Shown here: positions 1-64,000 of the stretch, one piece after another
How positions within the stretch are numbered: position 1 is the first letter of the stretch
How the letters are laid out: every line of letters begins with the position of its first letter
From: Defluviitaleaceae bacterium
GTDB lineage: Bacteria > Bacillota > Clostridia > Lachnospirales > WQUN01
Direction of reading: 5' to 3'
Assembly: GCA_009780185.1 (NCBI GenBank)
Contig: WRAN01000010.1
Span: 6,450-70,449 of the forward strand
DNA: 64,000 nt
Program-made: the position numbers and the translations under genes
The notes under the pieces: model-generated
The model's input: only the letters and a program-made list of their open reading frames with translations
Told to the model about the DNA's origin: nothing
Database searches by the model: none

Positions 1-492
1 TCAGAAAAAATTATACTCCCGAATAAGTACCATGATGTATTTGAAAATATAACCTGGGCGGATTCTGATGTGCGTAAGTTCCTTAACTCTGATTTTTATA
101 GTGAGTTTACAGAGGCGGAGCAGAAGCAGATAGTTGAAACACAGGTATCTAATTGTGGCAATCCGTGGTATTGCCTTGATGGTGGTGGGGATACAAGGGA
201 TAAAATTTTTCTTTTGTCTGTACAGGAAGTGGTACGATATTTAGGTGGACAGCTAAAAAGCTCAAATAATAAATTCTTTATAGACGATGAATATAATGAT
301 GCGCGAAAGGCCACAAATACGGATAATCTTCCATCTAGATGGGTGCTTAGGACTCCAGGAAACTTACCCTATCTTGTTACTATAGTCACTTTAGAAGGCA
401 AAATTGCCATGACTGGGGATTTTGTTAATCGTTCTAGTTCAGAGCTGTTTAAAGTAGGGGTTCGCCCTGCATTGTGGGTGAGGAGTATCTGA
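1..492 (+). CDS. C-terminal fragment of a hypothetical secreted protein (DUF6273-like); the 5' end lies outside the window
   Basis: Frame 1 is open from base 1 (SEKIILPNKYHDVFENITWADSDVRKFLN...), so the listed 70-492 ORF is a truncation. The motifs RWVLRTPGN and VRPALWV resemble DUF6273-type C-termini. Confidence 0.5.
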   Translation, partial: SEKIILPNKYHDVFENITWADSDVRKFLNSDFYSEFTEAEQKQIVETQVSNCGNPWYCLDGGGDTRDKIFLLSVQEVVRYLGGQLKSSNNKFFIDDEYNDARKATNTDNLPSRWVLRTPGNLPYLVTIVTLEGKIAMTGDFVNRSSSELFKVGVRPALWVRSI

Positions 493-741
493 ATTTAAAA
501 CATGCGGCATAAAGATCAGCAAGAGGGCACATAGAATTTATTGTTTGACATTATTAGCGTAGGAATGTATTCTATACGTAATATTGACAAAATTCACCAC
601 CAATTTGTGTAATGCTACTTTCCACAACAAAATTTATCTTGTTTATACATACACAATGAAGGGGGGACTTGTATGATTGTGCTTGCTAAGAACTGAAAGT
701 CTTAGGCAAATTTATAATAGCGCAAAAGGGAGGACATACAA

Positions 742-3213
742 ATGTTTAAAAGGAAATCAATAATGATCATCACTTGCTTGCTTTCGCTTATCCTCACGAT
801 GACACCTATTACTGTTGTCGCGGCACAGGAGCATATTATCGCTAATGAACCTGCAGCAGATGCGTTATCACTTTGGGTTATGCCCCCAGACATGTTGTAT
901 CTGTATAGATGGGCAGATGTATTTGTATCAAATGAGCATGAACTTAGAAATGCAATATGCACTTCACAGTATCAATACCCGGAACCACTTGTAATAGAGC
1001 TTATTAATGATATTGAGCTATCAGCATGGTCATCTTTAATTATTGGTAATAGCCAATACGTTGCGCTTGTTGGGCACTACACGATATCTATACCGGAACA
1101 TTCTTTTGGGCCAGTCATCTCTGTTCATAGTGGAGGAAAGTTGACTTTGGCTCGTGGTATAACTGTTTCAAGAACGAGCAGTAATTATTTTAGCAGTGAC
1201 AGTGGCAATATATATGTAGATAACGGATATTTAACAATGGCTTATGAGGCAAGAGTTGAAAATGCTCAGGGTTTTGGTGTGGTTTTGCACAATAGTGTAT
1301 TCAATTTTGTCAGCGGATTAATACAATTTAATCATGGTGGCGGTGTATCATTTCACAATTCCACATTTAATAATTTTCAGGGTAGGATTGTAAACAATAG
1401 CGGCAATGGCGTGGTTGCTAGCGGCGGCTATTTTACAATGTTTGACGGATGGATTAGTGGCAATACAAGCGATGGTTTAGCCTATAATGGGGTGCTTTTA
1501 CGTGACAACACTACTTTTAATATGATGGGCGGTACAATTGATTCTTTTGAAACAGGAGTACGCCTTGGAGTTGGCTTTCCGCTTGTGCCGCGGCCGCCTA
1601 TTGCATTTGACATGTTTGGTGGATCTATACGTAACAATGTAAATGGTGTTTACGTAAGCCCTTATAATGTATTTCGCATGATGTCTGGGGCAATTGAAGA
1701 TAATCATGGCCGCAGCGGGGTTTTTGTAAGAGGTTCCAGATTTTATATGTTTGGCGGATTTATACGGAACAATTCCAGCGATAATGAACCTTTTGGCCGT
1801 CAAATGGGTGGCGGGGTAACTGTCTATGCTTCGCCTTTTGGAACGCCTTCAGTATTTACAATGTTTGATGGGAGAATAGAGAAAAATAATGCCACAAATG
1901 AAATACTTAGCGGGAATGGCGGAGGTGTGCATATCGATGGAAGCTCCTTCATAATGAGGGGTGGCGTAATATGCAGTAACACTGTTGAAGGTGTTGGTGG
2001 TGGTGTAGGAATGCAACATCAGGGGTCGTCACCTTGGCAGCAGTTGTTTGTTATGTACGGGGGCGTAATAGAAAATAATACAGCTAGATCTGGTGGCGGC
2101 TTATTTCTTGCTAGCCGCGGGCCTGGTAATCGTATTATTAATGGTACTATCCGCAACAACACTGCGACATCGGATGTGGCAGGGGGCATATCTGTCATGT
2201 TTGCGGATTTGTATATAAATAATTCAGCAATTATTGACAATCAAGCCCGCAATGGCGGCGCTGGAATCATGGCTGGTTTTTCATCCAGGCTTGAGATCAC
2301 TAACAGCACAATTGCAGATAATACTGTCACTGGCGCTAGATTACCCGATTTTCATCCGAGTGATGGTTCAGGCGGCGGTATAATTTTATTTAACCAATCT
2401 GAATTAGTTATGCACAGCGGCCGTATTACCGGAAATACCGCATACACTGACGGCGGAGGTATTTGGGCAAATGACTTATCCGACATAACTATTGGTGCAG
2501 ATGTAGTATTTTCAGATAACCAAGCCTCAAGAGCCTTTAACCGTCTGCCGGAAGACGACGCGCTTTACCATGCCAACATCCACGCCACACAGTGGACAGC
2601 ACCATTTACTCAAGGCTTTAATAACTTTGATATCAGCTACACGCGGGGTACGCCTTTTGTTGAAGGTAGCAGGATTTTTAGCCTTACTATAGGCGACGTA
2701 GAAGGCGTTATAGACCAAAGTGCAAAAACCATCACTTTCCATATCTTAAATACTGATCTTATCAACGGGAGATTTGTAGGGACTGTAGATCAACTTATTG
2801 CCGACGGCTCCGTTGCAATGTTTTATGTAAACGGACAGGAATGGCCGATACAAGAAGGTCAGTTGGCTGGTTTCTCTTCCGGCGATAAGGTTTTTATAGA
2901 AGATGGGATTGTGTACGATCTTGTTATCATCCCAATGCCGGGCCGTATATCACGGTTGACGGTTGGAGGTATAGAGGGCGTAGTTGATCAAGAAGCGGAA
3001 ACAATTACGTTTTATGTTCCCTCGAGCCGACTTGTAAATGGCAGATTTGTAGGTTTTATAAATGAGTTTTACGCGGACTGCAATGTAGCACGTTTTTGGG
3101 TACTAGGTAACGAGTGGCCTCTGATGCAGGGACAGGAGGCAGGCTTCAGTAGTGGTGACAGTGTTTATGTTAATTCTGGGGTTGTATACACCCTAATTGT
3201 TGTTCCTGTTTAG
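742..3213 (+). CDS. Secreted right-handed beta-helix repeat protein (Pmp/PbH1-like Gly-rich repeats) with two tandem C-terminal ~90-aa domains
   Basis: RBS AAGGGAGGA lies 723-732. The N-terminus is a signal peptide (MFKRKSIMIITCLLSLILTMTPITVVAAQE). There are more than 15 repeats of the F-x-M-x-GG-x-I-x-x-N / GGG(V/I) type, plus an NNFDISY motif shared with the 31423-35112 protein. Confidence 0.8.
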   Translation: MFKRKSIMIITCLLSLILTMTPITVVAAQEHIIANEPAADALSLWVMPPDMLYLYRWADVFVSNEHELRNAICTSQYQYPEPLVIELINDIELSAWSSLIIGNSQYVALVGHYTISIPEHSFGPVISVHSGGKLTLARGITVSRTSSNYFSSDSGNIYVDNGYLTMAYEARVENAQGFGVVLHNSVFNFVSGLIQFNHGGGVSFHNSTFNNFQGRIVNNSGNGVVASGGYFTMFDGWISGNTSDGLAYNGVLLRDNTTFNMMGGTIDSFETGVRLGVGFPLVPRPPIAFDMFGGSIRNNVNGVYVSPYNVFRMMSGAIEDNHGRSGVFVRGSRFYMFGGFIRNNSSDNEPFGRQMGGGVTVYASPFGTPSVFTMFDGRIEKNNATNEILSGNGGGVHIDGSSFIMRGGVICSNTVEGVGGGVGMQHQGSSPWQQLFVMYGGVIENNTARSGGGLFLASRGPGNRIINGTIRNNTATSDVAGGISVMFADLYINNSAIIDNQARNGGAGIMAGFSSRLEITNSTIADNTVTGARLPDFHPSDGSGGGIILFNQSELVMHSGRITGNTAYTDGGGIWANDLSDITIGADVVFSDNQASRAFNRLPEDDALYHANIHATQWTAPFTQGFNNFDISYTRGTPFVEGSRIFSLTIGDVEGVIDQSAKTITFHILNTDLINGRFVGTVDQLIADGSVAMFYVNGQEWPIQEGQLAGFSSGDKVFIEDGIVYDLVIIPMPGRISRLTVGGIEGVVDQEAETITFYVPSSRLVNGRFVGFINEFYADCNVARFWVLGNEWPLMQGQEAGFSSGDSVYVNSGVVYTLIVVPV
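2671..3210 (+). repeat. Tandem duplication of a ~91-aa (273-nt) domain at the C-terminus of the 742-3213 protein
   Basis: RIFSLTIGDVEGVIDQSAKTITFHI...NGRFVG...GFSSGDKVFIEDGIVYDLVIIP aligns with RISRLTVGGIEGVVDQEAETITFYV...NGRFVG...GFSSGDSVYVNSGVVYTLIVVP. Confidence 0.85.
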
Positions 3214-3242
3214 CACCGATACATTGTTAGTATAAGTAAGAG

Positions 3243-3279
3243 GCCCTAGTGGGGGTATTTTCCTCACTAGGGCTTTTTT
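3243..3279 (+). terminator. Rho-independent terminator after the beta-helix gene
   Basis: Stem GCCCTAGTG / CACTAGGGC followed by TTTTTT. Confidence 0.75.
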
Positions 3280-3280
3280 A

Positions 3281-3289
3281 TGCTATAAT
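3281..3289 (+). promoter_or_regulatory. Extended -10 promoter element for pheST
   Basis: TGCTATAAT lies 50 nt upstream of the pheS ATG. Confidence 0.5.
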
Positions 3290-3338
3290 CCTGAAGAAAA
3301 CCTTAGAACAAGTCTTAGGAAAAAGGAAGGACAACCCC

Positions 3339-4358
3339 ATGATTGATAATCTTCGAAAAAAAATAGAAACCGCTCTAGCTGAGGCCAAAGACATGACTGC
3401 CCTAGAAAATTTGCGGGTAAGCATACTGGGCAAAAAGGGCGAAATCACAGACTTATTAAAATCTCTTGGTCAGCTTCCTAAAGAAGAGCGCGCACAAGCT
3501 GGACAAGCTGCCAATGAGCTTAGAGACTGGGCAACCCTGGCTATAAAGTCTGCCATTGATGATATGGCTCAAGTCCAGCAGCAAAATGCCTTGGCAACTG
3601 AGTCCATTGACGTTACCCTTCCAGGGCGCAGGCGCAAGATTGGCCGCTTGCATCCTATTTCTGTTACCCATAAAAAGCTGGAAGATTTATTCGTAAGCCT
3701 TGGCTTTAATATATTAGAAGGCCCTCATATTGAGACCGTATACAATAACTTTGATGCCCTCAACACCCCTCACAACCACCCTTCGCGGGATGAGGCGGAT
3801 ACTTTCTATTTTAATGATAATTTGCTTCTTAGATGCCATACATCACCAATGCAGGTGCGTGTAATGGAAGCTCAGGCTCCCCCTATACGTGTGGTTATTC
3901 CAGGGATGACATACCGCCGGGATGAAATAGACGCAACCCATACTCCGGCCTTCCATCAGATGGAAGGGCTTGTAATAGACAAGGGTATAACATTTGGGGA
4001 TTTAAAGGGTATGCTTGAGCTTATTGTTAGGCATATATTTGGGCCGGGGACGGCCATACGCTTACGCCCCAGTTATTTCCCCTTTACAGAGCCTAGCGCA
4101 GAGGTGGATGTTACCTGCTATTCCTGTAAGGCTAAGGCTCCTGAAGGGTGCCGGGTATGTAAGGGCAGCGGCTGGGTAGAGCTTTGGGGCTGCGGCATGG
4201 TACACCCCAATGTACTGCGTATGTCAGGTATTGACCCAGAAGTGTATACAGGCTATGCATTTGGCCTTGGAACAGACCGGATAACCTCGGCAATAAACGG
4301 GATTACAGACCCACGGCTATACTTTGACAATGATATGCAGTTCCTTAGTCAGTTTTGA
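3339..4358 (+). CDS. pheS: Phenylalanine--tRNA ligase alpha subunit
   Basis: Start is MIDNLRKKIE behind the RBS AAAGGAAGG. Class II motifs are present (FHQMEG, SYFPFTEPSAEVD, GFGLG-like AFGLGTDR). The ORF-track start at 3249 lies inside the upstream terminator and promoter, so it was rejected. Confidence 0.95.
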   Translation: MIDNLRKKIETALAEAKDMTALENLRVSILGKKGEITDLLKSLGQLPKEERAQAGQAANELRDWATLAIKSAIDDMAQVQQQNALATESIDVTLPGRRRKIGRLHPISVTHKKLEDLFVSLGFNILEGPHIETVYNNFDALNTPHNHPSRDEADTFYFNDNLLLRCHTSPMQVRVMEAQAPPIRVVIPGMTYRRDEIDATHTPAFHQMEGLVIDKGITFGDLKGMLELIVRHIFGPGTAIRLRPSYFPFTEPSAEVDVTCYSCKAKAPEGCRVCKGSGWVELWGCGMVHPNVLRMSGIDPEVYTGYAFGLGTDRITSAINGITDPRLYFDNDMQFLSQF

Positions 4359-4403
4359 TGATTGGAACAACCCCGATTTTAGTATAAGAAAGGTGTAGAA
4401 CAC

Positions 4404-6872
4404 ATGAATATTCCTATGTCATGGCTAAAGGCCATAATTCCCATAGAAGATACGGCGGAAGCCTTTGCGGAGAAAATAACCAACGCAGGTATGGCGGTAG
4501 AGGCCATAACCCAGCCGGATGCTGAAATTTCTGGTGTGGTGGTAGGTCAGATTAAATCACTCACTCGCCACCCTGACGCCGACAGGCTTTGGGTAACCCA
4601 GACAGATATCGGCAGTGAGGTGCTACAGATTTGCACCGCCGCCGACAATCTCAAGGAAGGGGATTATGTCCCTGTGGCTGTCCATGGTGCCAACCTTGCA
4701 AATGGCCTCAAGATTAAGAAGTCTAAAATGCGTGGGCAAGAGTCTAACGGGATGTTAGTTTCTGTGGAAGAGCTGGGCTATACCAGAGATGATTACCCGG
4801 AAGCTCCAGAGGACGGGATTTATGTGTTTTCCCAGGCATATTCTTTGGGCATAGACGCAAAGCCTATCTTTGGGCTGGATGAGGCTGTGTTGGAGTTTGA
4901 TATCCTTTCTAACCGCCCGGATTGCAATGCCGTTATAGGTATTGCGCGGGAGGCGGCGGCTCTTTATTCCCAGCCTTTTGTGGCCCCTGCTATTAATGTA
5001 AAAGAAGAAGGCCCAGGGCATATTACCGATTATGTAACGGTGGATGTCCAAGATACTGACCGCTGTCCCAGGTATATTGCCCGTGTCGTGACAGATGTTG
5101 TGGTTGGCCCTTCTCCAAGCTGGCTTCGCCGCAGGCTTAACATGGCGGGGATAAGGCCTATTAATAATATCGTGGATATTACCAACTATGTAATGGTGGA
5201 ATACGGCCAGCCTCTTCATGCCTTTGATATCAACACGGTGGCGCGTATGAATGAGAAGTATGGTGTAGTGGTGCGTACAGCAGCTGATGGGGATAAATTT
5301 ACAACCCTGGACGGCGAAGAGCGTACTCTTACAGAATCTACACTAATGATTGCGGACTATAAAAAGCCCATAGGTATTGCCGGGATAATGGGTGGAGACA
5401 ATTCCTGTATTACAGATAATACCAAGACAATCCTCTTCGAATCCGCAAATTTTGACTCTGCCAATATACGCCTAAGTGCCCGTAAGCTTGGGATGCGTAC
5501 AGATGCTTCCGGCCGTTATGAAAAAGGCCTTGACCCTAACTTATCTCTTGTTTGTGTAAACCGTGCAATGGAGTTAATAGAAGAGCTAGGCTGCGGAAAG
5601 GTAGTACCTGGGATGGTGGATGTATATCCTAATCCTCGCACTGTTAAGACCATCGCCTTTACCCCAAAGAAAATCAAAGAACTGTTAGGGATTGAGACTC
5701 TTTCCGCTAATGATATCTGTGCCTATCTTACTCGGGTGGGTATAGAAACAAGGCCTACTGACACCAACGGCGAGTATATGGCTATAATTCCTACCCACCG
5801 GGCAGATATTTCAGGCTCAGCCGACCTTGCGGAAGAGGTAGCTCGGTTTTATGGGCATAATAATATACCCTCTCGGTATGTACAGAGGGTTGATGGAAAA
5901 CAGGAATCGACGTCCTATGGCCCTTCTTGTACGCTTGTGAATACCATTAAAGATGCCGCTGTGGCTCTGGGCTATTACGAAGCTAAAACCTTCCCATTTG
6001 ACAGTGTTAAGGTTTTTGACAAGTTACTGCTCCCTGATGACCATAAAGACCGTAACGCTATGGTTATCAGAAACCCATTAGGGGAAGATATGGGGATAAT
6101 GCGTACCCTTTCTTTGAATGGCTTGCTTGAGAGCCTTGGGCGGAATGATAGTAATAGCAACGAATCGGCGTACCTGTTCGAGCTTGCCAGGACTTATCAC
6201 CCTAATAAAGAGGGCGAGGATGCAAGTTCTCCTTACGAGCCTTTCTTTTTAACGCTTGCGGCATTTGGGCCGGATATGGATTTTCTTTCTATCAAAGGTG
6301 ATGTTGAGGAAATATTGGCGGCTTTAAATGTTGTCGGTATCGGCTTTGCCCGCCATCAACTTCCCTTTACCCACCCCGGCAAGACTGCTCTAATCCAGGT
6401 GCTGCCGGGCAGAGGGCAGAACCATCCTCCGGCACCCATCGGCTATATAGGAGAGCTACACCCACAAGTATGTGAGAACTACCAGATAAACAAGAAGGCA
6501 TATATCGCTGTGCTGTGTATGGAGGCACTTGGGGAGCTTGCTCTTGGGGCACGACGCTTCAAGGTTCCTTCTATTTTCCCGGCATTGACTCGTGATATAG
6601 CTCTTGTTGTACCGGAAGCTGTGACAGCGGCGGAAGTGGAGTTGGCAATCCGTGAGCGTGGGGGTTCTCACCTTGAAGATGTTAAGCTCTTTGATGTATA
6701 TCAAGGTAAGCAAATCGCGGAAGGTTATAAGTCCATGGCCTATGCCCTACGCTTTAGGGCAAATGATCGTACCCTTGCCGACAAGGATGTACAAAAACCA
6801 TTGCGGTTGATAGTGGATAATCTTACTAAAAAGCTCGGTGCTGAAGTACGAGATGCTGTAAAAAAGGCGTAA
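4404..6872 (+). CDS. pheT: Phenylalanine--tRNA ligase beta subunit
   Basis: Begins MNIPMSWLK, has the tRNA-binding, B3/4 and B5 domain layout, and sits immediately after pheS. Confidence 0.95.
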   Translation: MNIPMSWLKAIIPIEDTAEAFAEKITNAGMAVEAITQPDAEISGVVVGQIKSLTRHPDADRLWVTQTDIGSEVLQICTAADNLKEGDYVPVAVHGANLANGLKIKKSKMRGQESNGMLVSVEELGYTRDDYPEAPEDGIYVFSQAYSLGIDAKPIFGLDEAVLEFDILSNRPDCNAVIGIAREAAALYSQPFVAPAINVKEEGPGHITDYVTVDVQDTDRCPRYIARVVTDVVVGPSPSWLRRRLNMAGIRPINNIVDITNYVMVEYGQPLHAFDINTVARMNEKYGVVVRTAADGDKFTTLDGEERTLTESTLMIADYKKPIGIAGIMGGDNSCITDNTKTILFESANFDSANIRLSARKLGMRTDASGRYEKGLDPNLSLVCVNRAMELIEELGCGKVVPGMVDVYPNPRTVKTIAFTPKKIKELLGIETLSANDICAYLTRVGIETRPTDTNGEYMAIIPTHRADISGSADLAEEVARFYGHNNIPSRYVQRVDGKQESTSYGPSCTLVNTIKDAAVALGYYEAKTFPFDSVKVFDKLLLPDDHKDRNAMVIRNPLGEDMGIMRTLSLNGLLESLGRNDSNSNESAYLFELARTYHPNKEGEDASSPYEPFFLTLAAFGPDMDFLSIKGDVEEILAALNVVGIGFARHQLPFTHPGKTALIQVLPGRGQNHPPAPIGYIGELHPQVCENYQINKKAYIAVLCMEALGELALGARRFKVPSIFPALTRDIALVVPEAVTAAEVELAIRERGGSHLEDVKLFDVYQGKQIAEGYKSMAYALRFRANDRTLADKDVQKPLRLIVDNLTKKLGAEVRDAVKKA

Positions 6873-6876
6873 GACC

Positions 6877-6936
6877 GTGGGGCTTCACCCCACACCCCAT
6901 AAGCTTTTTGAAAAAAGCTTAACCAAAAACCTTAAT
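6877..6936 (+). repeat. Intergenic repeat family R2, copy 1 (GTGGGGCTTCACCCCAC hairpin, CCCCACACCCC, palindrome AAGCTTTTTGAAAAAAGCTT, TAACCAAAAAC)
   Basis: Aligns with two copies at 36886-37027. Example: ccccacacccCATAAGCTTTTTGAAAAAAGCTTAACCAAAAACcTTA versus the reverse complement of 36974-37027, ccccacacccTGGGTTGCTTTTTGCAGCAAGCCTAACCAAAAACtTTA. Confidence 0.7.
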
Positions 6937-6960
6937 AAAAACCGTGCCTTGCACGGTTTT
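6937..6960 (+). terminator. Probable terminator of pheST
   Basis: AAAACCGTGC-CTT-GCACGGTTTT hairpin with a short T-run. Confidence 0.6.
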
Positions 6961-7003
6961 GGGACGTGTATTTGGAATCCTGATTCAATGAAATGAGGGT
7001 GGT

Positions 7004-7675
7004 ATGCAGTATATCTATCTACTTCCGGCGGCGTTTTTTGCACCGATTATCCATGAATGGGTAAAGGCTTTATGCAGTACGTTCCAGGGTGATCCAACCC
7101 CAAGGAATACAGGGTATCTTACTGCCAACCCTTTTAAATATTTTGAGCCCATTGGCTTTTTGTTTGCGATGGCCTTTGGGTTTGGATGGGGTAATCCCAC
7201 CCCTACTACCGCCCTGCATTACCGAGACAGGAAGCGGGGGGTACTTGTTACCTATCTGACTCCGGTGTTGGTTAATTTTTTGCTGGGTATCGGGTCGGCG
7301 GCCTTGGTTGGGATTATTGCAGTGCGGGCTATGCCTATAAGCGACCCCAATATTCTGTTCCTTCTGATTCGCTTTTCACATCCTGAAAGCAGCCTCGTAA
7401 TTATAAGCCTTGTATTGCTGGCTAATTTCGCGTTTATTAATATAAATCTGGCGCTGTTTAATCTTATTCCAGTGTATCCTCTTGCTGCCAATAAGATTTT
7501 ATTGCAGTTTTCACGCCCAGACACAATTGCAAGGCTTAATCACTATGAGAAAACACTTCAGGTTTTCTTGATTTTAGCCCTTGTACCGTGGTTTGGGGGC
7601 GTAGGCCCCCTTGCACGGTTATTTTGGCCTGTTTCCTTCCGGATTATCGGCTTTGTATGGGGGATTGTAGTGTAA
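7004..7675 (+). CDS. Site-2 protease (peptidase M50)-like membrane protein with degenerate metal-binding motifs
   Basis: Multi-pass membrane protein. IIHEWVKAL occupies the position of HExxH. GDPTPRNTGYLTANPFKYFEPIGF matches the M50B GDxTPxxxGRLTLNPxxHxDPxG block. NLIPVYPLAANKIL occupies the position of NLIPxPPLDGSKIL. Confidence 0.75.
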   Translation: MQYIYLLPAAFFAPIIHEWVKALCSTFQGDPTPRNTGYLTANPFKYFEPIGFLFAMAFGFGWGNPTPTTALHYRDRKRGVLVTYLTPVLVNFLLGIGSAALVGIIAVRAMPISDPNILFLLIRFSHPESSLVIISLVLLANFAFININLALFNLIPVYPLAANKILLQFSRPDTIARLNHYEKTLQVFLILALVPWFGGVGPLARLFWPVSFRIIGFVWGIVV

Positions 7676-8422
7676 ATGGAAATAAAGCTTGATGCCTATG
7701 AAGGGCCTATGGATTTGCTTGTTAGGCTTATTCAGCGTAATGAAATTGATATTTACGATATCCCTATAGCCCAGCTAACGGCTCAGTACCTGGATGCGGT
7801 AGATGCGTTAAAAGATGATGACAGTTATGATATGGATCAAATGAGTGAGTTTGTGTTAATGGCTGCCACTTTATTGGAGATTAAGTCCCGGATGTTACTG
7901 CCCAAGCCCAAAGTTGAAGCGGAAGATGTGGAAGTAGAAGACCCTCGTGAGGCCTTAGTGCGTAAGATTATAGCCTACCAAGAGGCACAGGCCCTTGCGG
8001 CAGAACTAACCAGGATATCCCCGCCAGGGCTACGGCTTTCCGGTTCTGGTGACCCGAGGTTATTAGAAGAGGTATCTGCAGATATAGATAGCCAGACCCC
8101 TATAATGGAGGGGGTAGGACTTGACCGGATATGGGAAATCTTCACCGATGTAATGAGCCGAAGGGCGGCAAAGCGGGATCAGGTTCGTGCAGGTTTTGGG
8201 CAAATGCAGCGGGAGCGCTTTACTGTGCCGGAAAAAATCGCTTATATCCATAAGCGGATGGAAGCAGAAGGCAGTGTTAGACTTTCATTGCTGTTTGATT
8301 TTTGCCGCTCTAGGAATGAAATGATTGTTACCTTTCTGGCGCTTCTGGAGATGATTCGCCGAGGTATGATGAAAGCCAGGCAAGATAATGCCTTTGAAGA
8401 TGTATACTGCGAAGCTGCGTAG
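7676..8422 (+). CDS. scpA: Segregation and condensation protein A
   Basis: Contains YEGPMDLLVRLIQRNEIDIYDIPIAQLT. The start abuts the stop of the upstream gene (TAAATG). Confidence 0.93.
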   Translation: MEIKLDAYEGPMDLLVRLIQRNEIDIYDIPIAQLTAQYLDAVDALKDDDSYDMDQMSEFVLMAATLLEIKSRMLLPKPKVEAEDVEVEDPREALVRKIIAYQEAQALAAELTRISPPGLRLSGSGDPRLLEEVSADIDSQTPIMEGVGLDRIWEIFTDVMSRRAAKRDQVRAGFGQMQRERFTVPEKIAYIHKRMEAEGSVRLSLLFDFCRSRNEMIVTFLALLEMIRRGMMKARQDNAFEDVYCEAA

Positions 8423-8483
8423 ATTGAGGGCGAAGTACTCATTTTGAGGAGGAAATATCATACATTCTACTGATAGAGAAAAA

Positions 8484-9005
8484 ATGCTTGAGGCAATGTT
8501 ATTTGCCAGCCCAGAAAGCGTGCCACTGGCAAGCCTTGCTGAAGCGCTGGGTTGTGATATTCCCCTTACCAGAAACCTATTGACCCGTATGGCGGAAGCC
8601 TATGCCGCCAACCAATCTGGGATACAGTTACAAGAAACAGATGACTCCTATCGCCTTTGTACTAATCCTATTTACTATCAATCTATAGAGCGTTTGTTAA
8701 AGTTAAAGCCACGCAAAGCCCTATCTCAAGCTATGCTAGAAACCTTGGCAATAGTCGCTTACAAACAGCCGGTGACTAAGGCAATAATAGAAGATATAAG
8801 AGGCGTAAACGCCGACCACGCAGTGAACAGGCTGATGGAATACGGCCTGGTAACAGAAAAAGGGCGGCTGGACGGCCCAGGGCGGCCTATTCTGTTTGGT
8901 ACCAGTGATGAATTTTTGCTGTACTACGGCCTTAGAAATGTTGAGGAATTGCTTGCGGCTAATAAATTTGATAGCACAGTTCAGCTGACCTTGGAAAGTG
9001 AATGA
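8484..9005 (+). CDS. scpB: Segregation and condensation protein B
   Basis: Contains MLEAMLFASPESV...LETLAIVAYKQPVTKAIIEDIRGV, the two winged-helix pattern of ScpB, and follows scpA. Confidence 0.92.
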   Translation: MLEAMLFASPESVPLASLAEALGCDIPLTRNLLTRMAEAYAANQSGIQLQETDDSYRLCTNPIYYQSIERLLKLKPRKALSQAMLETLAIVAYKQPVTKAIIEDIRGVNADHAVNRLMEYGLVTEKGRLDGPGRPILFGTSDEFLLYYGLRNVEELLAANKFDSTVQLTLESE

Positions 9006-9053
9006 TGTAATGGGTATTTAATGATTTTGGGATATATGCTTTTATTTATGGTA

Positions 9054-9062
9054 TGGTATAAT
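9054..9062 (+). promoter_or_regulatory. Extended -10 promoter element of the AT-rich three-gene cassette
   Basis: TGGTATAAT lies 54 nt upstream of ATG 9116. RBS AAGGGAGA lies 9101-9108. Confidence 0.5.
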
Positions 9063-9115
9063 TCTACAACATTCTTCAAAAATCATAACATGATATACAT
9101 AAGGGAGACTGGATT

Positions 9116-9799
9116 ATGGCAAATGTAGAAATTGATACACCGCTCCAAGGTTATAGATACAGGAGGGATATCGATCTATTTAATAAAGCGGTTAATATAG
9201 CCCGTGAACTAATTAGCTCAGGAGATGTTTTGATTTTATTTGGATATAATAGATTTTGTGTATCAGCTGAGATTGTCTTTCCTGAAGAAGATTTCCAGGA
9301 AAGATTTCAAAGCATCTCATATGACGACTTTGTTGAAATCTTGGAAGAGGAAATAGTATGTATTATCGAGAAAATTCTACTAAACGATATAAATGAGAAT
9401 CCAAGAAGCTGGTTGGCGGAAATAATCGACGACGAAAGCGTGGTTAATCACTGTGTGGATATATTTTACAAAAAGGTTGAGTGTGTTAATACTCAGATAA
9501 TTGATGAGAGCTATAGAAGCTTCTTCGACCTCAAGCTAAATCCTTTAAAAAATAAAATTGCAGGTTTTGACTATAGCATATGTAAGCATGTATCAGACGA
9601 AAACAGTAATATTGCATTTGCACAATTAACCATTGCTACTTCAGGAAAGCTTGTATCTGTCATGGGCTCCCCAAAGGACAGGTTGATGATTTTGGATAAT
9701 GCGGATAGGATTAGCTTTGTTTGCGATAAAAACGACATTGATAATCTAGTGCTAGAGTTGCTTTCCATAAAGATAGCGCTTGAGGAAGAGGAGAGCTAA
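9116..9799 (+). CDS. Hypothetical protein, cassette A gene 1 (227 aa, acidic C-terminus)
   Basis: ORF with a good RBS. No family motif recognised. AT-rich codon usage. Confidence 0.7.
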   Translation: MANVEIDTPLQGYRYRRDIDLFNKAVNIARELISSGDVLILFGYNRFCVSAEIVFPEEDFQERFQSISYDDFVEILEEEIVCIIEKILLNDINENPRSWLAEIIDDESVVNHCVDIFYKKVECVNTQIIDESYRSFFDLKLNPLKNKIAGFDYSICKHVSDENSNIAFAQLTIATSGKLVSVMGSPKDRLMILDNADRISFVCDKNDIDNLVLELLSIKIALEEEES

Positions 9800-10453
9800 T
9801 TGAGTACTATAAGAATAGAAAAAGCTATGTTAGATTCCGGATTAGAATCAACATATAAAAGTGTAGAGGAAGGCATATCTCTGGCCCAGCGGAATAGTGG
9901 CTTTGAAGTTAGTTCAAATCCTGGGCGAGTAATTGATGCCGCTACATTATTTGTTCAGTCCAATAATATTGATGCTGAGTCATATGTTTTTGAAACCCGC
10001 AAAGCAAAACATATCAACAATCATAAAGCTTATGCCCTTCGCAACCAAAAAAGAGGCATTAGTATGCTTCATGGTGGCTATAATAGGGATATGGATAATT
10101 TTTCTTATTACAATAGAATGAGAAACGTGATTGAGTACCTTGCAGAACTAAAAGAAGCCGATGATATACCCTCTCAGGTTCAGCATTATGCGCCAATATT
10201 GCGTGTTATTAAGGAGATAATTAGCAAGTTGGATCCTGAGATAGAGCGTTATCTTCAGCGAACTCTTTTGCTTTTTGTTACTATGCTTAAGCGCCATAGC
10301 TGTGAGGAAGTAATGACATGGGACAAAGTTGATGCGATGATCCATGTCGCAAGTGATTGCATGATAAATACGATAGATAAAGAATCTTTTCTGGCTCATC
10401 ACGACTATCTGGAAGAGCATGGTCTCGACATGTTTCCATCGCTGGAGGATTAA
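9800..10453 (+). CDS. Hypothetical protein, cassette A gene 2 (217 aa, TTG start)
   Basis: The TTG directly follows the TAA of gene 1 and is preceded by GAGGAGAG. No family motif recognised. Confidence 0.65.
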   Translation: MSTIRIEKAMLDSGLESTYKSVEEGISLAQRNSGFEVSSNPGRVIDAATLFVQSNNIDAESYVFETRKAKHINNHKAYALRNQKRGISMLHGGYNRDMDNFSYYNRMRNVIEYLAELKEADDIPSQVQHYAPILRVIKEIISKLDPEIERYLQRTLLLFVTMLKRHSCEEVMTWDKVDAMIHVASDCMINTIDKESFLAHHDYLEEHGLDMFPSLED

Positions 10454-10454
10454 C

Positions 10455-11201
10455 ATGGCTGCCGTTCTAGATACGACTGTGCAAATCGATAGGATTTTTG
10501 GCAGCACAGATAGAAAATCGCGTATTCGTGACATGATGGCTAATAATGAATGCTATAGTACCCAATATGTTCTGGGAGAGTACTATGCCACTATCGTCCG
10601 TGACTGTACAATGATATATAGTATCGTTGCACAAAATGATGATATATACGAAGCAGAGAAAAAAATAAATGAAAAAGCCTTTGGGCGTAGTAAAGACAGG
10701 GCACATAAAATATTTATTTTTCTCCGCGAATTGTTCGGGAATGATATGGATTATATAAAAATGCACATGGAGTCCTTTTTTGATTTACTGATCCAGAAGT
10801 TCTATAAAGGAATTAATAAAAAACTACTGAGTGGTTCAATGTGCAACCGCGCTAATGCTCGTATTGAATACATTGAAGGTTGTCCTAAACTAAGAAACTT
10901 AAATTGCAGGAAAACAGATAATCACTGTGATATATCGTCTTTATGGAAAAATAATTTCTCGAAAATAGACCAACTGAAATATGATTATAACATCACTGAG
11001 AGAACAAAGAATGCATTATTGCAATCCTCTGCAATAAACCCTCCAAAAGGAAATGCTTGCAGAACTCTTGGTGATTGTATCATTTGTTTAGAAACGATTG
11101 ATGGAAATGTTGATTCAGTATGCACAACCAATAGGGATGACTTTAAGCCTATTACCGACTGCCTAGGATTAGAGCTGATTGTTCCTAATTATAAGAAATA
11201 G
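10455..11201 (+). CDS. PIN-like nuclease domain protein with a ~165-aa insert carrying a Cys4 cluster, cassette A gene 3 (248 aa)
   Basis: GGAGG lies 6 nt upstream of ATG 10455. Acidic tetrad contexts are AAVLD6TTV, VLGE42YY, TLGD207CIICLE and TTNRD228DFKPI. The Cys cluster is C130-x12-C143-x7-C151-x6-C158. Confidence 0.65.
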   Translation: MAAVLDTTVQIDRIFGSTDRKSRIRDMMANNECYSTQYVLGEYYATIVRDCTMIYSIVAQNDDIYEAEKKINEKAFGRSKDRAHKIFIFLRELFGNDMDYIKMHMESFFDLLIQKFYKGINKKLLSGSMCNRANARIEYIEGCPKLRNLNCRKTDNHCDISSLWKNNFSKIDQLKYDYNITERTKNALLQSSAINPPKGNACRTLGDCIICLETIDGNVDSVCTTNRDDFKPITDCLGLELIVPNYKK

Positions 11202-11232
11202 CAGTGCCTTTCCCTCATAAGTACTAAAACCA

Positions 11233-11276
11233 AAACCTCCATCATACAGTAACGTATGACCAGATGGAGGTTTTTT
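11233..11276 (+). terminator. Rho-independent terminator closing cassette A
   Basis: AACCTCCATC ... GATGGAGGTT followed by TTTTTT. Confidence 0.75.
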
Positions 11277-11305
11277 AATGGACAAATATAAAGGAGGGCC
11301 AGGGC

Positions 11306-12874
11306 GTGGCATTTGAACTTGTAAGGGAGCAAGTCTTCCTAGATCAAAGCGTAGGTAGCGAGCAAACACAGATTATGCTTGAGGGGGATATAATAGTCCC
11401 AGACTCAAGGCCGGATATGGCTGTGCTTTTGCAGACAGAAGAAAAAATAATCATAGACCGTACAGAAGTAGGTGCAGACAGGGTCAACTTCGTAGGCCGG
11501 CTTAATATTTCCCTGCTATACATATCCAAAGGCCCAGAACAGCAAGCCTGCGCCGTAAATCTTACTCGCCAGATAGATGACTTTATCAATGTAGACGGAG
11601 TAACAAAGGATATGTGGGTCAATGCGAAAGCAGAAATCACCCATATAGATTACCGGATGCTAAATGACCGCAAAGTAAATTATCGTGCCATTGTAACCGT
11701 TAATATTAACGCAGAACGGTCGGATGCCCACGAAATGGTCGTACATATCCATGATGTGCCGGAAAATCAGCTCCTTAAAAATAATATTAATATCAACCGT
11801 ACAATAGAGCATAAACAGGAGCGCTTCCCTGTAAAGGACTCTCTGCTATTGCCATCCAGCAAGCCCAATGTACGGGAGATATTATTAGTTACTGCCAATA
11901 TCACCAACAGAGATATCCGTATCAATAATGGCAGGGTCAATTTAAGCGGTGAAATCTTAGTAACCACCTTATATCGCGGCGATACAGACGACAGCGTAAT
12001 AGAATTTGTAGAGAGCGAGATACCTTTCAATGGCCCAATAGATGTATCAGGCGCAAAGGATGATATGCTTGCAGATGTGCTTCTACAGGTAATGGATCAT
12101 CATGTAGTAGTACGCTCAGACGACGATGGAGAAGACAGAGTGCTGGAAATTGAAGTGTCTGTAGGGGTGCAGATGAAGGTCTACAGCACAGAAGTACTGC
12201 CTATTTTGGAAGATGCATATGTAATCAACCAGCGTCTGACTTTGGGTAAAACTCTAGTGCGCTACCCGCGGTTGGTATGTCTAAACCGCAACCAAGCACC
12301 TATTAAAGAAGTAGTAACATTAGGTGGCAATGCGCCCAGTATGCTTCAAGTGTTCCGCGTAAAAGGCAACGCCTACCTGGACGAAGTAAAAGTAATAGAG
12401 GATAAAGTGGTAGTAGAAGGGGCAATCACCACTGATATTCTATATGTAGCAGAAAGCGATTCGGCACCGCTGGGCAGCTTCCGCACGGTTATGCCATTTA
12501 GGCAGGTAATTGAAGCAAAAGGCGCACGCCCCAATATGAGAGTAAATGTAGATACTTCTATAGATCATGTGGCCTTTAGTATGCTAAGCGGCCAAGAAAC
12601 GGAAGTCCGGTTCCTTCTTACATTTAATACCCAAGTAATAGAAGAAGAAGAGACTCGGATTATACACAATATAGAGTTCGCGGATTTAGAGCCGGAAGCG
12701 CTGGCTAATATGGCCAGTATGACGGTGTATATTGTGCAGCATGGGGATAATCTTTGGAAGATTGCGAAGAAATATAATACCGCTATCGACGAGCTGCTGG
12801 CAGTCAACGATATCGAGCATCCCGGCAAGATTGTACCGGATCAAAAGCTTTTGATACTTAAAAAGGGTTTATAG
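11306..12874 (+). CDS. DUF3794 (SPOCS)-type repeat protein with a C-terminal LysM domain (spore-coat/cortex-associated type)
   Basis: GTG start behind AAAGGAGGG. C-terminal LysM: YIVQHGDNLWKIAKKYNTAIDELLAVNDIEHPGKIVPDQKLLI. Confidence 0.75.
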   Translation: MAFELVREQVFLDQSVGSEQTQIMLEGDIIVPDSRPDMAVLLQTEEKIIIDRTEVGADRVNFVGRLNISLLYISKGPEQQACAVNLTRQIDDFINVDGVTKDMWVNAKAEITHIDYRMLNDRKVNYRAIVTVNINAERSDAHEMVVHIHDVPENQLLKNNININRTIEHKQERFPVKDSLLLPSSKPNVREILLVTANITNRDIRINNGRVNLSGEILVTTLYRGDTDDSVIEFVESEIPFNGPIDVSGAKDDMLADVLLQVMDHHVVVRSDDDGEDRVLEIEVSVGVQMKVYSTEVLPILEDAYVINQRLTLGKTLVRYPRLVCLNRNQAPIKEVVTLGGNAPSMLQVFRVKGNAYLDEVKVIEDKVVVEGAITTDILYVAESDSAPLGSFRTVMPFRQVIEAKGARPNMRVNVDTSIDHVAFSMLSGQETEVRFLLTFNTQVIEEEETRIIHNIEFADLEPEALANMASMTVYIVQHGDNLWKIAKKYNTAIDELLAVNDIEHPGKIVPDQKLLILKKGL

Positions 12875-12883
12875 TTTAAGCAT

Positions 12884-12925
12884 AAAGACCCCTCCAGGGA
12901 GAATATCTTGGAGGGGTCTTTATAA
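12884..12925 (+). terminator. Rho-independent terminator
   Basis: AAAGACCCCTCCA ... TGGAGGGGTCTTT, a 13-bp stem followed by T/A-rich sequence. Confidence 0.75.
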
Positions 12926-12982
12926 TTATAAGGTTTATGTTATAGTCATATGTAGAGAACATTGATTTTGAAGGAGGGCAAA

Positions 12983-14476
12983 ATGCCACAAAACGAAAGC
13001 AATCTTAAAACAGTGTCAATTTTATTTCTACTGGGAGGGCTTGGATTTTTTATATTCTTCGCAGGCATCCCGGCGATTAACACATTCGTTATGTCATTGC
13101 AGGATTATGGTATTATTTTTGGCATGTTAAACAGCCCATGGGTAGGGTTTGCCAATTTTAGCAGGTTATCTTCATCTGGGGCACTAGGGCGGATGCTTGG
13201 CAATTCATTGATTTTATTTGTTCTGCCTACATTGCTGGCTGTGATCATTGCTGTGCCTATGGCCGGAGCTGTTGGCGGGATGGCTAAGGGGGGGCGGCGC
13301 TCTCTTGCTGCTGCTTTGCTGCTTTTGCCGGCTTTCGTTCCTGATACTGTTTTGGCCTTTCTTGTGGTGTCTATTCTTCCAAGTATTTCACTTGCTAATC
13401 CTGGCACTTTCAGGCTTGTGATGGTTGTGCTTACCGCGGTAAGAACCGCGTCGGTATGCGCCTTTGTAGGTGCTTGCGCTGCTGGGTTATTTAATGACAG
13501 AGGAAAAAATATACTACATGGTGCTGTCTGCGGAGTAGCCATAGGCGTTGCGGTGAATGTTGTAAGATTCTTATCCAGCAACATGGAGCTTCATACTATG
13601 CTGTCTAATCCCTTGGTATTTTCTACAGCGGAGACGTTTGATATGTTTAGTTGTCAGCAAGGGCTTATGATGATGCATATGTCTCTTGCTTCTGCTTCAT
13701 GGGCCTTGAAAACTGTGTTGCAGATGCTTGCGGTGGTTTTTGTTTCGCTGATTGTATTTGTATGTATTCGCACTGGGGTTGAAGGTGGGGAGTCTGATAT
13801 CAATCCGCGAGGAGATAGAGAAGGTACTATGACAGGTATAGTGCCCGGGATTGTTTGTGGATTGGTGTTTGTGCTTTGCCTAATTGTACCCCTTGGGTTT
13901 GCCGGTGTTGTGTATGGTGGTGCCGGAGCCGCAATCTTTAATAGCGTTTTTACAACCATATCATCGGCAATCTTGTTTGCTATACCCTTAGTTATGCTGA
14001 CTTTGTGGCTATGTATTAATATTAATAATAAAATTGCGGTTGTGCTGATTCTTGTTATGCTTACTATCTCAAATAATATCGTTGGTGAATTCTTTTATTT
14101 CCGCTACTTTGGGCTTACTAATACCCGGTTTGCTCTTATACTTGTCAATACCTTTAATATAACCTTTGTTCTGCCTATTGCATACCTAACACGAATAAAG
14201 AATCCCAAAATCACAAACATATCTAGTCTTGTGCGTAGTATGCTGCCGTATTTTGCGATATTCATGGGGCTTCTTATTGCCAATACATGGGGTGAGAGTT
14301 TTCCTACGTTGATCTATGTCATGAGTTCTGATCTATGGGGGCTTCCCATGCTTTTATGGCAGGCAGTTACTCTAGGCGGTATACCTCTTTCTGTTGGGAT
14401 GATACTTTGGATTGTGGTTCCCATATTGGCTATTGCGAGTTGTTCGGTCTTTGTCTATGTAAAAAGCGATGTTTAA
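12983..14476 (+). CDS. Polytopic membrane protein resembling a fusion of two degenerate CUT1-type ABC permease halves (LplB-like N-half, LplC-like C-half)
   Basis: ATG behind GAAGGAGGG. The N-half contains PAINTFVMSLQDY...SPWVGFANFSRL, as in LplB-type permeases. The C-half contains FFYFRYFGLTNTRFALILVNTF, as in LplC-type permeases. No recognisable EAA loop was seen. Confidence 0.6.
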   Translation: MPQNESNLKTVSILFLLGGLGFFIFFAGIPAINTFVMSLQDYGIIFGMLNSPWVGFANFSRLSSSGALGRMLGNSLILFVLPTLLAVIIAVPMAGAVGGMAKGGRRSLAAALLLLPAFVPDTVLAFLVVSILPSISLANPGTFRLVMVVLTAVRTASVCAFVGACAAGLFNDRGKNILHGAVCGVAIGVAVNVVRFLSSNMELHTMLSNPLVFSTAETFDMFSCQQGLMMMHMSLASASWALKTVLQMLAVVFVSLIVFVCIRTGVEGGESDINPRGDREGTMTGIVPGIVCGLVFVLCLIVPLGFAGVVYGGAGAAIFNSVFTTISSAILFAIPLVMLTLWLCININNKIAVVLILVMLTISNNIVGEFFYFRYFGLTNTRFALILVNTFNITFVLPIAYLTRIKNPKITNISSLVRSMLPYFAIFMGLLIANTWGESFPTLIYVMSSDLWGLPMLLWQAVTLGGIPLSVGMILWIVVPILAIASCSVFVYVKSDV

Positions 14477-14512
14477 AGATTGAAAGTACTCAAACTGGAA
14501 GGCATGAGGTAA

Positions 14513-15361
14513 TTGAATCTACTTGCAAAAATTAAAAACTATAGCGCTCCCACTCAGGCTGAGGAAAGGCTAATCAACCATATTAGCAATTTCACAGAAG
14601 AAGCAATACGCAGCAGTGTTCACAAACTGGCGGAGGAGGCTGGTGTTTCCCCGGCGGCAATTGTGCGCTTTTCAAAAAAAATCGGCTGTCAGGGTTTTGG
14701 CGCATTTAAGCTGGCCCTGGCTGCCGATATTGCATCAGAAAAGGATAGTGCTGGGCTAATCCAACACCAGCAAATTAGCTATGGTGATGATATAGAAACA
14801 ATCATAAAAAAAAGCCGATTAGCTAATATCAATGTAGTAGAACAAACCTACCAGCTAATAGATATAGAAGCTATGATTAATGCCGTTAATAGTATGCGTC
14901 AGGCCAGGCATATTTTCTTATTCGGTATAGGCGCAAGCGGTGCCTGTTGTACGGATTTGGCTCACAAACTCTCAAGAATAGGGGTAGAGACTGTATACAA
15001 TGTAGACTTTCACGCCCAAGTGGCTTCATCTGTAAATATAACAGGTGAAGATGTGGTGATAGGCATAAGCTATAGCGGAGATAAAAAAGAAATAATTTCC
15101 GCTATAGAATATGGCCGCAAGCAGGGAGCTTATATAATTGCACTAACTCAGCATAATAATAACGCTCTATATAAGCTGGCGGATTCCAAACTAGTACTGC
15201 CTTCATTAGAGCATGATCTTAGGGTAGGTGCTATTGCGTCTAGGAATGCTTCACTTATTTATACAGACTTACTTTATCTTGGGTTCATTAGTGATGATTT
15301 TGATTCTTATCTGGAGAAGTTTAAGCTAAGCCGTGAGATGATTAAAACCTTTTATGATTAA
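14513..15361 (+). CDS. MurR/RpiR family transcriptional regulator (HTH_6 + SIS)
   Basis: Contains SVHKLAEEAGVSPAAIVRFSKKIGCQGFGAFK and a SIS domain (IFLFGIGASG). TTG start. Confidence 0.85.
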   Translation: MNLLAKIKNYSAPTQAEERLINHISNFTEEAIRSSVHKLAEEAGVSPAAIVRFSKKIGCQGFGAFKLALAADIASEKDSAGLIQHQQISYGDDIETIIKKSRLANINVVEQTYQLIDIEAMINAVNSMRQARHIFLFGIGASGACCTDLAHKLSRIGVETVYNVDFHAQVASSVNITGEDVVIGISYSGDKKEIISAIEYGRKQGAYIIALTQHNNNALYKLADSKLVLPSLEHDLRVGAIASRNASLIYTDLLYLGFISDDFDSYLEKFKLSREMIKTFYD

Positions 15362-16266
15362 ATTTGCTTTAAATAATCCAGAGCCAAATAAATCCGCCCA
15401 TCAAACTTACAAAGCGCTTCCGTAGAAGTTGCGAAATCCACATTTGCCAAAATCATTAGTATTGCGTTTTTGGCAGAAAATTCGCATTTTATAAGCTCTT
15501 CTTTGGCGCGTTCTTCTGAGACTCCTGTGGCCATACATACTATATTTACCGCGCGGCTAATCAGCTTTTCATTGGTGGCCTTTAGGTCTACCATCAAATT
15601 GCCATAGGTTTTGCCAAGTTTTATCATCGCCACAGTTGTAAGCATGTTGAGCACCATTTTTTGCGCGGTTCCGCTTTTCATACGGGTAGACCCTGTTATA
15701 ACCTCTGGGCCTGGCTGGGGTGATATATCTACATCGGCAACCTGTGATATTTCCGAATCGCTTGTGCATGAAAGCCCTATTGTAAAGCCTCCTGCTGAGC
15801 GGGCATACTGCATTGCGCCCATTACATATGGGGTACGTCCGCTTGCGGCAATGCCAACAAGCGCGTCTTTGGCAGAAAAATTTATCGCCTTTAAATCTTC
15901 GGCACCAAGCTCCAGGCTATCTTCGGCGCCTTCTTTTGCCTTTATAAAGGCTTCGGGGCCACCTGCAAGCAGGGCGATAACCATATCATAGTCTACACTA
16001 AATGTTGGTGGACATTCTGCTGCGTCTAGAAGCCCCAGTCTGCCGGAAGTCCCTGCTCCTACATAAATCAGCCGACCTCCGTCACGAAGCCTTTCGTAAA
16101 TTGCATCAATTGCGGAGGCAATAGCGGGTAGAACCGCTTCTATGGAATCGGCAACCTTCTTATCTTCGCTATTTATAAGCTGTACAATTTGAAGTGTATT
16201 TAGCTTATCAATGTTGCTGGTATTTGGGTTGCGCTGCTCTGTGTCTAGCCGCTTAATATCTACCAT
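15358..16266 (-). CDS. murQ: N-acetylmuramic acid 6-phosphate etherase
   Basis: Contains LDTEQRNPNTSNID, YVGAGTSGRLG and GSTRMKSGTAQK. Confidence 0.93.
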   Translation of the reverse strand: MVDIKRLDTEQRNPNTSNIDKLNTLQIVQLINSEDKKVADSIEAVLPAIASAIDAIYERLRDGGRLIYVGAGTSGRLGLLDAAECPPTFSVDYDMVIALLAGGPEAFIKAKEGAEDSLELGAEDLKAINFSAKDALVGIAASGRTPYVMGAMQYARSAGGFTIGLSCTSDSEISQVADVDISPQPGPEVITGSTRMKSGTAQKMVLNMLTTVAMIKLGKTYGNLMVDLKATNEKLISRAVNIVCMATGVSEERAKEELIKCEFSAKNAILMILANVDFATSTEALCKFDGRIYLALDYLKQI

Positions 16267-16268
16267 TA

Positions 16269-17276
16269 TTATTCCGCCTTCACTAGTTCTTCATATTTTT
16301 GCGTTGTTAGGAATTTTCGCATGTCTTCCTGGTACTTTGTATCACAAGCGCCATTTAAGAGTTCTCTTGCCCAGAAAACGGCCCCCAATGCAGGGGGTGC
16401 ATCCAATAAAATGGACTGGATACTCTGCTTAATATTTTGTCTGATTATTGATTCAAAAATATTGGAAATACCTTGATATTTTAGTTTTGTCCAAATGCTG
16501 CCGGCTTTTACTACTGTAATTTCTCCTGTAAAGGAAAGGTTGCGTATACATCCGCATACGCCTTCACCGCAGTTTATACCTACATTATCAAGTATATTTT
16601 TGCAAACTTCATCCCCTGCGGCGGCGGCATTATCAACTATATTTATTATTTCCTTGGCATTTTCCCATATCAAACTGCCTTTAGATATTACATGGGTAGG
16701 CAAATCCGCTTTGGTGCTTATTCCGAACACATCCATTATTTGGGGGAATGCATGGGAATACTGGCCAATGCGAAAGTAGTGTCTATATACTGCTTCTACT
16801 GCACTTCTCGCTATATGGTTTCCCCCTGCATAATCGCCGCTTAATTGGCCTATTCCGCCTACTTGCAGCTGTGCCCCTGTGTCATCTATGCCTACGACAA
16901 CTGCACCAGAACCGTTTATTGCGCAAACGCCTGAGCTTGCCATGGCTTTAACTCCTAAGATACCATCATTGCCAAGGTCAAACTTCCCGAAACCAATATT
17001 TACAATTCGCTGTTTTAGCTCCTCATGCTGATTATGCAAATCTGCACCCGCTAACCCAAAGGCTGCCGCGGCGATATCTTTTACAGTTATATTGTTTTTG
17101 ATAAACAGATCGTTCAGGTGGGACTGCATTTTTTTCTGCATTCCGTCATAGCCTACGCCTACATGCTCATGGCTGCAAGTTGGACGGCGTAAAATATCAA
17201 CAAAAGTGCCATCCTCGTGGCAAAGTAAATAATCGGTTTTGAGGTTTCCACCGTCTACGCCAAGAAAATACGCCAT
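16269..17276 (-). CDS. BadF/BadG/BcrA/BcrD-type sugar kinase (MurNAc/GlcNAc kinase MurK-like)
   Basis: Start MAYFLGVDGGNLKTDYLL behind AGGAGGAC. The ORF-track start at 17348 gives an unsupported 24-aa extension. Located between anmK and murQ. Confidence 0.8.
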   Translation of the reverse strand: MAYFLGVDGGNLKTDYLLCHEDGTFVDILRRPTCSHEHVGVGYDGMQKKMQSHLNDLFIKNNITVKDIAAAAFGLAGADLHNQHEELKQRIVNIGFGKFDLGNDGILGVKAMASSGVCAINGSGAVVVGIDDTGAQLQVGGIGQLSGDYAGGNHIARSAVEAVYRHYFRIGQYSHAFPQIMDVFGISTKADLPTHVISKGSLIWENAKEIINIVDNAAAAGDEVCKNILDNVGINCGEGVCGCIRNLSFTGEITVVKAGSIWTKLKYQGISNIFESIIRQNIKQSIQSILLDAPPALGAVFWARELLNGACDTKYQEDMRKFLTTQKYEELVKAE

Positions 17277-17314
17277 GCTTGTCCTCCTATAGCAATTTGA
17301 TTCATAGATTCGCT

Positions 17315-18481
17315 TTATATGCTGATCTTTCCTAATATTTTGCTGCAACTTGCCCCAGTTACCGAAGGTAGGTTACTGGTATTTCCGCATATGGTTTCAT
17401 TGGCCAAAATGGCAAATGCTACGGCTTCCTTCGCATTACTATTTTTGCCTATTTGTTCATAAGCTATGATATTAATACTGGGTAGGCTGTTACTTATCAT
17501 TTGCATTAGCGCATGATTATACGCGCCGCCGCCAGCGACTATAATTTGGCTTATGTCAAAGGGTATATGCTTTAACGAGTAGCTGATACTTTGGGCCGTA
17601 AAGGCTGTCGCCGTTGCTATAATATCCGCGTCCAGCATATTCTTTTCCTTACATAGGGTATAGAGTTTCTCACTGAAACTTTTACCGAAAAGCTCCCTGC
17701 CGGTGGCTTTGGGAGGCGCTTTTTTTATGAACCAGCTATCCATAAGATGTGCTAATATCTGCGGACATACGGCGCCTTTTGCCGCGATTTCGCCATTTTT
17801 ATCAAAGCTTCGCCCAAAAATTTTTTGCGTAAGATAATCAATTATCATGTTGCCTGGGCCAGTGTCGAAAGCAATTATACTTTCAGGGATAGCATTTTGC
17901 GGGATAGCTGTTATATTGCCTATGCCTCCTATATTTTGCAGTGCGATATTCTTATTGCTGCCGGAGAAAAGCAAAAACTCCGTATATGGTACAAGTGGTG
18001 CGCCGACTCCGCCCGCCGCCATATCTGCAGTTCTAAAATCGGATACGGTTATCCGACCAGTTTTGTGAGCGATTACGGCGCTTTCACCTATTTGCAAAGT
18101 GGATTTTAAAGGATAATCCTTGGTCGGCTCAGGGATATGATAGATCGTTTGCCCATGGGAGCCTATCAAGTCAATATCTTGGATATCTATACCTGCTTTT
18201 TTTGTGATATTCACCGCCGCGTCTGCAAAGAGTCCGCCTAAGAGAAAATTCATATGACATATATCTGCGGAATTTGAATCGTCAAAAAGGCGGAAGATTA
18301 ATTCTCTGGTAGCCTCTGGATATGGGTATGTTTCAAAAGCAATCTCATCTACGGTAGTGGCGGTATAGTTACCAGATATCCTTACCAGTGCCGCGTCAAT
18401 ACCATCAACCGAAGTGCCAGACATTAACCCGATTACATATTTTTCATTTTTTGTACTGAGCTTTTGCAGCCGTTCTAACAT
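17315..18481 (-). CDS. anmK: Anhydro-N-acetylmuramic acid kinase
   Basis: Contains VIGLMSGTSVDGIDAALV, FDTGPGNMIID and the AnmK length. Confidence 0.92.
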   Translation of the reverse strand: MLERLQKLSTKNEKYVIGLMSGTSVDGIDAALVRISGNYTATTVDEIAFETYPYPEATRELIFRLFDDSNSADICHMNFLLGGLFADAAVNITKKAGIDIQDIDLIGSHGQTIYHIPEPTKDYPLKSTLQIGESAVIAHKTGRITVSDFRTADMAAGGVGAPLVPYTEFLLFSGSNKNIALQNIGGIGNITAIPQNAIPESIIAFDTGPGNMIIDYLTQKIFGRSFDKNGEIAAKGAVCPQILAHLMDSWFIKKAPPKATGRELFGKSFSEKLYTLCKEKNMLDADIIATATAFTAQSISYSLKHIPFDISQIIVAGGGAYNHALMQMISNSLPSINIIAYEQIGKNSNAKEAVAFAILANETICGNTSNLPSVTGASCSKILGKISI

Positions 18482-20031
18482 AGCTCTATAGGAAGTTTGC
18501 CTTCAAAAGGTATTTCGCCAATAATGGCCTTTATTGCATTGTTTACAGAGCGGTTTGTGTATTCGTATGCGGCGATATATGCGTCTGCGTCTTGCATTTT
18601 TAGGATATCGTAAGGTACGCGCAAGGATACTAGTATCACTTTTTTGCCTGCGGCTTTAAGGGCGTTAAACAGGTCTATCTGGCCTGTAAACTGTATCGCG
18701 TTGTATGATGCGTATAGCACTATATCTGTTGTTGCCTTTTTCATAATAGCAGCAATTTCGTCTGCGTCTGGGTCTACAGATATTTCCTGATAGGCGCAGC
18801 CAAGAAGTGCCGCGGCTTTTTCGCAAAAGAGTTCCTGCTTAATGATAGTATCATCCGCAATATTAGCTGTTGATGGCGGAGGGGATATAACAAAGATATT
18901 TTCACTTTTTAGTGGAAGGAGTTCGTCACTGCCTTTAACAAGGGTTATGCTTTTTGCACTTATTTCGTCGGAAAGGCTTTCGTGAGTGGGGTATTTTTCT
19001 AGGGGTGGATCGGTGTCATCGTTGGCGTATATTGCTTTATATTTGAGGATTCTTTCCACAGCAGCATCAATTTTTTCTATTGGAATTTCACCGGAATTAA
19101 CTGCTGCAAGCACCGCTTTTAAGCAGCTTGCTTGGCCTTCTTGGTCTGCATTCAAACATAGAATGTCTACTCCCGCGTTTATTGCCATGATACACCCTAA
19201 CTCTAGGCCATAATTGTCTTGGATTGCCATCATCGTCATACTGTCTGTTAAAATCAGCCCTTTAAAGCCGAGTTCGTTGCGCAGCAAACCCGTTAGTACC
19301 TTAGATGATAATGTAGCAGGGTGCTGAGAGTCGATAGCTTTGAAGATGATATGCGCTGACATTATGGAATCTACGCCATCCGCAATTGTGGCTTTAAATG
19401 GTACCAGCTCTACATGGTTTAGCCTGTCCATGTCATGCTCTATAGATGGCAGCGCCAGATGGGAGTCTTTGTGGGTGTCCCCGTGGCCTGGGAAGTGCTT
19501 GGCATTTGCCAGCACGCCGCCTTTTTGCAGTCCACGAATATAGTCCGTTGCCATTCTTGCTACTACTTCTGGCTTATCGCTATAGGAGCGTATGCCTATT
19601 ACGGGGTTATTTGGGTTGTTGTTTACGTCAAGGACTGGAGCATGATTTAGATTGATACCCAGGGCTTTAAGCTCGCGGGCTACCATTTCGCCCATTTTCT
19701 GCATAGCGCTCTCCATGCCTGCGGCTGTTATTGCCATGTTGGAGGGGTAATGGGTCGCACCAGAATATGCGCGTGTTACCATTCCGCCTTCTTGGTCTGT
19801 GGATATGAATGCCGGGATTCCGCTGGATTCCTTGGCCGTTTGCTGTAGGCTGTCGCTTAGCTTACGGATACTTTTGTAATCTGTAAGATTACGGGCGAAA
19901 TATATAAAATTGCCGATTTTATACTTTAGCAGATGCTCTTTTGTGTCAGGGGATAGCTCTGTGCCCTCAATGGGAAGCAGAAACATTTGACCGATTTTTT
20001 GCTCTAAGGTTAGGGTTTTAATATCCATCAT
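18475..20031 (-). CDS. nagZ: Beta-N-acetylhexosaminidase (GH3, NagZ-type), no signal peptide
   Basis: Contains LEQKIGQMF, KHFPGHGDTHKDSH and LILTDSMTM. Confidence 0.9.
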   Translation of the reverse strand: MMDIKTLTLEQKIGQMFLLPIEGTELSPDTKEHLLKYKIGNFIYFARNLTDYKSIRKLSDSLQQTAKESSGIPAFISTDQEGGMVTRAYSGATHYPSNMAITAAGMESAMQKMGEMVARELKALGINLNHAPVLDVNNNPNNPVIGIRSYSDKPEVVARMATDYIRGLQKGGVLANAKHFPGHGDTHKDSHLALPSIEHDMDRLNHVELVPFKATIADGVDSIMSAHIIFKAIDSQHPATLSSKVLTGLLRNELGFKGLILTDSMTMMAIQDNYGLELGCIMAINAGVDILCLNADQEGQASCLKAVLAAVNSGEIPIEKIDAAVERILKYKAIYANDDTDPPLEKYPTHESLSDEISAKSITLVKGSDELLPLKSENIFVISPPPSTANIADDTIIKQELFCEKAAALLGCAYQEISVDPDADEIAAIMKKATTDIVLYASYNAIQFTGQIDLFNALKAAGKKVILVSLRVPYDILKMQDADAYIAAYEYTNRSVNNAIKAIIGEIPFEGKLPIELC

Positions 20032-20036
20032 ATCCT

Positions 20037-21194
20037 CTATTCGTATAAATGATATTTTGATTTGATTCTTATAAACTCCACGCTTTCTCTTGCGTACAAG
20101 GCCATAACTTCGTCAATAGTGTATTTGCCTTCACGGATGTAGGTGTTGCCGGTGTTATAGTCTATCATCTGTCTGCCGCCCTCACGGTAGGGGGGTAAAT
20201 ATTTAAACTCGGGGTATAAATCACGGACAGTGTATAGCATTGATACACCAGTTTTCACCGGGCGGAATGTGTTGCGGTCCAGCACATGTAGTTCTACCCC
20301 GCCGCACATGTCTCCTTGATGTTTGCCGTCTTTTGGATGATACGGCATGGGGGTGAAGTAATGGGCGCGGAATTTTACACCCGGCAGCTCTAATGCGTTT
20401 AGGGCTTCTTCTAAAATTGCGCCATCAATCCAGGGCGCGCCTACAAAATTGAAAGGCTTTGTGGTTCCTCTGCCTTCGGACAGATTTGTACCTTCGAAGA
20501 TGCAGGTTGCGTTAAAAGCAAAGCAGCTGTCTATCGTGGGGATATTTGGAGATGGCAGTACCCAGTTTACGCCTGTTTCTTCAAAATACATATCACGGCG
20601 GTAGCCCTCCATTGGGATTACTGTGAGGTCGCAGTTTATGCCGTATTCAGAGTTAAACAGATTCGCACATTCACCGATTGTCAGGCCATAGCGCTGTGGC
20701 ATTGGGTATAGGCCTATGAAGGATTTGCACGAAAGATCAAGGATGTTGCCCTCAACATCTTTGGCGTTAAGGGGATTGGGGCGATCGAAAACTACCATTT
20801 TTTTGCCGTTTTCGGCGCAGGCTTGCATGATGTACGCCATGGAAAATAGATAGGTGTAGAACCGTGACCCTACATTTTGTATGTCAAAAGCAAAGATATC
20901 AATATCCGCAAGGGTTTCAGGTGATGGGCGGCGGTTTGCACCATATAGGCTTACTACTGGTAGCTGTGTGCGCTCGTCCAGATAACCCTCTAAGGTTACG
21001 CCTGCCTGCAAGTTGCCGCGCACCCCATGCTCTGGAGCAAAGAGCTTTACTAGGTTAAAATTTTTATGAAGGAGGTCAACGGTGCTTTCGAATTTTTTGT
21101 TGATTCCGGTGCCGTTTGTTAAAAGCCCTATGCGCTTGCCTGCGAAAACGGACGAATACTTTTCTAATTGGTCGATGCCTAGTTTTACTGCCAT
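20037..21194 (-). CDS. namZ: DUF1343/YbbC family protein (exo-beta-N-acetylmuramidase NamZ-like), no signal peptide
   Basis: Contains RIGLLTNGTGINKK...LFAPEHGVRG, typical of DUF1343. Confidence 0.8.
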   Translation of the reverse strand: MAVKLGIDQLEKYSSVFAGKRIGLLTNGTGINKKFESTVDLLHKNFNLVKLFAPEHGVRGNLQAGVTLEGYLDERTQLPVVSLYGANRRPSPETLADIDIFAFDIQNVGSRFYTYLFSMAYIMQACAENGKKMVVFDRPNPLNAKDVEGNILDLSCKSFIGLYPMPQRYGLTIGECANLFNSEYGINCDLTVIPMEGYRRDMYFEETGVNWVLPSPNIPTIDSCFAFNATCIFEGTNLSEGRGTTKPFNFVGAPWIDGAILEEALNALELPGVKFRAHYFTPMPYHPKDGKHQGDMCGGVELHVLDRNTFRPVKTGVSMLYTVRDLYPEFKYLPPYREGGRQMIDYNTGNTYIREGKYTIDEVMALYARESVEFIRIKSKYHLYE

Positions 21195-21266
21195 TGGGAT
21201 TTCCTCCTATCTGCCCATTTCATATCTGAAAAAACCTTTGTCGGTATCATCAAAACCGTAACTTGC

Positions 21267-21974
21267 TTAAAAACCCTCTTGCACAACCCGCTTGGCGTGT
21301 GGCTGTACATCAAAACATTCCGCGCGCTTTTTACGTATACGTATGCCCCGCTGGCGGGATAACGCGTCGTAATAATCGCGATATTCAAACCATGGGGAGT
21401 TATTGGTTAGCCATAAACCCTGTATATGCTCATACCAAAGATCGTAGCCTGGGCTTACATCAATGTAGATATATGGTTCAAACCCTGAAGCGTCTTCCCA
21501 GTTTTCCGCAAAATATGGCCCGTTTGCTCTGTGCTGGGGTAATACCGTCCCATCTGCGGCCTTGCGTTCAAAACCGCGAAGGCCTGCATAATAGATTGCA
21601 TCTGTCACGGCATAAGACGTTATCCGGTGGTCTTTATGCATTGTGCCATGCCAATGGGTTAATATCACGTCTGGTTTTTCCGCTCGAATCAAATCGCATA
21701 TTGCTAGGCGCAGCTCTTCACTGTCGGGGGCCTCGCCATCGGGATAATCAAAGCAGAAAAACTTGCCTCCAATGGCCTCGGCAAAGCGGGATGCGCAGTC
21801 TATGTTGTGTTGTTTAAATTCTTCAGGGCATCTATCCGGCGGTGCGCCGCGCTCTCCTGCTGTTATTGCAACGGTAGATATCCTATCGCCTTTTAGGCTA
21901 TGGGTGGCTAGGGTTTTACCGCAGGTCAGTTCAACATCACCAATGTGGGCACCAATTGCCATTATATGTTTCAT
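21267..21974 (-). CDS. PIG-L/LmbE family deacetylase
   Basis: Start MKHIMAIGAHIGDVELTCG with an ATGA overlap with the upstream GNAT stop. The MHKDH motif is present. The ORF-track start at 22058 lies inside the upstream gene. Confidence 0.8.
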   Translation of the reverse strand: MKHIMAIGAHIGDVELTCGKTLATHSLKGDRISTVAITAGERGAPPDRCPEEFKQHNIDCASRFAEAIGGKFFCFDYPDGEAPDSEELRLAICDLIRAEKPDVILTHWHGTMHKDHRITSYAVTDAIYYAGLRGFERKAADGTVLPQHRANGPYFAENWEDASGFEPYIYIDVSPGYDLWYEHIQGLWLTNNSPWFEYRDYYDALSRQRGIRIRKKRAECFDVQPHAKRVVQEGF

Positions 21975-22882
21975 AGATTTTTCCCCCAAATAGAATAGTT
22001 CCTGTATTTTTTCATGCCCCAAGTGGCGTAGATATCTAAGTTTCGCCCGCCAGTCCACAGAAACCAGGTGTAAAAAATACGTCGCTCTACCATGTCAGAT
22101 ACTAGATTGTGAAATAGTATCCCCCCAAGGCCTGTGCCTTGTTCTGTTTCGGCAACGCCAAAGGGGCCGAAGCGCCCTGGCGTTCCGTCTCCAGCGCGCA
22201 TTGCAAATCCTACAACTTCGCCATTTGGGTTCCAGGCAAGCTGGATGGTTTCATGTCCGTAGCCCCGCAGTACATTTGCGCGGGCTCCTTCTAGCCAGTG
22301 GGGGAAATATGCGCGGAAAAACTCAAACATAGGTAAGGCGGCTTCCCACTTGAAACTGCCAAAGGTGTAGCCTGTCTTTTCCAATTCTTTTTTTCGCTCT
22401 ACATATTTTTCAGGAGTTTCGTACTCCCGTAGGCTAATGTCCATGGAGCTGCAAGTTCCTTTATCTTCATACCCTAGGCTTTTAAAGAGTGCTATCCCAT
22501 GGATGTAATTCTTTTCGTCTATACCTGGGAAAAAATAATTTATGGAATAATTGCCTACATCTAGGGTTTTTGCACCTTGGCCCCTAACAAGGGCTTCTAA
22601 TTCTTTAACCAGGGCTGTGCCTATGCCTTTTCGGCGATGCTTTGGGCATACGCCCATTGCGACGATATAAGCTTTTTCTGGGTTCGCGCCCTTTGCACCA
22701 TAAACAAAGCCTATGATTTCTCCAGCTTCTTCTGCCAATAAATATAAGTTAGGGTCAAAGTTTACATCGCATATTATGCGGGTATAAAAATTTTCTTTGT
22801 TTAATCTATCTTCCTTTAAGGATGCGTTCCACAAACTCATAGCCACACATCCATCTGATGCCTTATAACTACGAATTATCAT
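21971..22882 (-). CDS. GNAT family N-acetyltransferase (two acetyltransferase-like halves)
   Basis: Contains VCPKHRRKGIGTALV (motif A). The second half carries FGVAETEQGTGLGGILF. Confidence 0.8.
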   Translation of the reverse strand: MIIRSYKASDGCVAMSLWNASLKEDRLNKENFYTRIICDVNFDPNLYLLAEEAGEIIGFVYGAKGANPEKAYIVAMGVCPKHRRKGIGTALVKELEALVRGQGAKTLDVGNYSINYFFPGIDEKNYIHGIALFKSLGYEDKGTCSSMDISLREYETPEKYVERKKELEKTGYTFGSFKWEAALPMFEFFRAYFPHWLEGARANVLRGYGHETIQLAWNPNGEVVGFAMRAGDGTPGRFGPFGVAETEQGTGLGGILFHNLVSDMVERRIFYTWFLWTGGRNLDIYATWGMKKYRNYSIWGKNL

Positions 22883-22894
22883 ACCGTGAGCCCC

Positions 22895-23749
22895 CTATTT
22901 ATATTTAGTTTTAAGCGCCTTGCGCGAATCATCTAGATACTGTTTGACAGAGTCATACTCTAGGCTAATAAGTGATGTGTACAATATGTCTATGATGCAC
23001 AATTGCGAAATCCTTGAACCCGTCGCCGCAGACCTAAACTCAGACTCCAGTGAAGAAACAAAAAGATTAATATCTGCTAACCTGCTGATACTGTTATCAC
23101 CGTATTTTGTAATGGATACCACACATGCGCCTTTTTCTTTAGAAATTTCAGCGATGCGCAGGGTGTCTGTTGTTTCGCCAGAGTATGATATAACAACGCA
23201 TACATCATCAGGTGTAAGTGTAGATGTAGCGGTGGCTTGGATATGGCTACTGGAAAACGCATAGCTTATCTTATTGATACGTAAGAATTTTTGTTGGGCA
23301 TCTTGGGCGATAATTGACCCAGCACTCATTCCAAAGAAGTCAATCCTTTTTGCTTTACGCATACGCTCTACTGCATGGGCGATACTAGCCTCATCGGTCA
23401 CCGTCATGGTTTGTTCTATACTTTGTTTTGTGGTTGCAAAAATATGCCCTATAACTTGCTCGATAGAATCGCCTGGGATTGCATCAAGATAGTTTGGCAT
23501 TGTGTCAGACCCGCTATTGGCCTCTGTAACACTAGCGGTAAAGCGCATGATGAAATCCCTATAACCAGAAAACCCGATTGACCTGGCAAAGCGTACAATT
23601 GTAGCAGTGGATACCCCTACACGCTCCGCAACTTCGTCGATGGTTTTGCCGCTGGCATGGTGGGCGTTTTGTAAGAAATAATCGGCTATGCGTTTTTGTG
23701 ATTTACTAAAACTTGCATAAGCGTTTCTGATTTCCGTATGACTATCCAT
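22895..23749 (-). CDS. MurR/RpiR family transcriptional regulator
   Basis: Contains MDSHTEIRNAYASFSKSQKRIADYFL, VAERVGVSTATIVRFARSIGFSGY and a SIS domain. The longer ORF-track start (23824) falls inside the predicted -35 box. Confidence 0.85.
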   Translation of the reverse strand: MDSHTEIRNAYASFSKSQKRIADYFLQNAHHASGKTIDEVAERVGVSTATIVRFARSIGFSGYRDFIMRFTASVTEANSGSDTMPNYLDAIPGDSIEQVIGHIFATTKQSIEQTMTVTDEASIAHAVERMRKAKRIDFFGMSAGSIIAQDAQQKFLRINKISYAFSSSHIQATATSTLTPDDVCVVISYSGETTDTLRIAEISKEKGACVVSITKYGDNSISRLADINLFVSSLESEFRSAATGSRISQLCIIDILYTSLISLEYDSVKQYLDDSRKALKTKYK

Positions 23750-23795
23750 CAAATCAGCCCCAAGATATGAAAATAATTTACATTTGTACACAATT

Positions 23796-23824
23796 ATTTT
23801 ACATTCACTTTGACATAAAGTCAA
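23796..23824 (-). promoter_or_regulatory. Sigma-A type promoter of the murR-to-murQ operon, with an overlapping palindrome
   Basis: The minus strand reads TTGACT-17 nt-TAAAAT (-35 at 23819-23824, -10 at 23796-23801). The palindrome TTGAC-ATAAA-GTCAA (23810-23824) overlaps the -35. Confidence 0.55.
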
Positions 23825-23887
23825 CGAAAAAATATTTATTTTGCGCTTGATTGTAAAAAAATTTCTTCTGACTTATACTTACACCAA

Positions 23888-24035
23888 GAAGCTGTAATGT
23901 TTTTGCCTGCGGCAAAAACATTTGCAAAAACGCGTTGAAGCGTTCGCGATTTTTGCTCATTGAAGCTGTAATCTTCTTGCCTACGGCAAAAAACATTCGC
24001 AAAAACGCGTTAAACCATCGCGATTTTTGCTCATT
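23888..24035 (+). repeat. Repeat family R1, locus A: two abutting 74-bp units, each with two hairpins, ending in the leader of the 24053 gene
   Basis: Units lie at 23888-23961 and 23962-24035. The reverse complement of unit 2 matches unit 1 of locus B (59956-60029) at about 66 of 70 aligned positions. Hairpins are AATGTTTTTGCC-TGC-GGCAAAAACATT and GCAAAAACGCG...CGCGATTTTTGC. Confidence 0.85.
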
Positions 24036-24052
24036 GATTAGGAGGCTAGAAA

Positions 24053-25156
24053 ATGAAGAACGAATTACGAGGTGTATGGGTTTCAACTGTTAACAACATT
24101 GACTTCCCAAGTAAACCAGGCATATCAGTATCTCAAATGAAATCCGAAATTGACGGCATCGTTGCCAAAACCGTAGAAGTAGGGCTTAACACAGTTATTG
24201 TGCAGGTGCGTCCGACTACAGATGCTATGTATAAATCATCAATTTTCCCATGGTCATACTATCTAACAGGCAAACAAGGTAAGGCCCCAGAGGATGGGTT
24301 CGACCCCCTTGCGTATTGGATAGAAAAATGTCGCGCCGCTAATCTAGAAATACACGCATGGGTCAACCCATACAGGGTTGCTCATATGTCACAAAAAATG
24401 CAGTCTCTTGCGGAGCTGGCACCAGAAAACCCTGCACGAAAAAATCCTGACTGGGTGGTTAAATACGAAGGTAAGGACTATAACGGCGCATGGTACTTTG
24501 ATCCCGGAATCCCAGAAGTGCGAAAGCTAATCATAGACGGCGCGGCAGAACTGATTAATAACTATGACTTAGATGGATTTCATATAGACGACTACTTCTA
24601 CCCAGGGGCAGATTTTGACGACGAAAAAACCTATGCCAAATACGGCAATGGCATGGCCAAAGATGACTGGCGCAGGGAATGTGTTAGCGATTTAATTCGC
24701 GGTTTCCATGATGTATCCAAGAAGGCTAATGTACGCTTTGGTGTATCCCCCTCAGGCATCTGGATGAACAAATCATCCGACCCACGAGGCAGTGATACGG
24801 CAGGCGGCGAGCATTATTGTTCTTTGTATGCGGATACCTATAAATGGATAAAAGAAGGCTGGATGGACTACATTGTCCCGCAGATTTACTGGCACATCGG
24901 ATTCGACATTGCAGATTATAAAGTGCTTGCGCCCTGGTGGGCAGATGTATGTAAAGGCACAAAAGTAGATCTATATATTGGTATGGCCGCCTATCGCGCC
25001 GCTGATGATAATAGGCCAGAATTTAAAGGCGAGATGACTCGGCAACTCCAGTTAAACACAACCCTACATGATCTAAAAGGCCATGTCTACTTCACGTATA
25101 AAAGCCTACACGCACCTGTTGGGGAAGAAATACGCGAGTGGAATGCCAAGTATTGA
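24053..25156 (+). CDS. Glycoside-hydrolase-like family 10 (GHL10/DUF187, YngK-like) protein
   Basis: Contains LRGVWVSTVNNIDFPSKPG, HAWVNPYRV and GFHIDDYFYP. Confidence 0.8.
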   Translation: MKNELRGVWVSTVNNIDFPSKPGISVSQMKSEIDGIVAKTVEVGLNTVIVQVRPTTDAMYKSSIFPWSYYLTGKQGKAPEDGFDPLAYWIEKCRAANLEIHAWVNPYRVAHMSQKMQSLAELAPENPARKNPDWVVKYEGKDYNGAWYFDPGIPEVRKLIIDGAAELINNYDLDGFHIDDYFYPGADFDDEKTYAKYGNGMAKDDWRRECVSDLIRGFHDVSKKANVRFGVSPSGIWMNKSSDPRGSDTAGGEHYCSLYADTYKWIKEGWMDYIVPQIYWHIGFDIADYKVLAPWWADVCKGTKVDLYIGMAAYRAADDNRPEFKGEMTRQLQLNTTLHDLKGHVYFTYKSLHAPVGEEIREWNAKY

Positions 25157-25171
25157 TATATCTGTAATATA

Positions 25172-25284
25172 ATACCGATTCCAAATTAAAACCTGTCTGA
25201 CAGAGCGGCGGCTTGAAACGCGAAGCAAGCGTTTCAAGTGGTTTTGCCGCGATAGGCAGATAGGATTTTAATTGGAATCGGTAT
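25172..25284. repeat. Long imperfect palindrome (~113 nt) with an AT-rich outer stem and a GC-rich nested inner stem
   Basis: ATACCGATTCCAAATTAAAACCTGTCTG pairs with CAGATAGGATTTTAATTGGAATCGGTAT. Inner stem is CTTGAAACGC/GCGTTTCAAG. The core GTGGTTTTGCCGCGATAGGCA resembles the R1 core ATGGTTTTTGCCGAAGGCA. Confidence 0.8.
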
Positions 25285-25370
25285 AAGATGGCGTTTGGGT
25301 GTTATTGAGAAAATCATATGACTCCAGACGCCCTTTATATTTTGATGCTGATTATATGTTTTTTCTACTA

Positions 25371-25379
25371 TGCTATAAT
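25371..25379 (+). promoter_or_regulatory. Extended -10 element upstream of the 25425 GNAT gene
   Basis: TGCTATAAT lies 46 nt upstream of the ATG. Confidence 0.45.
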
Positions 25380-25424
25380 CATATATGTGTGCGTACAAAA
25401 TTTATATTTGCTTAGGAGAAAAAT

Positions 25425-25958
25425 ATGGACAGAAAAAAGTATATAGAAAATGATGTGTTATGTTTGGCAGAATGTATCGAAGCCGATAATAAAATTTTGT
25501 ACGAATCATGGAATGAACATGAAACTATTTGGGGCTACAACTGGAAAATCCCATACTCATTTGATGAATACTGCACAAATTTCAAAAACGATAATAACTC
25601 GAATAGTTGGCGTTGGGGAGCGGTCATTATGCGGCTCGAAGACAATGCAGTCATCGGACGAATAGGACTATCTGCTGGATTGCCAGACTTGACTATAACA
25701 ATTTTCAAAGCATATAGAAATCAACAATACGGAACAATGGCATTTTTACTGGGCGTTAGATATTGCTTTGAAATATTAAAGCTGGACAAGATATATGCGG
25801 GGTGTTTTGAAGATAATATTGCAAGTAGGAAAATGATTGAGCAATGCGGTTTCAAGCGTAATCCTGAAGGTGATGACATTGAAGCCCATATTTTCACAGG
25901 CGAAGATAGATTACAGCTTGACTTCATGATAGAACTAAAAAAGGGGCTGCCTAATTAA
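25425..25958 (+). CDS. GNAT family N-acetyltransferase (RimJ/RimL-like)
   Basis: 177 aa. Contains FKAYRNQQYGTMAF (motif A-like) and NIASRKMIEQCGFK. Confidence 0.75.
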   Translation: MDRKKYIENDVLCLAECIEADNKILYESWNEHETIWGYNWKIPYSFDEYCTNFKNDNNSNSWRWGAVIMRLEDNAVIGRIGLSAGLPDLTITIFKAYRNQQYGTMAFLLGVRYCFEILKLDKIYAGCFEDNIASRKMIEQCGFKRNPEGDDIEAHIFTGEDRLQLDFMIELKKGLPN

Positions 25959-25970
25959 GGCAGCCCCTAA
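25936..25970 (-). terminator. Terminator of the ABC importer operon, overlapping the end of the convergent GNAT gene
   Basis: AGGGGCTGCC-TAATTAA-GGCAGCCCCT. The T-run is on the minus-strand reading. Confidence 0.7.
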
Positions 25971-25982
25971 AGTGATTAAATA

Positions 25983-27557
25983 CTAGCGAACCATATCAAA
26001 AGCTTCGTTCATTTCGCGTTTAATTTCGTCAAGGCCATTGGCTCTTTCCCGTGCGATATTGTTTAGATGAGCTTCAATAGTCTGGGCACCAATTATCGTC
26101 TGAACTTCGGAGTCAAGTAGTACTTGCTCGATATTTGTCCAATTTGCGGTGAAAGCAGGTGTAGTAAAGATATGGGCTGGTAGGTAGATAAACGGAATAT
26201 TACGCATCATACCATCATAGAAAAGACGGGTTTCTGGGCTTATTTGATCAACAGTTTGGCCCATAAGCTGTGCTTGGAAGAAATATTCACTGGTCATGAC
26301 TATTGGGGCAACAGCCTTGTTGATACCTACTCTTCTAGATTCGATAAAGCTTGCGTAATCAGGAAGCAGTCTTTGCTCACCGTTTACATATTCGAAGGTT
26401 ACGCCTTCAACACCGAAGTTGGTGAGAGTTATACCATCATAGGTAAAGAACCAGTTAAGCACGCGCATAAGATCTTCTGGGCGGTCTGCCTGGGAGCTTA
26501 TTGCACCGGCTGACATCCAGCGGCTTCTACCCATAATTTGCTGATGTCCAAGAGGCCCAAGTATTGGGTCAGTAGAAATCATAATCGCTTCTGGAACAAT
26601 TTCGTTGATAGTTCTTGTAGCGGTTTCAGCAAACGCTGCCCATTGCTCTGTCATAAAGGCGCGGTTAGAGAAAAATAGCTCTTCGATATTGGCAGTTACT
26701 GTATTACGAGTGAAGAATTCTGGGTCGATAAGCCTGTCGGCATACATTTGAACCATGAACTCCAGATACGCTTCATAATTTGGATGGGTGAAGCGAGTTA
26801 CATATTCGTCGTTGTAAATCTGCCATATTGTTGACCTGATTCCAAAAGCATTTTCAAAAGGCCTTAGTAAGCCTGCATAAGGAATAACATCATCAAAGCC
26901 ATCCCTTACTGCTTCCAAAACAGCTACGAACTCATCCAGAGTTGTTGGAGATTCAAGCCCTAGATACTCCAGCATATCTTGGCGATACATAACAGAGAAC
27001 GCACCTGGTACGTCTGTAATTGCCGGTATACCATAAATCAGGCCATCTGTGGCAGAGCGAACTCTAAGCCAGTCATCTTCAATCCAGTGAGACATGATGT
27101 CTTGGCCATAGCTTTCCAATAAGTTATCAAGTGGAATGATAGCCCCTTGCATTGCCCACTCTGCTGTGCCAGCTAAATTGAGGAAGTTAATAATATCTGG
27201 CAAGTCGCGAGAGGCCAAGATAAGGCCCATTTGCTCTTCGAACTGTACAAAGGGGATTTGAATGTACTCAATTTCCACATTCAGTAGTTCGTTAAGCATT
27301 TGCTCTACCATGTTGTTGTCATCGTAAAGATGAGGGCGGCCTTCTTCTAGCCAGCGGATGTGGAACGTTTCTGCAAACATGCGATCATCTTCAACTTCAG
27401 GTTCTTCTACTTCAACTGGATCTGGGGTTGCTGCAGCTTGCTCTTGAGTGTCAGGCTGAACTGTCTGAGCTGGTTGTTCTTCTTCATCCCTTGAACATGC
27501 TGTAAACATCAAGGCAGCAACCAACAAAATAGCAATCAGTAAAAATGCTTTTTTCAT
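25983..27557 (-). CDS. ABC transporter extracellular solute-binding lipoprotein (family 1, LplA-like)
   Basis: Starts MKKAFLLIAILLVAALMFTAC (lipobox) behind AGGAGGAAAC, followed by an acidic linker and a large SBP body. Confidence 0.85.
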   Translation of the reverse strand: MKKAFLLIAILLVAALMFTACSRDEEEQPAQTVQPDTQEQAAATPDPVEVEEPEVEDDRMFAETFHIRWLEEGRPHLYDDNNMVEQMLNELLNVEIEYIQIPFVQFEEQMGLILASRDLPDIINFLNLAGTAEWAMQGAIIPLDNLLESYGQDIMSHWIEDDWLRVRSATDGLIYGIPAITDVPGAFSVMYRQDMLEYLGLESPTTLDEFVAVLEAVRDGFDDVIPYAGLLRPFENAFGIRSTIWQIYNDEYVTRFTHPNYEAYLEFMVQMYADRLIDPEFFTRNTVTANIEELFFSNRAFMTEQWAAFAETATRTINEIVPEAIMISTDPILGPLGHQQIMGRSRWMSAGAISSQADRPEDLMRVLNWFFTYDGITLTNFGVEGVTFEYVNGEQRLLPDYASFIESRRVGINKAVAPIVMTSEYFFQAQLMGQTVDQISPETRLFYDGMMRNIPFIYLPAHIFTTPAFTANWTNIEQVLLDSEVQTIIGAQTIEAHLNNIARERANGLDEIKREMNEAFDMVR

Positions 27558-27631
27558 GCGTTTCCTCCTTTTTATGGGGCTTAAGCCCCTTACACATTTG
27601 ATTGCAAATGCGTCATTATATATCAACTCAC

Positions 27632-28528
27632 CTATCCCTTTACAGAACCAAGCATTACGCCTTTAACGAAATGTTTCTGTAAGAAAGGATAGATGAATAT
27701 GATTGGCAATGTTGCAAAAATAATTACACCATATTGCAGCGATGCTGTAACAACGTCAATCATCGTATCATCAACTGCGGCCCCGTCCAACCCGTAAAGT
27801 GCAGGGTTATTAATTAGAACAATCTCCCTTAGTACCACCTGTAATGTAAACAAGTTGCGACTTAAAAGGTACAGCATTGGCTGTGTAAAATCGTTCCAAC
27901 GGAATACTGCAATCCAAAGTGCTACTGTAGCCAAAACAGGCTTTGAAAGTGGCAAAATAATTTTAAACAGTATGTGCATCTCGTTACAGCCGTCTATAAG
28001 CCCCGCCTCTTCCAGTTCGGCAGGCAGCTGCTTGAAAAAGGTCCGCATAATAATTACATGGAAAGTAGATATGGCCGTGGGCCAGATAAGTGCCCATAAG
28101 CTGTTATACAAACCAACACTCTGAACTACAAGGAACGTAGGAATCATACCCCCGCCAAACCATAGTGTCAGCACTATCATTCCAGTAAAAAATTTAACCC
28201 CTGGCAAATCGTTCTTGGATATAACATAGGCAGCAAAAGATGTGAGAATAAGATTAACAATTGTGCCGATTATAACGACGAATAATGTATTGCGATAAGC
28301 CAAGAATATAGCACCGTTTTCCCAGATTCTTCGGTACGCTTCAATGTTAAAATCTACAGGCCAAAACCCTACCTCTCCGCGCCGTACAGCATTTGCGCCG
28401 CTAAGGGAAATGGCTGTGATGCGCAAAAACGGAAGAAGAATCACCGCACATAACGCAAGCATAAATGTGATATTAAAAATGACAAATATTTTCCTGGAGA
28501 GAGGTTCTTTTATTCTATTTCTTGCCAT
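27632..28528 (-). CDS. Carbohydrate ABC transporter permease (LplC-like)
   Basis: Start MARNRIKEP behind AGGAGGAC. EAA loop: LEEAGLIDGCNEMHILFKIILPLSKP. Confidence 0.88.
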   Translation of the reverse strand: MARNRIKEPLSRKIFVIFNITFMLALCAVILLPFLRITAISLSGANAVRRGEVGFWPVDFNIEAYRRIWENGAIFLAYRNTLFVVIIGTIVNLILTSFAAYVISKNDLPGVKFFTGMIVLTLWFGGGMIPTFLVVQSVGLYNSLWALIWPTAISTFHVIIMRTFFKQLPAELEEAGLIDGCNEMHILFKIILPLSKPVLATVALWIAVFRWNDFTQPMLYLLSRNLFTLQVVLREIVLINNPALYGLDGAAVDDTMIDVVTASLQYGVIIFATLPIIFIYPFLQKHFVKGVMLGSVKG

Positions 28529-28539
28529 TGGGTGTCCTC

Positions 28540-29499
28540 CTACCACAACGAAGTTTCAGTAGTTTTTTTGCTAATCCTATTGGTGCCCCATACAAATATT
28601 AACGCAATAAGGGAGTTGAATAATCCAACCGCCGACGCAAAAGAGAAGTTGGTTTGGTGAATACCTGTTCTAAATACAAATGTTGCAATAACATCAGCGT
28701 TGGGGCGTGTAGCTTCGTTGCCCAAGAGGAAGTTGCGCTCGAAATCTGAATCCATGATAGAACCCATGCGCAAAATAAGCATGATAATAATTGTAGGCAT
28801 AATAGACGGCAATGTAACATGAAGTAACTGTTTCATCTTACCGGCTCCGTCTATAATCGCGGCCTCATAAAGTTGCTGGTCAACCCCAGCTATAGCTGCC
28901 AGGAAAATAATTGAACCAAAACCTACAGTAGACCAAATATTGGACAGCGTGAAAATAGTCCTATAGTACTCAACCCTACCCAGAAAATTTATCGGATCTC
29001 GACCCATTGACCTAAATAACTGCCCTATGGGTCCCATAGTAGGTGAAAGGATAGATGTTATTAATGAAACCACAACAACTGTTGATATAAACCATGGCAA
29101 ATAGCTGATAGTCTGTACAATGCGCTTAAACTTCATATTGCGTAACTCATTAATCATAAGCGCTAAAATAATAGGCGCTGGAAAAACAAAGATTATCCCG
29201 TAGATACTTAAAACAACTGTATTGACAACTACATTCCAGAATCTAGGGTCTGTAAGAAAATTGCGAAAGTGCGCAAGCCCAACCCAGTTACTGCCCGCAA
29301 AACCTAAGAACGGGCGGAAATCTTGAAAGACTATTAAAAGCCCCCACATAGGCAGGTATCTGAAAACAACAAAGTATATGAACACTGGCAAAAATAAGAG
29401 ATAAAGAAATCTGCGCCTGTAGATTCTTTGCCATAGTCTATTACGCTTTTGCTTTTTTACACTTGGTTCCTTTATGGCTGAACTTACTGCTGATGCCAT
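28540..29499 (-). CDS. Sugar ABC transporter permease (LplB-like)
   Basis: Contains FQDFRPFLGFAGSNWVGLAHFRNFL. EAA loop: YEAAIIDGAGKMKQLLHVTLPSI. Confidence 0.88.
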   Translation of the reverse strand: MASAVSSAIKEPSVKKQKRNRLWQRIYRRRFLYLLFLPVFIYFVVFRYLPMWGLLIVFQDFRPFLGFAGSNWVGLAHFRNFLTDPRFWNVVVNTVVLSIYGIIFVFPAPIILALMINELRNMKFKRIVQTISYLPWFISTVVVVSLITSILSPTMGPIGQLFRSMGRDPINFLGRVEYYRTIFTLSNIWSTVGFGSIIFLAAIAGVDQQLYEAAIIDGAGKMKQLLHVTLPSIMPTIIIMLILRMGSIMDSDFERNFLLGNEATRPNADVIATFVFRTGIHQTNFSFASAVGLFNSLIALIFVWGTNRISKKTTETSLW

Positions 29500-29837
29500 A
29501 TATTAAACTCCCTTTCCTGTGTTTCATTGGGGTGATTTCATAGTGCTTACAATCATTGCCATGTGAGATATGTGCAAACATAGGTGAAATGCCTTAAGCT
29601 TACTGTCACAGTATACGGTAAAATCCTATAATGTCAATAAATTTTCATTTTACCCTTCCAGGAAAATTTATGACATATTTTGAATGGTTATGGTGTGAAA
29701 GTGAGGTTGTTGGCGGGATAGTTGCAAGAAGTTAATATGATTATGTGTAAAAATAGGCAGATCATACTTGCATAACATACTGCCAGTATGAAATACTATG
29801 CCTGTAAAATTACAACAAAACAGGAGGAGGCATTAGA

Positions 29838-31166
29838 ATGAATACTTTAACTCTAGGCGAGAAACTCAAAGAAATAAGAACCGCACAGGGCTTATCTCAA
29901 GACCAAGTAGCAAGAGCCGTTAAAAAATACAAGTCTGATATCAGTCGCTTTGAAAGTGGGCAAGCAGAGCCAAACCAAGATGTGTTAGAGGCCATAAGGA
30001 AGTTTCTTAATATTAGCAATGCCCCGCTACTGCCTCCGGAGTTAGAATTATATAAAGACCGCCTGGCAATATGGGAAGAACTGCTGGACGCTAACAGAAA
30101 CGACGAAGCAAGAACCATGCAGCCAGAGATGGCGAGTATATTAACTCTACCATACGAATATGACCTAATTTTTCAATATATGATGCAAGAGAGCCGACTG
30201 CTGTTTAAAGAAAGAAACCTTTCTAGTATGGCAGCAAGCATGGAGGCTGCTGAGGCACTGCTGGATAATGTAAGCATTAAGGCTCTTTATTTGTATCACA
30301 ACAATAAAGGTTTACTTTACGATATTAATGGTAAATACAAAAGTGCGTTAAATCATTATTTAACGGCGGTTGATCTATTAGGCAGCGATAGGCCAGATTA
30401 CAGAATACTTATGAATATAGCTAGAGTGTATTGTCAGCTGGGCAAGCTGCATTGCGCTATCCGATATGCAGAGTGCGGTAAGCGCGAGTTTCGTGGGGAT
30501 CGAACTAACAAAGATGGAGTGAATTTGAACTTTCTTTTGGCTGATTTATATTCGCATGTTTATGAGTTTGATAAATCTGAGAAAATGTTTAATATTGTCA
30601 TTCAACATGCCAGAAGCATTGACGATAAATTTGCATTGGGTGCGGCTTTAGCCTGTTTAGGAAATATAAATCGGTTACGAAAAAATTATAGTGAAGCGTT
30701 GGGGCGGCTTAATCAGGGATTAGAGATTATAGAGAAACTTGTTATTACAAGCGACAACTGGCGTCGTGATGCCTACAGTCTCACCTATGCACTTTTGACC
30801 ATGATATTCGCTAAAGTGTCCTGTATCATGCGAATGAATAAATCCGATAAGAACAAAAAAGAGTGCCAGGAAGTTATTGCTTTAGGAAGGTCCTATGCCC
30901 AAGGAAATGAAACTTTAACAATTATAATCAATGCTATATCCCATTTAACAACCCTCGACAATCCTGAATCTACACGCTACATTGAGGATGTAGCAATACC
31001 ATACATTATAAACCACTTGCACAGCGAAGCATCTGAGAAAACCTTGGTTTTGGCATTTTGCAGAGAGCTTGTGGAACATTACGAAAAGAAAAAGGCCAAA
31101 ACCAAGCTGGCTAAAATTAAAGCAATAATGTGTGATATATATGAAGATATGTTTTTAGGGGGGTAG
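29838..31166 (+). CDS. XRE-family HTH transcriptional regulator with a TPR-like C-terminal domain (RNPP-like architecture)
   Basis: RBS AGGAGGAGG. Contains LGEKLKEIRTAQGLSQDQVARAV (HTH_3). Helical repeats with A/L/Y periodicity continue to the C-terminus. Confidence 0.8.
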   Translation: MNTLTLGEKLKEIRTAQGLSQDQVARAVKKYKSDISRFESGQAEPNQDVLEAIRKFLNISNAPLLPPELELYKDRLAIWEELLDANRNDEARTMQPEMASILTLPYEYDLIFQYMMQESRLLFKERNLSSMAASMEAAEALLDNVSIKALYLYHNNKGLLYDINGKYKSALNHYLTAVDLLGSDRPDYRILMNIARVYCQLGKLHCAIRYAECGKREFRGDRTNKDGVNLNFLLADLYSHVYEFDKSEKMFNIVIQHARSIDDKFALGAALACLGNINRLRKNYSEALGRLNQGLEIIEKLVITSDNWRRDAYSLTYALLTMIFAKVSCIMRMNKSDKNKKECQEVIALGRSYAQGNETLTIIINAISHLTTLDNPESTRYIEDVAIPYIINHLHSEASEKTLVLAFCRELVEHYEKKKAKTKLAKIKAIMCDIYEDMFLGG

Positions 31167-31290
31167 GCATTTCTTGCATACTGACTTTAAAAAGCGTTGT
31201 AGTAAAAATAGAAATTGATAAAAAATTTTATTAAAACCCTTAAATTTTTTTCAACAAAGCATAACTGTTTCCCAAAATAAAGAGCATTTA

Positions 31291-31327
31291 TCCCTCTGGA
31301 TACCTAAATCCCGAGGGATTTTTTTTG
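31291..31327 (+). terminator. Rho-independent terminator after the HTH-TPR regulator
   Basis: TCCCTCTGGA ... TCCCGAGGGA (imperfect stem) followed by T8. Confidence 0.65.
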
Positions 31328-31422
31328 TGTAAAACTGCCGCATCCAGAAACCTTTTTTTATTGTGAAATCGTTTAGCAGTGGTTATCTTAAGCTCTATCT
31401 TTGTATAAAGGAGTGTTATTTG

Positions 31423-34400
31423 ATGATCTTAGTTAAGCGATGCAAAAAAAATCCACACAACAGATTTGTGCAGATTAAGCGTGTGCTGTTACTGTTTAGT
31501 TTGCTGACAGTTCTGGTAGTGGTAGTTACAGTACTGGCTTATGACGATTATAGTCGGTATTCCCTGTATGAGTTTATGGACAGTGTAACCCCATATGAAA
31601 CTTACATAGAGAGTTGCAATGAGTATGAGGCAAAACATAACGGAGACGATGATGCCTATACAAGTTTTTATAACGAGCCTGAAGATGGTTATACGTCATG
31701 TTCTGAGTATAGTCAATATAATGACTTTAACCCCGAGCATGGGCAGATAAATGAGGAGCCTTACTATAATTATGATGACGAAGACCTTTATATCCCTGAT
31801 ATTACACCGGGGCTTATTGTTAATATATCCGCTGATGATGTAGGCAATATCACCATATACCCTTATATGCCATATAGCGTTGTATTGGATGACAGGGGTT
31901 ATATTCACATCAGCATCCCTGTGGGGCTTGAAAAAGAGAATGTAGGGATTTCTTTACCCTTTTATGGCTGGACATATGAGATAACCCATGAGACTCAACC
32001 AGAGTCAGCAACATATACCATAGTCTCAATTGCGCACACATGGAACAGTGGCGGTTATGTTAATTTTATGCCGCTTGTTATAAATTCACCTTATGGTACA
32101 CCATTTCCTATTAATCCTGGCGCTACCCCATTGGATTGGATTACTGCTATTGGGTCTGCTTTAGATGGAAATCGTGTGATAAGTGTACAAGGCGATGTTG
32201 CAATGCCTAGTAGCACTACCTTTAGTATTTCCGGAAGCAGGAGTGTCATCATTGCCAGCAATGACACCGATTTATCAGATCATACTCATCCCAGCACTCC
32301 ATTTACGATATCGCGTCTTCCTGGTGCTGGAGGTAATGGGCGACATTTTACTGTAAGCGGTGGTGCCACATTAACTCTAAGCAATATTGTACTTGATGGA
32401 AACAGATTTGCTACAACACTTGTAACACGTGGTGGCATAGTTGTTGATAACGCAAACTTGGTTATGCAGTCAGGCAGTGCTATTTTCAACTGCTTTGCAG
32501 AAACTAATGGAGGCGCTATCGAGGTTTACAATGGGTCTTTCGTTATGTATGGGGGCACAATCGGCCATACTAACCTCAATTATGGTAATCGTGCCATCAG
32601 AGGGGGTGGAGTGTGGATTTCCGGCAATGGTGCAAGCTTTCGGATGGATAGCGGCTCGATAATAGGTAACATTGCACAGCAAGTCGGAAACGTCCTCACC
32701 GGAGGCGGCGGTGTGTGGGTAGACAATGGTGCCGATTTCACGATGAATTATGGCCATATCCGTGATAATGAAGTACGGATTGAGCATCCCGTTGGGCACG
32801 GTACTGGTGGTGGTGGCGTATTTGTTACAGGCACCGGTGGAAATATAGATACATCATTTACCATGCATGATGGTCTTATTACAAATAACCACGTAATCGC
32901 TGTTACAGCGGTTGACGGTGATGGTGGTGGTGGCGTAAAAGTTCATGACAACGGTCATTTTATCATGAACGGTGGTGCCATAAGTATCAATCATGCCCCT
33001 CATGGCGGCGGGGTACGTGTAAGGGGTCTTAACGTGCCAGATTCCGAAAACCCCAACCCTTCCTTTGTTATGACCGGCGGATTTATTGAGGATAATGTTG
33101 TACCGGGAAATGGCGGCGGAGTACATATAGCCCAAACCATCTTCACGATGGATGTCGGCGCTGATGGCGCTGGTGGCACAATACGCCGCAATACCGCACT
33201 TATCGGCGGCGGGGTGCGAGTGGTTGGCACGACAACTCTTAATATGCATAGTGGCACAATTTCTTCTAACATTGCTGCCGGTTCTGGTGCCTCCGGTGGC
33301 GGACTTCATGTGCAGGGTGCGAACGCAAGGTTTAATATGTACGGCGGTGTAGTAGGTGGTGACACCTCTATGTATGCTAACACTGCGCCAACCGGCGCTG
33401 GCATGCATATATCCGGCGGTGCGAGAGTTGTTATGTGTGAAGGTATGCTTTATGGGGAACCCACAAGAGGTACAATTGCGCATAACATAGCTACTGGTAC
33501 CGGCGGCGGTGTACTATTGGCCGGTGTTGCTCCTGGGAGCAATATTCCTAGTATGTTTGATTTAAATGCTGGATATGTTCGCAATAATGCCGCCGGAGGC
33601 GGAGCGGGAGTACGTGCTCAAGGGCAAAGCAGATTTACTATGCGTGGCGGCGAGATTCATACAAACCACTCCACTGCCCAGGGGGGAGGAGTAGCTCTTG
33701 CGGATAATGGTACAGCTTTTATTTTGCGCGGCGGTCAAATCCATAATAACGAAGCTACTCCTGCCGGTGCCAGTGGCGGTGGTGGTGTGCGTGTGTTTGC
33801 GAATAGCAGCTTTAGTATGCACGATGGTCGCATCTTTAATAACAGCGCGTCAGCCGGAAGCGGAGGCGGCGTAAACTCAGCCGGCAATTTTACAATGTAT
33901 GGCGGTCAAATCTATGGTAACCGAGCTGCGGTTAATGGAGGCGGTGTGTTTCATGACTCGCCTGCCGCCTTCAACATGCATGGCGGCGTAATCGGCGGCC
34001 CCGCAGATAGCGAAGGTATACCCATCCCTGCCAATGCCAACACAGCCGTAAACGGTGCCGGCGTATGGGTCGCCAGTGGAAGAACCTTCATTATGGCTGA
34101 CTTTGTAGACAGTTACGGTGTTGTACATCCCGCTATGCGCCATATTGAGGGTAATCGTGCAACAGGCACGGCGGCTAACCAAGGCGGCGGCGGTGTATGG
34201 GTGGCGGGTAACGCCAACTTTACAGCGGATGGTGCCCAAATTATCTATAACACAGCCGCAGGCATGGGAGGCGGTATATTCTCCGCAGCCCCAGCCTATG
34301 AATACGCAAGTCCGCTAACACGTATTTCAGGCCCTGATACAGCCTTTGGCAATCTTAATCTTACTAACATAGAGTTCTTTGGTAATAGGGCTTATGCCTT

Positions 34401-35112
34401 ATATCACCCGCCGGTCAACGCGATAGCGGCTACGCCTCATCTTGGGTTTGAAAATACAAGCCAGCCTATAGATCCTGCACCTTATATTGTCCATCCACTT
34501 AATAACTTTGATATAAACTTCCGCGTCCCTAGCGTGTTATTTGAGTTTTATAAAACATGTGGCCGCCTGCATGAATCTCCGCGAGTATTTAATTTACTAC
34601 ACGGCGCACAGTTTAGAGTGTTCCGCACCGGAGATGATAGCGTAGGTACCGGCATGGATGGACTTGTTGTCGTAGACGCGCTAAATAACCCAAATGCGCC
34701 GTGGGAAAATGTGACAATGGAAAGGAGTATAAGTCAAAGCGGCAGTGGTGCCGAGCCTGTGGCGTTTTATATGCTTCCCGGATTCATTTACCAATTGGTG
34801 GAGTATATGGCTCCGTCAGGCTTTCAAATCCCTATGGGGCAATGGCGAATGTGGGTCGACGAAACTGCGCCAGGCGGTATTGCATTTGCCAGTATCGGCG
34901 ATGTGGTCATCCCAGCGTTTATATATATAGAAAGTGCCCCAACTCCCGGGGATGTACGATGGTTTGTGCATAATTTGCGGCAGATCGAGCTGCCTCTGAC
35001 AGGTGGAAATGGTTCCGCAACGCCAGTGATGGCTGTAGCAGGCACTTCACTTGTGGGCGTTGCGTTTTTGGTGGTGCTTATTCTTAATATCAGAAAAAGG
35101 AGGCAACATTAA
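31423..35112 (+). CDS. LPXTG-anchored surface protein with a long Gly-rich beta-helix (Pmp/PbH1-like) repeat region and a Cna-B/SpaA-like domain
   Basis: ATG 31423 lies 8 nt after AAAGGAG, with an N-terminal TM/signal segment. There are dozens of F-x-M-x-GG-x-I-x-x-N / GGGV repeats. NNFDINF and QLVEYMAPSGFQ are present. LPLTG (34990-35004) is followed by a hydrophobic segment and RKRRQH. Confidence 0.85.
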   Translation: MILVKRCKKNPHNRFVQIKRVLLLFSLLTVLVVVVTVLAYDDYSRYSLYEFMDSVTPYETYIESCNEYEAKHNGDDDAYTSFYNEPEDGYTSCSEYSQYNDFNPEHGQINEEPYYNYDDEDLYIPDITPGLIVNISADDVGNITIYPYMPYSVVLDDRGYIHISIPVGLEKENVGISLPFYGWTYEITHETQPESATYTIVSIAHTWNSGGYVNFMPLVINSPYGTPFPINPGATPLDWITAIGSALDGNRVISVQGDVAMPSSTTFSISGSRSVIIASNDTDLSDHTHPSTPFTISRLPGAGGNGRHFTVSGGATLTLSNIVLDGNRFATTLVTRGGIVVDNANLVMQSGSAIFNCFAETNGGAIEVYNGSFVMYGGTIGHTNLNYGNRAIRGGGVWISGNGASFRMDSGSIIGNIAQQVGNVLTGGGGVWVDNGADFTMNYGHIRDNEVRIEHPVGHGTGGGGVFVTGTGGNIDTSFTMHDGLITNNHVIAVTAVDGDGGGGVKVHDNGHFIMNGGAISINHAPHGGGVRVRGLNVPDSENPNPSFVMTGGFIEDNVVPGNGGGVHIAQTIFTMDVGADGAGGTIRRNTALIGGGVRVVGTTTLNMHSGTISSNIAAGSGASGGGLHVQGANARFNMYGGVVGGDTSMYANTAPTGAGMHISGGARVVMCEGMLYGEPTRGTIAHNIATGTGGGVLLAGVAPGSNIPSMFDLNAGYVRNNAAGGGAGVRAQGQSRFTMRGGEIHTNHSTAQGGGVALADNGTAFILRGGQIHNNEATPAGASGGGGVRVFANSSFSMHDGRIFNNSASAGSGGGVNSAGNFTMYGGQIYGNRAAVNGGGVFHDSPAAFNMHGGVIGGPADSEGIPIPANANTAVNGAGVWVASGRTFIMADFVDSYGVVHPAMRHIEGNRATGTAANQGGGGVWVAGNANFTADGAQIIYNTAAGMGGGIFSAAPAYEYASPLTRISGPDTAFGNLNLTNIEFFGNRAYALYHPPVNAIAATPHLGFENTSQPIDPAPYIVHPLNNFDINFRVPSVLFEFYKTCGRLHESPRVFNLLHGAQFRVFRTGDDSVGTGMDGLVVVDALNNPNAPWENVTMERSISQSGSGAEPVAFYMLPGFIYQLVEYMAPSGFQIPMGQWRMWVDETAPGGIAFASIGDVVIPAFIYIESAPTPGDVRWFVHNLRQIELPLTGGNGSATPVMAVAGTSLVGVAFLVVLILNIRKRRQH

Positions 35113-35146
35113 TAGGATCAAATTGCTGTACGGCAGTAATAGACCT

Positions 35147-35236
35147 CTTTCGAAATCACGTTTTATGATTTCGAAAGTAGGTTTCATTATAAGTTTTTTG
35201 CTTCTTCTGAAATCGTGCTTTTTGATTTCAGAAGAA
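35147..35236. repeat. Two related hairpins downstream of the LPXTG gene
   Basis: CTTTCGAAATCA-N8-TGATTTCGAAAG (35147-35178) and TTCTTCTGAAATC-N9-GATTTCAGAAGAA (35202-35236). Neither has a clean 3' T-run on the plus strand. Confidence 0.7.
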
Positions 35237-35268
35237 CTCTAATATAAAATTTAAAGGAATGATTTTTT

Positions 35269-36879
35269 ATGAAAAATATAAATCACTGGAAGAGATTTGC
35301 AATGTGTTCAAAAGTTAGGAAATTAATAGCCTTAACATTAATCATGATGTTAGCGGGTATCATTTTTACTGCTTGCGGTAGCGATACTGCCTCCGAAGAA
35401 GATACACCAACTGAAGCTTACGCCGAAGCTACACCTGCCTATTCGCAGGACATGACAGCCACAACAGACACCGTAATCACTGCCTATCATGTATTAGATT
35501 CCGAGTTTCATGCATTGGAAGAAGTGCGGGAACTTACCATGACAGCGGAGACAAGATTTGACTTGATTGCTGTAGACGGTGCAGTGCTATATGTAACGAC
35601 CTCGCATATTAGGACGGATGGGTTAGACGAAGTTGCAGAAAGCCATTTGTCTCGAGACAGGAATGGTGCATGGGTTTCAGAAATTGAAATGATTTTGACC
35701 GGCGGCATGGCTTATATGGATATAAACTCGGCCTTGTACCTTGTCATGGTAGAAATGCTTAGCGATTTGGCGTCCCTTGGACTTTCTATGGAGGACGTTC
35801 CGTTTGTTGACATCGTCGGCCCATATACACATATGCAATACTGGAACGAAATGACGGGAGCAGCCATAAACGAGGAGCGGCTCGGTATCTATGGTGCTTT
35901 TACAGATGAGGTATTGGAACATTACCTAAGTCAAAATAGTGAAGGTGTTTTCCGCATTGACATTGCAGGCGAATCTGTTGGCAATTATATTAAACCAGTA
36001 TTGGAAGCTATGAGCCTAGACGACGTTAGTCTTACGCTTCTATCTTTGCAAGCTGTTGCTGATATTGATGATAGTTTATGGGTAGCATTGGAAGACGATT
36101 TTGCCGGCTGGTTACGTGGCGGCAATTTAAGCAGTGCGCGGCTTGTTATCGAGCGTGCATGGACTGATGGCAACACAGCTCATCAGAATATCGAGCTGTA
36201 TATTCCTGGGCGAATATCTTTAAGGCAAGATGGTACCGTTGTTGTGGGTAGAAGCACACCTATTACAGCTCCAAGCCAGTTTCTGACGGGCGAAGAATTG
36301 GGTATGCGTATTATGGAATGGATAATGAGCCTTATGGAAGAGCCTGGATCAGAAATGCCATCATCATCAGAAAGCGATATAAGAGATGTGGCAAGTTTTT
36401 GGGTGGAGTTGGATAATGTTCGTTTCGCGGTAGGTCAAACGGTTGCGGATTTTGAAGAAACTAAGTTTGAAGTTGCGCCTCATCAACAAGAAGTCGTGGC
36501 AGGTAATATTGCCGCAAACACAATTACATCAATCACATTCCAATACCAGACATCAGCGGGCCGCATTGCCACCTTTACGGCTGGACTTATAAATCCATTT
36601 AGTGTAGAAATTCCAATGCGTGACGCTATTATAAGAACAATCGTTATTGATAGTTTTACTACACGACTGATGGACAGCAATTTGTTTATAGAAGGCATTA
36701 TAATTGGAGAAACAACCCAAGAAGAAGTTATTGCCCTGTTTGGAGAGCCTGATGACAGTCAGGGCACAACCATTATGTATCGGTCACCTAATTGGGCAGG
36801 GTTTACTGGGTCAAGTGCCGAGTTTACATTTTCTGATGCTATTTTATCCGGTGTGAGGTTTATGTCATATGATGTATAA
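35269..36879 (+). CDS. Hypothetical lipoprotein (536 aa)
   Basis: Signal and lipobox LIMMLAGIIFTACGSD. No family motif recognised. Confidence 0.7.
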   Translation: MKNINHWKRFAMCSKVRKLIALTLIMMLAGIIFTACGSDTASEEDTPTEAYAEATPAYSQDMTATTDTVITAYHVLDSEFHALEEVRELTMTAETRFDLIAVDGAVLYVTTSHIRTDGLDEVAESHLSRDRNGAWVSEIEMILTGGMAYMDINSALYLVMVEMLSDLASLGLSMEDVPFVDIVGPYTHMQYWNEMTGAAINEERLGIYGAFTDEVLEHYLSQNSEGVFRIDIAGESVGNYIKPVLEAMSLDDVSLTLLSLQAVADIDDSLWVALEDDFAGWLRGGNLSSARLVIERAWTDGNTAHQNIELYIPGRISLRQDGTVVVGRSTPITAPSQFLTGEELGMRIMEWIMSLMEEPGSEMPSSSESDIRDVASFWVELDNVRFAVGQTVADFEETKFEVAPHQQEVVAGNIAANTITSITFQYQTSAGRIATFTAGLINPFSVEIPMRDAIIRTIVIDSFTTRLMDSNLFIEGIIIGETTQEEVIALFGEPDDSQGTTIMYRSPNWAGFTGSSAEFTFSDAILSGVRFMSYDV

Positions 36880-36885
36880 TAAAAC

Positions 36886-37027
36886 CTTGGGACTCCGTCC
36901 CAAGCCCTGCAAACTTTTGAAAAAGTTTGATCAAAATTTTAACTTAAAATCGCGCATACGCGCGATTTTGATTTTTGATAAAGTTTTTGGTTAGGCTTGC
37001 TGCAAAAAGCAACCCAGGGTGTGGGGG
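36886..37027. repeat. Repeat family R2, copies 2 and 3 in inverted orientation flanking an AAAATCGCGC-ATAC-GCGCGATTTT hairpin
   Basis: 36886-36940 holds the CTTGGGAC-TCCG-TCCCAAG hairpin plus AAACTTTTGAAAAAGTTT. The reverse complement of 36974-37027 aligns with 6888-6936. Confidence 0.7.
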
Positions 37028-37136
37028 ATACTCTAGCGAAGCTTGCGGGAGGGTGGAGTCCAGTGGTTTCGCATTTCGTAAATCTATATGTTCCGATACT
37101 TTTGAAAAAAGCGTTCGCTTTTATTTTGGTGAAGGG

Positions 37137-38051
37137 TTAGTTCACTAATTTAAAAGCGATATGGGCCGCGCCAAGTTCTGCACTTTCACTCATGGGGATT
37201 ATTTGCATGTTTGGAAAAGACTTGTAGATTGCCGCTTCGAACATGGTACGGATATTTTTATTGTGCAAAATAATACCGCCGCTTAATACAATATTGTGCG
37301 AAAACAACTGCGTCTTATGAATTAGAGATTGTGTAATCGCTATTAAATCCCTCGCAGCTTGAGCCTCGATGGCAATTGCTGTGCTGTCGCCTTGGTTTGC
37401 GGCCTCTTCAACCAACACGGCAATCTTAGCAATTTTGGATTTGTGAAATGAGTTGCCATAGATATAACTCAGGATTTGCGCAGGCTCGGTTTGTTTAAAA
37501 AATCCGGTCACCATGCTGGTTAAGATAGTTTTTGCGCCGCGGCCATCCAACTCCATCAAGGTAGCCTTTATTGCATCCATGCCAATACGATAGCCAGAGC
37601 CACCGTCGTCAATAAGATGCCCCCATCCTCCCGCGCGGTGCGTTGTACCTTCCTTATCTATCGCGTATCCCACAGAACCTGTACCGGCAATTATAATAAT
37701 GCCAGGCTCCTCCTGGGTTGCTGCCAAAAGGGCCAGTTCCGCGTCGTTAGTGACTTTTATCTTACCACCTACGCCGATATCTCTAAAGATATTTTCCAAT
37801 AATTTTGCGTTTTCGCCAGTAGATGCACCTGCACTGCCAATATATAAGGATTTACAATTATCTAAGGATGCTGCCGCAGCAGTGCAGAATTCACCCAGTA
37901 AATTTTTTATGTTGCCAAAAACACCACTATAAGTTTCGGCGGCTATATTGGTTGTGTCGCCTTCACAGCGGGCTATGACGTTCTTATTTTTATCTATTGC
38001 AACAAGGCGCGAGCGGCTTCCGCCGCCGTCTATTCCTATAAAATATTGCAT
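37137..38051 (-). CDS. BadF/BadG/BcrA/BcrD-type ATPase (N-acetylglucosamine kinase-like)
   Basis: Contains MQYFIGIDGGGSRSRLVAI, IIIAGTGSVGY, GGWGHLIDDGGSGY. RBS AAGGGGA. Confidence 0.85.
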   Translation of the reverse strand: MQYFIGIDGGGSRSRLVAIDKNKNVIARCEGDTTNIAAETYSGVFGNIKNLLGEFCTAAAASLDNCKSLYIGSAGASTGENAKLLENIFRDIGVGGKIKVTNDAELALLAATQEEPGIIIIAGTGSVGYAIDKEGTTHRAGGWGHLIDDGGSGYRIGMDAIKATLMELDGRGAKTILTSMVTGFFKQTEPAQILSYIYGNSFHKSKIAKIAVLVEEAANQGDSTAIAIEAQAARDLIAITQSLIHKTQLFSHNIVLSGGIILHNKNIRTMFEAAIYKSFPNMQIIPMSESAELGAAHIAFKLVN

Positions 38052-38204
38052 TACTGATTCCCCTTAAAAAAACGTGATAAATACTCTTTGTGAGGTTCTA
38101 ATGAATCATCAAAGGTCTTCAATTTTTTCATTTAATACCGATCCTGAAATTTTTTTTCTTTATTTTATCATGAGATATTAGTATGAGCTATATTTTCTTT
38201 CATT

Positions 38205-38244
38205 AAAAAAGCGGTGCCCCCTCAGTCTGGAGCACCGCTTTTTG
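38205..38244 (-). terminator. Terminator after mgsA (bidirectional hairpin)
   Basis: AAAAAAGCGGTGC ... GCACCGCTTTTT. Confidence 0.75.
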
Positions 38245-38248
38245 TGTT

Positions 38249-38647
38249 TTATCGTCTTACATTATTCCGCCAGTCTAAATCTCCATGATCCAGAGCTAGA
38301 AGAAGCGCTTCTGCCGTGGCTAGGTTGCTTGCTAAGGGGATATTATGCACATCGCAAAGCCTTAGCACGGACATGATATCCGGTTCATACTGCTTTTGAT
38401 GTAGCGGGTCTCTTAGGAAGATTACCAGATCTATATCGTTAAGGGCGATTTGCGCCCCCATTTGCTGGCCGCCTCCAAGGTGCCCTGCCAGGTACTTACT
38501 TACGTTTAGCCCTGTTGCGTCTTCTACCAGCTGCCCGGTAGTACCAGTGGCATAAATCCGGTGTTTGCTCAGGATATGGCGATAAGCCACGCATAAGTTC
38601 TCCATCAACTTCTTTTTATTATCATGTGCTACAAGAGCAATGTTCAT
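38249..38647 (-). CDS. mgsA: Methylglyoxal synthase
   Basis: Contains [17 protein letters not shown] and LRDPL. 132 aa. Confidence 0.93.
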
Positions 38648-38662
38648 AGCATACCGCCTCTC

Positions 38663-39847
38663 TTATAATAAGTCCTCATCTAACTCATCAACTTCTCGTT
38701 TTAAACCGATATTAAGCACCATTCCCATTGCAATCATATGCACCCAAATCATTGATCCGCCATAGGACATAAATGGGAAGGGCATACCTGTGGCAGGAAG
38801 CAGCCCCGTTACTACTCCTACATGTACAAAGGTCTCAAAGATTAGCATACCTGCAACCCCTGCTGCAATAAGCTTGCCCTGCATATCAATTGCTCTTAGT
38901 GCTATAAGGATGCATTTTACCACCATTATCAAGATTGCGCCAAGTAAAATTCCACTGCCTACAAAACCAAACTGCTCAGCAACTACAGAAAAGATTAAGT
39001 CGTTATGGGCAAAGATTAAATATATCTGATTATCCATAAATCCGCGGCCCGTCAGGCCTCCGGCAGCTATAGCTCTGCGGGATTCTTCTATTTGTCGCCA
39101 TTCATCAGAGCCTGGGATCGGGTATAGGTTGGTTCGTATGCGAGTGACTTGGTATTCCGCAAAAATTCTATATAAAAGTATAGGCTCTTCCCGCTGTAAA
39201 TCCAGCCAGAAAAACACCAAAATAGGTACAACTATAGCTACTCCAATAATGATATACCGCCATTTTAGACCAGCAGTAAACAGCACAACCAAAGATGCAA
39301 AAGTAATAACCAATGCCGCCGAAAGGCTAGGCTGGGTAGCAACAAAAAATACAGGCACAGCAATGGAAAATAGAACTAATCCTAGCCACAATATCTTATT
39401 ATAGCTATCCTTTTTTACTTCAAGAAATTTTGCCAAAAAAATAATCATAAATATCTTAGCAAACTCTGAAGGCTGCAAGCTAAGAACCCCAAGGCCTGGT
39501 ATAGGAATGGGAAGCCATCTAGCAGTATTGGTAGCAGGGTCAGGCCCCATAATAAACAGTGCCAAAAGCAGTGCCATCAAAACCCCATAAATTATTAAAT
39601 ACAGACGCCCTATAAGCCTATAGTCAATACACGCAAAGATAAGCATCAACACAGTGCCGGAGATTACATGTACCTGTTGTAAGCGCCACAGTCCCCCAAA
39701 GGCAAGTTGCTGTGCTACCGGCATACCGCTATGATTGGCTGAGGTATAAATCATAACAATGCCAAATACACTTACGGCAATTACCGTAAGTGCCAGAAGA
39801 TAGTCAAAGGACTTTAGCCCCTGCAAAATGGCATCTTTTCTTGTCAT
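38663..39847 (-). CDS. rodA: SEDS-family peptidoglycan glycosyltransferase RodA
   Basis: FtsW/RodA/SpoVE pattern (QPSEFAK, PFMSYGGS). Sits after minCDE. Confidence 0.9.
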   Translation of the reverse strand: MTRKDAILQGLKSFDYLLALTVIAVSVFGIVMIYTSANHSGMPVAQQLAFGGLWRLQQVHVISGTVLMLIFACIDYRLIGRLYLIIYGVLMALLLALFIMGPDPATNTARWLPIPIPGLGVLSLQPSEFAKIFMIIFLAKFLEVKKDSYNKILWLGLVLFSIAVPVFFVATQPSLSAALVITFASLVVLFTAGLKWRYIIIGVAIVVPILVFFWLDLQREEPILLYRIFAEYQVTRIRTNLYPIPGSDEWRQIEESRRAIAAGGLTGRGFMDNQIYLIFAHNDLIFSVVAEQFGFVGSGILLGAILIMVVKCILIALRAIDMQGKLIAAGVAGMLIFETFVHVGVVTGLLPATGMPFPFMSYGGSMIWVHMIAMGMVLNIGLKREVDELDEDLL

Positions 39848-39849
39848 TA

Positions 39850-40122
39850 TTATCTGCGCCTTCTTACATTTTTAATTGGAATATCTGCCTTTATCCTGGA
39901 GTCGGGACTATCGTTGCCCCCTGATGGCGGACAAATCTGAATATCGAAGTCGTTTTCATCTATTTCTACATATTTACGTATTACTTCCAGCATATCTTTT
40001 TTCATCATTTCCAGCATTTGAGATGCACCATCTACCCTGTCGGCGGGTAGTACCATTTTAAGCCTGCCTACTGCCATATCTCTGGAAGAGGGGCTTTGGT
40101 TTTTTTTGCCAAACCCTAACAT
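39850..40122 (-). CDS. minE: Cell division topological specificity factor MinE
   Basis: 90 aa. Contains RLKMVLPADR and follows minD. Confidence 0.9.
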   Translation of the reverse strand: MLGFGKKNQSPSSRDMAVGRLKMVLPADRVDGASQMLEMMKKDMLEVIRKYVEIDENDFDIQICPPSGGNDSPDSRIKADIPIKNVRRRR

Positions 40123-40133
40123 ATGCCCTCCTT

Positions 40134-40925
40134 CTATCTTGAAAAGAAATTCTTTATTTTATTTAGAAAACCATCGGATTTGTATAAATCCATAAGTGGA
40201 ACAGACTCCCCCAATATCCGCCTGGTGATGTCTCTATAGGCTTGCCCTGCAAGGGATTTTGAGTCTAATACACAAGGTTCACCTTTATTGGATGATATTA
40301 TTATGCTTTCATCATCGGGTACTATGCCTAGTACGTCTATTGCCAATATTTCTGATACATCTTCCAGGGTCATCATGTCGCCTCGCAATACCATTTCTGG
40401 CTTTATGCGGTTAAGTATCATTAGTGGCGGTGGGAGTTCACTGGCTTCTATCATTCCTATAATTCTATCCGCGTCTCTTACGGCGCTTATTTCTGGGGTG
40501 GTAACTACTATGGCCTTATCGGCCCCTGCTATGGCGTTTTTAAAGCCCTGTTCTATCCCCGCGGGGCAGTCTATAAGTATATAGTCGAAATCCTCTCTTA
40601 GCTGGGCACATAGCTTGCGCATTTGCTCTGGGCTTACTGCTGATTTATCTTTGGTTTGAGCTGTGGGCAGTAAAAATAGATTTGAAAAAGTCTTATCCCT
40701 TATTAGGGCTTGTTTTAGCCTGCAATTGCCTTCTACTACGTCTACAAGGTCGAAGACTATGCGGTTTTCTAGGCCCATTACTACGTCAAGGTTTCTTAGA
40801 CCTATATCCGCGTCTACCATTACTACTTTTTTGCTGTGACTTGCCAGACCTGTTCCGATATTGGCTGTGGTGGTGGTTTTCCCCACGCCCCCCTTACCGG
40901 AGGTAATTACAAAAACTTCGCTCAT
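40134..40925 (-). CDS. minD: Septum site-determining ATPase MinD
   Basis: Contains VITSGKGGVGKTTTTANIG and the C-terminal amphipathic helix FLNKIKNFF. Confidence 0.95.
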   Translation of the reverse strand: MSEVFVITSGKGGVGKTTTTANIGTGLASHSKKVVMVDADIGLRNLDVVMGLENRIVFDLVDVVEGNCRLKQALIRDKTFSNLFLLPTAQTKDKSAVSPEQMRKLCAQLREDFDYILIDCPAGIEQGFKNAIAGADKAIVVTTPEISAVRDADRIIGMIEASELPPPLMILNRIKPEMVLRGDMMTLEDVSEILAIDVLGIVPDDESIIISSNKGEPCVLDSKSLAGQAYRDITRRILGESVPLMDLYKSDGFLNKIKNFFSR

Positions 40926-40999
40926 TTTTTCCCCTCTTTACTCTTATTATCTCTTTTATATATAACCGCAAGGGTGCTCCTCACCCCGCATTATTAAGG

Positions 41000-41668
41000 T
41001 TATAGCGGTGCTATAAAAACCTGTCCTTCGTTGATGTATGCCCAGGAACCATTTGTGTGCTGCTGATCTTTTGGGATGTAAGTAACAACTCTGCCTATTC
41101 TTATCTGGGTGGGTTTAAACTCGGTGGCGGAAATAAATGCTTCTGTGCTTCCGGTGCAGTCGTCGTCAATTGGGGCGCCTGCCCAGGCCATGCCGCGTAG
41201 AGCGCCTAATACTACTATGCTGCCTGTAACTTTTATTACGGCACCTGGGTTAATATCCCCGATTATTACTACGGACCCGTTTTGACGTATGGTTTGACCG
41301 GAACGTATACCCCCTTTGTAGTAGAATGTTTCGCTTATTAAAGGCTGTACACCAGGAGGCGAAGCGGGTACCAGCTTGGCAATCTCCTCTTTGGGGGTGT
41401 CTGCGGTGCCTACATCCAGGTTGGTCTCGAATTGTATGATTTCTAATAGAATCAGTTCTTCACCTGGAGATAGCTTTCGGCCTTTGAATGTGACTGTAGA
41501 CTTAGCTCCGTCAAAAAAGTTACGGGAACCTGCTACTCTTTTGCGTAGTACATCTTTAATTAGGTCGAAATCGGCCTTATCGTCCAGCAAGATGCTGATG
41601 CCGTCTCTGCGGCCTTTTAGTATTACGCATTGCTTTGCTTCAAGTACTTCTTTTCTGGTTTGAGGCAT
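41000..41668 (-). CDS. minC: Septum site-determining protein MinC
   Basis: C-terminal beta-helix GDINPGAVIKVTGSIVVLGALRGMAWAG. Position is upstream of minD. Confidence 0.9.
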   Translation of the reverse strand: MPQTRKEVLEAKQCVILKGRRDGISILLDDKADFDLIKDVLRKRVAGSRNFFDGAKSTVTFKGRKLSPGEELILLEIIQFETNLDVGTADTPKEEIAKLVPASPPGVQPLISETFYYKGGIRSGQTIRQNGSVVIIGDINPGAVIKVTGSIVVLGALRGMAWAGAPIDDDCTGSTEAFISATEFKPTQIRIGRVVTYIPKDQQHTNGSWAYINEGQVFIAPL

Positions 41669-41680
41669 GTCGTACCTCCT

Positions 41681-44257
41681 TTATGGCTGTAATGTATTTA
41701 TAGGGGTTGGATGCTCAGCTTCCAGCCCTAGCCCTAGTGCCACACCTATCATATCTCTGGCAATCCGGGCAGAAATTTGGGTATATGCCAGTGTCGCGCC
41801 GAAAGGAACGTTTACATAAATAGAGATTTGCGGGTTTTCCACTGGCGCGAAGGCTCCAAAGGCTGAGTGATTAAAGCGGGTGGGGATTTGCTGGGTGGTA
41901 CTGGTTTTTCCTGCAACATCTATAGGAAAGCCCCTAAATAGGTTTACAGCTGTACCACCGGCCCCTGGTTGGGTTACCAGGCGCATACCTTCTGTTACCG
42001 CATCCCATGTGGATTCTTGGAACTCAAGGCCCATGCATACTGGCTCTGGCACAGTACGCATTACCGTTATACCATGGCTGTTTTCTATATGGCCTACTAG
42101 GTGCAGGGGATAATTGGTGCCGCGGTTGGCGAATACATTCATGGCTCTGGCCATTTGGGCTGTGGTGTAGTCGTTAAAGCCTTGGCCTATGGCCGTGCGC
42201 ACGGTGTCTCCGTCAAACCAGTTAGTGTCATGAGGGGGGGCATTTTCGTTGGCCTGAAGGGCTCGGAAGCGTTTAAACTCTGGGGAAGCTATTCTTATAC
42301 CATCAAAGCCTATATCTTGACCGTGAAGTTCTAGTATTTCTACCCCGCTAGGCTCGTGAAGGCCGAAATGCATCATATATTGATTCATGATTCTTATGCC
42401 TTCCAGCGTGCGATTTTCAGTACCTCGCCCCAGATTAAAGGAGGCTTCTGCAAAGAAATAGTTGCAGCTAACGGCTATGGCCTGAGTTACATTAATACTT
42501 CCATGGCCTCCTCTTGACCAGCAGTGGAACGGTGGGTTGCCTGCGCGAGTAAAAGCTACTCGGTCTGTAATGCGTTGTGTGGGTGTTATTGATCCGCCTT
42601 CCAGTGCGGCTACGGCGGTTATCATTTTGAAATTGGAGCCAGGTGCGCGAGGTTCCCTAAAGGCTCTGGGGATTGCTGGGTATGTGGGGCATAGGAAGTT
42701 GATATGGTTAAAGTAGGCGACATCCATATTGTTGACTAAGCGGTTATTGTCATAGGATGGATAGGATACTGCCGCAAGTACGGCTCCGGTTTCTACATCT
42801 ACTATTACCATGGAGGCGGTGTATGGGTCTTGACGGGCTTGTTGTGGGGTGATTTCCCATGTTTCTATTTTTTGTATTAGTACATCCCTAGCAGTGTTGG
42901 GGCGGGCTATTAGTTGCTCGCTTATGGCTCCGTCCGGGTCTGATATTTGTTCTGTTCCTATCAGGGTCAGCAGCATCATGGCTGGGGTGATACGGTTTGA
43001 GCGGATTCCTTCTACTATTATGCCGTGGATATGCTCCATTTCTTCTCGCGTTCTGGCATCACTAGCATCGGGGGCGCGTTGTAGGATATAACGCTGCATA
43101 GCCATTGCATGGCCTTCTTCTGCGGTTAGTACGGCTCGTATATCTAGATTATGGCCGGTTACATAATTAATAAAAATATCCTGTGGGGTAACAGTTCGTT
43201 CTCGGGCATCTCTTCGGTTCATTCTATTGATTAATACTTGGGTTAGGTAGGATTTTAGCATATAGTAAGCTTCCATTTGTAACTCGAGGTCAATGGTTAG
43301 GAAAATACGATCTCCTGGCTGGGATTCTTGGATTATTGTGGGTTCCCCGATTCTGGTGCCTCGGCGGTCTACTTCTATTGATTGTAAACCTGGGGTGCCT
43401 CTTAGGAATTGCTCCATGCTACGCTCTAGGCCTGCACGGCCGAATAAATCATTGTGACTGTAGCCTAGATGTTCGTTGGCGGCTAGGTCTTCTGCGGTTA
43501 TTTGGCGGATATATCCGATTATATGGCTCATATAAATACCTGCCGGGTACTCCCGCTGGGCTTGAATATCTATAAATACCCCGGTAAAAAGGGTGTTATT
43601 TTCTGCTATCGCGGCTATGGTTTCTTGGGAGACATCTACGGCAAATAGTATGGGAACGGGAGTATAGTGCTCGATATGGATTAGGCGCTCGCGGAATATC
43701 ATCGTGCGGAAATTGAGGATGCGGACAGCGTCTTCGTCGCTCATATCCGGGTCGATGTTAAAGCGGTCGCGTAGATTGATGAAGCTTTCTTCCGCCGTGG
43801 CATAGCGTGGGTTGGGTATTGCCATGTCATCCTTCCAGCGGAATTGCTGGTGGGTGCTTGAGGCTATGGCTTCGTTGAACTCAAATGGTGCTATGTTTAT
43901 TGGAAAACTACTTACATAGTCTTCACCGTTTCTTTCAAAAAGAAGGGATAGTTGGAATAGGGCTTCGTTGGTAATTGGGACACTTGGATCCATTTTTACA
44001 ACAAAGACCAGGTTATTAATGGCTAAGGGACGACCATGCCTGTCATAAATGGTGCCACGGAGAGCCTGGGTAGGGACTACAACCTCATGGACAACAGGAG
44101 GAGGTGGGAGGAATGTATGAGCCAGCACGATTTGCAGCTCGAAAATCTGGACTAGCATACTGCCAAAGAGAGCTATTGTTAGTATAAACAGCCATAATAT
44201 CCTATGGGTTAGAAACCGAAATATAGTTAGGAAGATGTCTTTTATGAGTTCTTTCAT
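41681..44257 (-). CDS. mrdA: Penicillin-binding protein 2 (elongasome transpeptidase)
   Basis: N-terminal TM. Motifs are SNFK (SxxK), SCN (SxN) and KTS (KTG-like). Located after mreD. Confidence 0.9.
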   Translation of the reverse strand: MKELIKDIFLTIFRFLTHRILWLFILTIALFGSMLVQIFELQIVLAHTFLPPPPVVHEVVVPTQALRGTIYDRHGRPLAINNLVFVVKMDPSVPITNEALFQLSLLFERNGEDYVSSFPINIAPFEFNEAIASSTHQQFRWKDDMAIPNPRYATAEESFINLRDRFNIDPDMSDEDAVRILNFRTMIFRERLIHIEHYTPVPILFAVDVSQETIAAIAENNTLFTGVFIDIQAQREYPAGIYMSHIIGYIRQITAEDLAANEHLGYSHNDLFGRAGLERSMEQFLRGTPGLQSIEVDRRGTRIGEPTIIQESQPGDRIFLTIDLELQMEAYYMLKSYLTQVLINRMNRRDARERTVTPQDIFINYVTGHNLDIRAVLTAEEGHAMAMQRYILQRAPDASDARTREEMEHIHGIIVEGIRSNRITPAMMLLTLIGTEQISDPDGAISEQLIARPNTARDVLIQKIETWEITPQQARQDPYTASMVIVDVETGAVLAAVSYPSYDNNRLVNNMDVAYFNHINFLCPTYPAIPRAFREPRAPGSNFKMITAVAALEGGSITPTQRITDRVAFTRAGNPPFHCWSRGGHGSINVTQAIAVSCNYFFAEASFNLGRGTENRTLEGIRIMNQYMMHFGLHEPSGVEILELHGQDIGFDGIRIASPEFKRFRALQANENAPPHDTNWFDGDTVRTAIGQGFNDYTTAQMARAMNVFANRGTNYPLHLVGHIENSHGITVMRTVPEPVCMGLEFQESTWDAVTEGMRLVTQPGAGGTAVNLFRGFPIDVAGKTSTTQQIPTRFNHSAFGAFAPVENPQISIYVNVPFGATLAYTQISARIARDMIGVALGLGLEAEHPTPINTLQP

Positions 44258-44781
44258 TCTCGATCTCCTTCGAATAAGTTTCGCCTGTTAGATTCCCAAT
44301 TCTCTATTCGCCCGTTGATGAAGTGGAGGAGGCTATACAGTGGTATGGATAGGCTGACAGTATAAATAGTTGTGGGTAGAATAATACTTAGTGCGTAGTG
44401 TGTGAAATCTAAATAACCCAAAAATAAGAAAGATGTTACATAAATCACAAACTGCTGGAGGATTATTGCCACAAGTACGATGATAAAGGGAAGGAAATAA
44501 TTATCCTTGAAAAAATCTCTAAAAGGTTTGCCTGAGATATAGCCAATGAGGAAGCCCATAAGGGCAAACATCCCAATTGGCCCGCCGGAAAAAACATCTT
44601 GAAGTAATCCAGCTAAAAAACCGAAGATGGCTCCTTCAATATCTCCACGTAGTATGCCATAGCCGATTATAAAAATAAGAGCTGTATCTGGAATTACCCC
44701 TAGTATTGCCACATGAGGCAGTACGGAAGTCTGTAATACATAGTTAATTAAAATTAGAGCACTCATTACCGCTATTCTCAT
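44254..44781 (-). CDS. mreD: Rod shape-determining protein MreD
   Basis: 175-aa polytopic membrane protein that overlaps both the mreC and mrdA ends by 4 nt. Confidence 0.88.
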   Translation of the reverse strand: MRIAVMSALILINYVLQTSVLPHVAILGVIPDTALIFIIGYGILRGDIEGAIFGFLAGLLQDVFSGGPIGMFALMGFLIGYISGKPFRDFFKDNYFLPFIIVLVAIILQQFVIYVTSFLFLGYLDFTHYALSIILPTTIYTVSLSIPLYSLLHFINGRIENWESNRRNLFEGDRE

Positions 44782-45647
44782 TGCCCATCCTCGCCAAAAA
44801 TAGCCAAATCCAGGCCTTCTCCAAACAGCTGGTCGACTATAAGTACGACATCAATCCGATCTAGGCTTACAGCGGGCTGGATTATTGCGTATTGGGTAAG
44901 GCCGCCGGGGCTTGCGTGGACGCTTACAACTGTGCCAATTAGAATCCCTGGTGGGAAAAAGGCTCCATGATCGGAAGTATATATGCGATCCCCTGGCATA
45001 AAGCGAGCTGAGGCTACTATATGATCCATGCGCATAAGGCCATCTAGCCCTAGTTCCATGTTGCCGTGAACTGTTCCAACGTCTTCTGTGCGGGCGTTTC
45101 TGGCAGCGGCGGCAAAGCGTGTGTCTAAAATGGATACGACACGTGAATAACCAGGCCAGGCATGTTCTATACGGCCAAGCACTCCTCCAAAGCCGAGGAC
45201 TATCATGTTGGGATATATTCCGTGGTTTGTGCCTTTATCTATAATGAAATTTGCTTCCCAGTTGTTAGGGTTTTGGCCTATCAATCTTGCTCCTACCATG
45301 GATAGCTCAGGATAGCGCTGTTCCATGTCAAACATTTCGTGGAAAAGGCGATTTTCCTCTTCCAGATGCGGCATACTTGCTATGATATTACTTAGTCGCA
45401 TATTTTCTTCGCGAAGTGCAGCATTTTCTGTGAGTATTTGCTCGCTTCGGGCTAGTACATCAATGCGGCCGCTTATCCATGAAGTGGCGGAGGATGCGCC
45501 TCGCTGCATGGGGGTGACAATATAACCAAAGCCCCGGCCCAAAAAGCTGGTGGGGGCTATTCCGGTAATTGTAATGATTATTGCTAGTAAAGATATGGTT
45601 ATGCCTAGGGCAAGAAACAGTCTTTTATGTTTGTGTAAGAATTCCAT
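44778..45647 (-). CDS. mreC: Rod shape-determining protein MreC
   Basis: N-terminal TM, a coiled coil (LTENAALREENMRLSN) and a beta-barrel region (IYTSDHGAFFPPGILIGTV). Confidence 0.9.
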   Translation of the reverse strand: MEFLHKHKRLFLALGITISLLAIIITITGIAPTSFLGRGFGYIVTPMQRGASSATSWISGRIDVLARSEQILTENAALREENMRLSNIIASMPHLEEENRLFHEMFDMEQRYPELSMVGARLIGQNPNNWEANFIIDKGTNHGIYPNMIVLGFGGVLGRIEHAWPGYSRVVSILDTRFAAAARNARTEDVGTVHGNMELGLDGLMRMDHIVASARFMPGDRIYTSDHGAFFPPGILIGTVVSVHASPGGLTQYAIIQPAVSLDRIDVVLIVDQLFGEGLDLAIFGEDGQ

Positions 45648-45663
45648 AGTACACCCCTACGCC

Positions 45664-46692
45664 TTATAGTTTTATTTTGTTTGGGGTTATTAGTACATTG
45701 GATAGGAGTTTTAGATTTTCTAGTACTAGGCCTGTGCCTTCTACTACGCACTTTAGTGGCTCTCCGGCCGCTTGTACTGGGATGCCTGTTTCGTTGGTGA
45801 TTAGTTCGTCTAGGCGCTTTAGCAGGGCACCGCCGCCTGCCAGTACTATGCCTGCTTCCATTACGTCGCTGGCTAGTTCCGGTGGTGTTTTTTCTAGGGT
45901 GAATCTTATTGCGTCTATGATTTTTTCCAGTGACTCGGAAAGAGCTTGGCGGACCTCTACCTCTGTCATTACTATGGTTCTGGGTAGACCTGATACTAGG
46001 TCGCGGCCTCTTACTGGTTGGTATACGGATTCTGATGGCTCGTATGCGCAGCCTAGATTGATTTTTATGTCTTCCGCTGTACGGTCACCTATGGCTAGGC
46101 CGTGTTCTCGGCGTACATACTGAATTATGGCATTGTCGAACTCGTCACCACCTGTGCGTAGCGAGCGACTGGCCACTATTCCACTAAGTGAAAGTACTGC
46201 AACTTCGCTGGTTCCGCCGCCTATATCTACTATCATGCTGCCTATAGGCTCGGAAACGGGAAGGCCGGCACCTATAGCTGCTGCCATTGGCTCCTCTATT
46301 AGTGTTACAGAATTTTTGGGTACGCCTGTGGAGAATGTGGCTTCGAATACTGCCCGCATTTCTACATCTGTGACGCCGCTAGGTACACAGATTACGATTT
46401 TAGGTTTGCGGCTAAAGAAACGAGTTGCGCGCGCTTTTTGGATAAAGTATCTGAGCATTTCCCGCGTGGTTTCAAAGTCGGCAATTACTCCGTCTTTTAG
46501 GGGGCGGATTGCTACAATATTGCCGGGGGTACGGCCTATCATCTGCTTGGCTTCTTCGCCAACGGCCATTACTTTTTTAGTGGTGGTGTTGATAGCTACT
46601 ACCGAGGGCTCGTCTATTATTATGCCTTGGCCCTTTGCGTAAACTAGAGTATTGGCTGTGCCTAAGTCTATTCCTAAGTTTTGTGTGAACAT
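45664..46692 (-). CDS. mreB: Rod shape-determining actin homologue MreB
   Basis: Contains LGIDLGTANTLVY, DIGGGTSEVAV and LAGGGALL. Confidence 0.96.
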   Translation of the reverse strand: MFTQNLGIDLGTANTLVYAKGQGIIIDEPSVVAINTTTKKVMAVGEEAKQMIGRTPGNIVAIRPLKDGVIADFETTREMLRYFIQKARATRFFSRKPKIVICVPSGVTDVEMRAVFEATFSTGVPKNSVTLIEEPMAAAIGAGLPVSEPIGSMIVDIGGGTSEVAVLSLSGIVASRSLRTGGDEFDNAIIQYVRREHGLAIGDRTAEDIKINLGCAYEPSESVYQPVRGRDLVSGLPRTIVMTEVEVRQALSESLEKIIDAIRFTLEKTPPELASDVMEAGIVLAGGGALLKRLDELITNETGIPVQAAGEPLKCVVEGTGLVLENLKLLSNVLITPNKIKL

Positions 46693-46811
46693 TAGTGCCT
46701 GCTTTCATACGTATTCTTTTATTAGATTATACCCTCATATGCCAATAATAACCAAATGGCTTGGGATGTGCTGCAACAATTATCCCATAATAATGCAGTA
46801 TTTACAAACAT

Positions 46812-46853
46812 AAAAATAGGCCGTCACATCGTCAGATGTGGCGGCCGTTTTTG
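46812..46853 (-). terminator. Terminator between the 46865 gene and mreB (bidirectional hairpin)
   Basis: GGCCGTCACATC-GTCA-GATGTGGCGGCC flanked by A/T runs. Confidence 0.7.
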
Positions 46854-46864
46854 TTATAAAAAGG

Positions 46865-47944
46865 CTAACTACGATTTTTAAACACCATTCTGCTTTCGCG
46901 GAGGTATCTGGCCATGGCTAGACGGTATTTAACAGTGGCGGCTGTGCGTTTTTTTGTGATTTCTAGTATTCCATATGCCGCTAACGCCAGACATGCGATT
47001 GCAATAAAAATGGCGATGCTTATTGCTATGGGGTTTGTTTGAGGGTTAGGCCTTGATTCTGCTAAGGGACTAGGGGGCACACTTGCTAAAGCCCCTTCCG
47101 ATGTATCCCAAACAGCGGTTAGCATAATGTCCTCTCTGACGAGGATGTTTCCTTCGAGAATTTCGCCGCTAGGAAGCCGCCATCCTACAAACGCTGCCCC
47201 GCTTCGGGTTGGAGGGTCTGGAATATATTGTATTCTAGTTGAATTTCGGACAAATCTTAGGCCTGTTTCACCTCTGCTAAAGGTTCCCGGAAAAGGATTG
47301 AAGGCAGCAACGGAGTGAAAGGCCGGAATATGCCTCGGGTAGACAGGGGTATGTACATGCTCTGTTTCACGAGCTGTGACCCATGTCGCTTCTATTACCA
47401 TATCACTTCTTATGATATATGGAGCGGTTATAATTTCTTCGTTCCATAGCCAACCCCCAAAGGTATAGTTTTCTCTGGTGGGGGTAGGTAGGTTTAGTAA
47501 TGGGCTTCCATATGTATGTGCCTGGATAAATTGTACCCCTTGGGGGAGCAGGCCTTCACCTGGGTCAAAGACTATCGCAAAGCTGTCTGTGGCATAGGGA
47601 TCTGGGATAGGAGCATAGGCGGCCAGAATGGTTGTATTGCGTATGGCGGCTATTGGGGGGTGGATTTGGATGCCGTTTGAAAACCATCCTATAAAAATAT
47701 ATCCCGCAGGTGGCCGTGGTTCTGGGAAGCTGCTTATTCTAAAACCGAATTGCCCTGTGTGCACTGCTTGGGTATTGTCATCTTCCAAAAAGCTGCCTGG
47801 ACTTGGGGCAAACCTTATGGTTACTTCTGGAGGACTCCCAGGCTCACTGGCAGATACATATATGGGTATTGATATTATTAGGGCAATAAAAATAACGATA
47901 ATAGAAAGAAGCCTTATGCCTGCCTGTTTGACTAGGTTTTCCAT
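46865..47944 (-). CDS. Membrane-anchored surface protein with Listeria-Bacteroides (Flg_new-type) repeats
   Basis: N-terminal signal/TM. Three Y/F-x-F-x-GW repeats (YIFIGWFSNG, YTFGGWLWNEE, AAFVGWRLPSGE). C-terminal TM IAISIAIFIAIACLALAAYGIL. Confidence 0.6.
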   Translation of the reverse strand: MENLVKQAGIRLLSIIVIFIALIISIPIYVSASEPGSPPEVTIRFAPSPGSFLEDDNTQAVHTGQFGFRISSFPEPRPPAGYIFIGWFSNGIQIHPPIAAIRNTTILAAYAPIPDPYATDSFAIVFDPGEGLLPQGVQFIQAHTYGSPLLNLPTPTRENYTFGGWLWNEEIITAPYIIRSDMVIEATWVTARETEHVHTPVYPRHIPAFHSVAAFNPFPGTFSRGETGLRFVRNSTRIQYIPDPPTRSGAAFVGWRLPSGEILEGNILVREDIMLTAVWDTSEGALASVPPSPLAESRPNPQTNPIAISIAIFIAIACLALAAYGILEITKKRTAATVKYRLAMARYLRESRMVFKNRS

Positions 47945-48004
47945 CTTTCATTCTCCTAAGTTGCATATGTAAGGGAGAGGAAAAGCCTCTCCGTAGTACT
48001 CTTA

Positions 48005-49024
48005 TTATTCTTGGGTATCCGATGTTGACTCTTCCACTTCTAATGTTTCCTCTTGTGGTGTCACAGGTTCGCCCCAGATATTTTCGTGAACGGTTTCTAC
48101 TGTTGGTTCGGCTTCGGTGGTAGTGGTGTCACTTTCGGTTCTTGCTTCTTGTTTAGCTGCAACGGGATAGTGTTTTGCTTGCAGGCCTGCATCTAGTGCG
48201 TCAATCTTTTGTGCCCCTAACCTTACGGTCATTACATGGCGGCCTTTGGATAGCGCACCGTCTTTGTCCCAGTGAGCTTTGTATATGCCTATAAAATCAG
48301 TGGCTTCATTTTTGTGGTAGCACACCGCTACTGCACTCATAGGGCCGTTGCGGGATTCTAGGGGTTTGTCTATTATTGCGTCGATATCGCCAGACGCTAT
48401 ACGGTCAAGCTCGTAATCATCGAATTGAGTAAAGCCGTAGTTCATTAGGCGTTCTTCTGCCCACGCGTTTATCTCGGCTATAAATAACCCAGCAGAAGAA
48501 TAAGCGGCAAGCATAGGAAGGGTTGCGATAATTGCGACTTCCCCTATCCATACAACCGACAGCATGGGGCCGGTCCATACATTGTCATTGATATGCCAGG
48601 TGCCGTGTTCGTTGAAATGACGTAAAAATCGTATAAATTCTGGGCTGTCGAAAATCATAGAACGGGTTTCCGAGAAAACAAGGCCCATGTCCCCGATGCC
48701 GTACATTTCTCCAATACCGTAAAACCATTCAAACATTAGTACAAACCACATACTCCACATAACATATAGGATTATAACAGTACCAATGAGGATTACTACA
48801 ATAGAGGCTCCATTGCTGGTGATTTTCATAATCCGTTTTATAATCCATGCAACAACTGCAAGTGCGCCACCGATTACAAATGCGGCAATGATGTTTACCC
48901 ATGTGTCATGGACGCTGGTTTGGAATACTACATAAAAAAAGCTTAGTAGTATGCCCAGTGGTGTGTACACAAAAAACAGGATAATCAGACCTAAAAGGTC
49001 ACTGCGCTTTTCTGCTTCGTTCAT
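48005..49024 (-). CDS. Hypothetical membrane protein (about 5 TM segments and an acidic C-terminal tail)
   Basis: Long ORF with hydrophobic segments. No family motif recognised. Confidence 0.65.
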   Translation of the reverse strand: MNEAEKRSDLLGLIILFFVYTPLGILLSFFYVVFQTSVHDTWVNIIAAFVIGGALAVVAWIIKRIMKITSNGASIVVILIGTVIILYVMWSMWFVLMFEWFYGIGEMYGIGDMGLVFSETRSMIFDSPEFIRFLRHFNEHGTWHINDNVWTGPMLSVVWIGEVAIIATLPMLAAYSSAGLFIAEINAWAEERLMNYGFTQFDDYELDRIASGDIDAIIDKPLESRNGPMSAVAVCYHKNEATDFIGIYKAHWDKDGALSKGRHVMTVRLGAQKIDALDAGLQAKHYPVAAKQEARTESDTTTTEAEPTVETVHENIWGEPVTPQEETLEVEESTSDTQE

Positions 49025-49179
49025 AAGTACAACTCCTTTTTCTACAACATTCGGCTGTGATTTTACATTATTGTCGTGAGGTTTTCAAGACGCTGACGTG
49101 TCGCAAACTTGAGTGTATAATGGATTTTAGGCATTGTAATGTAAATGTAATGTGGATAACCCACTAGAAAGGAAATAAA

Positions 49180-50121
49180 ATGCGCTATATCGAAAATCTA
49201 CAGGAGAACGAACATGTAATTGAGCACTACTTATGTAAGCAAAAGCAAAATCTAAAAACAAGGTCAGGAAAGACCTATCTCTCTCTTAGGCTTATGGACA
49301 AAACAGGTACCATAGACGCAAAAGTATGGGAAATGAATAAAGACATCCAAAGTTTTGAAGAGGGGGATATGATAAAAATAGATGGCAATATCGCCACTTT
49401 TCAAAACGAGCTACAACTGAAAGTGAATAAGCTGCGCCGCAGTCGCGAAGGAGAATATATAGCAGGAAACTATATCCCCATGACAGACAAAGATATAGAT
49501 GTACTATATGGCGAAATCCAGGGGATTATTAAATCCATATCCCATACCCAAGTAAGGCAACTACTTACCAATATCTTTGGGAATAAGGATCGAGAGGATG
49601 CCTTTAAATCTCGTTCAGCCGCTAAGAATATGCACCATGCATACATGGGAGGGCTACTAGAGCATACATTGGCTGTGGCTCAAATATGTGATTTTATGAG
49701 TAGCCGCTATAAGCATATTAACCGAGACATTCTAATGGCTAGTGCCCTATTGCATGATATAGGAAAGATATATGAATTATCGGAAATGCCTCATAATGAC
49801 TATACAGACGACGGGCAGCTCTTAGGTCATATAGTGATGGGCTGTGAGCTTATAACCCTTGAAGCATCAAAGATATCTGACTTCCCTCACGAGCTGGCAA
49901 GCCTGATTAAGCACTCTATTGTGTCTCATCATGGGGAATATGAGTACGGCTCGCCAAAGCTACCATGCACTGCCGAGGCTGTTTTGCTGCACTATGCAGA
50001 CAATATGGATGCGAAGCTAAAGGCTTATGAAGAGACTCTTGATGCAGACAAGACCCCAGGGCCATGGACAGGATACAACAGGGCACTCAATCGATATTTA
50101 AGACGTTCAGATTTTGTGTGA
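49180..50121 (+). CDS. yhaM: 3'-5' exoribonuclease YhaM (OB-fold + HD domain)
   Basis: N-terminal OB fold (YLSLRLMDKTGTIDAKVW) and HD domain (HHAYMGGLLEHT, LLHDIGK). A TATAAT lies at 49116-49121 upstream. Confidence 0.88.
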   Translation: MRYIENLQENEHVIEHYLCKQKQNLKTRSGKTYLSLRLMDKTGTIDAKVWEMNKDIQSFEEGDMIKIDGNIATFQNELQLKVNKLRRSREGEYIAGNYIPMTDKDIDVLYGEIQGIIKSISHTQVRQLLTNIFGNKDREDAFKSRSAAKNMHHAYMGGLLEHTLAVAQICDFMSSRYKHINRDILMASALLHDIGKIYELSEMPHNDYTDDGQLLGHIVMGCELITLEASKISDFPHELASLIKHSIVSHHGEYEYGSPKLPCTAEAVLLHYADNMDAKLKAYEETLDADKTPGPWTGYNRALNRYLRRSDFV

Positions 50122-50131
50122 AGTACAAATT

Positions 50132-50158
50132 GCGGTTTTGATGATAATGACGAAAGCG
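50132..50158 (+). repeat. Repeat R3, copy 1 (27-nt exact match)
   Basis: GCGGTTTTGATGATAATGACGAAAGCG is identical to 61631-61657. It lies 36 nt upstream of ATG 50194. Confidence 0.85.
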
Positions 50159-50193
50159 TTCCACGCCTTTAATAATAAGAGATGAGATGAAAA

Positions 50194-51546
50194 ATGATAA
50201 AGAAAAATGACAAATTGACAGTAGAAATAGAAAACGTAACAGCTAAGGGATTTGGTATAGCTCGGGTTAATGATTTTGTTCTTTTTACCGAAGGTGCCAT
50301 AACCGGAGATAAGCTCTTGGTGCGGGTGCTAAAAGTAAAGCCTCGTTATGGTTATGGGAAGATTGAAAAAATAATCCGCTCTTCCCCACATCGTATAGAA
50401 AGTCCTTGCCTGGTTTCCGAAAAATGCGGTGGGTGTCAGTGGCAAAATTGTGATTACAATGCCCAACTAGGCTTCAAAAAGGATATTGTAAAAGATGCCC
50501 TTGCCAGGATCGGAGGCGTAACCGATGCCCCGGTTGCGGATTGTATTGGCATGGATGTGCCGCAGCCATATCGCAATAAGGCTGTTTTTCCGGTGGTGCC
50601 AGATGGGGATGGTTTCGCTATTGGCATGTACGCCCCCAGAAGCCATAGGATTATCCCTTTAGAACAGTGTATGATTCAGCACCCGGCTCATGTACCGGTG
50701 CTTAAAGCTATAAGTGCCCATATGAAAAAGTACAAGATACGCCCTTATGATGAAACCCTTCATAAAGGTGTTGTGCGCTATATCGTAGTAAGAACAAGTC
50801 TCGCCACCGGGGAGGTAATGGTGGTGCTGGTGGTAAACGGTAATGGTATACCTCAGGAAGAAGAGCTAACTACTGCCTTGACTGAGGCCGGAGCCACCAC
50901 CATTATCATCAACCGCCATAGAGAAAAGAACAATGTGGTAATGGGAAGCGGATTTCGAGTTGTTTCTGGGGAAGGTTTTATCCGGGAGCGTATTGGGGGG
51001 ATATGGTATCAGCTATCGGCCCCTAGCTTTTTTCAGATTAACCCTGTGCAGACTGAGGTTCTTTATAAGATTGCAGTGGAGATGGCAGGACTTGATGGTA
51101 GCCAAGCGGTAATGGATGCCCATGTAGGGGTAGGGGGCGTGGCTTTGCAGGCCGCATCCCTGGCTAAAGAAGTTATTGGTGTTGATATTGTGGCGGATGC
51201 TATCAGTGATGCGGAAAAAAACGCCGAGATAAATGGTATTACAAATGCCAGATTTATCTGCGGGGCCTGTGAGGATGTTATTCCTAAGATGCTAGTTGAA
51301 GGTGAAGTTATACCAGATGTTGTGTTTTTGGATCCTCCTCGTAAGGGGTGTGAGAATGCTTTATTGGATGCTCTTATTACTGCCAATGTGAAGACTATTG
51401 TGTATATTTCCTGCGACCCGGCTACTTTGGCTAGGGATATAAAACGGCTTGGTGATGGTGGATATAAGCTTACGGCTGCACAGCCTGTGGATATGTTTCC
51501 TATGACTGGTAAGGTGGAGGTTTGTTGTAGGCTTGTCAGGGAATAA
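50194..51546 (+). CDS. rlmD: 23S rRNA (uracil-C5)-methyltransferase RlmD/RumA family (TRAM + Fe-S cysteines + SAM MTase)
   Basis: TRAM domain N-terminus. Contains CGGCQWQ, FLDPPRKGC and YISCDPATLARD. Confidence 0.9.
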   Translation: MIKKNDKLTVEIENVTAKGFGIARVNDFVLFTEGAITGDKLLVRVLKVKPRYGYGKIEKIIRSSPHRIESPCLVSEKCGGCQWQNCDYNAQLGFKKDIVKDALARIGGVTDAPVADCIGMDVPQPYRNKAVFPVVPDGDGFAIGMYAPRSHRIIPLEQCMIQHPAHVPVLKAISAHMKKYKIRPYDETLHKGVVRYIVVRTSLATGEVMVVLVVNGNGIPQEEELTTALTEAGATTIIINRHREKNNVVMGSGFRVVSGEGFIRERIGGIWYQLSAPSFFQINPVQTEVLYKIAVEMAGLDGSQAVMDAHVGVGGVALQAASLAKEVIGVDIVADAISDAEKNAEINGITNARFICGACEDVIPKMLVEGEVIPDVVFLDPPRKGCENALLDALITANVKTIVYISCDPATLARDIKRLGDGGYKLTAAQPVDMFPMTGKVEVCCRLVRE

Positions 51547-51619
51547 ATGCTTGTGTTTCGCTGAATTATCCATTACAATGGTTAGGCCATCGGGGACGAC
51601 ACCCATTAATAAAAACAGC

Positions 51620-52213
51620 ATGGCTTATGCTTCGCCAAACTATGATAAGGGGGAGACACCCATCACAAAAAACATACGTGTCGTTGACGCGGCGGGGAAT
51701 GAATATGAAGCTACCTACCCAAAACGGGCCAAAGGCCTTGTTAAAAATGGCCGGGCAATCTTCATAGATGAGTTTACCCTGTGTTTAGATTGTCCGCCAA
51801 GTGATTATTTGGAGGATAAATCAATGGATAATAGTATTAACAGCAACATCAATCAAACTGAGCAAAACGTAAACAGTGTTACCGCACCAGAAATGACCTT
51901 GGAATGGGTCGCAGCCAAAATAGATGCGATCATCAATGACAATGCTTATATTGCTGATGCAATCAGCTCTTTGAATCTTATGGATTCTGATGGGCATAAT
52001 TCAAAGGCTGAGGCGCTCCATCAGGTTGTAAATGCGCGTGAAGCCACAAATCGCGAAACACTTAAGTTTCTTGAAAAGATCTATGACGGATTAAATCCAG
52101 CTCCTGCGGCAAATCCCAGCCAGATAATGCAGCATATTGATCTAGCTGAACTTGCAGAGCATATGAACTCTACTGATCTTGTCGAGCTAATGAAAGCGAT
52201 TGTTCGTCCTTAG
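51620..52213 (+). CDS. Hypothetical protein (start uncertain)
   Basis: The ORF is open from 51533 and overlaps the rlmD end. ATG 51620 (MAYASPNYDK) was chosen as the first ATG past rlmD, but it has a weak RBS. No family motif recognised. Confidence 0.5.
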   Translation: MAYASPNYDKGETPITKNIRVVDAAGNEYEATYPKRAKGLVKNGRAIFIDEFTLCLDCPPSDYLEDKSMDNSINSNINQTEQNVNSVTAPEMTLEWVAAKIDAIINDNAYIADAISSLNLMDSDGHNSKAEALHQVVNAREATNRETLKFLEKIYDGLNPAPAANPSQIMQHIDLAELAEHMNSTDLVELMKAIVRP

Positions 52214-52254
52214 TAACTGCATGTAACGCTAGGATGTAAAAGACTAGGATATAG

Positions 52255-52292
52255 AAAACTCCTGACCATTAAAAATGGTCGGGAGTTTTTTT
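52255..52292 (+). terminator. Rho-independent terminator
   Basis: AACTCCTGACC-ATTAAAAAT-GGTCGGGAGTT followed by TTTTT. Confidence 0.8.
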
Positions 52293-52362
52293 ATTGCCTT
52301 GCGCAACTATAGTTTATTTTTGGGGTTATGATATGTATAAGCAAATTAATTCAGAATCACTT

Positions 52363-52464
52363 ATAGCAATTCCCCCTTTAAACAGTTCCGCCCGAGCCGA
52401 AAATAGCGGACGCATCAACGCTTTTTCGGCGACAGGCGGGGCTGATTTAAAGGTGAATTGCTAT
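52363..52464. repeat. Long imperfect palindrome (~100 nt) with an AT-rich outer stem and a GC-rich interior
   Basis: ATAGCAATTCCCCCTTTAAA pairs with TTTAAAGGTGAATTGCTAT. Inner pairings are CCGCC/GGCGG and GCCGAAAA/TTTTCGGC. Confidence 0.75.
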
Positions 52465-52482
52465 ATTTAAATTTCCCTGGGG

Positions 52483-53052
52483 GTGGTTTCCATCGAAGAT
52501 AGTAATATTCTTGAGTTATTTTGGACCAAGGATGAATCGGCTATTGAAATTTCTCGTAGAAGATATGGGAGGAGCTTGCATAAGGTGGCCTATAATATTT
52601 TAGCGGATAATCAGGATGCGGAGGAAGTTGTTAGTGATACATTGCATCGGGCTTGGGAGGCCATCCCTCCTAAGAAGCCGGAGTTTTTTGGGGCCTATCT
52701 TTTTAAGATTGCCCGGAACTTGTCACTAAAGCGCTGGCGGGCTGCTGGGGCGGCTAAGCGCGGCGGCTCTCAGGCTGACTTATTGCTTAGCGAACTTGGG
52801 GATGCGATACCTCTTAATGAGACTGTGGAGGATAGATTTGAATATTCGGAGACGGTTAAGGCTATCAATGATTGTCTTCGAGGGATGGGCGCCACTAACC
52901 GAGTGGTATTTGTCCGGCGGTACTTCTTTGGGGATAGTATCTCGGATTTGTGCAATCAATTTTATTTTAGTGAAAGTAAGATTAAGTCTATTTTGTACCG
53001 GGCGAGGCTAAATCTTCGTGGGCATCTTGAGAAAGAAGGGGTGATTATATGA
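52483..53052 (+). CDS. RNA polymerase sigma-70 family (ECF-type) sigma factor
   Basis: Region 2 (DAEEVVSDTLHRAWEAI, YLFKIARNLSLKRWR) and region 4 (VVFVRRYFFGDSISDLCNQF...SILYRARLNLR). GTG start with a weak RBS. Confidence 0.8.
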   Translation: MVSIEDSNILELFWTKDESAIEISRRRYGRSLHKVAYNILADNQDAEEVVSDTLHRAWEAIPPKKPEFFGAYLFKIARNLSLKRWRAAGAAKRGGSQADLLLSELGDAIPLNETVEDRFEYSETVKAINDCLRGMGATNRVVFVRRYFFGDSISDLCNQFYFSESKIKSILYRARLNLRGHLEKEGVII

Positions 53053-55223
53053 GTAATTCTGGATTAGAAAAAAGAGAAAAATTGCTTGCCTGTTTTGAGG
53101 GTATTGATGATGATATTGTAGCGGAAGCGGCTGAGGCTATTGGTGCTACGAAAAAATCCCGCCCTTATTGGTTATCATGGGGCAATGTTGCTGCTGTGCT
53201 TATTGGTGCAGTGGCGGTGAGCTGTGTTGTAATATTGGCATTCTTGCTTGGTAGCTCTGGGATAGGGGAAGTGCCGGCAGATAATGGAGATGGTTACTAT
53301 GAAGGCTCCCAGGTAGAGGAAACTCCAGCCCAGGAGACCCCAGTACCCATAGACTTGATAGAAAACGGTGATTTGCTGCCACTGCCTCGTGTCCATGAAT
53401 CACAGTTTCTTGCGATTCTTGAAGATGGACGCAGTCATATGACTGTAAATAATCCATGGCTTTATCATGAAAATGCTAGGCAGATAGATAATTTGCCCGT
53501 ATTCCGCCATCATACAGCAGTGATTAACGGGGAACTGACAGAAGATGATTCTGATGCAATCCGGAGAAATATTAATTATTTTAAGAATAGATTAATGGCT
53601 ATTGCCTCCGGCTTTCCTGTCTTGGACTTGGATGATGTTGACCCGCAAGAGTTTATGGATCTCTGGCCGGAGGGACTTACTGCATTTTTGCATTGGTCTG
53701 AGCCAAGCTTATTTGTACGTCTTACCCTCCCTGAAAGTATTATGGTGTTACCAATCGGGGCAGGCCTTGGTCACGGGGTAACAGATGAAGAGATCCAGGT
53801 AGCTATTGAGTATCTGGCCGAATTTTTTACTGTAGCCAACTCGATGGAAGTCCCTACTCTTGCCCAGGCAGAGCACTCACTTGATATGGGTGGCCCTAGG
53901 ATATACACGCGCCATAGATATTTTGATTCGGGGGGGAGTATCCTTGATGCTATCCTTGCTTTCAATTTTGAATGGGTAGAGGTTTTTACCTTTGAGCCGG
54001 AGCATACGCAGTGGGTGTGGATGTATATGTCTACATTCCCTCAAGGCAGATTCGAGTCGCTTCAATTGGGAAATTTCCCAATAATTACGTCAGAAGAAGC
54101 TCGCGAGATGCTTCTGCAAGGATATTTTATTTCCGAGCGCACAGATGCCGAATGGCCGGGCCGGGAGGCTGCTTTAGCATCTTCTGTGGAACTTGTATAC
54201 CGAAATGCTATGGACTCTGAAATAGTAATGCCATTTTATCGTTTTCTTATAGAAACTGACTTGCCTATATGGGCCGCGGATCAGCCTGGTGAATGGCGAG
54301 CCTATGCGCGGTATTATGTACCTGCCGTCCATCGGGATTATCTTGAACCTATCGCGCGGCGGGCAATGCCTGAACCGGATGCGCCGCCAACGGGTTCACG
54401 AGCTTTGCCTCCTCATATTTTTAGAGCAATCCAGGGGGAATGGTGGGCGCCGCTGCGTGTACCTCGTCATCAAGTGGAAGAGTTATGGCAGGAGGTTATG
54501 GATGATATTGGGGAGCTTGGGGTAGATGAAGCTTATCAATTTCGTACTGCATGCGGTAATTATGCTCTTATTACCGGTGCGCGTACCCTCATTGGCATAG
54601 AAGAGCTTAGGCGATACTACCCTCATTTGGATTTGCCTGAAAATGTGGGGGATTTTACGCTTCGTGAAGTCTTTGTAAATGACCGATCTGGCAATATGAT
54701 AATCTCGTATCGCCCTATGTCCCCTCTGGAGCAAATTTTTCATGGATTAGGGCTTTCGGAAGAAAATCCGCCTCCTGTGGGTGAGATTTTTACTCGTGAC
54801 TTATCTATAGAAGATACCAGTATTGCATCTGCTTTTTATGCTGTGTATGAAAATAGCGAAGGTGTGCAGGTGAGTTTAGGTGTGTCGGCTTTGTTTTTTG
54901 ATTTGTCGTCAGGGCTTCCTGATGGGTCTGGATTCTTGGATATGGGGGAATATGGGGAGATTCACTTCCCAGGGGATTCTGAGATTTATTATGCAGCTAT
55001 GTACCAACCCACAGACCCGTGGATGGGATTTGCTGTTGAACTTTGGTTTTTGGGCGGTTCTGTCAGCGATAGGATTAATTATTTAGATTTACGGTATAGC
55101 TATGATAGGATTAGTCACTTGTTTATCCCTGTACCTCGTGAGGATTTAGAGGAGCTGGTGCGGCTGTTTAATCCGGCGGCGCTTGCACTGGAGTATCAGT
55201 GGGATTTGATGCCTTGGCAGTAG
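53049..55223 (+). CDS. Putative anti-sigma factor: short cytoplasmic N-terminus, one TM, ~650-aa extracytoplasmic domain of unknown fold
   Basis: ATGA overlap with the sigma gene stop. TM is WGNVAAVLIGAVAVSCVVILAFLL. Confidence 0.6.
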   Translation: MSNSGLEKREKLLACFEGIDDDIVAEAAEAIGATKKSRPYWLSWGNVAAVLIGAVAVSCVVILAFLLGSSGIGEVPADNGDGYYEGSQVEETPAQETPVPIDLIENGDLLPLPRVHESQFLAILEDGRSHMTVNNPWLYHENARQIDNLPVFRHHTAVINGELTEDDSDAIRRNINYFKNRLMAIASGFPVLDLDDVDPQEFMDLWPEGLTAFLHWSEPSLFVRLTLPESIMVLPIGAGLGHGVTDEEIQVAIEYLAEFFTVANSMEVPTLAQAEHSLDMGGPRIYTRHRYFDSGGSILDAILAFNFEWVEVFTFEPEHTQWVWMYMSTFPQGRFESLQLGNFPIITSEEAREMLLQGYFISERTDAEWPGREAALASSVELVYRNAMDSEIVMPFYRFLIETDLPIWAADQPGEWRAYARYYVPAVHRDYLEPIARRAMPEPDAPPTGSRALPPHIFRAIQGEWWAPLRVPRHQVEELWQEVMDDIGELGVDEAYQFRTACGNYALITGARTLIGIEELRRYYPHLDLPENVGDFTLREVFVNDRSGNMIISYRPMSPLEQIFHGLGLSEENPPPVGEIFTRDLSIEDTSIASAFYAVYENSEGVQVSLGVSALFFDLSSGLPDGSGFLDMGEYGEIHFPGDSEIYYAAMYQPTDPWMGFAVELWFLGGSVSDRINYLDLRYSYDRISHLFIPVPREDLEELVRLFNPAALALEYQWDLMPWQ

Positions 55224-55234
55224 TATGTAAATAG

Positions 55235-55283
55235 AAAGCCGAACCTAGCCGACAAATGTTATCGGTGAGGCTCGGCTTTTTTT
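55235..55283 (+). terminator. Rho-independent terminator
   Basis: AAAGCCGAACCT ... AGGCTCGGCTTT followed by a T-run. Confidence 0.7.
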
Positions 55284-55284
55284 G

Positions 55285-55293
55285 TGATATAAT
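55285..55293 (+). promoter_or_regulatory. Extended -10 element ending 6 nt before the ATG of cassette B gene 1
   Basis: TGATATAAT lies 55285-55293 and the ATG at 55300. There is no Shine-Dalgarno sequence in between. Confidence 0.4.
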
Positions 55294-55299
55294 GGTTGT

Positions 55300-56472
55300 A
55301 TGAGATATATGGAAAAGTTATTTTGTCCCCATAGAGCAAAGCCATTTACAATAAGTAAGCGTAAAGTCAAACTTGACAGCAATATAAAGCGGTGGAGATT
55401 TGAGTTTGATACAGGCAACGGACAACTTACTGGAAGGCAATTGGCACAGCTATATAGTGCAGTTAGCACATTTTTGGATAAGTACAACTCAGGCATGTAT
55501 ATATTTGCTTTGAATATGAGAACTTTTGACTTTCAGGACAAAAATGTCTATATTTTTTTGGAACTGTTGGCATACTATATTTTAAAGCATGGGAAGTTTA
55601 CTTTTGAAGTCTTTTTTGATCAACCTGCGTTTTACATGTTGGAGTCTGTGGGATTTCAAAATACAGCGTTGTATAGGTTTATGATGAATCAGGGGATATT
55701 AAAATATATTGAAAATAAAACGGATTTCATAAGCTTTTACGAAAATCCTCAACATTTGACCGATAAATGGTACCGGAGAGTCTTGAACAGTGATGCCATT
55801 GCAGTGGGAAATATATCAGGTCAGATTGCAGAAGAAGTCGAATCCTTTCTAAAAAGGTATGATATTCCTCACTCTACGACGGTAAACACATATAGTGTAG
55901 TACTTGAGCTGATATCGAACGCAAAACATAATGATGGAGACTGTATATTAGATATTGACATCTGTAATAATGTTATTAATATGTCATTTATCAACCTTTT
56001 TGATGGTAGGATGTTTGATAAGCTGGGTTTCATGTATAGAGATGATAAGCTTTTTCAGAATGTTCAAGAAAAGATACACATGGCTATTGGGTACCATAGT
56101 TTACATTTTGGAGATATGTATACAGAGGATGATTTTTACTTTATATCTACCTTCCAGGAGGGAATCACAACTCGTCTCGAGCCAAGTGGAGGCACAGGAC
56201 TTACAACAGTTGTTAATGCAATTGCGGAAGAAGATGAGAATGCCTACTCCTATGTATTAAGTGGCAATAACCTATTGTTTTTGCGCAAAAGCTTCTTAGG
56301 CGATGGTGGAAGTATTGTAGGATTTAATAAAACAAACGATTATTTTAGAGATATACCCGAAAGGAGTATAATTGATAGGTGTCAGCTATACATACCCGGA
56401 GTGGTATTTCAACTAGTATTTAGTTTTGGGGTGAGTGATAATGGAAAAAGAAAAAATTATGCTGGAGTTTGA
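55300..56472 (+). CDS. GHKL-superfamily ATPase-like protein, cassette B gene 1 (390 aa)
   Basis: N-box-like VVLELISNAKHND. G2-like PSGGTGLTTV. No obvious His-kinase dimerisation/phosphoacceptor region. Very AT-rich. Confidence 0.6.
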   Translation: MRYMEKLFCPHRAKPFTISKRKVKLDSNIKRWRFEFDTGNGQLTGRQLAQLYSAVSTFLDKYNSGMYIFALNMRTFDFQDKNVYIFLELLAYYILKHGKFTFEVFFDQPAFYMLESVGFQNTALYRFMMNQGILKYIENKTDFISFYENPQHLTDKWYRRVLNSDAIAVGNISGQIAEEVESFLKRYDIPHSTTVNTYSVVLELISNAKHNDGDCILDIDICNNVINMSFINLFDGRMFDKLGFMYRDDKLFQNVQEKIHMAIGYHSLHFGDMYTEDDFYFISTFQEGITTRLEPSGGTGLTTVVNAIAEEDENAYSYVLSGNNLLFLRKSFLGDGGSIVGFNKTNDYFRDIPERSIIDRCQLYIPGVVFQLVFSFGVSDNGKRKNYAGV

Positions 56473-56737
56473 AAACAAGTATTCAAAGATTGGTGACTTC
56501 GACTACGGAAAAGATATATACGAGCAACAAGCAAAAGACCGTGTTGTTTTCGATGGCGAAAATATTATCGCGTTTCCTGACTACGTAGACTTCGTATCTC
56601 CATCTTTTATTCAAGGATTTATAGCTGTACCTATTGGCAATGTAGGAAAAGAGAATGTCTTAGAGTACATTAGCTTTGAATCCCCGCGAAGTGAAGTAGT
56701 TAAGCAGATTTACAACGGCTTACGCAGAGCTATGTGA
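56441..56737 (+). CDS. STAS-like (DUF4325-type) small protein, cassette B gene 2
   Basis: ATG lies behind GGGGTGAG and overlaps the gene 1 end. VVFDGENIIAFPDYVDFVSPSFIQGFI resembles the DUF4325 'LDFxGVxxxsxSFxxEf' core. Confidence 0.5.
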   Translation: MEKEKIMLEFENKYSKIGDFDYGKDIYEQQAKDRVVFDGENIIAFPDYVDFVSPSFIQGFIAVPIGNVGKENVLEYISFESPRSEVVKQIYNGLRRAM

Positions 56738-56747
56738 GGATATCGTT

Positions 56748-57257
56748 ATGGAGTATGGGGAGCTTGTAGGGGTAGTTATAAATGCATCAGAGGGTACGTC
56801 TTTAATGTCATATATCCATATGATAGGCTCGCTAATGTGGATGGGGCTTTCTGCTATAGCAATGATTATTTTCTCTGTGAAAAATTATAAGATGAGCGAG
56901 TCTTATAATAAAAAGACATTGAAGAATCGTGTTTTTGATAGGGTCTTTCAAAAGGTGATTGAGGATAGTCTAATTAAGCTGGCTGATATAATTCCTGCAA
57001 TCTCAGATTTTAATTTTGACGAATTTAAAGATGTTCTGGAGTCTTTTACTGTGGGTATAGAGGTATATAAGTATCATGATAAGCCTTTTTATGAAGAAAT
57101 TTGGGATTTAGTTTATAAGATAACAGACGATATTATCAAAATTGAAAACGCTACAAGTTCGTCTAGTAAATCAAAATGGTTTGCATCTTTGGAAAGTCAT
57201 ATTCAAAAAATATTTGACGTTATTGAAAGGTATTGTACAGACTTAGATGCGAATTAG
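56748..57257 (+). CDS. Hypothetical single-pass membrane protein, cassette B gene 3 (169 aa)
   Basis: TM is IHMIGSLMWMGLSAIAMIIFSV, followed by a helical soluble domain. No family motif recognised. Confidence 0.6.
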   Translation: MEYGELVGVVINASEGTSLMSYIHMIGSLMWMGLSAIAMIIFSVKNYKMSESYNKKTLKNRVFDRVFQKVIEDSLIKLADIIPAISDFNFDEFKDVLESFTVGIEVYKYHDKPFYEEIWDLVYKITDDIIKIENATSSSSKSKWFASLESHIQKIFDVIERYCTDLDAN

Positions 57258-57280
57258 ATAACACTATTTTTGCACAAAGT

Positions 57281-57315
57281 AAGCCCCCGTGAGGTTCGTC
57301 TCGCAGGGGCTTTTA
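57281..57315. terminator. Bidirectional terminator between convergent genes
   Basis: AAGCCCCCGTGAG ... CTCGCAGGGGCTTTT. Confidence 0.65.
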
Positions 57316-57335
57316 TATTGTATGATAGAGATCAA

Positions 57336-59039
57336 TTAATGATTAACGGCATTAATATCCCGCTTATTATAGAAGTAAAACCCGGCAGCGGTAAGGGCAA
57401 TTGCAATCATGACCTTAACTGCCATAGTAATCCAGTTAATCTCTTCAAGTGGCAGAAGCGGCACCCATCCAAAGGGTGTTGTACGGGCTACCCAGCTTGG
57501 AAAGATATCTATCCGGCCAAACATATCCATAAAGAAGGAGTAGCCAAGGTATCCCCAGATGAAGCCGGTTGCTTTGGGAAGTAAGCCTACTAGAAGGACG
57601 GTTATGCCCACCATAATCCACAGGGCGGGTACAAATACTAAAGCTGACCTTAGTACGAAGCTGATGGACAAGTCACCTGGGTTTACTAACGTTGTTGTGG
57701 CTACAGCGTACATTCCAAGGGCTACAGCGGCTTGTAATAGTATTGCCGATATCATGGCAATGGCTACAAACCCGGCTAGGTACTTAGTGCGGCTTACGGA
57801 GGCGGCTAGTACCAGCTCTGTACGGATGTCTTTTTCCTCTGATTTGGCCTTTGTGGTGAACACAATAAGGGCGGCTAGGCCCATTACTGCCATCATTCCG
57901 TTGATAAAGCCTGAGAACATTTCTGCTACGGTGACGCCTGCCGCACTTAGTGCTTGGTTCATAATGGCAATGGCTTCATCTACAGGCAAGCCTTCTAATA
58001 CGCTAATGTCCATAAAAGGGCCTAGTATCAGGGTCTGGTACATTTCATTGCTGGCGACAAAGGATTCTATATCTGCAAGTACTGCGCCATATGTGCCGCC
58101 TAGGATAAACATGCCTACGACTATCATGATTATTGTAAAGCGCTGGAGCCGGAAGGTTAAACCGGGGGCAGATTTTAGTAAGAAACCGCCATCTGCTTTG
58201 CCTGGTTTTGCTGGGATCATGCCCTGATCTATGTCTCTGATGGAGGTCAGGTAGAAGGCTGCTGCCGCTACAACAGCAGTTGTGCCAAGCATTATCCAAA
58301 TGGGCCACCAGTTGTTTTGAATATATACTTGAGTGCGCAATATAAGCCCGAGTGGGCTGATTAGTGCAACCCATTCTAAATCTGTATTCATGTCGCCTAT
58401 AGCCCGCACTAAGTACAGAACTATCAGTGTGACGAAGGAATAGGCCATAACGCTGCGAGTGATTGCGGATAGCTGGCAAAGCAGTGCTGTAAGTGCCGCA
58501 AATACAAGACCGGTAACGCCCAGGCCAACACCCCATAACATTGAGCCTGCAAGGCACATGTATGTGTCTCCCACCATTCCGCCTAGGTACATAGCAAGTC
58601 CCATGGTAATGGCTAAGATGCCGTTGATAATCAAGGCTGTAATCATGGCGGCATTAATATTGGCAAGCCTTCCTAGAGGAAGAGAGCGCACAACTTCGTA
58701 GCGCCCCTTTTCCTCGTCTGCCCTGGTGTGGCGTACTATTAAGAAGATGTTCATAATGCCTACCGTTAGCGCAACGAATACAAACATTAGGTTGGCATAT
58801 ACTGCCCCAAATGTAGGATTTTCTGCGGCAAAGACCGGGCCGGCCATAGCTACCATTGCAGGGTTTTCAAATACGCTTATAAGTTCTAATCTGGCGTAAT
58901 AATCCAGAGCTGTGTACATGCCCGGTACCAGCCCGGCAACAATTATTAACAGCAGCACAATCCATACGGCGGAGGTGATGCGTTCCCGCCTTAGCATAAA
59001 GCGGGTTAGCTGCAAACTATTTTCGAATAATCCTTTCAT
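57336..59039 (-). CDS. ABC-2-type exporter permease (about 12 TM segments, fused double module)
   Basis: 567-aa polytopic protein directly downstream of the ATPase gene. Confidence 0.8.
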   Translation of the reverse strand: MKGLFENSLQLTRFMLRRERITSAVWIVLLLIIVAGLVPGMYTALDYYARLELISVFENPAMVAMAGPVFAAENPTFGAVYANLMFVFVALTVGIMNIFLIVRHTRADEEKGRYEVVRSLPLGRLANINAAMITALIINGILAITMGLAMYLGGMVGDTYMCLAGSMLWGVGLGVTGLVFAALTALLCQLSAITRSVMAYSFVTLIVLYLVRAIGDMNTDLEWVALISPLGLILRTQVYIQNNWWPIWIMLGTTAVVAAAAFYLTSIRDIDQGMIPAKPGKADGGFLLKSAPGLTFRLQRFTIIMIVVGMFILGGTYGAVLADIESFVASNEMYQTLILGPFMDISVLEGLPVDEAIAIMNQALSAAGVTVAEMFSGFINGMMAVMGLAALIVFTTKAKSEEKDIRTELVLAASVSRTKYLAGFVAIAMISAILLQAAVALGMYAVATTTLVNPGDLSISFVLRSALVFVPALWIMVGITVLLVGLLPKATGFIWGYLGYSFFMDMFGRIDIFPSWVARTTPFGWVPLLPLEEINWITMAVKVMIAIALTAAGFYFYNKRDINAVNH

Positions 59040-59050
59040 GTTGGCCCCCT

Positions 59051-59938
59051 TTAGCTAGTTGCCCCGTAGTGGCGCATGAATAACTCTTCCAGTGACGGTG
59101 GTGTGCTTTCTAGTTTTGTGATGCCGAAGGGCTGGAGATGATTGATTACTATGCCCATTTTGTCTGTGTTTACTTGGAATTTTACGCTATAGCCTTCTTT
59201 GGCTATGTCGTATACTCCCTCTATGTTTTCTAGGCCTTCGATAGGGCGCTCTGTGGATACTGTCATTGTGTAGCTGGTTAGGTGCCTAAGGTCGTCTAGT
59301 GTGCCTACTTCTACTAGCTGGCCTTCGCGGATTATGCCCACTCTGTCACATAAGCGCTCTACTTCCGACATTATATGGCTGGAGAGAAATACACCTTTGC
59401 CTTTGTTTTTTTGCTCCATTACGCAGTCTTGGAAGACTTGCTCCATTAGTGGGTCTAGGCCGGATGTTGGCTCGTCTAGGATGTATAGGTCTACGTCTGA
59501 GGCGAAGGCGGCTACTAGGGCTACTTTTTGTCGGTTGCCTTTGGAATAGGTGCGGCATTTTTTTGTTGGGTCTAGGTTGAAATCGCGGATTAGGCGCTCG
59601 CGCAGGGCTTTGTCGTGGGAGCCGCGTAGACGTACGAATAGGTCTATTACTTCGCCTCCGGTTAGGTTTGGCCATAGGTTTACATCGCCGGGGACGTAAG
59701 CTATGCGCTTGTGGATTTCTACTGCGTCTTTCCATGCGTCTTTACCGAAGACTTTTACTTGGCCTGAAGAGGCTTGTAGGATGCCTAGTAGGGTGCGTAT
59801 GGTGGTGGATTTGCCGGCTCCGTTGGGGCCGATGTAGGCGAAGACTTCCCCTTCTTTTATTTCCAGGTTTATGTCTTTGAGTGCTTGGAACTTACCGAAG
59901 TACTTGTTTAGGTTTTTGATTTCTACGCTTAAACTCAT
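59051..59938 (-). CDS. ABC transporter ATP-binding protein (DrrA/ABC-2 type)
   Basis: Walker A GPNGAGKST. Signature YSKGNRQKV. Walker B LYILDEPTSGLD. Confidence 0.92.
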   Translation of the reverse strand: MSLSVEIKNLNKYFGKFQALKDINLEIKEGEVFAYIGPNGAGKSTTIRTLLGILQASSGQVKVFGKDAWKDAVEIHKRIAYVPGDVNLWPNLTGGEVIDLFVRLRGSHDKALRERLIRDFNLDPTKKCRTYSKGNRQKVALVAAFASDVDLYILDEPTSGLDPLMEQVFQDCVMEQKNKGKGVFLSSHIMSEVERLCDRVGIIREGQLVEVGTLDDLRHLTSYTMTVSTERPIEGLENIEGVYDIAKEGYSVKFQVNTDKMGIVINHLQPFGITKLESTPPSLEELFMRHYGATS

Positions 59939-59955
59939 TTTTATTCCTCCTAATC

Positions 59956-60103
59956 AATGAGCAAAAATCGCGATGCTTTAACGCGTTTTTGCGAATGGTT
60001 TTTGCCGAAGGCAAAAAGATTACATTTTATCGAGCAAAAATCGCGATGATTTAACGCGTTTTTGCGAATGGTTTTTGCCGAAGGCAAAAGGTTACATTTT
60101 ATA
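59956..60103 (-). repeat. Repeat family R1, locus B: two abutting 74-bp units between tetR and the ABC ATPase gene
   Basis: The GAGCAAAAATCGCGATG... unit starts at 59959 and 60033 (period 74). The distal unit overlaps the last codons and stop of tetR (60092-60094). Confidence 0.85.
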
Positions 60104-60733
60104 GAAGCATTTTCTCAAAATGCTTAGATGTTCTTTGAATTCTTCTAGGAAAGCATCATAGTTTTTTATTACTGAGCTTATATTGTCGTGGCCTGCCTGG
60201 TCTACTTTGCTGTGAGAAAAGCCGTTTACTGCCCACATTATTATTTCTATGGCTTTTTCAGGTGGGATATCTTCTCTGAAGAGGGTTTTATCGCAGTGGG
60301 CGTATACGTCAGCTATTATTTTGCCTTGTATTTGGTGGAATTTCTTTAAATGCTCTTTGGCGGGGCAGTCTTTATCGTCTACATATACTCGGGTTAGAAA
60401 TTCGAATATTGTGGGGTAACGTTGGGATAGCTCTAGTTTTAGAAGGCTTAGTTGCCAGATGCTATCTAGGATATCTGGCTGATGGGTGTTGATTAGGTCT
60501 ATAAATTCTGTTTGGACGATGTTTACGGCGTTGTCTACCAGGAAGTTGTATAAGTTCTCTTTGGTTCCGAAGTAGTGGAATAGTAGACCTTTGGATATGC
60601 CTGCCTCCCGGACTATATTATCTGTGGAGGCTTTTTTGAAGCCGTTTAGGAACTCCGTCATTGCGGCGTTTAGGATACGCTCACGTTTTTCTTCTTCTAT
60701 TGAATGGAATTTATCGTATTGAGGGGCACTCAT
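60092..60733 (-). CDS. TetR/AcrR family transcriptional regulator
   Basis: HTH: STDNIVREAGISKGLLFHYFGTKENLY. Confidence 0.9.
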   Translation of the reverse strand: MSAPQYDKFHSIEEEKRERILNAAMTEFLNGFKKASTDNIVREAGISKGLLFHYFGTKENLYNFLVDNAVNIVQTEFIDLINTHQPDILDSIWQLSLLKLELSQRYPTIFEFLTRVYVDDKDCPAKEHLKKFHQIQGKIIADVYAHCDKTLFREDIPPEKAIEIIMWAVNGFSHSKVDQAGHDNISSVIKNYDAFLEEFKEHLSILRKCFYKM

Positions 60734-60750
60734 TAAACCACTCTCCTTTC

Positions 60751-60802
60751 ATTGACTGACTCGATGGGTCAATTATAATTGTATTGACTGCATAAGTCAA
60801 TA
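60751..60802 (-). promoter_or_regulatory. Consensus sigma-A promoter of tetR overlapped by two palindromic operator candidates
   Basis: The minus strand reads TTGACT (60795-60800)-17 nt-TATAAT (60772-60777). Palindromes are TATTGACTGCATAAGTCAATA (60783-60802) and ATTGAC-N11-GTCAAT (60751-60773). Confidence 0.65.
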
Positions 60803-60820
60803 GCAAAATAAAAAAATTTT

Positions 60821-60856
60821 AAAAGCCCAGAATCGAATGATATTCTGGGCTTTTTG
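60821..60856. terminator. Orphan bidirectional terminator hairpin in the tetR / hisH-like divergent intergenic region
   Basis: AAAAGCCCAGAAT-CGAATGAT-ATTCTGGGCTTTTT. No annotated gene ends here. Confidence 0.6.
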
Positions 60857-60995
60857 TAGGCGTTTATCATGGACTAACGTAATATTATACATTAACTTTC
60901 GGAAAGCCCCTGGTTGCAAAAAAAGAAGCAAAACTGGACAATTTTGCCGATTTATCATACATTATGTAAAAGTTATTTATTGGAGACGGATAAAG

Positions 60996-61610
60996 ATGAT
61001 TAGAATAGTCAGTACCAATGGCACGAATTATACGACCGTGCTGCGTGAAGTCCAGCTTCTTGGCTATAAGCCCAAAATGCTTAAAAGCGTCAAGGATGTG
61101 CCTAAAACTACCCATATTATTTTATCAGGCAATGATGAGCCTACTTTTATGCTTAAAGGCCTGAAAAGTCAGAATCTGCTGCCTAAATTGGAAAAAGTGG
61201 TTAAGCATCGCAATGTGCTTATTTTGGTAATGGGGCGGTGTATGCAACTGCTTTATGAAGGTATAGATGGCCCCAAGGGGTGGATACCTGGGACGGGTTG
61301 GCTATCTGGGCATGTTGTGCCTTTTGCGTATGGATGTGAGCCTGCTAAGGGGGCGCATGCTGTTGAGTTTGTGAAGGATGTTTGTGGTGCTAGTGATGGT
61401 ATGTATCGTTTTGATATGCCCTTTCAGGTGAAGGATGGATATGAAGGGGATTTGTGGGGTGAGGCTAGGCTTTCTGTGCCTGATCCTTTTCCTGCGGCTG
61501 TGCATCATAGGAATATTTATGGTGTTCAGTTTAATTTGCTTAGGAGTGGGGTGCAGGGGCGGGAGTTGCTTCGAGGGTTTTTGAATCGGGTGCCGGATAG
61601 TGGGGATTGA
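60996..61610 (+). CDS. HisH-like class I glutamine amidotransferase homologue with a degenerate catalytic triad
   Basis: ATG lies behind GGAG. MIRIVSTNGTNYTTV..., LILVMGRCMQLLYE and IYGVQFNLLRSGVQGRELLRGF align with the HisH blocks GICLGMQLL and FQFHPEKS. The ORF-track start at 60837 begins inside the terminator hairpin. Confidence 0.65.
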   Translation: MIRIVSTNGTNYTTVLREVQLLGYKPKMLKSVKDVPKTTHIILSGNDEPTFMLKGLKSQNLLPKLEKVVKHRNVLILVMGRCMQLLYEGIDGPKGWIPGTGWLSGHVVPFAYGCEPAKGAHAVEFVKDVCGASDGMYRFDMPFQVKDGYEGDLWGEARLSVPDPFPAAVHHRNIYGVQFNLLRSGVQGRELLRGFLNRVPDSGD

Positions 61611-61630
61611 TGGGGTGGGTGGTGGATTTA

Positions 61631-61657
61631 GCGGTTTTGATGATAATGACGAAAGCG
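61631..61657 (+). repeat. Repeat R3, copy 2 (27-nt exact match)
   Basis: GCGGTTTTGATGATAATGACGAAAGCG is identical to 50132-50158. It lies 50 nt upstream of GTG 61707. Confidence 0.85.
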
Positions 61658-61706
61658 GTCGCGTACTGTGTTTATGGGCTTTTATAGATAGGAAGGGGCG
61701 GAAGCT

Positions 61707-64000
61707 GTGAGTGAAAAAAGGGATTTTTTCATCAGCTACAACAAAAATGATAAGCAGTGGGCAAAATGGATTGCGGCTGTTCTTGAGCAAAGTGGTGGAT
61801 ATACTTGTTATATCCAAGCATGGGATTTTCGAAAAGGTGGAAATTTTGTGTTGGATATGCAAAAGGCCCTAGTTAATTCGGAACGGGCTATAGCCGTGTT
61901 GTCTCCAAGTTTTATGGATTCTGAATATTGCCAGGCAGAGTGGGCGGTGGAATTTACGAAAGACCCTGCCAGTAAAAATCGGTTGCTCATACCTGTAAGG
62001 GTGTATGATTTTAAGCCTGAAGGCCTGTTTGCAAGCATAACTTATATTGACCTTGTTGGTGTAGAAGAAAAAGAGGCAGAAAAACAGCTTTTAAACGGTG
62101 TTGATACCAATGATATTCCCAGGCCTCGCCCTATCTTCCCGGGAACTAGCTCTGCTTCCCTCCCTGCGTTTCCTGGAGCCATGCCAGGGTGGACTCCTAG
62201 CGGCATGTCATCTCTTCCGTTTATGCAAAATCAATACTTTACCGGAAGGGATAAAGTATTTGAAGATATTTGCGTCGGATTTGAAAGCGGGAAGACTATA
62301 GCATTAACCCAAACACTTGCGGGAATGGGTGGATTGGGCAAGACCCAAACAGCGTTAGAGTATGTCTATAGATATGCATATAAATATAAGTGTGTGTGGT
62401 GGGTTATGGCTGAAACAGAGTCAACCGTATTGGCATCATATAAGAATTTTGCGACTAAAATGGGGCTAATACCCAAAGAGCAGCAGGATGATGAGTTAAT
62501 ACTCCAAGCTGTTTTAGATTGGATGGACTCTGAAAGTAAATGGTTGTTTATCTATGATAATGTGAATGGTATCTCTGCGAGCACTCCATGGTTGCCGAGA
62601 AATAATAGAGGCAATATATTAATTACTACTAGAAGTAATCATGTACCTTTTGGCAAAAGGGTTGATATTGATGTTTTTACAGAGGAAGAAGCCATTCACT
62701 TTTTAGAAAGCCGTACCGGGCTGGACAAAGGCCTCGAAAACGCGGCGGTTCTTGCCAAGCGCTTAGGGTATCTTCCGCTGGCTTTGGAGCAAGCGGCGGC
62801 ATATATACAAACCAATGGGGATACATATGTAGATTATATCTACTTGCTTGAAAGCCATGGGTTGAAAGTATTGGATGATATGTATGGTGTAAACCACTAT
62901 GATAAGCCTCTTGCAGTAACTATGGAAATCTCCATTGAAAAGATAAACAAGGATGAAGCACGGGATTTACTGTATTTGTGTGCTTATATGGCGCCAGAAG
63001 ATATTGATGATGCATTGTTTCGCGAAAACGCGGAGCTGTTGCCTATGCCTTTGAGTGAAGCGTTGAAAAACCGCTTAATCGGCAATGAAGCCTGGAGGCA
63101 ATTGACTCAGTATTCTCTTTTGAAAAGGCAAGACGATGGTAATGGGTATTCCATGCATCGTCTGCTTCAGGAAGTGGTGCGGAATAAAATAGGACTTGAT
63201 AAGCAATGGGCGTTGTCCTGCTTATCCCTTTTCAGAAAAATATATTATTTTGAGTATGGAGATATTGTCTCTCGCGACTCATTTATAAGTCTAACTCCAC
63301 ATGTGGAAGCATTTTTAAATAACGCTATAATTTTAACTGATGATGAGGACAAAAAAGGCATAGCTAATTTATACCATAAGGGTGGCTTTGGATTTTCTTA
63401 TCAAGGACACTATAAACGAGCGCAGGAGTGGTATAAGAAGGCTTTAGATATCATTGAAAATGTGTTAGGCATAGACCACCCATCCACCGCCACAACCTAC
63501 AATAACATAGCGAGTGTATATAATAGTCAGGGAGAATACGCAAAGGCGCTGGAGTGGTATAAGAAGGCTTTAGATATCATTGAAAATGTGTTAGGCAAAG
63601 ACCACCCATACACCGCAACAACTTACAATAACATAGCGTTAGCTTATTCTAGTCAGGGAGAATACGCAAAGGCGCTGGAGTGGAATAATAAGGCTTTAGA
63701 TATCAGAGAAAAGGTGTTAGGCGAAGACCATCCAGACACCGCAACAACCTACAATAACATAGGGGTAGTTTATTCTAGTCAGAGAGAATACGTAAAGGCG
63801 CTGGAGTGGAATAATAAGGCTTTATATATCAGAGAAAAGGTGTTAGGCAAAGACCATCCAGACACCGCAACAACCTACAATAACATAGCACTAGTTTATT
63901 CTAGGCAGGGAGAATACGCAAAGGCACTGGAGTGGAATAATAAGGCTTTATATATCAGAGAAAAGGTGTTAGGCAAAGACCATCCAGACACTGCAACAAC
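61707..64000 (+). CDS. TIR - NB-ARC (STAND NTPase) - TPR protein (bacterial NLR-like); the 3' end lies outside the window
   Basis: GTG start behind GGAAGGGG. TIR: FFISYNKNDKQWAKWI..., AVLSPSFMDSEYCQAEW. NB-ARC: GMGGLGKTQ (P-loop), WLFIYDNV (Walker B), ILITTRS, GYLPLALEQAAAYI. At least 5 TPR_12-like 42-aa repeats follow. It is absent from the ORF track because no stop is reached. Confidence 0.9.
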   Translation, partial: MSEKRDFFISYNKNDKQWAKWIAAVLEQSGGYTCYIQAWDFRKGGNFVLDMQKALVNSERAIAVLSPSFMDSEYCQAEWAVEFTKDPASKNRLLIPVRVYDFKPEGLFASITYIDLVGVEEKEAEKQLLNGVDTNDIPRPRPIFPGTSSASLPAFPGAMPGWTPSGMSSLPFMQNQYFTGRDKVFEDICVGFESGKTIALTQTLAGMGGLGKTQTALEYVYRYAYKYKCVWWVMAETESTVLASYKNFATKMGLIPKEQQDDELILQAVLDWMDSESKWLFIYDNVNGISASTPWLPRNNRGNILITTRSNHVPFGKRVDIDVFTEEEAIHFLESRTGLDKGLENAAVLAKRLGYLPLALEQAAAYIQTNGDTYVDYIYLLESHGLKVLDDMYGVNHYDKPLAVTMEISIEKINKDEARDLLYLCAYMAPEDIDDALFRENAELLPMPLSEALKNRLIGNEAWRQLTQYSLLKRQDDGNGYSMHRLLQEVVRNKIGLDKQWALSCLSLFRKIYYFEYGDIVSRDSFISLTPHVEAFLNNAIILTDDEDKKGIANLYHKGGFGFSYQGHYKRAQEWYKKALDIIENVLGIDHPSTATTYNNIASVYNSQGEYAKALEWYKKALDIIENVLGKDHPYTATTYNNIALAYSSQGEYAKALEWNNKALDIREKVLGEDHPDTATTYNNIGVVYSSQREYVKALEWNNKALYIREKVLGKDHPDTATTYNNIALVYSRQGEYAKALEWNNKALYIREKVLGKDHPDTAT
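63426..64000 (+). repeat. Tandem 126-bp DNA repeats (4.5 or more copies) encoding the 42-aa TPR units
   Basis: GAGTGG(T/A)ATAA(G/T)AAGGCTTTA(G/T)ATATC... recurs at 63426, 63552, 63678, 63804 and 63930. Neighbouring units differ at only a handful of positions. Confidence 0.9.

Follow-up and report, generated by a model that had tools for sequence, protein, structure and literature searches.

A mobile three-gene operon linking a predicted COMMD-like protein to a split PIN-type nuclease in Lachnospiraceae and Defluviitaleaceae

Bicistronic VapBC systems pair one DNA-binding antitoxin of ~80 aa with the PIN nuclease VapC (structures 3zvk, 5ecd and 5h4g). Omega-epsilon-zeta and toxin-antitoxin-chaperone systems each consist of three co-transcribed genes, those for the accessory proteins preceding the one for the toxin. 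Nob1, a universal ribosome-maturation factor, joins a PIN nuclease to a metal-binding element made of cysteines, which form CxxC pairs in a zinc ribbon. In quite another context, the CCC core of Commander brings together a ring of COMMD1-10 and the helical partners CCDC22/CCDC93 (8f2r, 8p0w); Commander serves membrane trafficking and contains no nuclease.

The solved members of the COMMD fold dimerize via the COMM domain and then close into eight- or ten-membered rings, ring formation having been shown experimentally (PMC13392464). A bacterial COMMD-like protein was found to be octameric (9q6a/9q6c); the published function of this prokaryotic family is unknown, and its genes were reported beside T6SS-like genes in Myxococcota, with no nuclease mentioned (Liu et al., Nat Commun 2026, PMC13392464).

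Here we describe an operon in which predicted relatives of both folds meet. It was found in a Defluviitaleaceae bacterium (GCA_009780185.1, contig WRAN01000010.1), in a window of 64,000 nt, that is, the whole stretch of DNA analysed (positions 6,450-70,449 of the forward strand). Three abutting + strand genes in the ORF list of the window lie between scpB, on the upstream side, and sipL, on the downstream side. Their features, in coordinates of the window, are:

8965-11220, + strand: putative inserted cassette, the segment without a counterpart in close relatives (BLASTN; GC 0.364, with 0.451 for the 5-kb flanks)
9054-9062, + strand: putative extended -10 promoter-like element TGGTATAAT, read from the sequence, with a weak -35
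9116-9799, + strand: ORF1, 227 aa
residues ~19-141 of ORF1, + strand: predicted helical N-terminal (HN-like) domain (AF2 model)
9554-9793, + strand: predicted COMM-like domain of ORF1, residues 147-226 (AF2 model)
9800-10453, + strand: ORF2, 217 aa, with a TTG start abutting the ORF1 stop
10455-11201, + strand: ORF3, 248 aa, with an ATG start
10470, 10578, 11073 and 11139, + strand: putative catalytic positions D6, E42, D207 and D229 of ORF3 (conservation in 28 homologues)
10635-11051, + strand: insert of ORF3, residues 61-199 (~140 aa), predicted to hold helices and a beta hairpin (secondary structure of the model)
11232-11280, + strand: terminator-like hairpin and T-run (hairpin 11232-11274), with 12-bp perfect arms, kept in relatives without the trio

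A preliminary description of the window, made from its letters, had singled out these genes as tightly packed and AT-rich, and both traits can be read directly. GGAG stands ahead of the TTG at 9800, which abuts the TAA at 9797-9799; the TAA at 10451-10453 is followed after one nucleotide by the ATG at 10455, with GGAGG ahead of it. An earlier ORF3 start at ATG 10419 was ruled out: in the alignment, every homologue starts level with residue 1 of the protein read from 10455, directly ahead of the conserved (L/I)(D/E)TT motif. The G+C count is 22 in 9121-9180 against 31 in 8521-8580, and the GC content of the cassette lies at about the 1st percentile among 2.2-kb windows of the 64 kb.

The confident model of ORF3 shows a PIN fold like that of VapC, interrupted by an insert of ~140 aa. 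Built on an alignment of 12 sequences, its AF2 model has a pLDDT of 90.1 and a pTM of 0.89, and all five models, like all five of ORF1, fall within pLDDT 86-92. In a Foldseek search of the PDB, VapC and other PIN proteins head the list (3zvk with a probability of 0.99, 5ecd with a TM-score of 0.66 on target) and cover the fold on both sides of the insert; further matches are 5h4g, 1y82 and the PIN domains of SMG6 and EST1A. The insert keeps the E-values weak (0.12 or higher). The PIN fold that the preliminary description had proposed is thus supported by the model and by its closest structures.

The four acidic active-site residues of ORF3 follow the canonical PIN order. Across 28 homologues, D/E6, E42 and D207 are conserved in every sequence and D229 in 27. 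Three of these positions, as well as the peptides quoted around them, had been correctly recognized at the outset; the fourth had been placed at D228, which is variable. Both the acidic order and the local motifs (LDTT..., GE, GDxxI, TxNxxDF) are common to VapC and ORF3. Unlike VapC, ORF3 has its predicted fold interrupted by the insert, and it is not matched by the Pfam PIN model: the PIN-clan search on the full protein found nothing, and with the insert spliced out PF01850 was matched by only 2 of 18 members (E 0.16). A Foldseek search of BFVD viral structures gave nothing for ORF3, and in PADLOC two of twelve homologues weakly match the 55-position candidate profile PDC-S05 (E 0.0012).

Within the insert, residues R78, R82, F116, C130 (nt 10842), C151 (10905) and C158 (10926) are invariant. 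The fourth and last invariant cysteine of the 28 homologues, C202 (11058), lies just outside it, five residues before D207; C143 is not conserved and C33 is not invariant. The series C130-x12-C143-x7-C151-x6-C158, pointed out earlier as a possible zinc knuckle, is literally present, but C202 takes the place of C143 in the conserved set. Moreover, the spacing of the invariant cysteines (x20, x6, x43) includes no CxxC pair, so they do not make a classical zinc knuckle, nor is there a CX2CX4HX4C pairing of ligands. Instead, the four cysteines probably staple the insert to the catalytic core via a Zn or Fe-S site. Their single spacing and the accessory nature of the ORF3 gene set it apart from Nob1, whose structures are absent among the best 50 of 69 Foldseek matches of ORF3.

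ORF1, for which the preliminary description recognized no family, is COMMD-like in its predicted structure. The AF2 model, based on 20 sequences from a representative search, reaches a pLDDT of 91.7 and a pTM of 0.86. Its predicted helices (19-34, 57-63, 69-88, 97-103, 107-127 and 131-141), strands (147-159, 165-176 and 197-203) and final helix (205-226) fit a six-helix HN domain followed by the three antiparallel strands and extended helix of a COMM domain; a beta hairpin (38-53) and a short helix (186-194) are small additions to the fold. The best Foldseek matches are 9q6a/9q6c (9q6a_A with E 8e-5, probability 1.0 and 231 aligned columns), and human COMMD subunits come fourth and fifth (8f2r_G and 8p0w_E, E 3-5e-3). 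All top five matches are COMMD or COMMD-like and cover both domains, at a low global TM-score of 0.34-0.35.

At the level of sequence the traces are faint. Two of 26 ORF1 members score 15-17 bits against COMM_domain (PF07258), below the cut-off of 22.4; on inspection, these matches sit at the correct C-terminal position. One member of 26 has a faint match to COMMD1_N (E 0.0018). [quoted passage not shown] In the same database, profile HMMs of ORF1, ORF2, ORF3 and the ORF1 COMM region, as well as two single ORF1 homologues, retrieved nothing relevant. The protein is rare, with ~22 homologues among 1.84 billion representatives, and acidic (pI 4.4).

ORF2 may be a fast-evolving helical protein, possibly a coiled coil. 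In an alignment of 25 homologues its N-terminal half is variable. The C-terminal domain, at residues ~105-217 (nt 10112-10450), is conserved and closes with an acidic tail of the type FPSLED, FPEEE or MPAWE. It is acidic and the fastest-evolving of the trio: mean pairwise identity is 0.24, against 0.30 for ORF1 and 0.41 for ORF3. Neither the family libraries (Pfam, NCBIfam, PHROGs, PADLOC) nor solved structures gave a match, in agreement with the preliminary description. A word-indexed search with ORF1 and ORF2 returned the query proteins alone; their homologues were taken from the loci around ORF3 relatives. With an HMM built from five trios, ORF2 was found between ORF1 and ORF3 at ~25 loci.

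The three genes form a self-contained, co-inherited and horizontally mobile unit, as had been supposed. Scanning 185,579 species genomes, we found the trio at 27 loci; gene order and strand are unchanged across ~25 species, most of them Lachnospiraceae or Defluviitaleaceae, with intergenic gaps mostly of -1 to 15 nt. The three proteins co-evolve, their pairwise-identity matrices being correlated (Mantel r ~0.88-0.90, p < 0.0005). The sites of the trio are many differing housekeeping loci, and at 29 of 29 loci its GC content is 4-16 points under that of the flanks. The preliminary description had asked whether homologues co-occur and sit in defence islands: they do co-occur, but their neighbours all look housekeeping. 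Around 28 loci, 107 neighbouring proteins carry 159 different Pfam families, none of them seen more than four times, without enrichment of defence islands, integrases or transposases. In the abundant gut species carrying locus L001 the trio is present on >55 contigs, and some ORF1 clusters occur on hundreds. Decayed copies exist as well (L037, L028, L036 and L030).

In the window, the trio is a recent arrival at the scpB-sipL junction. Homology to 18 close relatives ends at ~8963 and restarts at ~11216-11236 (BLASTN), so that the inserted segment also takes in the final ~40 nt of scpB, which are divergent. Comparing this junction between relatives, as the preliminary description had suggested, we found it to hold other cargo and no trio; in one relative (L049) an AriA-like AAA_15 ATPase occupies it. 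More broadly, the trio is absent from 80 of 80 loci with relatives of sipL. Its low GC at all loci, together with its absence from the junction in close relatives, fits the horizontal acquisition proposed before. Flanking direct or inverted repeats were sought as insertion scars, and none was convincing. The searches do not support carriage by any sequenced mobile element: a tblastn search of plasmids and phages found no ORF3 homologue, and a pattern scan of IMG/VR was likewise empty. Near sipL, relative L046 has a Zeta_toxin match and relative L056 a HicAB-like pair, the latter judged by eye only.

The signals around the operon were partly reassigned. The extended -10 noted at the start is present, but its -35 is poor, which is why a consensus promoter scanner made no call there. 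The hairpin and T-run that had been attributed to the cassette are real (fold energy -21.6 kcal/mol, folding z-score -3.9), but they belong to the insertion site: relatives without the trio conserve the hairpin upstream of sipL, which rules it out as the cassette's own terminator. It probably terminates the three-gene operon nonetheless. Rfam and tandem-repeat scans returned nothing resembling an RNA antitoxin or a riboswitch.

The trio fits no known model of a defence or toxin-antitoxin system, and neither ORF1, ORF2 nor ORF3 has an above-threshold match in Pfam, NCBIfam, PHROGs or PADLOC (PADLOC-DB v2.0.0), which bears out the earlier statement that it maps to no named system. With VapBC it has in common a nuclease gene, of the same predicted fold, placed last in a tight operon behind acidic partners. 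It departs from that bicistronic layout in having three genes, with partners of 227 and 217 aa in place of one small antitoxin, and no DNA-binding family (AbrB, RHH, HTH, PhD) was detected in ORF1 or ORF2. Its gene layout resembles the tripartite toxin-antitoxin systems, whose protein families are unrelated; family scans detected no omega-type repressor or SecB-type chaperone in it. Compared with the published COMMD-like family, the trio stands out by its strict link to a PIN nuclease. Like the Commander core, it would combine a COMMD-fold protein with a helical partner, though to equate ORF2 with the CCDC proteins is pure speculation.

Our preferred reading, held with moderate confidence, is that the trio is a compact mobile operon whose products most likely form one complex around a latent nuclease, akin to a tripartite toxin-antitoxin or abortive-infection system. 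A role in conflict, of either kind, is our best inference. ORF3 would be an active, metal-dependent PIN nuclease of the VapC type, as its motifs and model suggest, with its substrate-facing region replaced by the helical insert. Several nuclease molecules would be kept bound or inactive by ORF2 and an acidic ORF1 ring until some trigger releases or activates them. Infection by a phage, stress, or the turnover or loss of one of the partner proteins could act as that trigger; the nuclease would then cut cellular RNA, leading to growth arrest. We infer complex formation, metal binding, an RNA substrate, toxicity with its neutralization, and the trigger itself. Speaking for this reading, ORF1 and ORF2 are acidic and evolve faster than ORF3, a pattern also seen in toxin and antitoxin pairs; against it, partners of ~200 aa are large for antitoxins, no DNA-binding antitoxin domain was detected, the profile scans and the plasmid, phage and IMG/VR searches were negative, the neighbours are housekeeping genes, and the COMMD match has a low global TM-score.

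A bolder version, which we put forward tentatively and with considerable doubt, is that prokaryotic COMMD-like rings may serve as oligomeric platforms docking and regulating nuclease effectors in mobile conflict systems. The trio, with its COMMD-like ring, helical adaptor and PIN nuclease stapled by four cysteines, would be the founding member of a new toxin-immunity or anti-phage class, and its ring with a helical partner would represent a bacterial precursor logic of the COMMD-CCDC core.

The same genes could alternatively make up a three-component type II toxin-antitoxin system in the style of omega-epsilon-zeta. It would be a purely selfish module, for addiction or stress and not against phage, with ORF1 acting as regulator, ORF2 as antitoxin and ORF3 as toxin. 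The conserved C-terminal domain and acidic tail of ORF2 would then bind the PIN active-site groove, in keeping with an acidic, fastest-evolving protein. Tightly coupled genes with the toxin last, decayed copies, and single trios scattered amid housekeeping genes, a frequent setting of toxin-antitoxin loci, suit this scheme, as do the Zeta_toxin match (L046) and the pair by eye (L056) near sipL in relatives. We nevertheless consider it unlikely. Besides lacking a detectable DNA-binding fold, the upstream partners are 2-3 times the typical size of a VapB antitoxin; ORF1 is predicted to resemble an oligomeric ring scaffold and not a repressor; and plasmid carriage was not found by tblastn.

It is improbable that the trio has an ordinary cellular function as an RNA- or DNA-processing complex confined to certain lineages, possibly linked to sporulation. 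Sporadic distribution, foreign GC at every locus, pseudogenized copies and the 80 sipL-bearing relatives without the trio all argue against it, even if most hosts belong to Clostridia families (Lachnospiraceae, Defluviitaleaceae) and the trio persists stably in a gut species of high abundance (>55 contigs). The genes are also co-directional with their housekeeping neighbours, often across short upstream gaps that suggest co-transcription. As to sporulation, the trio adjoins sipL in the window and lies upstream of spoIVA at a pig-gut locus (L008-L010); with 2 of ~25 contexts fitting, this link is kept as a minor possibility.

That the PIN-like and COMMD-like calls are structure-prediction artefacts of shallow alignments (12 and 20 sequences), the proteins being unrelated to nucleases or COMMD rings, is very improbable: PIN Foldseek E-values are weak (0.12), the COMMD global TM-score is low (0.34) and the Pfam PIN and COMM matches are sub-threshold, yet pLDDT is 86-92 in all five models of each protein, PIN matches dominate over both halves of the fold with TM on target up to 0.66, the four catalytic motifs are conserved in a VapC-typical context, and the top five ORF1 matches are COMMD over both domains, with independent, faint COMM_domain matches correctly placed.

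Returning to the reading of a mobile operon built around a latent nuclease, the strict, co-evolving link to a PIN nuclease provides the first candidate functional partner for bacterial COMMD-like proteins, and with it a context in which the function of one branch of the COMMD-like fold can be tested. For PIN toxins, the trio represents an unrecognized architecture, in which two large partners accompany a split fold with a four-cysteine insert. Apparently located outside defence islands, and missed by all current profile libraries, it illustrates what surveys based on islands or profiles overlook. Were it a true conflict system, it would be a common one in gut Lachnospiraceae.

Three genes and a hairpin lie in succession between scpB and sipL of the window, whose host is a Defluviitaleaceae MAG:

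9116-9799, + strand: ORF1, 227 aa
9800-10453, + strand: ORF2, 217 aa, TTG start
10455-11201, + strand: ORF3, 248 aa
11232-11274, + strand: hairpin with 12-bp perfect arms, and T-run

The upstream flank encodes pheT, an M50-like membrane protein, scpA and scpB; downstream lies the gene of a SipL/SPOCS-LysM protein. Checked against the sequence, the gene junctions of the preliminary description hold: one TAA is immediately followed by TTG, the other by one nucleotide and an ATG with GGAGG ahead. The promoter-like element TGGTATAAT is present at 9054-9062, and the G+C counts of 22 within the cassette and 31 outside it are both exact on recount. Overall, the cassette has a GC content of 0.364 and its 5-kb flanks one of 0.451, which puts the cassette around the first percentile of 2.2-kb windows across the whole 64 kb. 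Another low-GC block (about 0.36), containing the lowest 2.2-kb window of the 64 kb, lies at 55300-57257; its three + strand ORFs (390, 100 and 169 aa) are without obvious identity, and it may be a further accessory module.

ORF3 has only 12 relatives in an index of 5.8 billion proteins. On the contigs of four of them (P0004, P0008, P0009 and P0011) two similar-sized genes lie upstream as in the window, their products being homologous to ORF1 and ORF2 by BLASTP. With the window, this makes five mutually unrelated contexts:

scpB / trio / sipL, in the window
secDF / trio / galK
NTP-transferase / trio / DegT, in a polysaccharide cluster
gpsA / trio / spoIVA
peptidase S11 / trio / histidine-kinase-like ATPase

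When one genome per GTDB species was scanned, 27 loci came up, hosted mostly by Lachnospiraceae, but also by Defluviitaleaceae, one Bacillota MAG and two archaea-binned contigs. Using HMMs built on five trios, ORF1, ORF2 and ORF3 were found together, with their order kept, in about 25 species, and gaps within the trio are mostly -1 to 15 nt. The pairwise-identity matrices of the three proteins correlate with r = 0.88-0.90 (Mantel p < 0.0005), indicating that the genes are passed on and diverge as a single unit. Mean pairwise identity falls from ORF3 (0.41) through ORF1 (0.30) to ORF2 (0.24).

We surveyed two genes on each side of the trio at 28 loci (107 proteins). These neighbours, all apparently ordinary housekeeping genes (pyrD/pyrK, CTP synthase, AddB, ABC transporters), match 159 different Pfam families, each at most four times. 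The GC content of the trio is 4-16 points under that of its flanks in 29 of 29 loci. Decayed or altered versions were also found:

L037, Lachnospiraceae bacterium 3-1: truncated second copy, ORF1 absent and ORF3 truncated
L028: ORF1 lost
L036: ORF2 truncated
L030:3091-3765: single 224-aa ORF, in-frame ORF1(1-125)::ORF2(87-224) fusion

The L030 fusion combines the HN-like domain of ORF1 with ORF2's conserved C-terminal domain. It may have arisen by deletion, or be a natural fusion, which would hint that ORF1 and ORF2 work jointly. Lachnospiraceae bacterium 3-1 carries two module copies in one genome (L024 and L037), one of them intact. In one abundant gut species (L001-L005), the ORF3 homologue occurs on more than 55 contigs; in those read, the trio lies inside a polysaccharide-biosynthesis cluster with an NTP-transferase on one side and a DegT aminotransferase on the other, and on one there is a DDE transposase nearby. 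Two trio-bearing contigs, L034 and L038, are binned as archaeal MAGs (Methanobacteriota, Methanosarcinales). L034 is close to the Lachnospiraceae type, and its archaeal binning may be an error; L038 is divergent, with altered G41 and N226/D229 motif and a middle gene missed by the ORF2 HMM.

The AlphaFold2 model of ORF3 (12 input sequences, pLDDT 90.1, pTM 0.89) finds its best PDB matches by Foldseek in VapC toxins and other PIN domains: 3zvk (probability 0.99), 5ecd (target-normalised TM 0.66), 5h4g and 1y82. The alignments cover both ends of the query, as expected from a split fold. The E-values, at 0.12 or more, are weak, and even with the insert cut out the Pfam PIN model finds essentially no match; the PIN assignment, already proposed from sequence, therefore draws on the predicted fold and on the motifs. 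Across 28 homologues, D/E6, T7, T8, Q10, R13, G41, E42, G206, D207, E213, N226 and D229 are invariant or nearly so, in local contexts (LDTT, GE, GDxxI, TxNxxDF) that are VapC-typical. The fourth acidic residue is thus D229, and not the variable D228 first chosen.

Residues 61-199 are modelled as a helical insert that includes a beta hairpin; one of its helices carries the invariant R78 and R82. Exactly four cysteines are invariant in the 28 homologues: C130, C151 and C158, as originally listed, and C202, which replaces C143; C33 is not invariant either. Their spacing is unlike that of the zinc knuckle suggested earlier, and it is reasonable to infer a structural Zn or Fe-S site tying the insert to the core beside D207.

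ORF1 has only about 22 homologues, all of 207-233 aa, among 1.84 billion representatives scanned in full. The top five Foldseek matches of its model (20 input sequences, pLDDT 91.7) are all COMMD proteins: 9q6a/9q6c, an octameric COMMD-like protein from a Flavobacteriaceae bacterium (E 8e-5, probability 1.0, about 231 aligned columns), and human COMMD subunits of the Commander/CCC complex (8f2r_G, 8p0w_E). COMMD-like proteins are defined by a six-helix HN domain followed by a COMM domain of three strands and a long helix (PMC13392464); ORF1 agrees in topology, adding a hairpin and a short helix of its own. Pfam COMM_domain appears below threshold in two homologues, at the right C-terminal position, and COMMD1_N in one. 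The global TM-score to COMMD proteins, at 0.34-0.35, is low, and no COMMD chain was reached when PDB sequences were searched with profiles.

The N-terminal half of ORF2 is variable; its C-terminal domain of about 110 aa is conserved and ends in an acidic tail. Its members give only weak, scattered, sub-threshold Pfam matches, several to regions described as coiled coils, and no PDB sequence match was found.

The hairpin outfolds 200 of 200 shuffles (z -3.9). It had been counted as part of the cassette; since relatives that have no trio keep it 5' of sipL (sipL-upstream alignment A8: L041, L045, L046, L048 and others), it is a property of the site, not of the cassette. Whatever precedes in relatives, hairpin and T-run stand about 30 nt ahead of the sipL ribosome-binding site (window 11221-11300), and may form a terminator insulating sipL or a regulatory leader. 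Between the window and its closest relatives, nucleotide homology breaks off near 8963 and returns at about 11216-11236. In these relatives (SipL 83-91% identical) other cargo fills the gap:

polysaccharide deacetylase
PIG-L enzyme and MFS transporter
AriA-like AAA_15 ATPase (PADLOC AriA 3e-33), small partners (family-less 162- and 226-aa proteins) and GNAT acetyltransferase, in the close relative L049 (2526-5630)

The trio occurs in none of 80 metagenomic loci encoding SipL relatives. The junction behaves as a variable hotspot, because L049 holds other cargo where the window holds the trio. Small toxin-antitoxin-like pairs also lie 5' of sipL in relatives: in L046:5072-5823 a P-loop protein resembling Zeta_toxin (Pfam 2.4e-5) and its 63-aa partner, and in L056:841-1534 a pair that is HicA/HicB-like by eye only. 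The trio stands directly 5' of sipL (11306-12874) in the window and of spoIVA (L008:8832-10307) in a pig-gut locus. In C. difficile, the proteins encoded by sipL and spoIVA interact in spore-coat assembly. The adjacency is probably a coincidence, because only 2 of about 25 contexts fit.

The best-supported reading, to which we give even chances, is a single complex around a latent PIN nuclease, with a conflict-system mechanism of that kind. In it, the COMMD-like ORF1 would serve as an oligomeric platform, with ORF2 as adaptor or inhibitor. ORF1 and ORF2 are acidic in most loci (pI about 4.4-5.9); the pI of ORF3 runs from near neutral to basic. Partners that evolve fast, mobility, foreign GC and the existence of decayed copies match the pattern of toxin-antitoxin and abortive-infection modules. 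Against a defence label, no defence-island context was found among the neighbours at 28 loci, the trio matches no known defence profile, and neither mobile-element carriage nor any ORF3 relative was found in plasmid, phage and IMG/VR collections. A plain tripartite toxin-antitoxin system seems rather unlikely, and we give smaller weight to a modelling artefact and to a cellular role in RNA processing or linked to sporulation. A riboswitch or RNA antitoxin was also considered and is unlikely.

The components of the trio have known folds, and the three-gene system, which we class as a PIN-effector module, is in none of the searched libraries. In the published account of prokaryotic COMMD-like proteins their function is given as unknown, and no link to a nuclease, toxin or defence is mentioned (PMC13392464); nor did we find the strict COMMD-like to PIN linkage of the trio in the searchable literature. 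There is a non-negligible chance that the trio founds a new class and provides a first functional context for prokaryotic COMMD-like proteins.

What the first reader, a model, noticed from the sequence alone, without database searches (positions are those of the whole stretch)
55285..57315. GHKL-ATPase + STAS-like (DUF4325-type) + single-pass membrane protein cassette, possibly leaderless
Seen in the sequence: three + strand ORFs (390, ~98 and 169 aa) are bracketed by terminators (55235-55283 and 57281-57315). They are much more AT-rich than the flanks: 15 G+C in 55501-55560 against 33 in 54301-54360. Gene 1 has GHKL-like N-box (ELISNAKHND) and G2-like (SGGTGLTTV) motifs but no recognisable His-kinase phosphoacceptor region. 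Gene 2 overlaps the gene 1 end and resembles STAS-like DUF4325 proteins. Gene 3 has one TM helix and an unknown soluble domain. An extended -10 (TGATATAAT) ends 6 nt before the gene 1 ATG and there is no SD, so the mRNA may be leaderless. Inference: a partner-switch-like ATPase/STAS pair coupled to a membrane protein, in a clearly accessory context. GHKL ATPases are recurrent in prokaryotic conflict systems, and I cannot assign this trio to a named system.
Basis: partly seen in the sequence, partly recalled or inferred. Interest (0 to 1): 0.7.

Follow-up and report, generated by a model that had tools for sequence, protein, structure and literature searches.

The report
Kinase–STAS–membrane protein candidate defence cassette
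A small, AT-rich, horizontally mobile three-gene cassette (a divergent SpoIIAB-like GHKL protein, a DUF4325/STAS protein and a single-pass membrane protein) recurs on prophages and plasmids of Firmicutes and looks like an undescribed, membrane-acting cousin of the recently characterised VapKSC anti-phage toxin-antitoxin system.

Summary
In detail: the three ORFs, both terminators, the AT-richness (lowest-GC segment of the 64-kb window) and the TGATATAAT element 6 nt before the ATG are all present. Gene 1's C-terminal half folds as a SpoIIAB/RsbW-type Bergerat (GHKL) domain. Gene 2 belongs to DUF4325 (STAS-like) through orthologues that pass Pfam's threshold. Gene 3 is an N-out/C-in single-pass membrane protein of no known family. 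The trio is kept in order, tightly coupled, in all 17 gene 1-bearing loci that extend far enough downstream to show it (down to about 23% gene 1 identity). These include a Butyricicoccus prophage (after the endolysin), phage contigs, Lactococcus/Enterococcus/Lachnospira plasmids next to R-M and Abi genes, and chromosomal islets. Nothing matches PADLOC. The closest known system is VapKSC (EMBO J 2026): a STAS-GHKL kinase, a DUF4325 antitoxin with an invariant Ser, and a PIN toxin. Here a membrane protein replaces the PIN, the kinase is not detectably related to VapK in sequence, and its G1-box Asp is Asn. My best model is that the kinase phosphorylates gene 2 on Ser55 and releases a membrane effector (abortive infection or exclusion). 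Function is inferred, not shown. A leaderless start is supported by comparison across loci. Verdict: new variant of a known kind.

The parts
55233..55283 (+). Intrinsic terminator of the upstream ECF-sigma/anti-sigma-like operon. It insulates the cassette from read-through.
   Evidence: Hairpin of -23.9 kcal/mol, z = -4.85, followed by a U7 tract; inverted repeat I1.
55285..55293 (+). Extended -10 promoter element TGATATAAT. The predicted transcription start is at or next to A55300 of the ATG, which would make the mRNA leaderless.
   Evidence: Read from the sequence. Only 16 nt separate the terminator U-tract from the ATG and there is no SD. A -10 hexamer at the same 6-7 nt distance occurs in 5 of 6 close homologous loci against a 3.2% background, and 4 of 6 have TTGnnn at 17 nt. 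The transcription start itself was not measured.
55300..56472 (+). Gene 1 (390 aa): N-terminal alpha/beta domain (aa 1-150, STAS-like order of elements, unassigned) plus a C-terminal SpoIIAB/RsbW-type GHKL domain (about aa 155-378). This is the predicted Ser kinase/sensor.
   Evidence: AF2 model and Foldseek. The family has 389 cluster representatives, nearly all about 380 aa. Weak HATPase_c_2/HATPase_c hits occur in 10 of 52 members.
55300..55755 (+). Gene 1 N-domain (aa 1-152), with element order b-b-a-b-a-b-a-a. D80 (50/52) lies at the N-cap of helix 2. F78 aligns, though not significantly, with the ssDNA-sensing F54 of VapK.
   Evidence: Separate AF2 model, pLDDT 83. The best Foldseek hit is the STAS protein RsfB (8ih8_A), but with E = 0.33 and TM 0.34-0.44 this is inconclusive. 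hhalign results; conservation.
55906..55920 (+). N-box of the GHKL domain (E203...N207, within ELISNAKHND).
   Evidence: E203, N207 and H210 are invariant in 52/52. They lie on helix 191-210 of the model.
55993..55995 (+). N232: Asn at the position of the adenine-binding Asp of the canonical G1 box (DxGxG).
   Evidence: Asn in 49/52, Ser in 2, Asp in 1. It sits at the end of the second strand after the N-box helix and is aligned to VapK D190. The assignment is by alignment, not by structural superposition.
56188..56202 (+). G2 box (G297-G298-T-G300-L301).
   Evidence: G298 and G300 are 52/52 and L301 is 49/52.
56441..56737 (+). Gene 2 (98 aa): DUF4325/STAS-like protein, the predicted phospho-acceptor and adaptor (antitoxin-like). 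It overlaps the gene 1 end by 32 nt and has an SD-like GGGGTGA upstream.
   Evidence: Orthologues pass or approach PF14213. VapS is itself DUF4325 at 62.7 bits. hhalign against VapS gives P = 4.8e-4.
56603..56605 (+). Codon of Ser55 of gene 2, the predicted phosphorylation site.
   Evidence: It is the only Ser/Thr invariant in 12/12 gene 2 homologues. It lies within one residue of VapS S48 in the profile alignment. SpoIIAA S58, CapS S54 and VapS S48 occupy the equivalent place (PMC13373217).
56748..57257 (+). Gene 3 (169 aa): single-pass membrane protein (TM aa 26-44, nt 56823-56879) with a cytoplasmic helical domain of about 120 aa carrying an F-x-K/Y-F/Y-x-D/N-x-x-F-Y motif. This is the predicted effector. 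GAGGA SD upstream.
   Evidence: Hydropathy and the positive-inside rule: K+R count of 2-6 after the TM against 0-2 before it, in 11/11 homologues. Alignment A6. No match in Pfam, PDB or PADLOC.
57281..57318 (.). Bidirectional intrinsic terminator shared with the convergent ABC-2 permease gene (57336-59039, - strand).
   Evidence: -20.3 kcal/mol (z = -3.9) on the + strand and -22.8 kcal/mol (z = -4.7) on the - strand.

Best explanation
This is a self-contained, horizontally mobile three-gene module that works as a kinase-gated toxin-antitoxin-like (abortive infection or superinfection exclusion) system. It follows the logic shown experimentally for VapKSC but has a membrane effector. Shown: gene 1 carries a SpoIIAB/RsbW-type GHKL domain; gene 2 is a DUF4325 STAS-like protein with one invariant serine; gene 3 is an N-out/C-in single-pass membrane protein; the three are always together, in this order, translationally coupled, AT-rich relative to their hosts, and carried by prophages, phage contigs and plasmids next to R-M and Abi genes. 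Inferred: in uninfected cells the STAS protein binds and holds in check the cytoplasmic helical domain of the membrane protein. A phage- or damage-derived cue (in VapK/CapK it is ssDNA) is sensed by gene 1, probably through its N-terminal domain. The GHKL domain then phosphorylates gene 2 on Ser55. The phosphorylated gene 2 protein lets go of gene 3, which oligomerises and compromises the membrane, stopping phage growth. In the window's subfamily the operon is probably transcribed from a promoter whose -10 lies 6 nt before the ATG, giving a leaderless gene 1 message, while genes 2 and 3 use SDs and coupling.
For: Fold: SpoIIAB 1l0o_A at E = 2.7e-4 and TM 0.68 (target-normalised), and RsbW, UsfX and SiaB all at probability 1.0; a phage HATPase protein in BFVD. 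Active-site motifs E203, N207, G298 and G300 are 52/52. Gene 2 is DUF4325, and the characterised antitoxin VapS is a strong DUF4325 member (62.7 bits). S55 is invariant in 12/12. The gene order kinase-STAS-effector and the tight coupling (gaps of -32 to +14 nt and -13 to +26 nt in most loci) match vapKSC. The trio is conserved in all 17 loci that show it. Mobile and defence contexts: after holin/endolysin in a Butyricicoccus prophage, before the terminase genes in a phage contig, after a holin-like gene in a phage contig, next to hsdS on L. cremoris pG327, near AcrIIA9, Fic and Abi genes on an E. faecium plasmid, near an Abi gene on the L. eligens plasmid, next to a PLD-helicase-DUF3427 gene, and near an AAA_15/AAA_21 ATPase. 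Cassette GC is below locus GC in 13/13 loci. The gene 3 soluble domain is cytoplasmic, so it is reachable by gene 2. The VapKSC mechanism and about 2-log phage protection are from PMC13373217.
Against: There is no experimental data for this family; toxicity, phosphorylation and phage protection are all inferred. Gene 1 is not detectably related to VapK in sequence (hhalign P = 0.006, probability 6%). Its N-domain is not significantly STAS-like (E = 0.33). The canonical adenine-binding Asp is Asn in 49/52 members, which in other GHKL proteins would be expected to impair ATP binding (established knowledge of Hsp90 and GyrB mutants), so kinase activity is uncertain. Gene 2 lacks the C-terminal helix that VapS uses to inhibit VapC (98 against 116 aa). 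Gene 3 has no similarity to any known toxin or pore-former and could instead be an anchor or sensor. In this window no other defence gene lies within 10 kb. No PADLOC model matches, which means unlisted rather than non-defence.
Confidence: 0.55

Rival explanations
1. This is a partner-switching regulatory module serving the carrier element or the host rather than defence. The GHKL/STAS pair would control a membrane protein involved in, for example, lysis timing (holin/antiholin-like control), lysogenic conversion or envelope stress signalling.
For: The fold class is that of the anti-sigma partner-switch kinases. In three phage contexts the trio abuts lysis or packaging genes. In the window and in L023 an ECF sigma gene lies nearby.
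Against: No sigma factor, PP2C phosphatase or holin is conserved with the trio across the 17 loci. In the window a strong terminator separates the cassette from the ECF sigma operon. The same trio sits on plasmids and chromosomal islets with no phage lysis genes. Its AT-rich, patchy, mobile distribution next to Abi and R-M genes is typical of conflict systems.
Confidence: 0.15
2. The parts are the same but the roles differ. Gene 3 is a membrane anchor or sensor (for example detecting phage DNA injection or envelope damage), and gene 1 is the effector through its unassigned N-domain or its ATPase activity, with gene 2 as an adaptor or inhibitor of gene 1.
For: Gene 3 has no recognisable toxic domain. 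Gene 1 carries many family-specific invariant residues outside the nucleotide site (H266, Y274, F279, Q286, F342, N343, P353) and an unassigned N-domain with a near-invariant D80. Membrane-anchored sensors are common in exclusion systems (general knowledge).
Against: In the one characterised analogue the third gene is the toxin and the STAS protein its antitoxin. Gene 1's N-domain shows no nuclease, protease or other effector fold. The STAS/GHKL pairing elsewhere is always kinase-substrate.
Confidence: 0.12
3. This is a pure addiction (post-segregational killing) module that stabilises plasmids and prophages and has no anti-phage role.
For: It has a TA-like organisation and is carried on plasmids and prophages.
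Against: It also occurs as chromosomal islets, including this window. A kinase-gated trigger is more elaborate than classical addiction modules need. VapKSC protects against phage. The two roles are not mutually exclusive.
Confidence: 0.08
4. Gene 1 is a pseudokinase or uses a ligand other than ATP. Because the G1 Asp is replaced by Asn, it would act as a nucleotide-dependent or ligand-dependent clamp that binds and releases gene 2 without phosphotransfer, much as SpoIIAB-ADP sequesters SpoIIAA.
For: N232 replaces the adenine-contacting Asp in 49/52 members and the GxG of the G1 box is absent.
Against: The Mg-binding N-box Asn, the Glu, the G2 glycines and the gene 2 serine are all invariant, which is hard to explain without phosphoryl chemistry. 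An Asn side chain can still hydrogen-bond a purine.
Confidence: 0.07

Closest known systems
VapKSC anti-phage toxin-antitoxin system (Chambers et al., EMBO J 2026, PMC13373217)
   Same: Both are three-gene operons in the order GHKL kinase, small STAS protein, effector. The STAS component belongs to the same Pfam family: VapS is DUF4325 at 62.7 bits, and gene 2 orthologues reach up to 40.4 bits. Both have a single invariant Ser at the start of helix 2. The kinase is a two-domain protein with an N-terminal alpha/beta domain before a SpoIIAB-like GHKL domain. Both are mobile and often defence-associated.
   Different: The effector is a single-pass membrane protein of a new family, not a PIN nuclease. 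Gene 1 (390 aa) is not detectably similar to VapK (302 aa) in sequence (P = 0.006). It has a helical insert of about 65 aa between G1 and G2 and an Asn instead of the G1 Asp, and its N-domain could not be shown to be STAS. Gene 2 lacks the inhibitory C-terminal helix of VapS. It occurs in Bacillota on prophages and plasmids, whereas the VapKSC operons examined here are from Escherichia and Deinococcus. No function has been shown.
CapK-CapS regulators of immune operons (same paper)
   Same: Both have a GHKL kinase plus a STAS substrate with a conserved Ser, associated with defence loci.
   Different: CapS carries a wHTH domain and is a transcriptional repressor, and CapK has an N-terminal HTH. 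Gene 2 has no DNA-binding domain, and no immune operon follows the cassette, which ends in a terminator.
SpoIIAB-SpoIIAA and RsbW-RsbV partner-switching modules
   Same: These are the best structural matches of the gene 1 C-terminal domain (Foldseek probability 1.0). Both are Ser-kinase-class GHKL proteins without a His phosphoacceptor, paired with a STAS partner that has a Ser at about residue 55-58.
   Different: No sigma factor or PP2C phosphatase is in the module. Gene 1 is 2.5 times larger, with an extra N-domain and inserts. The partner is DUF4325 rather than canonical STAS (PF01740/PF13466). The output is a membrane protein.
Abortive-infection and exclusion systems with small membrane effectors (for example RexAB, CBASS/Pycsar TM effectors, lactococcal Sie proteins); comparison from general knowledge, not tested
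   Same: Both involve a prophage- or plasmid-borne membrane protein as the likely executor, in moron positions next to lysis or immunity genes.
   Different: There is no sequence or profile similarity to any of them in PADLOC, Pfam or PHROGs. The trigger here is a GHKL/STAS pair rather than a nucleotide second messenger or a protein-DNA complex.

Membership tests
GHKL (Bergerat-fold) ATPase/kinase superfamily, SpoIIAB/RsbW class | Bergerat alpha/beta sandwich fold | tested here: met
   AF2 model with pLDDT 74 and pTM 0.75. Foldseek PDB: SpoIIAB, RsbW, UsfX, SiaB and CheA-P4 at probability 1.0, TM 0.55-0.68 normalised to the target. BFVD: a phage HATPase protein at E = 7e-4.
GHKL (Bergerat-fold) ATPase/kinase superfamily, SpoIIAB/RsbW class | N-box (E-x3-N) on the first long helix | tested here: met
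   E203 and N207 are invariant in 52/52 and lie on helix 191-210.
GHKL (Bergerat-fold) ATPase/kinase superfamily, SpoIIAB/RsbW class | G1 box D-x-G-x-G with the adenine-binding Asp | tested here: not met
   The equivalent position is N232 (Asn 49/52, Ser 2, Asp 1) and no GxG follows. It aligns with VapK D190. The assignment is by alignment and strand position, not superposition.
GHKL (Bergerat-fold) ATPase/kinase superfamily, SpoIIAB/RsbW class | G2 box (G-x-G-L type) | tested here: met
   G298 and G300 are 52/52 and L301 is 49/52.
GHKL (Bergerat-fold) ATPase/kinase superfamily, SpoIIAB/RsbW class | Match to Pfam HATPase_c or HATPase_c_2 above the gathering score | tested here: not met
   The window protein has no hit at E <= 1. 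Among 52 family members, 7 hit HATPase_c_2 and 3 hit HATPase_c weakly (best E about 7e-4).
GHKL (Bergerat-fold) ATPase/kinase superfamily, SpoIIAB/RsbW class | ATP binding and Ser-kinase activity | not testable with these tools
   This needs a biochemical assay.
DUF4325 (PF14213, STAS-like), for gene 2 | Match to PF14213 above the gathering score (23 bits) | tested here: inconclusive
   The window copy has no hit. Its orthologues in the same trio pass: L001 at 24.8 bits (42% identical to the window copy) and L. eligens at 40.4 bits. L018 (18.9) and L013 (16.6) are sub-threshold. Membership is therefore by transitive homology (phmmer E of 1e-12 to 1e-36 among copies).
DUF4325 (PF14213, STAS-like), for gene 2 | Conserved Ser/Thr at the N-terminus of helix 2 (the phospho-acceptor in STAS partners) | tested here: met
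   S55 is invariant in 12/12, is the only invariant Ser/Thr, and lies within one residue of VapS S48 in the hhalign alignment.
DUF4325 (PF14213, STAS-like), for gene 2 | STAS fold | not tested
VapKSC system | Three-gene operon in the order kinase, STAS protein, effector | tested here: met
   Seen in all 17 loci that show it. A bona fide vapKSC operon was inspected for comparison on Deinococcus gobiensis plasmid P5.
VapKSC system | VapK-type kinase (STAS domain plus GHKL domain, homologous to VapK/CapK) | tested here: inconclusive
   The GHKL domain is present. The N-domain has the STAS order of elements, but the best STAS hit has E = 0.33. hhalign of the family against VapK is co-linear over both domains but gives P = 0.006 and probability 6%; the template was a single sequence.
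VapKSC system | VapC (PIN-domain) toxin as third gene | tested here: not met
   Gene 3 is a single-pass membrane protein with no PIN match in Pfam.
VapKSC system | VapS C-terminal helix that blocks the toxin active site | tested here: not met
   Gene 2 proteins are 93-101 aa and end with the STAS-like core. VapS is 116 aa, with residues 94-116 required for inhibition.
VapKSC system | Protection against phage that depends on the kinase, the Ser and the toxin | not testable with these tools
   This needs experiments.
Anti-sigma partner-switching module (SpoIIAB/SpoIIAA/sigma-F type) | Cognate sigma factor (and usually a PP2C phosphatase) encoded with the pair | tested here: not met
   No sigma factor or PP2C lies inside the cassette in any locus. 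The ECF sigma upstream in the window is cut off by a terminator and is not conserved elsewhere.
Any system in PADLOC-DB v2.0.0 | HMM match of any of the three proteins | tested here: not met
   No meaningful hit for the window proteins or for diverse family members.

The most novel reading that the evidence does not exclude
This would be an unnamed abortive-infection/exclusion system of Firmicutes mobile elements. A highly divergent GHKL protein, whose adenine-binding Asp is systematically Asn (so it may use a nucleotide other than ATP or act as a non-catalytic switch), senses infection. Through a DUF4325 STAS adaptor it then unleashes a new family of single-pass membrane toxins. In one subfamily the operon is expressed from a conserved leaderless mRNA, which could keep the sensor translated when phage shut down canonical initiation.
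Probability: 0.25. Interest if true: 0.78.

Novelty: new variant of a known kind. Interest (0 to 1): 0.62.

Why it matters
If the model holds, the GHKL-kinase/STAS switch shown in 2026 to gate a PIN toxin (VapKSC) and a repressor (CapKS) would be a general, modular trigger that also gates membrane effectors. It would also extend into Gram-positive gut and dairy bacteria, on prophages and plasmids, including Lactococcus cremoris dairy plasmids and an Enterococcus faecium optrA resistance plasmid. That would add a new defence-system family (389 cluster representatives at 50% identity), give the widespread orphan domain DUF4325 a functional context, and define a new membrane-effector family. The Asn-for-Asp change in the nucleotide pocket offers a natural test of what GHKL kinases need in order to bind nucleotide. 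The conserved -10-to-ATG spacing gives a clean, testable case of leaderless expression in Clostridia.

Tried and rejected
1. Single-sequence Pfam, NCBIfam, PADLOC and PHROGs searches on the three window proteins found nothing. Phmmer and profile searches against PDB sequences for genes 1, 2 and 3 gave only chance hits.
2. The word-indexed homologue search for genes 2 and 3 returned only the query itself. Their homologues were recovered from loci instead.
With A1 it found only one GTDB genome and nothing in IMG/VR. tblastn against sequenced phages found a single unverified 6-kb contig.
The last job went to the gene 1 N-domain, so the gene 2 and gene 3 folds remain unpredicted.
5. The idea that the gene 1 N-domain is a DUF4325/STAS duplicate is not supported by hhalign against the gene 2 family or VapS (probability below 1%). 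Foldseek was inconclusive.
6. My first hhalign run used global mode by mistake and is disregarded in favour.
7. Only 2 VapK homologues turned up in plasmids, so no VapK family profile could be built.
8. Weak PDC-S05/PDC-S23 PADLOC hits of one gene 3 homologue did not generalise (1-2 of 11 members) and are treated as chance.
9. A search for att-like direct repeats flanking the cassette found nothing convincing, and there is no tRNA in the window.
10. A link to the adjacent ECF sigma operon is rejected because of the intervening terminator and the lack of conservation elsewhere.


Full report
**1.

The three + strand ORFs are as described: gene 1 at 55300-56472 (390 aa), gene 2 (98 aa from ATG 56441, inside the GTG ORF 56435-56737) and gene 3 at 56748-57257 (169 aa). 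Both bracketing terminators fold strongly. The upstream one gives -23.9 kcal/mol (z = -4.85) followed by a U7 tract. The downstream one gives -20.3 kcal/mol (z = -3.9), and it also folds on the minus strand, so it serves the convergent ABC-2 permease gene as well.

The cassette has GC 0.351 against a window mean of 0.438 (sd 0.030), and no segment of the same length anywhere in the 64 kb is lower. TGATATAAT lies at 55285-55293, 6 nt before the ATG, with no Shine-Dalgarno sequence. Genes 2 and 3 do have SD-like sequences (GGGGTGA and GAGGA).

**2. What the three proteins are**

*Gene 1.* The word-indexed search of 5.8 billion proteins found only 8 relatives; the identical one is a hypothetical protein of a Defluviitaleaceae MAG. 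A full profile search of 1.84 billion cluster representatives found 389 (256 with E <= 1e-30), nearly all full length at about 380 aa.
- An AlphaFold2 model built on 8 sequences (pLDDT 74, pTM 0.75) matches SpoIIAB, RsbW, UsfX, SiaB and CheA-P4 in the PDB at Foldseek probability 1.0 (best E = 2.7e-4, TM 0.68 normalised to SpoIIAB). In BFVD it matches a phage histidine-kinase-like ATPase.
- Ten of 52 family members weakly reach HATPase_c_2 or HATPase_c.
- The N-box (E203, N207) and the G2 glycines (G298, G300) are invariant in 52/52.
- The C-terminal ~220 residues are therefore a Bergerat fold of the Ser-kinase/anti-sigma class.

Two departures stand out.
- Residue 232 lies at the end of the second strand after the N-box helix, where GHKL proteins carry the adenine-binding Asp of the G1 box. 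Here it is Asn in 49/52 members.
- A helical insert of about 65 residues, with its own invariant residues (H266, Y274, F279, Q286), separates G1 from G2.

The N-terminal 150 residues model confidently (pLDDT 83) with the element order of a STAS domain. The best PDB match is the STAS protein RsfB, but at E = 0.33 and TM 0.34-0.44, so the assignment is inconclusive. Profile comparison with the gene 2 family or with VapS finds nothing.

*Gene 2.* The window copy is below detection. Its orthologue in locus L001 (42% identical) scores 24.8 bits against PF14213 DUF4325 (cut-off 23). The Lachnospira eligens copy scores 40.4 bits (E = 2.3e-10) and is named a DUF4325 protein by NCBI. Ser55, in the motif SPSFIQGF, is the only Ser/Thr invariant in all 12 copies examined.

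*Gene 3.* Every homologue has one N-terminal TM helix. It is followed by a basic stretch (2-6 K/R after the helix against 0-2 before it, in 11/11), so the ~110-120-residue helical domain is cytoplasmic. It carries a conserved F-x-K/Y-F/Y-x-D/N-x-x-F-Y motif. Nothing in Pfam, PDB sequences or PADLOC matches it.

**3. The trio is a conserved, mobile unit**

Every gene 1-bearing locus that extends far enough downstream to show the neighbours (17 of 17) has a 93-101-aa gene 2 and a 134-172-aa gene 3 (truncated by the contig end in L021) after gene 1, in that order. This holds down to about 23% gene 1 identity. One short contig (L011) is cut inside gene 2 and is uninformative, and L009's gene 3 keeps only the N-terminal TM helix. 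In most loci the genes overlap by a few nucleotides or are separated by fewer than 30.

| Context type | Loci |
|---|---|
| Chromosomal islets among housekeeping genes | the window; L001 (aminotransferase / MCP); L023 (purA / glycosyltransferase, with a LytTR gene upstream) |
| Butyricicoccus prophage, directly after holin and Amidase_3 endolysin at the prophage end (this protein is listed in 439 blocks of the collection) | L012-L016 |
| Phage genome just upstream of the small terminase, portal and minor-capsid genes | L026 |
| Unverified faecal phage contig, after a holin-like gene | L021 |
| L. cremoris plasmid pG327, next to a type I R-M S subunit | L018 |
| E. faecium optrA plasmid, between AcrIIA9/PcfJ and Fic/recombinase/Abi genes | L019 |
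| L. eligens 627-kb plasmid, 1.1 kb from an Abi-family gene | L020 |
| Next to NUDIX plus a PLD-helicase-DUF3427 protein | L006 |
| 2.5 kb from an AAA_15/AAA_21 ATPase | L028 |

Cassette GC is lower than locus GC in all 13 loci measured (for example 0.33 against 0.52 in Butyricicoccus). One copy is decaying: gene 1 is split in L005. No flanking att-like repeats or tRNA mark the insertion in the window. In this window the neighbours are ordinary (ECF sigma pair, ABC transporter with a TetR regulator, MreB, PBP2, tRNA methyltransferase). It is the cassette that is accessory, not the neighbourhood.

**4. Leaderless start**

The terminator's U-tract ends at 55283 and the ATG is at 55300, so any dedicated promoter must use the TGATATAAT. 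That places the transcription start at about A55300.
- Homologues share the N-terminus MRY/MKY, which supports 55300 over NCBI's M4 start.
- In the six close-subfamily loci, five have a stringent -10 hexamer ending 6-7 nt before that ATG. Four are a perfect TATAAT at exactly 6 nt. The sixth locus has TATAAA at 6 nt.
- Four of the six have TTGnnn 17 nt upstream, and none has an SD.
- The same criterion is met by 3.2% of ATGs within these AT-rich cassettes.
- More distant loci mostly have clear SDs.

The loci share ancestry, so this is not an independent-trials probability. It is still good comparative support, not proof.

**5. Closest known system**

A full-text search for DUF4325 found only three incidental mentions. 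One is a Francisella temperate phage with a 293-aa protein, a DUF4325 protein and a small TM protein between cI and integrase.

A search combining STAS and GHKL led to Chambers et al., EMBO J 2026 (PMC13373217). CapK (HTH-STAS-GHKL) phosphorylates the STAS-wHTH repressor CapS on a conserved Ser in response to ssDNA. VapKSC is a three-gene anti-phage TA system in which VapK (STAS-GHKL) is proposed to phosphorylate the antitoxin VapS on S48 and so release the PIN toxin VapC.

I took the VapS and VapK sequences from the paper's AF3 model file.
- VapS is a strong DUF4325 member (62.7 bits, E = 2.7e-17), and VapK reaches HATPase_c only weakly.
- The gene 2 family aligns to VapS with P = 4.8e-4, placing S55 within one residue of S48.
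- The gene 1 family aligns co-linearly to VapK over both domains (N-box to N-box, N232 to D190, G2 to G2, F78 to the ssDNA-sensing F54), but without significance (P = 0.006, probability 6%; the template was a single sequence).
- A genuine vapKSC operon on a Deinococcus plasmid shows the same gene order, with NCBI names 'ATP-binding', 'STAS-like' and 'PIN'.
- The paper does not mention membrane effectors, DUF4325, Firmicutes or prophage carriage, and PADLOC 2.0 has no model for any of the three proteins.

**6. Most likely mechanism (confidence 0.55)**

Shown: the domain identities, the invariant catalytic-type residues and Ser55, the cytoplasmic orientation of the gene 3 domain, strict co-occurrence and coupling, and mobile, defence-type contexts.

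Inferred by analogy with VapKSC and SpoIIAB-SpoIIAA:
1. Gene 2 binds and restrains the cytoplasmic domain of gene 3.
2. Gene 1 senses an infection- or damage-derived cue, perhaps ssDNA through the N-domain/GHKL interface.
3. Gene 1 phosphorylates gene 2 on Ser55.
4. The released membrane protein oligomerises and damages membrane integrity, aborting infection or excluding superinfecting phage.

Weak points are the Asn in the nucleotide pocket, the unassigned N-domain, the absence in gene 2 of VapS's inhibitory C-terminal helix, and the complete lack of a recognisable toxic feature in gene 3.

Rivals:
- a regulatory partner switch serving lysis or envelope functions (0.15);
- swapped roles, with gene 3 as anchor or sensor and gene 1 as effector (0.12);
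- a pure addiction module (0.08);
- a non-catalytic switch (0.07).

**7. Verdict**

It is not a member of VapKSC, because a defining feature (the PIN toxin) is absent and kinase homology is unproven. It most likely works like VapKSC with a different output, so I rate it a new variant of a known kind.

Interest is moderate to high. The existence of such variants is foreseeable from the modularity of defence systems. However, this family is undescribed, reasonably widespread on Firmicutes mobile elements, and has an unusual nucleotide pocket, a new membrane-effector family and a conserved leaderless arrangement, all directly testable.

Noticed in passing
window 55993-55995 (gene 1 N232): The GHKL G1-box Asp that contacts adenine is Asn in 49/52 family members, while the N-box and G2 box are invariant. 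This suggests an unusual nucleotide pocket (another nucleotide, or a non-catalytic switch).
   Followed up: partly
window 55300-55755 (gene 1 aa 1-152; D80 at 55537-55539): The N-domain has the STAS order of secondary-structure elements. A near-invariant Asp (50/52) lies at the N-cap of helix 2, the place where STAS proteins carry their phospho-Ser, so it could be a cis pseudo-substrate. The fold search was inconclusive.
   Followed up: partly
window 52483-55223: An ECF-type sigma factor (189 aa) has a 4-nt stop/start overlap with a 724-aa membrane protein that has no Pfam domain, which is an anti-sigma-like arrangement. A strong terminator separates this pair from the cassette.
   Followed up: no
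window about 8800-11500 and about 29300-32300: Two other low-GC patches (0.36-0.38 against a mean of 0.44) might be further horizontally acquired segments.
   Followed up: no
window 55300 vs 55309: The NCBI gene model for gene 1 (387 aa) starts at the fourth codon. The conserved MRY/MKY N-terminus of homologues argues for 55300.
   Followed up: yes
L005 7533-8711 (Eubacteriales MAG, same contig as L010): Gene 1 is split into two ORFs (115 aa and 236 aa), while genes 2 and 3 are intact, so this is a decaying copy or an assembly frameshift. A Lin1244_N phage-type gene lies upstream.
   Followed up: partly
L009 1527-2042: Gene 3 keeps its N-terminal TM helix and then reads into MATE-transporter-like sequence. 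This is either a deletion fusing it to a neighbour or a chimeric contig.
   Followed up: no
L023 7465-7893 and L025 529-915: A 128-142-aa LytTR DNA-binding protein sits directly upstream of the trio in this subfamily and may be a dedicated transcriptional regulator.
   Followed up: no
L019 (E. faecium pEF7150-3): On this plasmid the trio shares a roughly 10-kb stretch with optrA (linezolid/phenicol resistance), an AcrIIA9-family anti-CRISPR, PcfJ, Fic and an Abi-family gene.
   Followed up: no
L012-L016 4299-5276: In the Butyricicoccus prophage a tyrosine recombinase lies between variable tail-fibre-like genes (263-510 aa, differing between copies) and XkdX/holin. It may be a tail-fibre switching module.
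   Followed up: no
Francisella phage vB_FhiM_KIRK (PMC7924643, gene table): A 293-aa hypothetical protein, a 112-aa DUF4325 protein and a 125-aa TM protein lie between the cI repressor and the integrase. This is a possibly analogous trio in a proteobacterial phage; homology to genes 1 and 3 was not checked.
   Followed up: no
L006 2595-5820: A NUDIX hydrolase and a 949-aa PLDc_2/DEAD-helicase/DUF3427 protein lie immediately next to the most divergent copy of the close-subfamily trio.
   Followed up: no

Follow-up and report, generated by a model that had tools for sequence, protein, structure and literature searches.

An intact TIR-NB-ARC-TPR gene of a Defluviitaleaceae bacterium encoding a candidate NLR-like defence receptor

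The analysed window, a stretch of 64,000 nucleotides, ends within an intact gene for a TIR-NB-ARC-TPR protein of 864 residues. The protein is probably a single-gene, NLR-like STAND receptor that acts in abortive infection, through NAD+ cleavage after ligand-driven oligomerisation. We infer this function from several observations. The reading frame is intact and its three modules carry conserved catalytic and switch motifs, fold matches to known receptors were obtained, the gene stands alone, and relatives of it lie beside defence genes.

Translation from a GTG start at 61707-61709 on the forward strand gave 764 codons up to position 64000, free of stops as far as the window edge. The sequence-only reading had described an open reading frame of more than 764 codons without a stop in the window, and the same start and the same missing stop were found here. 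The N-terminus of the protein aligned with homologues starting M..K(R/K)DFFISY. A JGI contig (L001), 99.98% identical to positions 52833-64000 of the window, carries the remainder, and therefore the gene is intact at 864 codons and the window is short by the last 100 only. The 864-aa protein encoded on this contig (P0001) was 100% identical to the gene product over its 764 residues. Extension of the 3' end had been proposed as the check that could refute the gene; it revealed neither a frameshift nor a truncation, and a pseudogene is thus ruled out by the complete reading frame. All the motifs quoted in the earlier reading were located in the translation. The coordinates of the gene and its parts are given in Table 1. 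Promoter and terminator scans around the gene returned sites no commoner than chance, and Rfam and tRNA scans of the whole window gave no matches.

Table 1. Features of the TIR-NB-ARC-TPR gene in the window (aa, residues of the encoded protein)
Feature	Position	Strand	Basis or remark
Shine-Dalgarno-like AGGAAGGGG	61690..61698	+	Ends 8 nt 5' of GTG; direct sequence reading
TIR-NB-ARC-TPR gene, codons 1-764 of 864	61707..64000	+	Cut by window edge; full ORF L001:8875-11469
TIR domain (aa 5-132)	61719..62102	+	Pfam TIR_2 E 2.9e-31, 108.9 bits
Pro/Ser/Gly-rich linker (aa 133-174)	62103..62228	+	Predicted disordered; conserved motifs at its ends
NB-ARC and helical domain (aa 175-400)	62229..62906	+	Pfam NB-ARC 28.5 bits (cutoff 23.5)
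Winged helix (DUF7779, aa 401-496)	62907..63194	+	Pfam DUF7779 E 1.4e-12, covering 411-496
Helical spacer from winged helix to repeats (aa 497-565)	63195..63401	+	AF2 helices 500-565, pLDDT >90
Kinesin-light-chain-type TPRs, putative sensor, 42-aa (126-nt) units	63402..64000	+	Pfam TPR_12 and TPR_10

The N-terminal module has a TIR fold, as judged from the TIR_2 match and from PDB profile matches to TIR domains at E 8e-14 to 1e-3, which include TLRs, TIR-STING, AbTIR, Cat1 and Roq1. Box 1 reads DFFISY (FFISYNKND, aa 7-15) and the BB-loop WDFRKGGNF (aa 39-47). The segment SPSFMDSEYCQAEW (aa 66-79) contains Glu78 (YCQAE, nt 61938-61940), which was invariant in the 48 homologues used for all conservation figures, as well as in the 17 of them that formed a TIR-only subset. 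The domain with its retained Glu is therefore as the sequence-only reading had described it. Tyr74 occupies the -4 position (Y74-C-Q-A-E78), where most of the 48 homologues have Y, F or W; the aromatic-x-x-x-E pattern of enzymatic TIRs (W/Y-x-x-x-E at the start of helix alpha-C) is thus present. The plant TIR motif S..Y..S.WC..E and alignment to TLR TIRs identify Glu78 as the putative equivalent of the catalytic Glu. According to work cited in PMC9806590, TIR NADases require both this residue and TIR-TIR contact. The conserved Glu is necessary but insufficient for NADase activity. By sequence, the domain matched non-enzymatic TLR TIRs best in the PDB, and since these retain the Glu too, the residue alone does not establish an NADase. 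The BB-loop carries Lys43 at a position where Pro is the consensus, and residues other than Pro were seen at this position in some other homologues as well.

Between the TIR and NB-ARC modules, the reported P/S/G-rich linker is indeed present and predicted to be disordered, with pLDDT below 50 for residues 136-166 in the AF2 model. Its description can be refined, as it holds motifs kept across the family (PRxRPxFPG ... LPFNNLP ... YFTGR), and P145, P156, N169 and N175, in or near it, are conserved among the 48 homologues.

The NB-ARC region includes the YFTGR motif. Walker A is GMGGLGKT (aa 206-213; GMGGLGKTQ, aa 206-214) with Lys212 as the P-loop lysine; in the 48 homologues G208 was invariant and K212 and T213 were kept in at least 90%. 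Two further residues invariant in this set are Asp284 of the LFIYD core of Walker B (WLFIYDNV, aa 279-286) and T307 of the sensor-1/RNBS-B motif ILITTRS (aa 304-310). A GLPL-like motif, GYLPLAL (aa 354-360), lies within GYLPLALEQAAAYI (aa 354-367). The winged helix contains the MHD-like motif YSMH484RLLQEVV, whose H484 and Q488 did not vary among the 48. The residue that follows the Walker B Asp is Asn rather than Asp, giving the D-N pair of AfsR-type bacterial NB-ARCs. Three positions after the same Asp stands Asn287; at this site 44 of the 48 close homologues are acidic (Asp or Glu) and Asn is unique among them, while an acidic residue is missing there from about 24% of a wider set of homologues. 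Asn287 or Lys43 could change the activity of the protein. In a PDB profile search, the N-terminal 500 residues matched Roq1 best (1.5e-11) and also AfsR (8k60, 1.6e-8). Walker A, Walker B with TTR, GLPL, the MHD-type His of the winged helix and the profile and fold matches place the module among the STAND NB-ARC/AP-ATPases. The NB-ARC NTPase named in the sequence-only reading is thus confirmed by its motifs, by a Pfam score above the cutoff and by these matches.

The AF2 model had a pLDDT of 88.3 and a pTM of 0.75, and the TIR segment lay mostly between pLDDT 72 and 90. The best fold match of the whole protein was PDB 6mfv (E 2.3e-13 over 723 aligned columns, 17% sequence identity). When the N-terminal 500 residues were searched with Foldseek, the plant NLR resistosomes NRC3, RPP1 and Roq1, together with CED-4 and Apaf-1, were retrieved at E 4e-13 to 5e-10, with a fourth plant resistosome, WRR4A, also among the matches. 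A second model (aa 1-500, built from 13 sequences) had a poor TIR (pLDDT about 45) and served the NB-ARC fold search only.

The C-terminal repeats are of the kinesin light chain type, as had been claimed: TPR_12 matched at E 2.7e-88, the TPRs of KLC1/2 matched the array at E 1e-42 to 1e-48, and the Podospora KLC-like TPR (PDB 4y6c) was a further sequence match. The full protein has seven units (aa 566-859), of which the window holds the first four and a portion of the fifth. TRF returned a period of 126 with 6.1 copies and 89% matches, and the central units are 84-94% identical in DNA. Replacements between units concentrate at unit positions 5, 12, 16, 18, 38, 41 and 42, which are hypervariable, and the unit count among homologues ranges from 1 to 13. 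The pooled pN/pS among the repeats was 0.57, with few central pairs at or above 1, in a sample so small that positive selection cannot be claimed. It is possible, and we offer it tentatively, that in this subclade the recognition surface continues to diversify as the near-identical 126-nt TPR cassettes undergo unequal recombination and gene conversion. If true, bacteria would have an equivalent of the "highly internally conserved repeat" mechanism described for fungal NLRs. On this view the clade would also form an NB-ARC branch among antiphage pattern-recognition receptors, with a sequence nearer to plant TIR-NLR NB-ARCs than to the characterised Avs and bNACHT families.

Relatives of the TIR and NB-ARC core number about 5,100 (50%-identity clusters, E<=1e-30) and are spread across bacterial phyla and also archaea. 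The gene belongs to a subclade rich in gut metagenomes, with relatives 45-63% identical to it; with proteins from actinobacteria, identity is only about 30%. A search of 50,697 phage genomes found no phage-borne homologue, and 155 records of plasmid-borne homologues were obtained, mostly from Streptomyces. The architecture belongs to a known class that is very common and already described (TIR-AP-ATPase-TPR, PMC7159879), to which the present gene adds one member; on this point the sequence-only reading, which had called it known rather than novel, was right.

The gene stands alone, and a comparison of its own locus with nine homologue loci showed no conserved partner. Its flanks consist of ordinary Clostridia-type chromosomal genes (HisH-like, TetR, ABC transporter, A_ENA and glycosyltransferases), and the surroundings are of housekeeping and sporulation type. 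No integrase or phage-type domain was seen among the annotated neighbours. A defence island in the window was considered and rejected, as eight flanking proteins scanned against the PADLOC models gave no match. The upstream neighbour, a divergent HisH-like amidotransferase, was rejected as a partner because it is absent beside every homologue examined. Defence or mobile features seen beside homologues include SIR2/Dsr2, Mrr and PIN genes, BREX, a prophage border, and RhuM, GIY-YIG and small ORFs. A Streptomyces homologue scoring 748 bits against NCBIfam NF040586 adjoins an MzaC-like Z1 protein, and a homologue on a conjugative plasmid, annotated "fxsT", adjoins a restriction enzyme, a serine recombinase and a DGR. 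PADLOC applied to 121 ORFs neighbouring homologues returned Dsr2, MADS, AriA, ThsA, NsnA and PD-T4-2; as no control set accompanied it, this census is suggestive only.

The defence receptor proposed by the sequence-only reading is the best supported explanation, though indirectly, through the solitary gene, the variable neighbours, the homologues next to defence genes and the hypervariable TPRs; this copy itself lies outside a defence island. In such a receptor the array of seven 42-aa TPR units would be the sensor, most likely for a phage or mobile-element protein. Binding of the ligand would release the NB-ARC/winged-helix switch from its ADP-bound, autoinhibited state, and nucleotide exchange would then drive the protein to oligomerise as a ring or filament of resistosome type. 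The TIR domains, tethered by the flexible linkers, would meet and form composite active sites centred on Glu78, where NAD+ would be cleaved. The resulting NAD+ depletion would arrest or kill the infected cell ahead of multiplication of the invader, as in abortive infection. Sensing of phage proteins followed by oligomerisation has been described for bacterial TPR-STANDs (PMC13581612). The ordinary flanks, the lack of phage-borne homologues, the lack of a PADLOC model for the protein, the TLR-like TIR and the residues Asn287 and Lys43 are points against this explanation.

The same receptor might instead use its TIR to make a cyclic-ADPR-type or other NAD-derived messenger for a separate effector encoded elsewhere, in a Thoeris-like manner and with no depletion by itself. 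Bacterial and plant TIRs can produce signalling nucleotides (cited in PMC9806590 and PMC10022894), ThsA-like proteins neighbour some homologues, and NCBIfam and PADLOC gave weak matches to Thoeris ThcB4 and SAVED-TIR models. However, these Thoeris-type matches (E 1e-2 to 1e-3) cover single domains only, a conserved partner gene is found beside neither the homologues nor the present copy, and the characterised single-gene TIR fusions (TIR-STING, TIR-APAZ and Cat1, all matched by the TIR in the PDB profile search) work through NAD+ depletion, so that messenger production appears unlikely. A role outside defence, as a switch for regulated cell death or for self/non-self discrimination linked to development (e.g. 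sporulation) or as a non-enzymatic TIR scaffold, would fit the housekeeping and sporulation-type genes around this copy, the resemblance of its TIR sequence to TLR adaptor-type TIRs and the alternation of STAND clades between defence and non-defence roles (PMC13581612). Such a role is nevertheless quite unlikely in view of Glu78 and the aromatic residue at -4, which are kept family-wide, the homologues that repeatedly adjoin defence or mobile genes, and hypervariable repeats that are typical of arms-race receptors.

It was also considered that the gene is a decaying copy of intact appearance, in which Asn287 and Lys43 would have put either the NTPase cycle or assembly of the TIRs out of action. 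Asn287 departs from the close homologues and Lys43 from the BB-loop consensus, but the same positions vary in the wider family, the frame of 864 codons is undisrupted and the core motifs are all retained, which makes decay very improbable. The last alternative concerns the name. NCBIfam NF040586 (FxSxx_TPR) matched with 374.4 bits, above its cutoff of 300, its best stretch joining aa 174-496 to model positions 4-332, and NCBI names relatives fxsT. The FxSxx peptide system of actinobacteria has a TIR-AP-ATPase-TPR gene on its downstream side (PMC7159879). The gene could on these grounds be FxsT, the TPR/NB-ARC part of an FxSxx-COOH peptide-processing and vWA-MoxR conflict system, acting with a modified peptide. 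Yet the genomic association of that system, with its peptide, maturase and metallopeptidase, was not found. No radical-SAM CxxxCxxC occurs in ORFs of at least 250 aa in the 64-kb window or the 10 kb downstream (L001), small ORFs ending in FxSxx were limited over the same span to scattered stubs in non-coding frames, none of them credible, and the flanking genes examined within about 10 kb on either side are without radical-SAM, metallopeptidase, vWA or MoxR domains. Because the 748-bit Streptomyces homologue and the plasmid "fxsT" adjoin defence genes and not FxsB, NF040586 recognises the widespread NB-ARC-TPR core rather than the system. Assignment to the FxSxx-COOH system was rejected, the score passing but the context missing here and at the Streptomyces and plasmid loci, and such a role is extremely improbable. 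As a point of annotation, the name "FxSxx-COOH system" is given by NCBIfam to proteins of this kind even where no such system is found nearby.

Taken by itself, this locus is an ordinary result. The gene described here, now recovered in full, adds an intact member to the bacterial NB-ARC branch of NLR-like receptors. It is this branch that comes nearest to plant TIR-NLRs and to Apaf-1/CED-4, both in sequence and in fold. In the literature searched, no experimental work on the TIR-NB-ARC-TPR clade was found, nor any member of the branch of about 5,100 clusters tested for phage defence, trigger or TIR chemistry. A tractable member could address whether the resistosome-type assembly of NB-ARCs and the activation of TIRs are older than eukaryotes, and whether cassette-like TPR arrays set specificity.

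Among known systems, the bacterial and archaeal TIR-AP-ATPase(NB-ARC)-TPR proteins have the same three modules in the same order as the present protein. Aravind, Koonin and co-workers predicted that they act as effectors in conflict or in apoptosis-like responses (e.g. Kaur et al. 2020, PMC7159879). In contrast to the actinobacterial members, the present gene comes from a low-GC spore-former, and no FxSxx, radical-SAM or vWA-MoxR partner was found. In plant TIR-NLRs (Roq1, RPP1 and WRR4A), too, the TIR precedes an NB-ARC that bears Walker A, TTR, GLPL and MHD-type motifs; their sensor is LRR/PL and their Walker B DDVW, whereas the present protein has a TPR array and a Walker B of the D-N-x-(D/E) type. 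TPRs also occur in the plant TNPs (TIR-NBARC-TPR), whose combination of TIR, NB-ARC and TPR is found here by architecture, the similarity between bacterial and plant TNPs being confined to the NB domain (PMC9806590).

PH0952 of Pyrococcus horikoshii (6mfv), an archaeal STAND, shares the NB-ARC, winged helix and TPR sensor in one chain, with 641 residues against 864 and 17% identity. The AfsR/SARP-type regulators resemble the present protein in having TPRs and a homologous NB-ARC whose Walker B is D-N (8k60, 1.6e-8; NF053617, 8.7e-14), but the N-terminus of AfsR is a DNA-binding SARP that activates transcription, whereas that of the present protein is a TIR. The Avs (AVAST) and bNACHT proteins are antiphage STANDs (Gao 2020/2022; Kibby 2023; Lee 2026, PMC13581612). 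With them the present protein shares its logic, in which one gene encodes an effector at the N-terminus (a TIR or SIR2 in some cases), the STAND NTPase in the middle and a TPR-like sensor at the C-terminus. In those proteins, binding of a phage protein leads to oligomerisation and cell death (PMC13581612). Their NTPase is a NACHT or of an Avs clade, that of the present protein an NB-ARC/AP-ATPase; a Pfam scan of the protein gave no NACHT match, and PADLOC-DB 2.0 at E<0.01 gave no match to an Avs, bNACHT, NLR or TIR-NLR model, only single-domain matches (TPR at 1.7e-10, Aga_TIR at 2e-9, PDC-S66, bSEFIR and SAVED_TIR). The resemblance to Avs/bNACHT that had been proposed therefore holds in logic only, and membership of the Avs, bNACHT or Rst TIR-NLR families was rejected, the NTPase clade being another and the PADLOC models unmatched.

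Finally, the array recalls the fungal NLRs with highly internally conserved TPR, ANK or WD repeats (Dyrka et al. 2014, PMC4986451), being similarly built of near-identical units. Like those repeats, the present family combines a few hypervariable positions with a variable number of units, here in a bacterial host.

Translation of the window from 61707 to the end gave 764 stop-free codons, in agreement with the sequence-only reading, which had claimed an ORF of more than 764 codons without a stop in the window. Its absence from the mechanical ORF list is due solely to its running past the window edge. It starts with GTG, preceded by AGGAAGGGG at 61690-61698, and the N-terminus VSEKRDFFISY... 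lines up with the starts of homologues. A protein collection search retrieved P0001, a protein of 864 aa with 100% identity across all 764 in-window residues. It is encoded on L001, a 45-kb JGI metagenome contig whose bases 1-11168 match window 52833-64000 with 99.98% identity (2 mismatches), showing that the gene is intact. Only the last 100 codons, comprising two and a half further TPR units and a short tail, are missing from the window. A downstream frameshift or truncation, named beforehand as the finding that would count against the gene, was looked for on L001 and none was present.

Pfam identified TIR_2, NB-ARC and DUF7779, the winged-helix domain of such STANDs, together with strong TPR_12/TPR_10 matches. 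To evaluate conservation, 48 full-length homologues with 33-63% identity were aligned. Residues without any variation included Glu78, in the motif S-x-x-F/Y-x-x-S-x-Y-C-x-x-E, the P-loop Gly208, the Walker-B Asp284, Thr307 of the TTR motif and His484 of the MHD-like motif S-M-H-R-L-L-Q, while Lys212 and Thr213 were conserved in at least 90%. The TIR domain with its retained Glu, the NB-ARC and the TPRs were thus all confirmed as first described, and each quoted motif was located where it had been placed. Two residues are unusual: Asn287, at the Walker-B Asp +3 position, where 44 of the 48 carry Asp/Glu, and Lys43, which takes the place of the family-consensus Pro of the BB-loop (W-D-F-R-P-G).

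The AlphaFold2 model, built from a 48-sequence alignment, was confident (mean pLDDT 88.3, pTM 0.75), with pLDDT below 50 only in the linker, residues 136-166. The top whole-chain Foldseek match was the Pyrococcus horikoshii STAND NB-ARC-TPR protein (6mfv), followed by kinesin-light-chain TPR domains. A second model of residues 1-500 gave a good NB-ARC and a poor TIR domain; it matched the plant NLR resistosomes NRC3, NRC2, RPP1, WRR4A and Roq1, as well as CED-4 and Apaf-1, with E values from 4e-13 to 5e-10. For the TIR+NB-ARC sequence profile, the best solved relatives were the plant TIR-NLR Roq1 (1.5e-11) and AfsR (1.6e-8). The TIR profile alone matched TLR TIRs best and also the enzymatic TIRs of TIR-STING, AbTIR, Cat1, TIR-APAZ, Roq1, RPP1 and RUN1.

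The C-terminus consists of seven 42-aa units. At the DNA level, Tandem Repeats Finder detected a 126-nt period (6.1 copies, 89% matches), and the central units are 84-94% mutually identical, with many codons the same even at synonymous sites, which indicates recent duplication or gene conversion. Homologues carry from 1 to 13 units by a simple motif count, with mean within-protein identities up to 0.81 and entropy maxima at unit positions 5, 12, 16, 18, 38, 41 and 42. The same pattern has been described for the highly internally conserved repeats of fungal NLRs (PMC4986451). The pN/pS pooled over units was 0.57, in a sample too small for claiming positive selection. The near-identical, cassette-like array is a possible diversification device in the gut-anaerobe subclade, and is the only mildly novel angle of this gene.

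Features of the TIR-STAND gene, its locus and homologue loci
Feature	Location	Strand	Remarks
TIR-STAND ORF	window 61707-64000	+	runs off the end
Full TIR-STAND gene	L001:8875-11469		encodes P0001
TIR_2	aa 7-129		E 2.9e-31
NB-ARC	aa 203-382		28.5 bits, cutoff 23.5
DUF7779	aa 411-496
TPR units	aa 566-859
Lys43 codon	window 61833-61835	+
Asn287 codon	window 62565-62567	+
HisH-like class-I glutamine amidotransferase, divergent	window 60837-61610	+	directly upstream of TIR-STAND gene
SipL/SPOCS protein, C-terminal LysM	window 11306-12874	+	spore-coat morphogenesis type
FtsW/SpoVE	window 38663-39847
A_ENA gene	L001:11763-12470		beyond window
~75-nt repeat	window 59955-60112	+	two tandem copies
~75-nt repeat	window 23898-24060	-	two tandem copies
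HTH_3 + TPR (RNPP-like) regulator	window 29838-31166	+
1249-aa ORF	window 31363-35112	+
536-aa ORF	window 35269-36879	+
ECF-type sigma factor	window 52483-53052	+	4-nt overlap with start of 724-aa ORF
Sigma factor cluster	window 52483-57257	+	ORFs of 724, 390, about 100, 169 aa
P0013 locus	L005/L006		two SIR2_2 proteins, Mrr_cat, PIN toxins
P0051 locus	L089		complete BREX start (BrxA, BrxB, PglX, BrxC)
P0006 locus	L002		prophage border (Bro-N, terminase); gene between UvrC/MurB and prophage-like region
P0009 locus	L004		RhuM, GIY-YIG, many small ORFs
Streptomyces sp. 378 homologue	L081:2323-5043	-	adjoins MzaC-like Z1-domain protein
'fxsT', conjugative Prosthecochloris plasmid pPAES01	L091:1-8872		adjoins serine recombinase, restriction endonuclease, diversity-generating retroelement (Avd, RT, FGE-type targets)
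Tubulin_2 (PF13809) proteins	L087:1160-6457; L090:1-2560		giant

The gene is flanked upstream by the HisH-like gene, a TetR regulator and an ABC transporter, and downstream by an A_ENA protein, glycosyltransferases and IleRS; PADLOC models matched none of eight flanking proteins. PheS/PheT, PBP, FtsW/SpoVE and a SipL(SPOCS)-LysM protein are also encoded in the window. The SipL/SPOCS-LysM, FtsW/SpoVE and A_ENA genes point to an endospore-forming host, and the locus has the appearance of chromosomal DNA from a spore-forming Clostridia-type bacterium rather than of a mobile element. The HisH-like protein, which probably starts at Met54 (about 60996), matched TIGR01855 with E 2.7e-10 and 40 bits, far under the 105-bit cutoff, and gave no Pfam match at 1e-3. 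Its nucleophile motif is M-G-R-C-M-Q instead of the usual G-x-C-x-G-M-Q, and the gene was found at no homologue locus examined.

Elsewhere in the window, a ~75-nt intergenic repeat occurs at two loci, one being the TetR/ABC-transporter divergent intergenic region. Its core AACGCGTTTTTGCGAATGNTTTTTGCCGNAGGCAA gave 3 matches where chance would give 0; two hairpins, AAAAATCGCG...CGCGTTTTT and TTTTTGCC-GAAG-GGCAAAAA, are contained in each unit, and the repeat may be a REP/terminator-like element. The two ORFs following the RNPP-like regulator had no Pfam match at 1e-5; the four following the sigma factor had none in Pfam or PADLOC, and the cluster may be a sigma/anti-sigma-controlled envelope cluster. 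No tRNA genes or Rfam families at gathering threshold were detected in the whole 64 kb.

Abundance was determined with residues 1-500 as query, excluding the TPRs, against 1.84 billion representative proteins. Relatives formed 5,149 clusters at E ≤ 1e-30 and 19,477 at E ≤ 1e-10. In most of the top 150, collinearity extended over residues ~3 to ~496, so the TIR-NB-ARC fusion is common to them. At least 578 relatives were found in species-representative genomes. Hosts among the matches listed were Clostridiales, Tannerella, Fibrimonadales, cyanobacteria, Chlorobi, Chloroflexi, actinomycetes, myxobacteria and Planctomycetota, and among archaea Methanosarcinales and Methanothrix; the closest relatives listed (45-63% identical) were mostly of gut or digester metagenome origin, with termite-gut MAGs among them. 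Homologues were present on 155 plasmids and none was found in 50,697 phage genomes. A second TIR-NB-ARC-TPR gene, encoding P0006 (896 aa, 62% identical), was observed on L003, from the same JGI sample as L001 (3300010369), and may be either a paralogue within one organism or a gene from a related organism. Its L002 locus stems from a different sample.

No neighbourhood is conserved among the homologues, a point in favour of a self-contained single-gene system, and the genes alongside are often defence-related or mobile. Among 121 neighbour ORFs of 17 genome loci, PADLOC detected Dsr2 (twice), MADS mad2/3/8, AriA, ThsA, NsnA, PD-T4-2 and others; made without a control set, this census is only suggestive. 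Observed here are the modules, their motifs and folds, the gene's solitary organisation and the recurrence of defence neighbourhoods. Giant Tubulin_2 proteins lay within a few kb of homologues at two independent metagenome/MAG loci, one with an adjacent VWA protein.

The best supported reading, which we consider somewhat probable, is that a single NLR-type chain serves as both sensor and executor and acts by abortive infection. The TPR array would bind a foreign protein, probably from phage, and thereby free the NB-ARC/winged-helix switch; after nucleotide exchange and oligomerisation, the tethered TIR domains would meet to form NADase sites centred on Glu78, and infection would be aborted through NAD+ loss. 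Ligand, oligomer, chemistry and phenotype are proposed here by analogy with plant TNL resistosomes, Avs, TIR-STING, SPARTA and Cat1 (PMC9806590, PMC13581612). The main rival, rather unlikely, keeps the receptor and lets the TIR domain produce a signal that switches on a separate effector; the lack of any conserved partner gene speaks against it. Non-defence roles are less likely. Decay of this copy is improbable: about a quarter of the broader homologue set also lacks an acidic residue at the position of Asn287, hence the unusual residues were not taken as evidence of decay.

A true FxsT function is very improbable. The protein scores 374 bits against NCBIfam NF040586 ('FxSxx-COOH system tetratricopeptide repeat protein', cutoff 300), so the NCBI pipeline would name it FxsT, as it does relatives, and actinobacteria do have a TIR-AP-ATPase-TPR gene downstream of their FxSxx peptide-processing system (PMC7159879). 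However, no radical-SAM-type ORF, credible FxSxx-ending peptide gene, metallopeptidase, vWA or MoxR neighbour was found in the 64 kb plus 10 kb downstream, and membership of the system was rejected. The Streptomyces homologue (748 bits to this model) and the plasmid 'fxsT' likewise stand outside any FxSxx-system context, which means that NF040586 recognises the widespread NB-ARC-TPR core.

The comparison with Avs/bNACHT receptors drawn from the sequence holds for the logic, since the protein would work alike, yet not for membership: its NTPase is of the NB-ARC/AP-ATPase type, and none of the Avs, bNACHT or TIR-NLR models matches. No experimental study of the TIR-NB-ARC-TPR clade was found in the searched literature, and the families tested in a large STAND survey of 2026 were different ones, mostly enterobacterial (PMC13581612). 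The fold is common to PH0952, plant NLRs, CED-4 and Apaf-1, and the architecture is shared with plant TNPs (PMC9806590). The protein is a member of the long recognised bacterial TIR-AP-ATPase-TPR group (PMC7159879). With this earlier description and the thousands of clusters at E ≤ 1e-30, the view that the architecture is of a known class rather than novel stands, and the gene belongs to an already known, very common kind.
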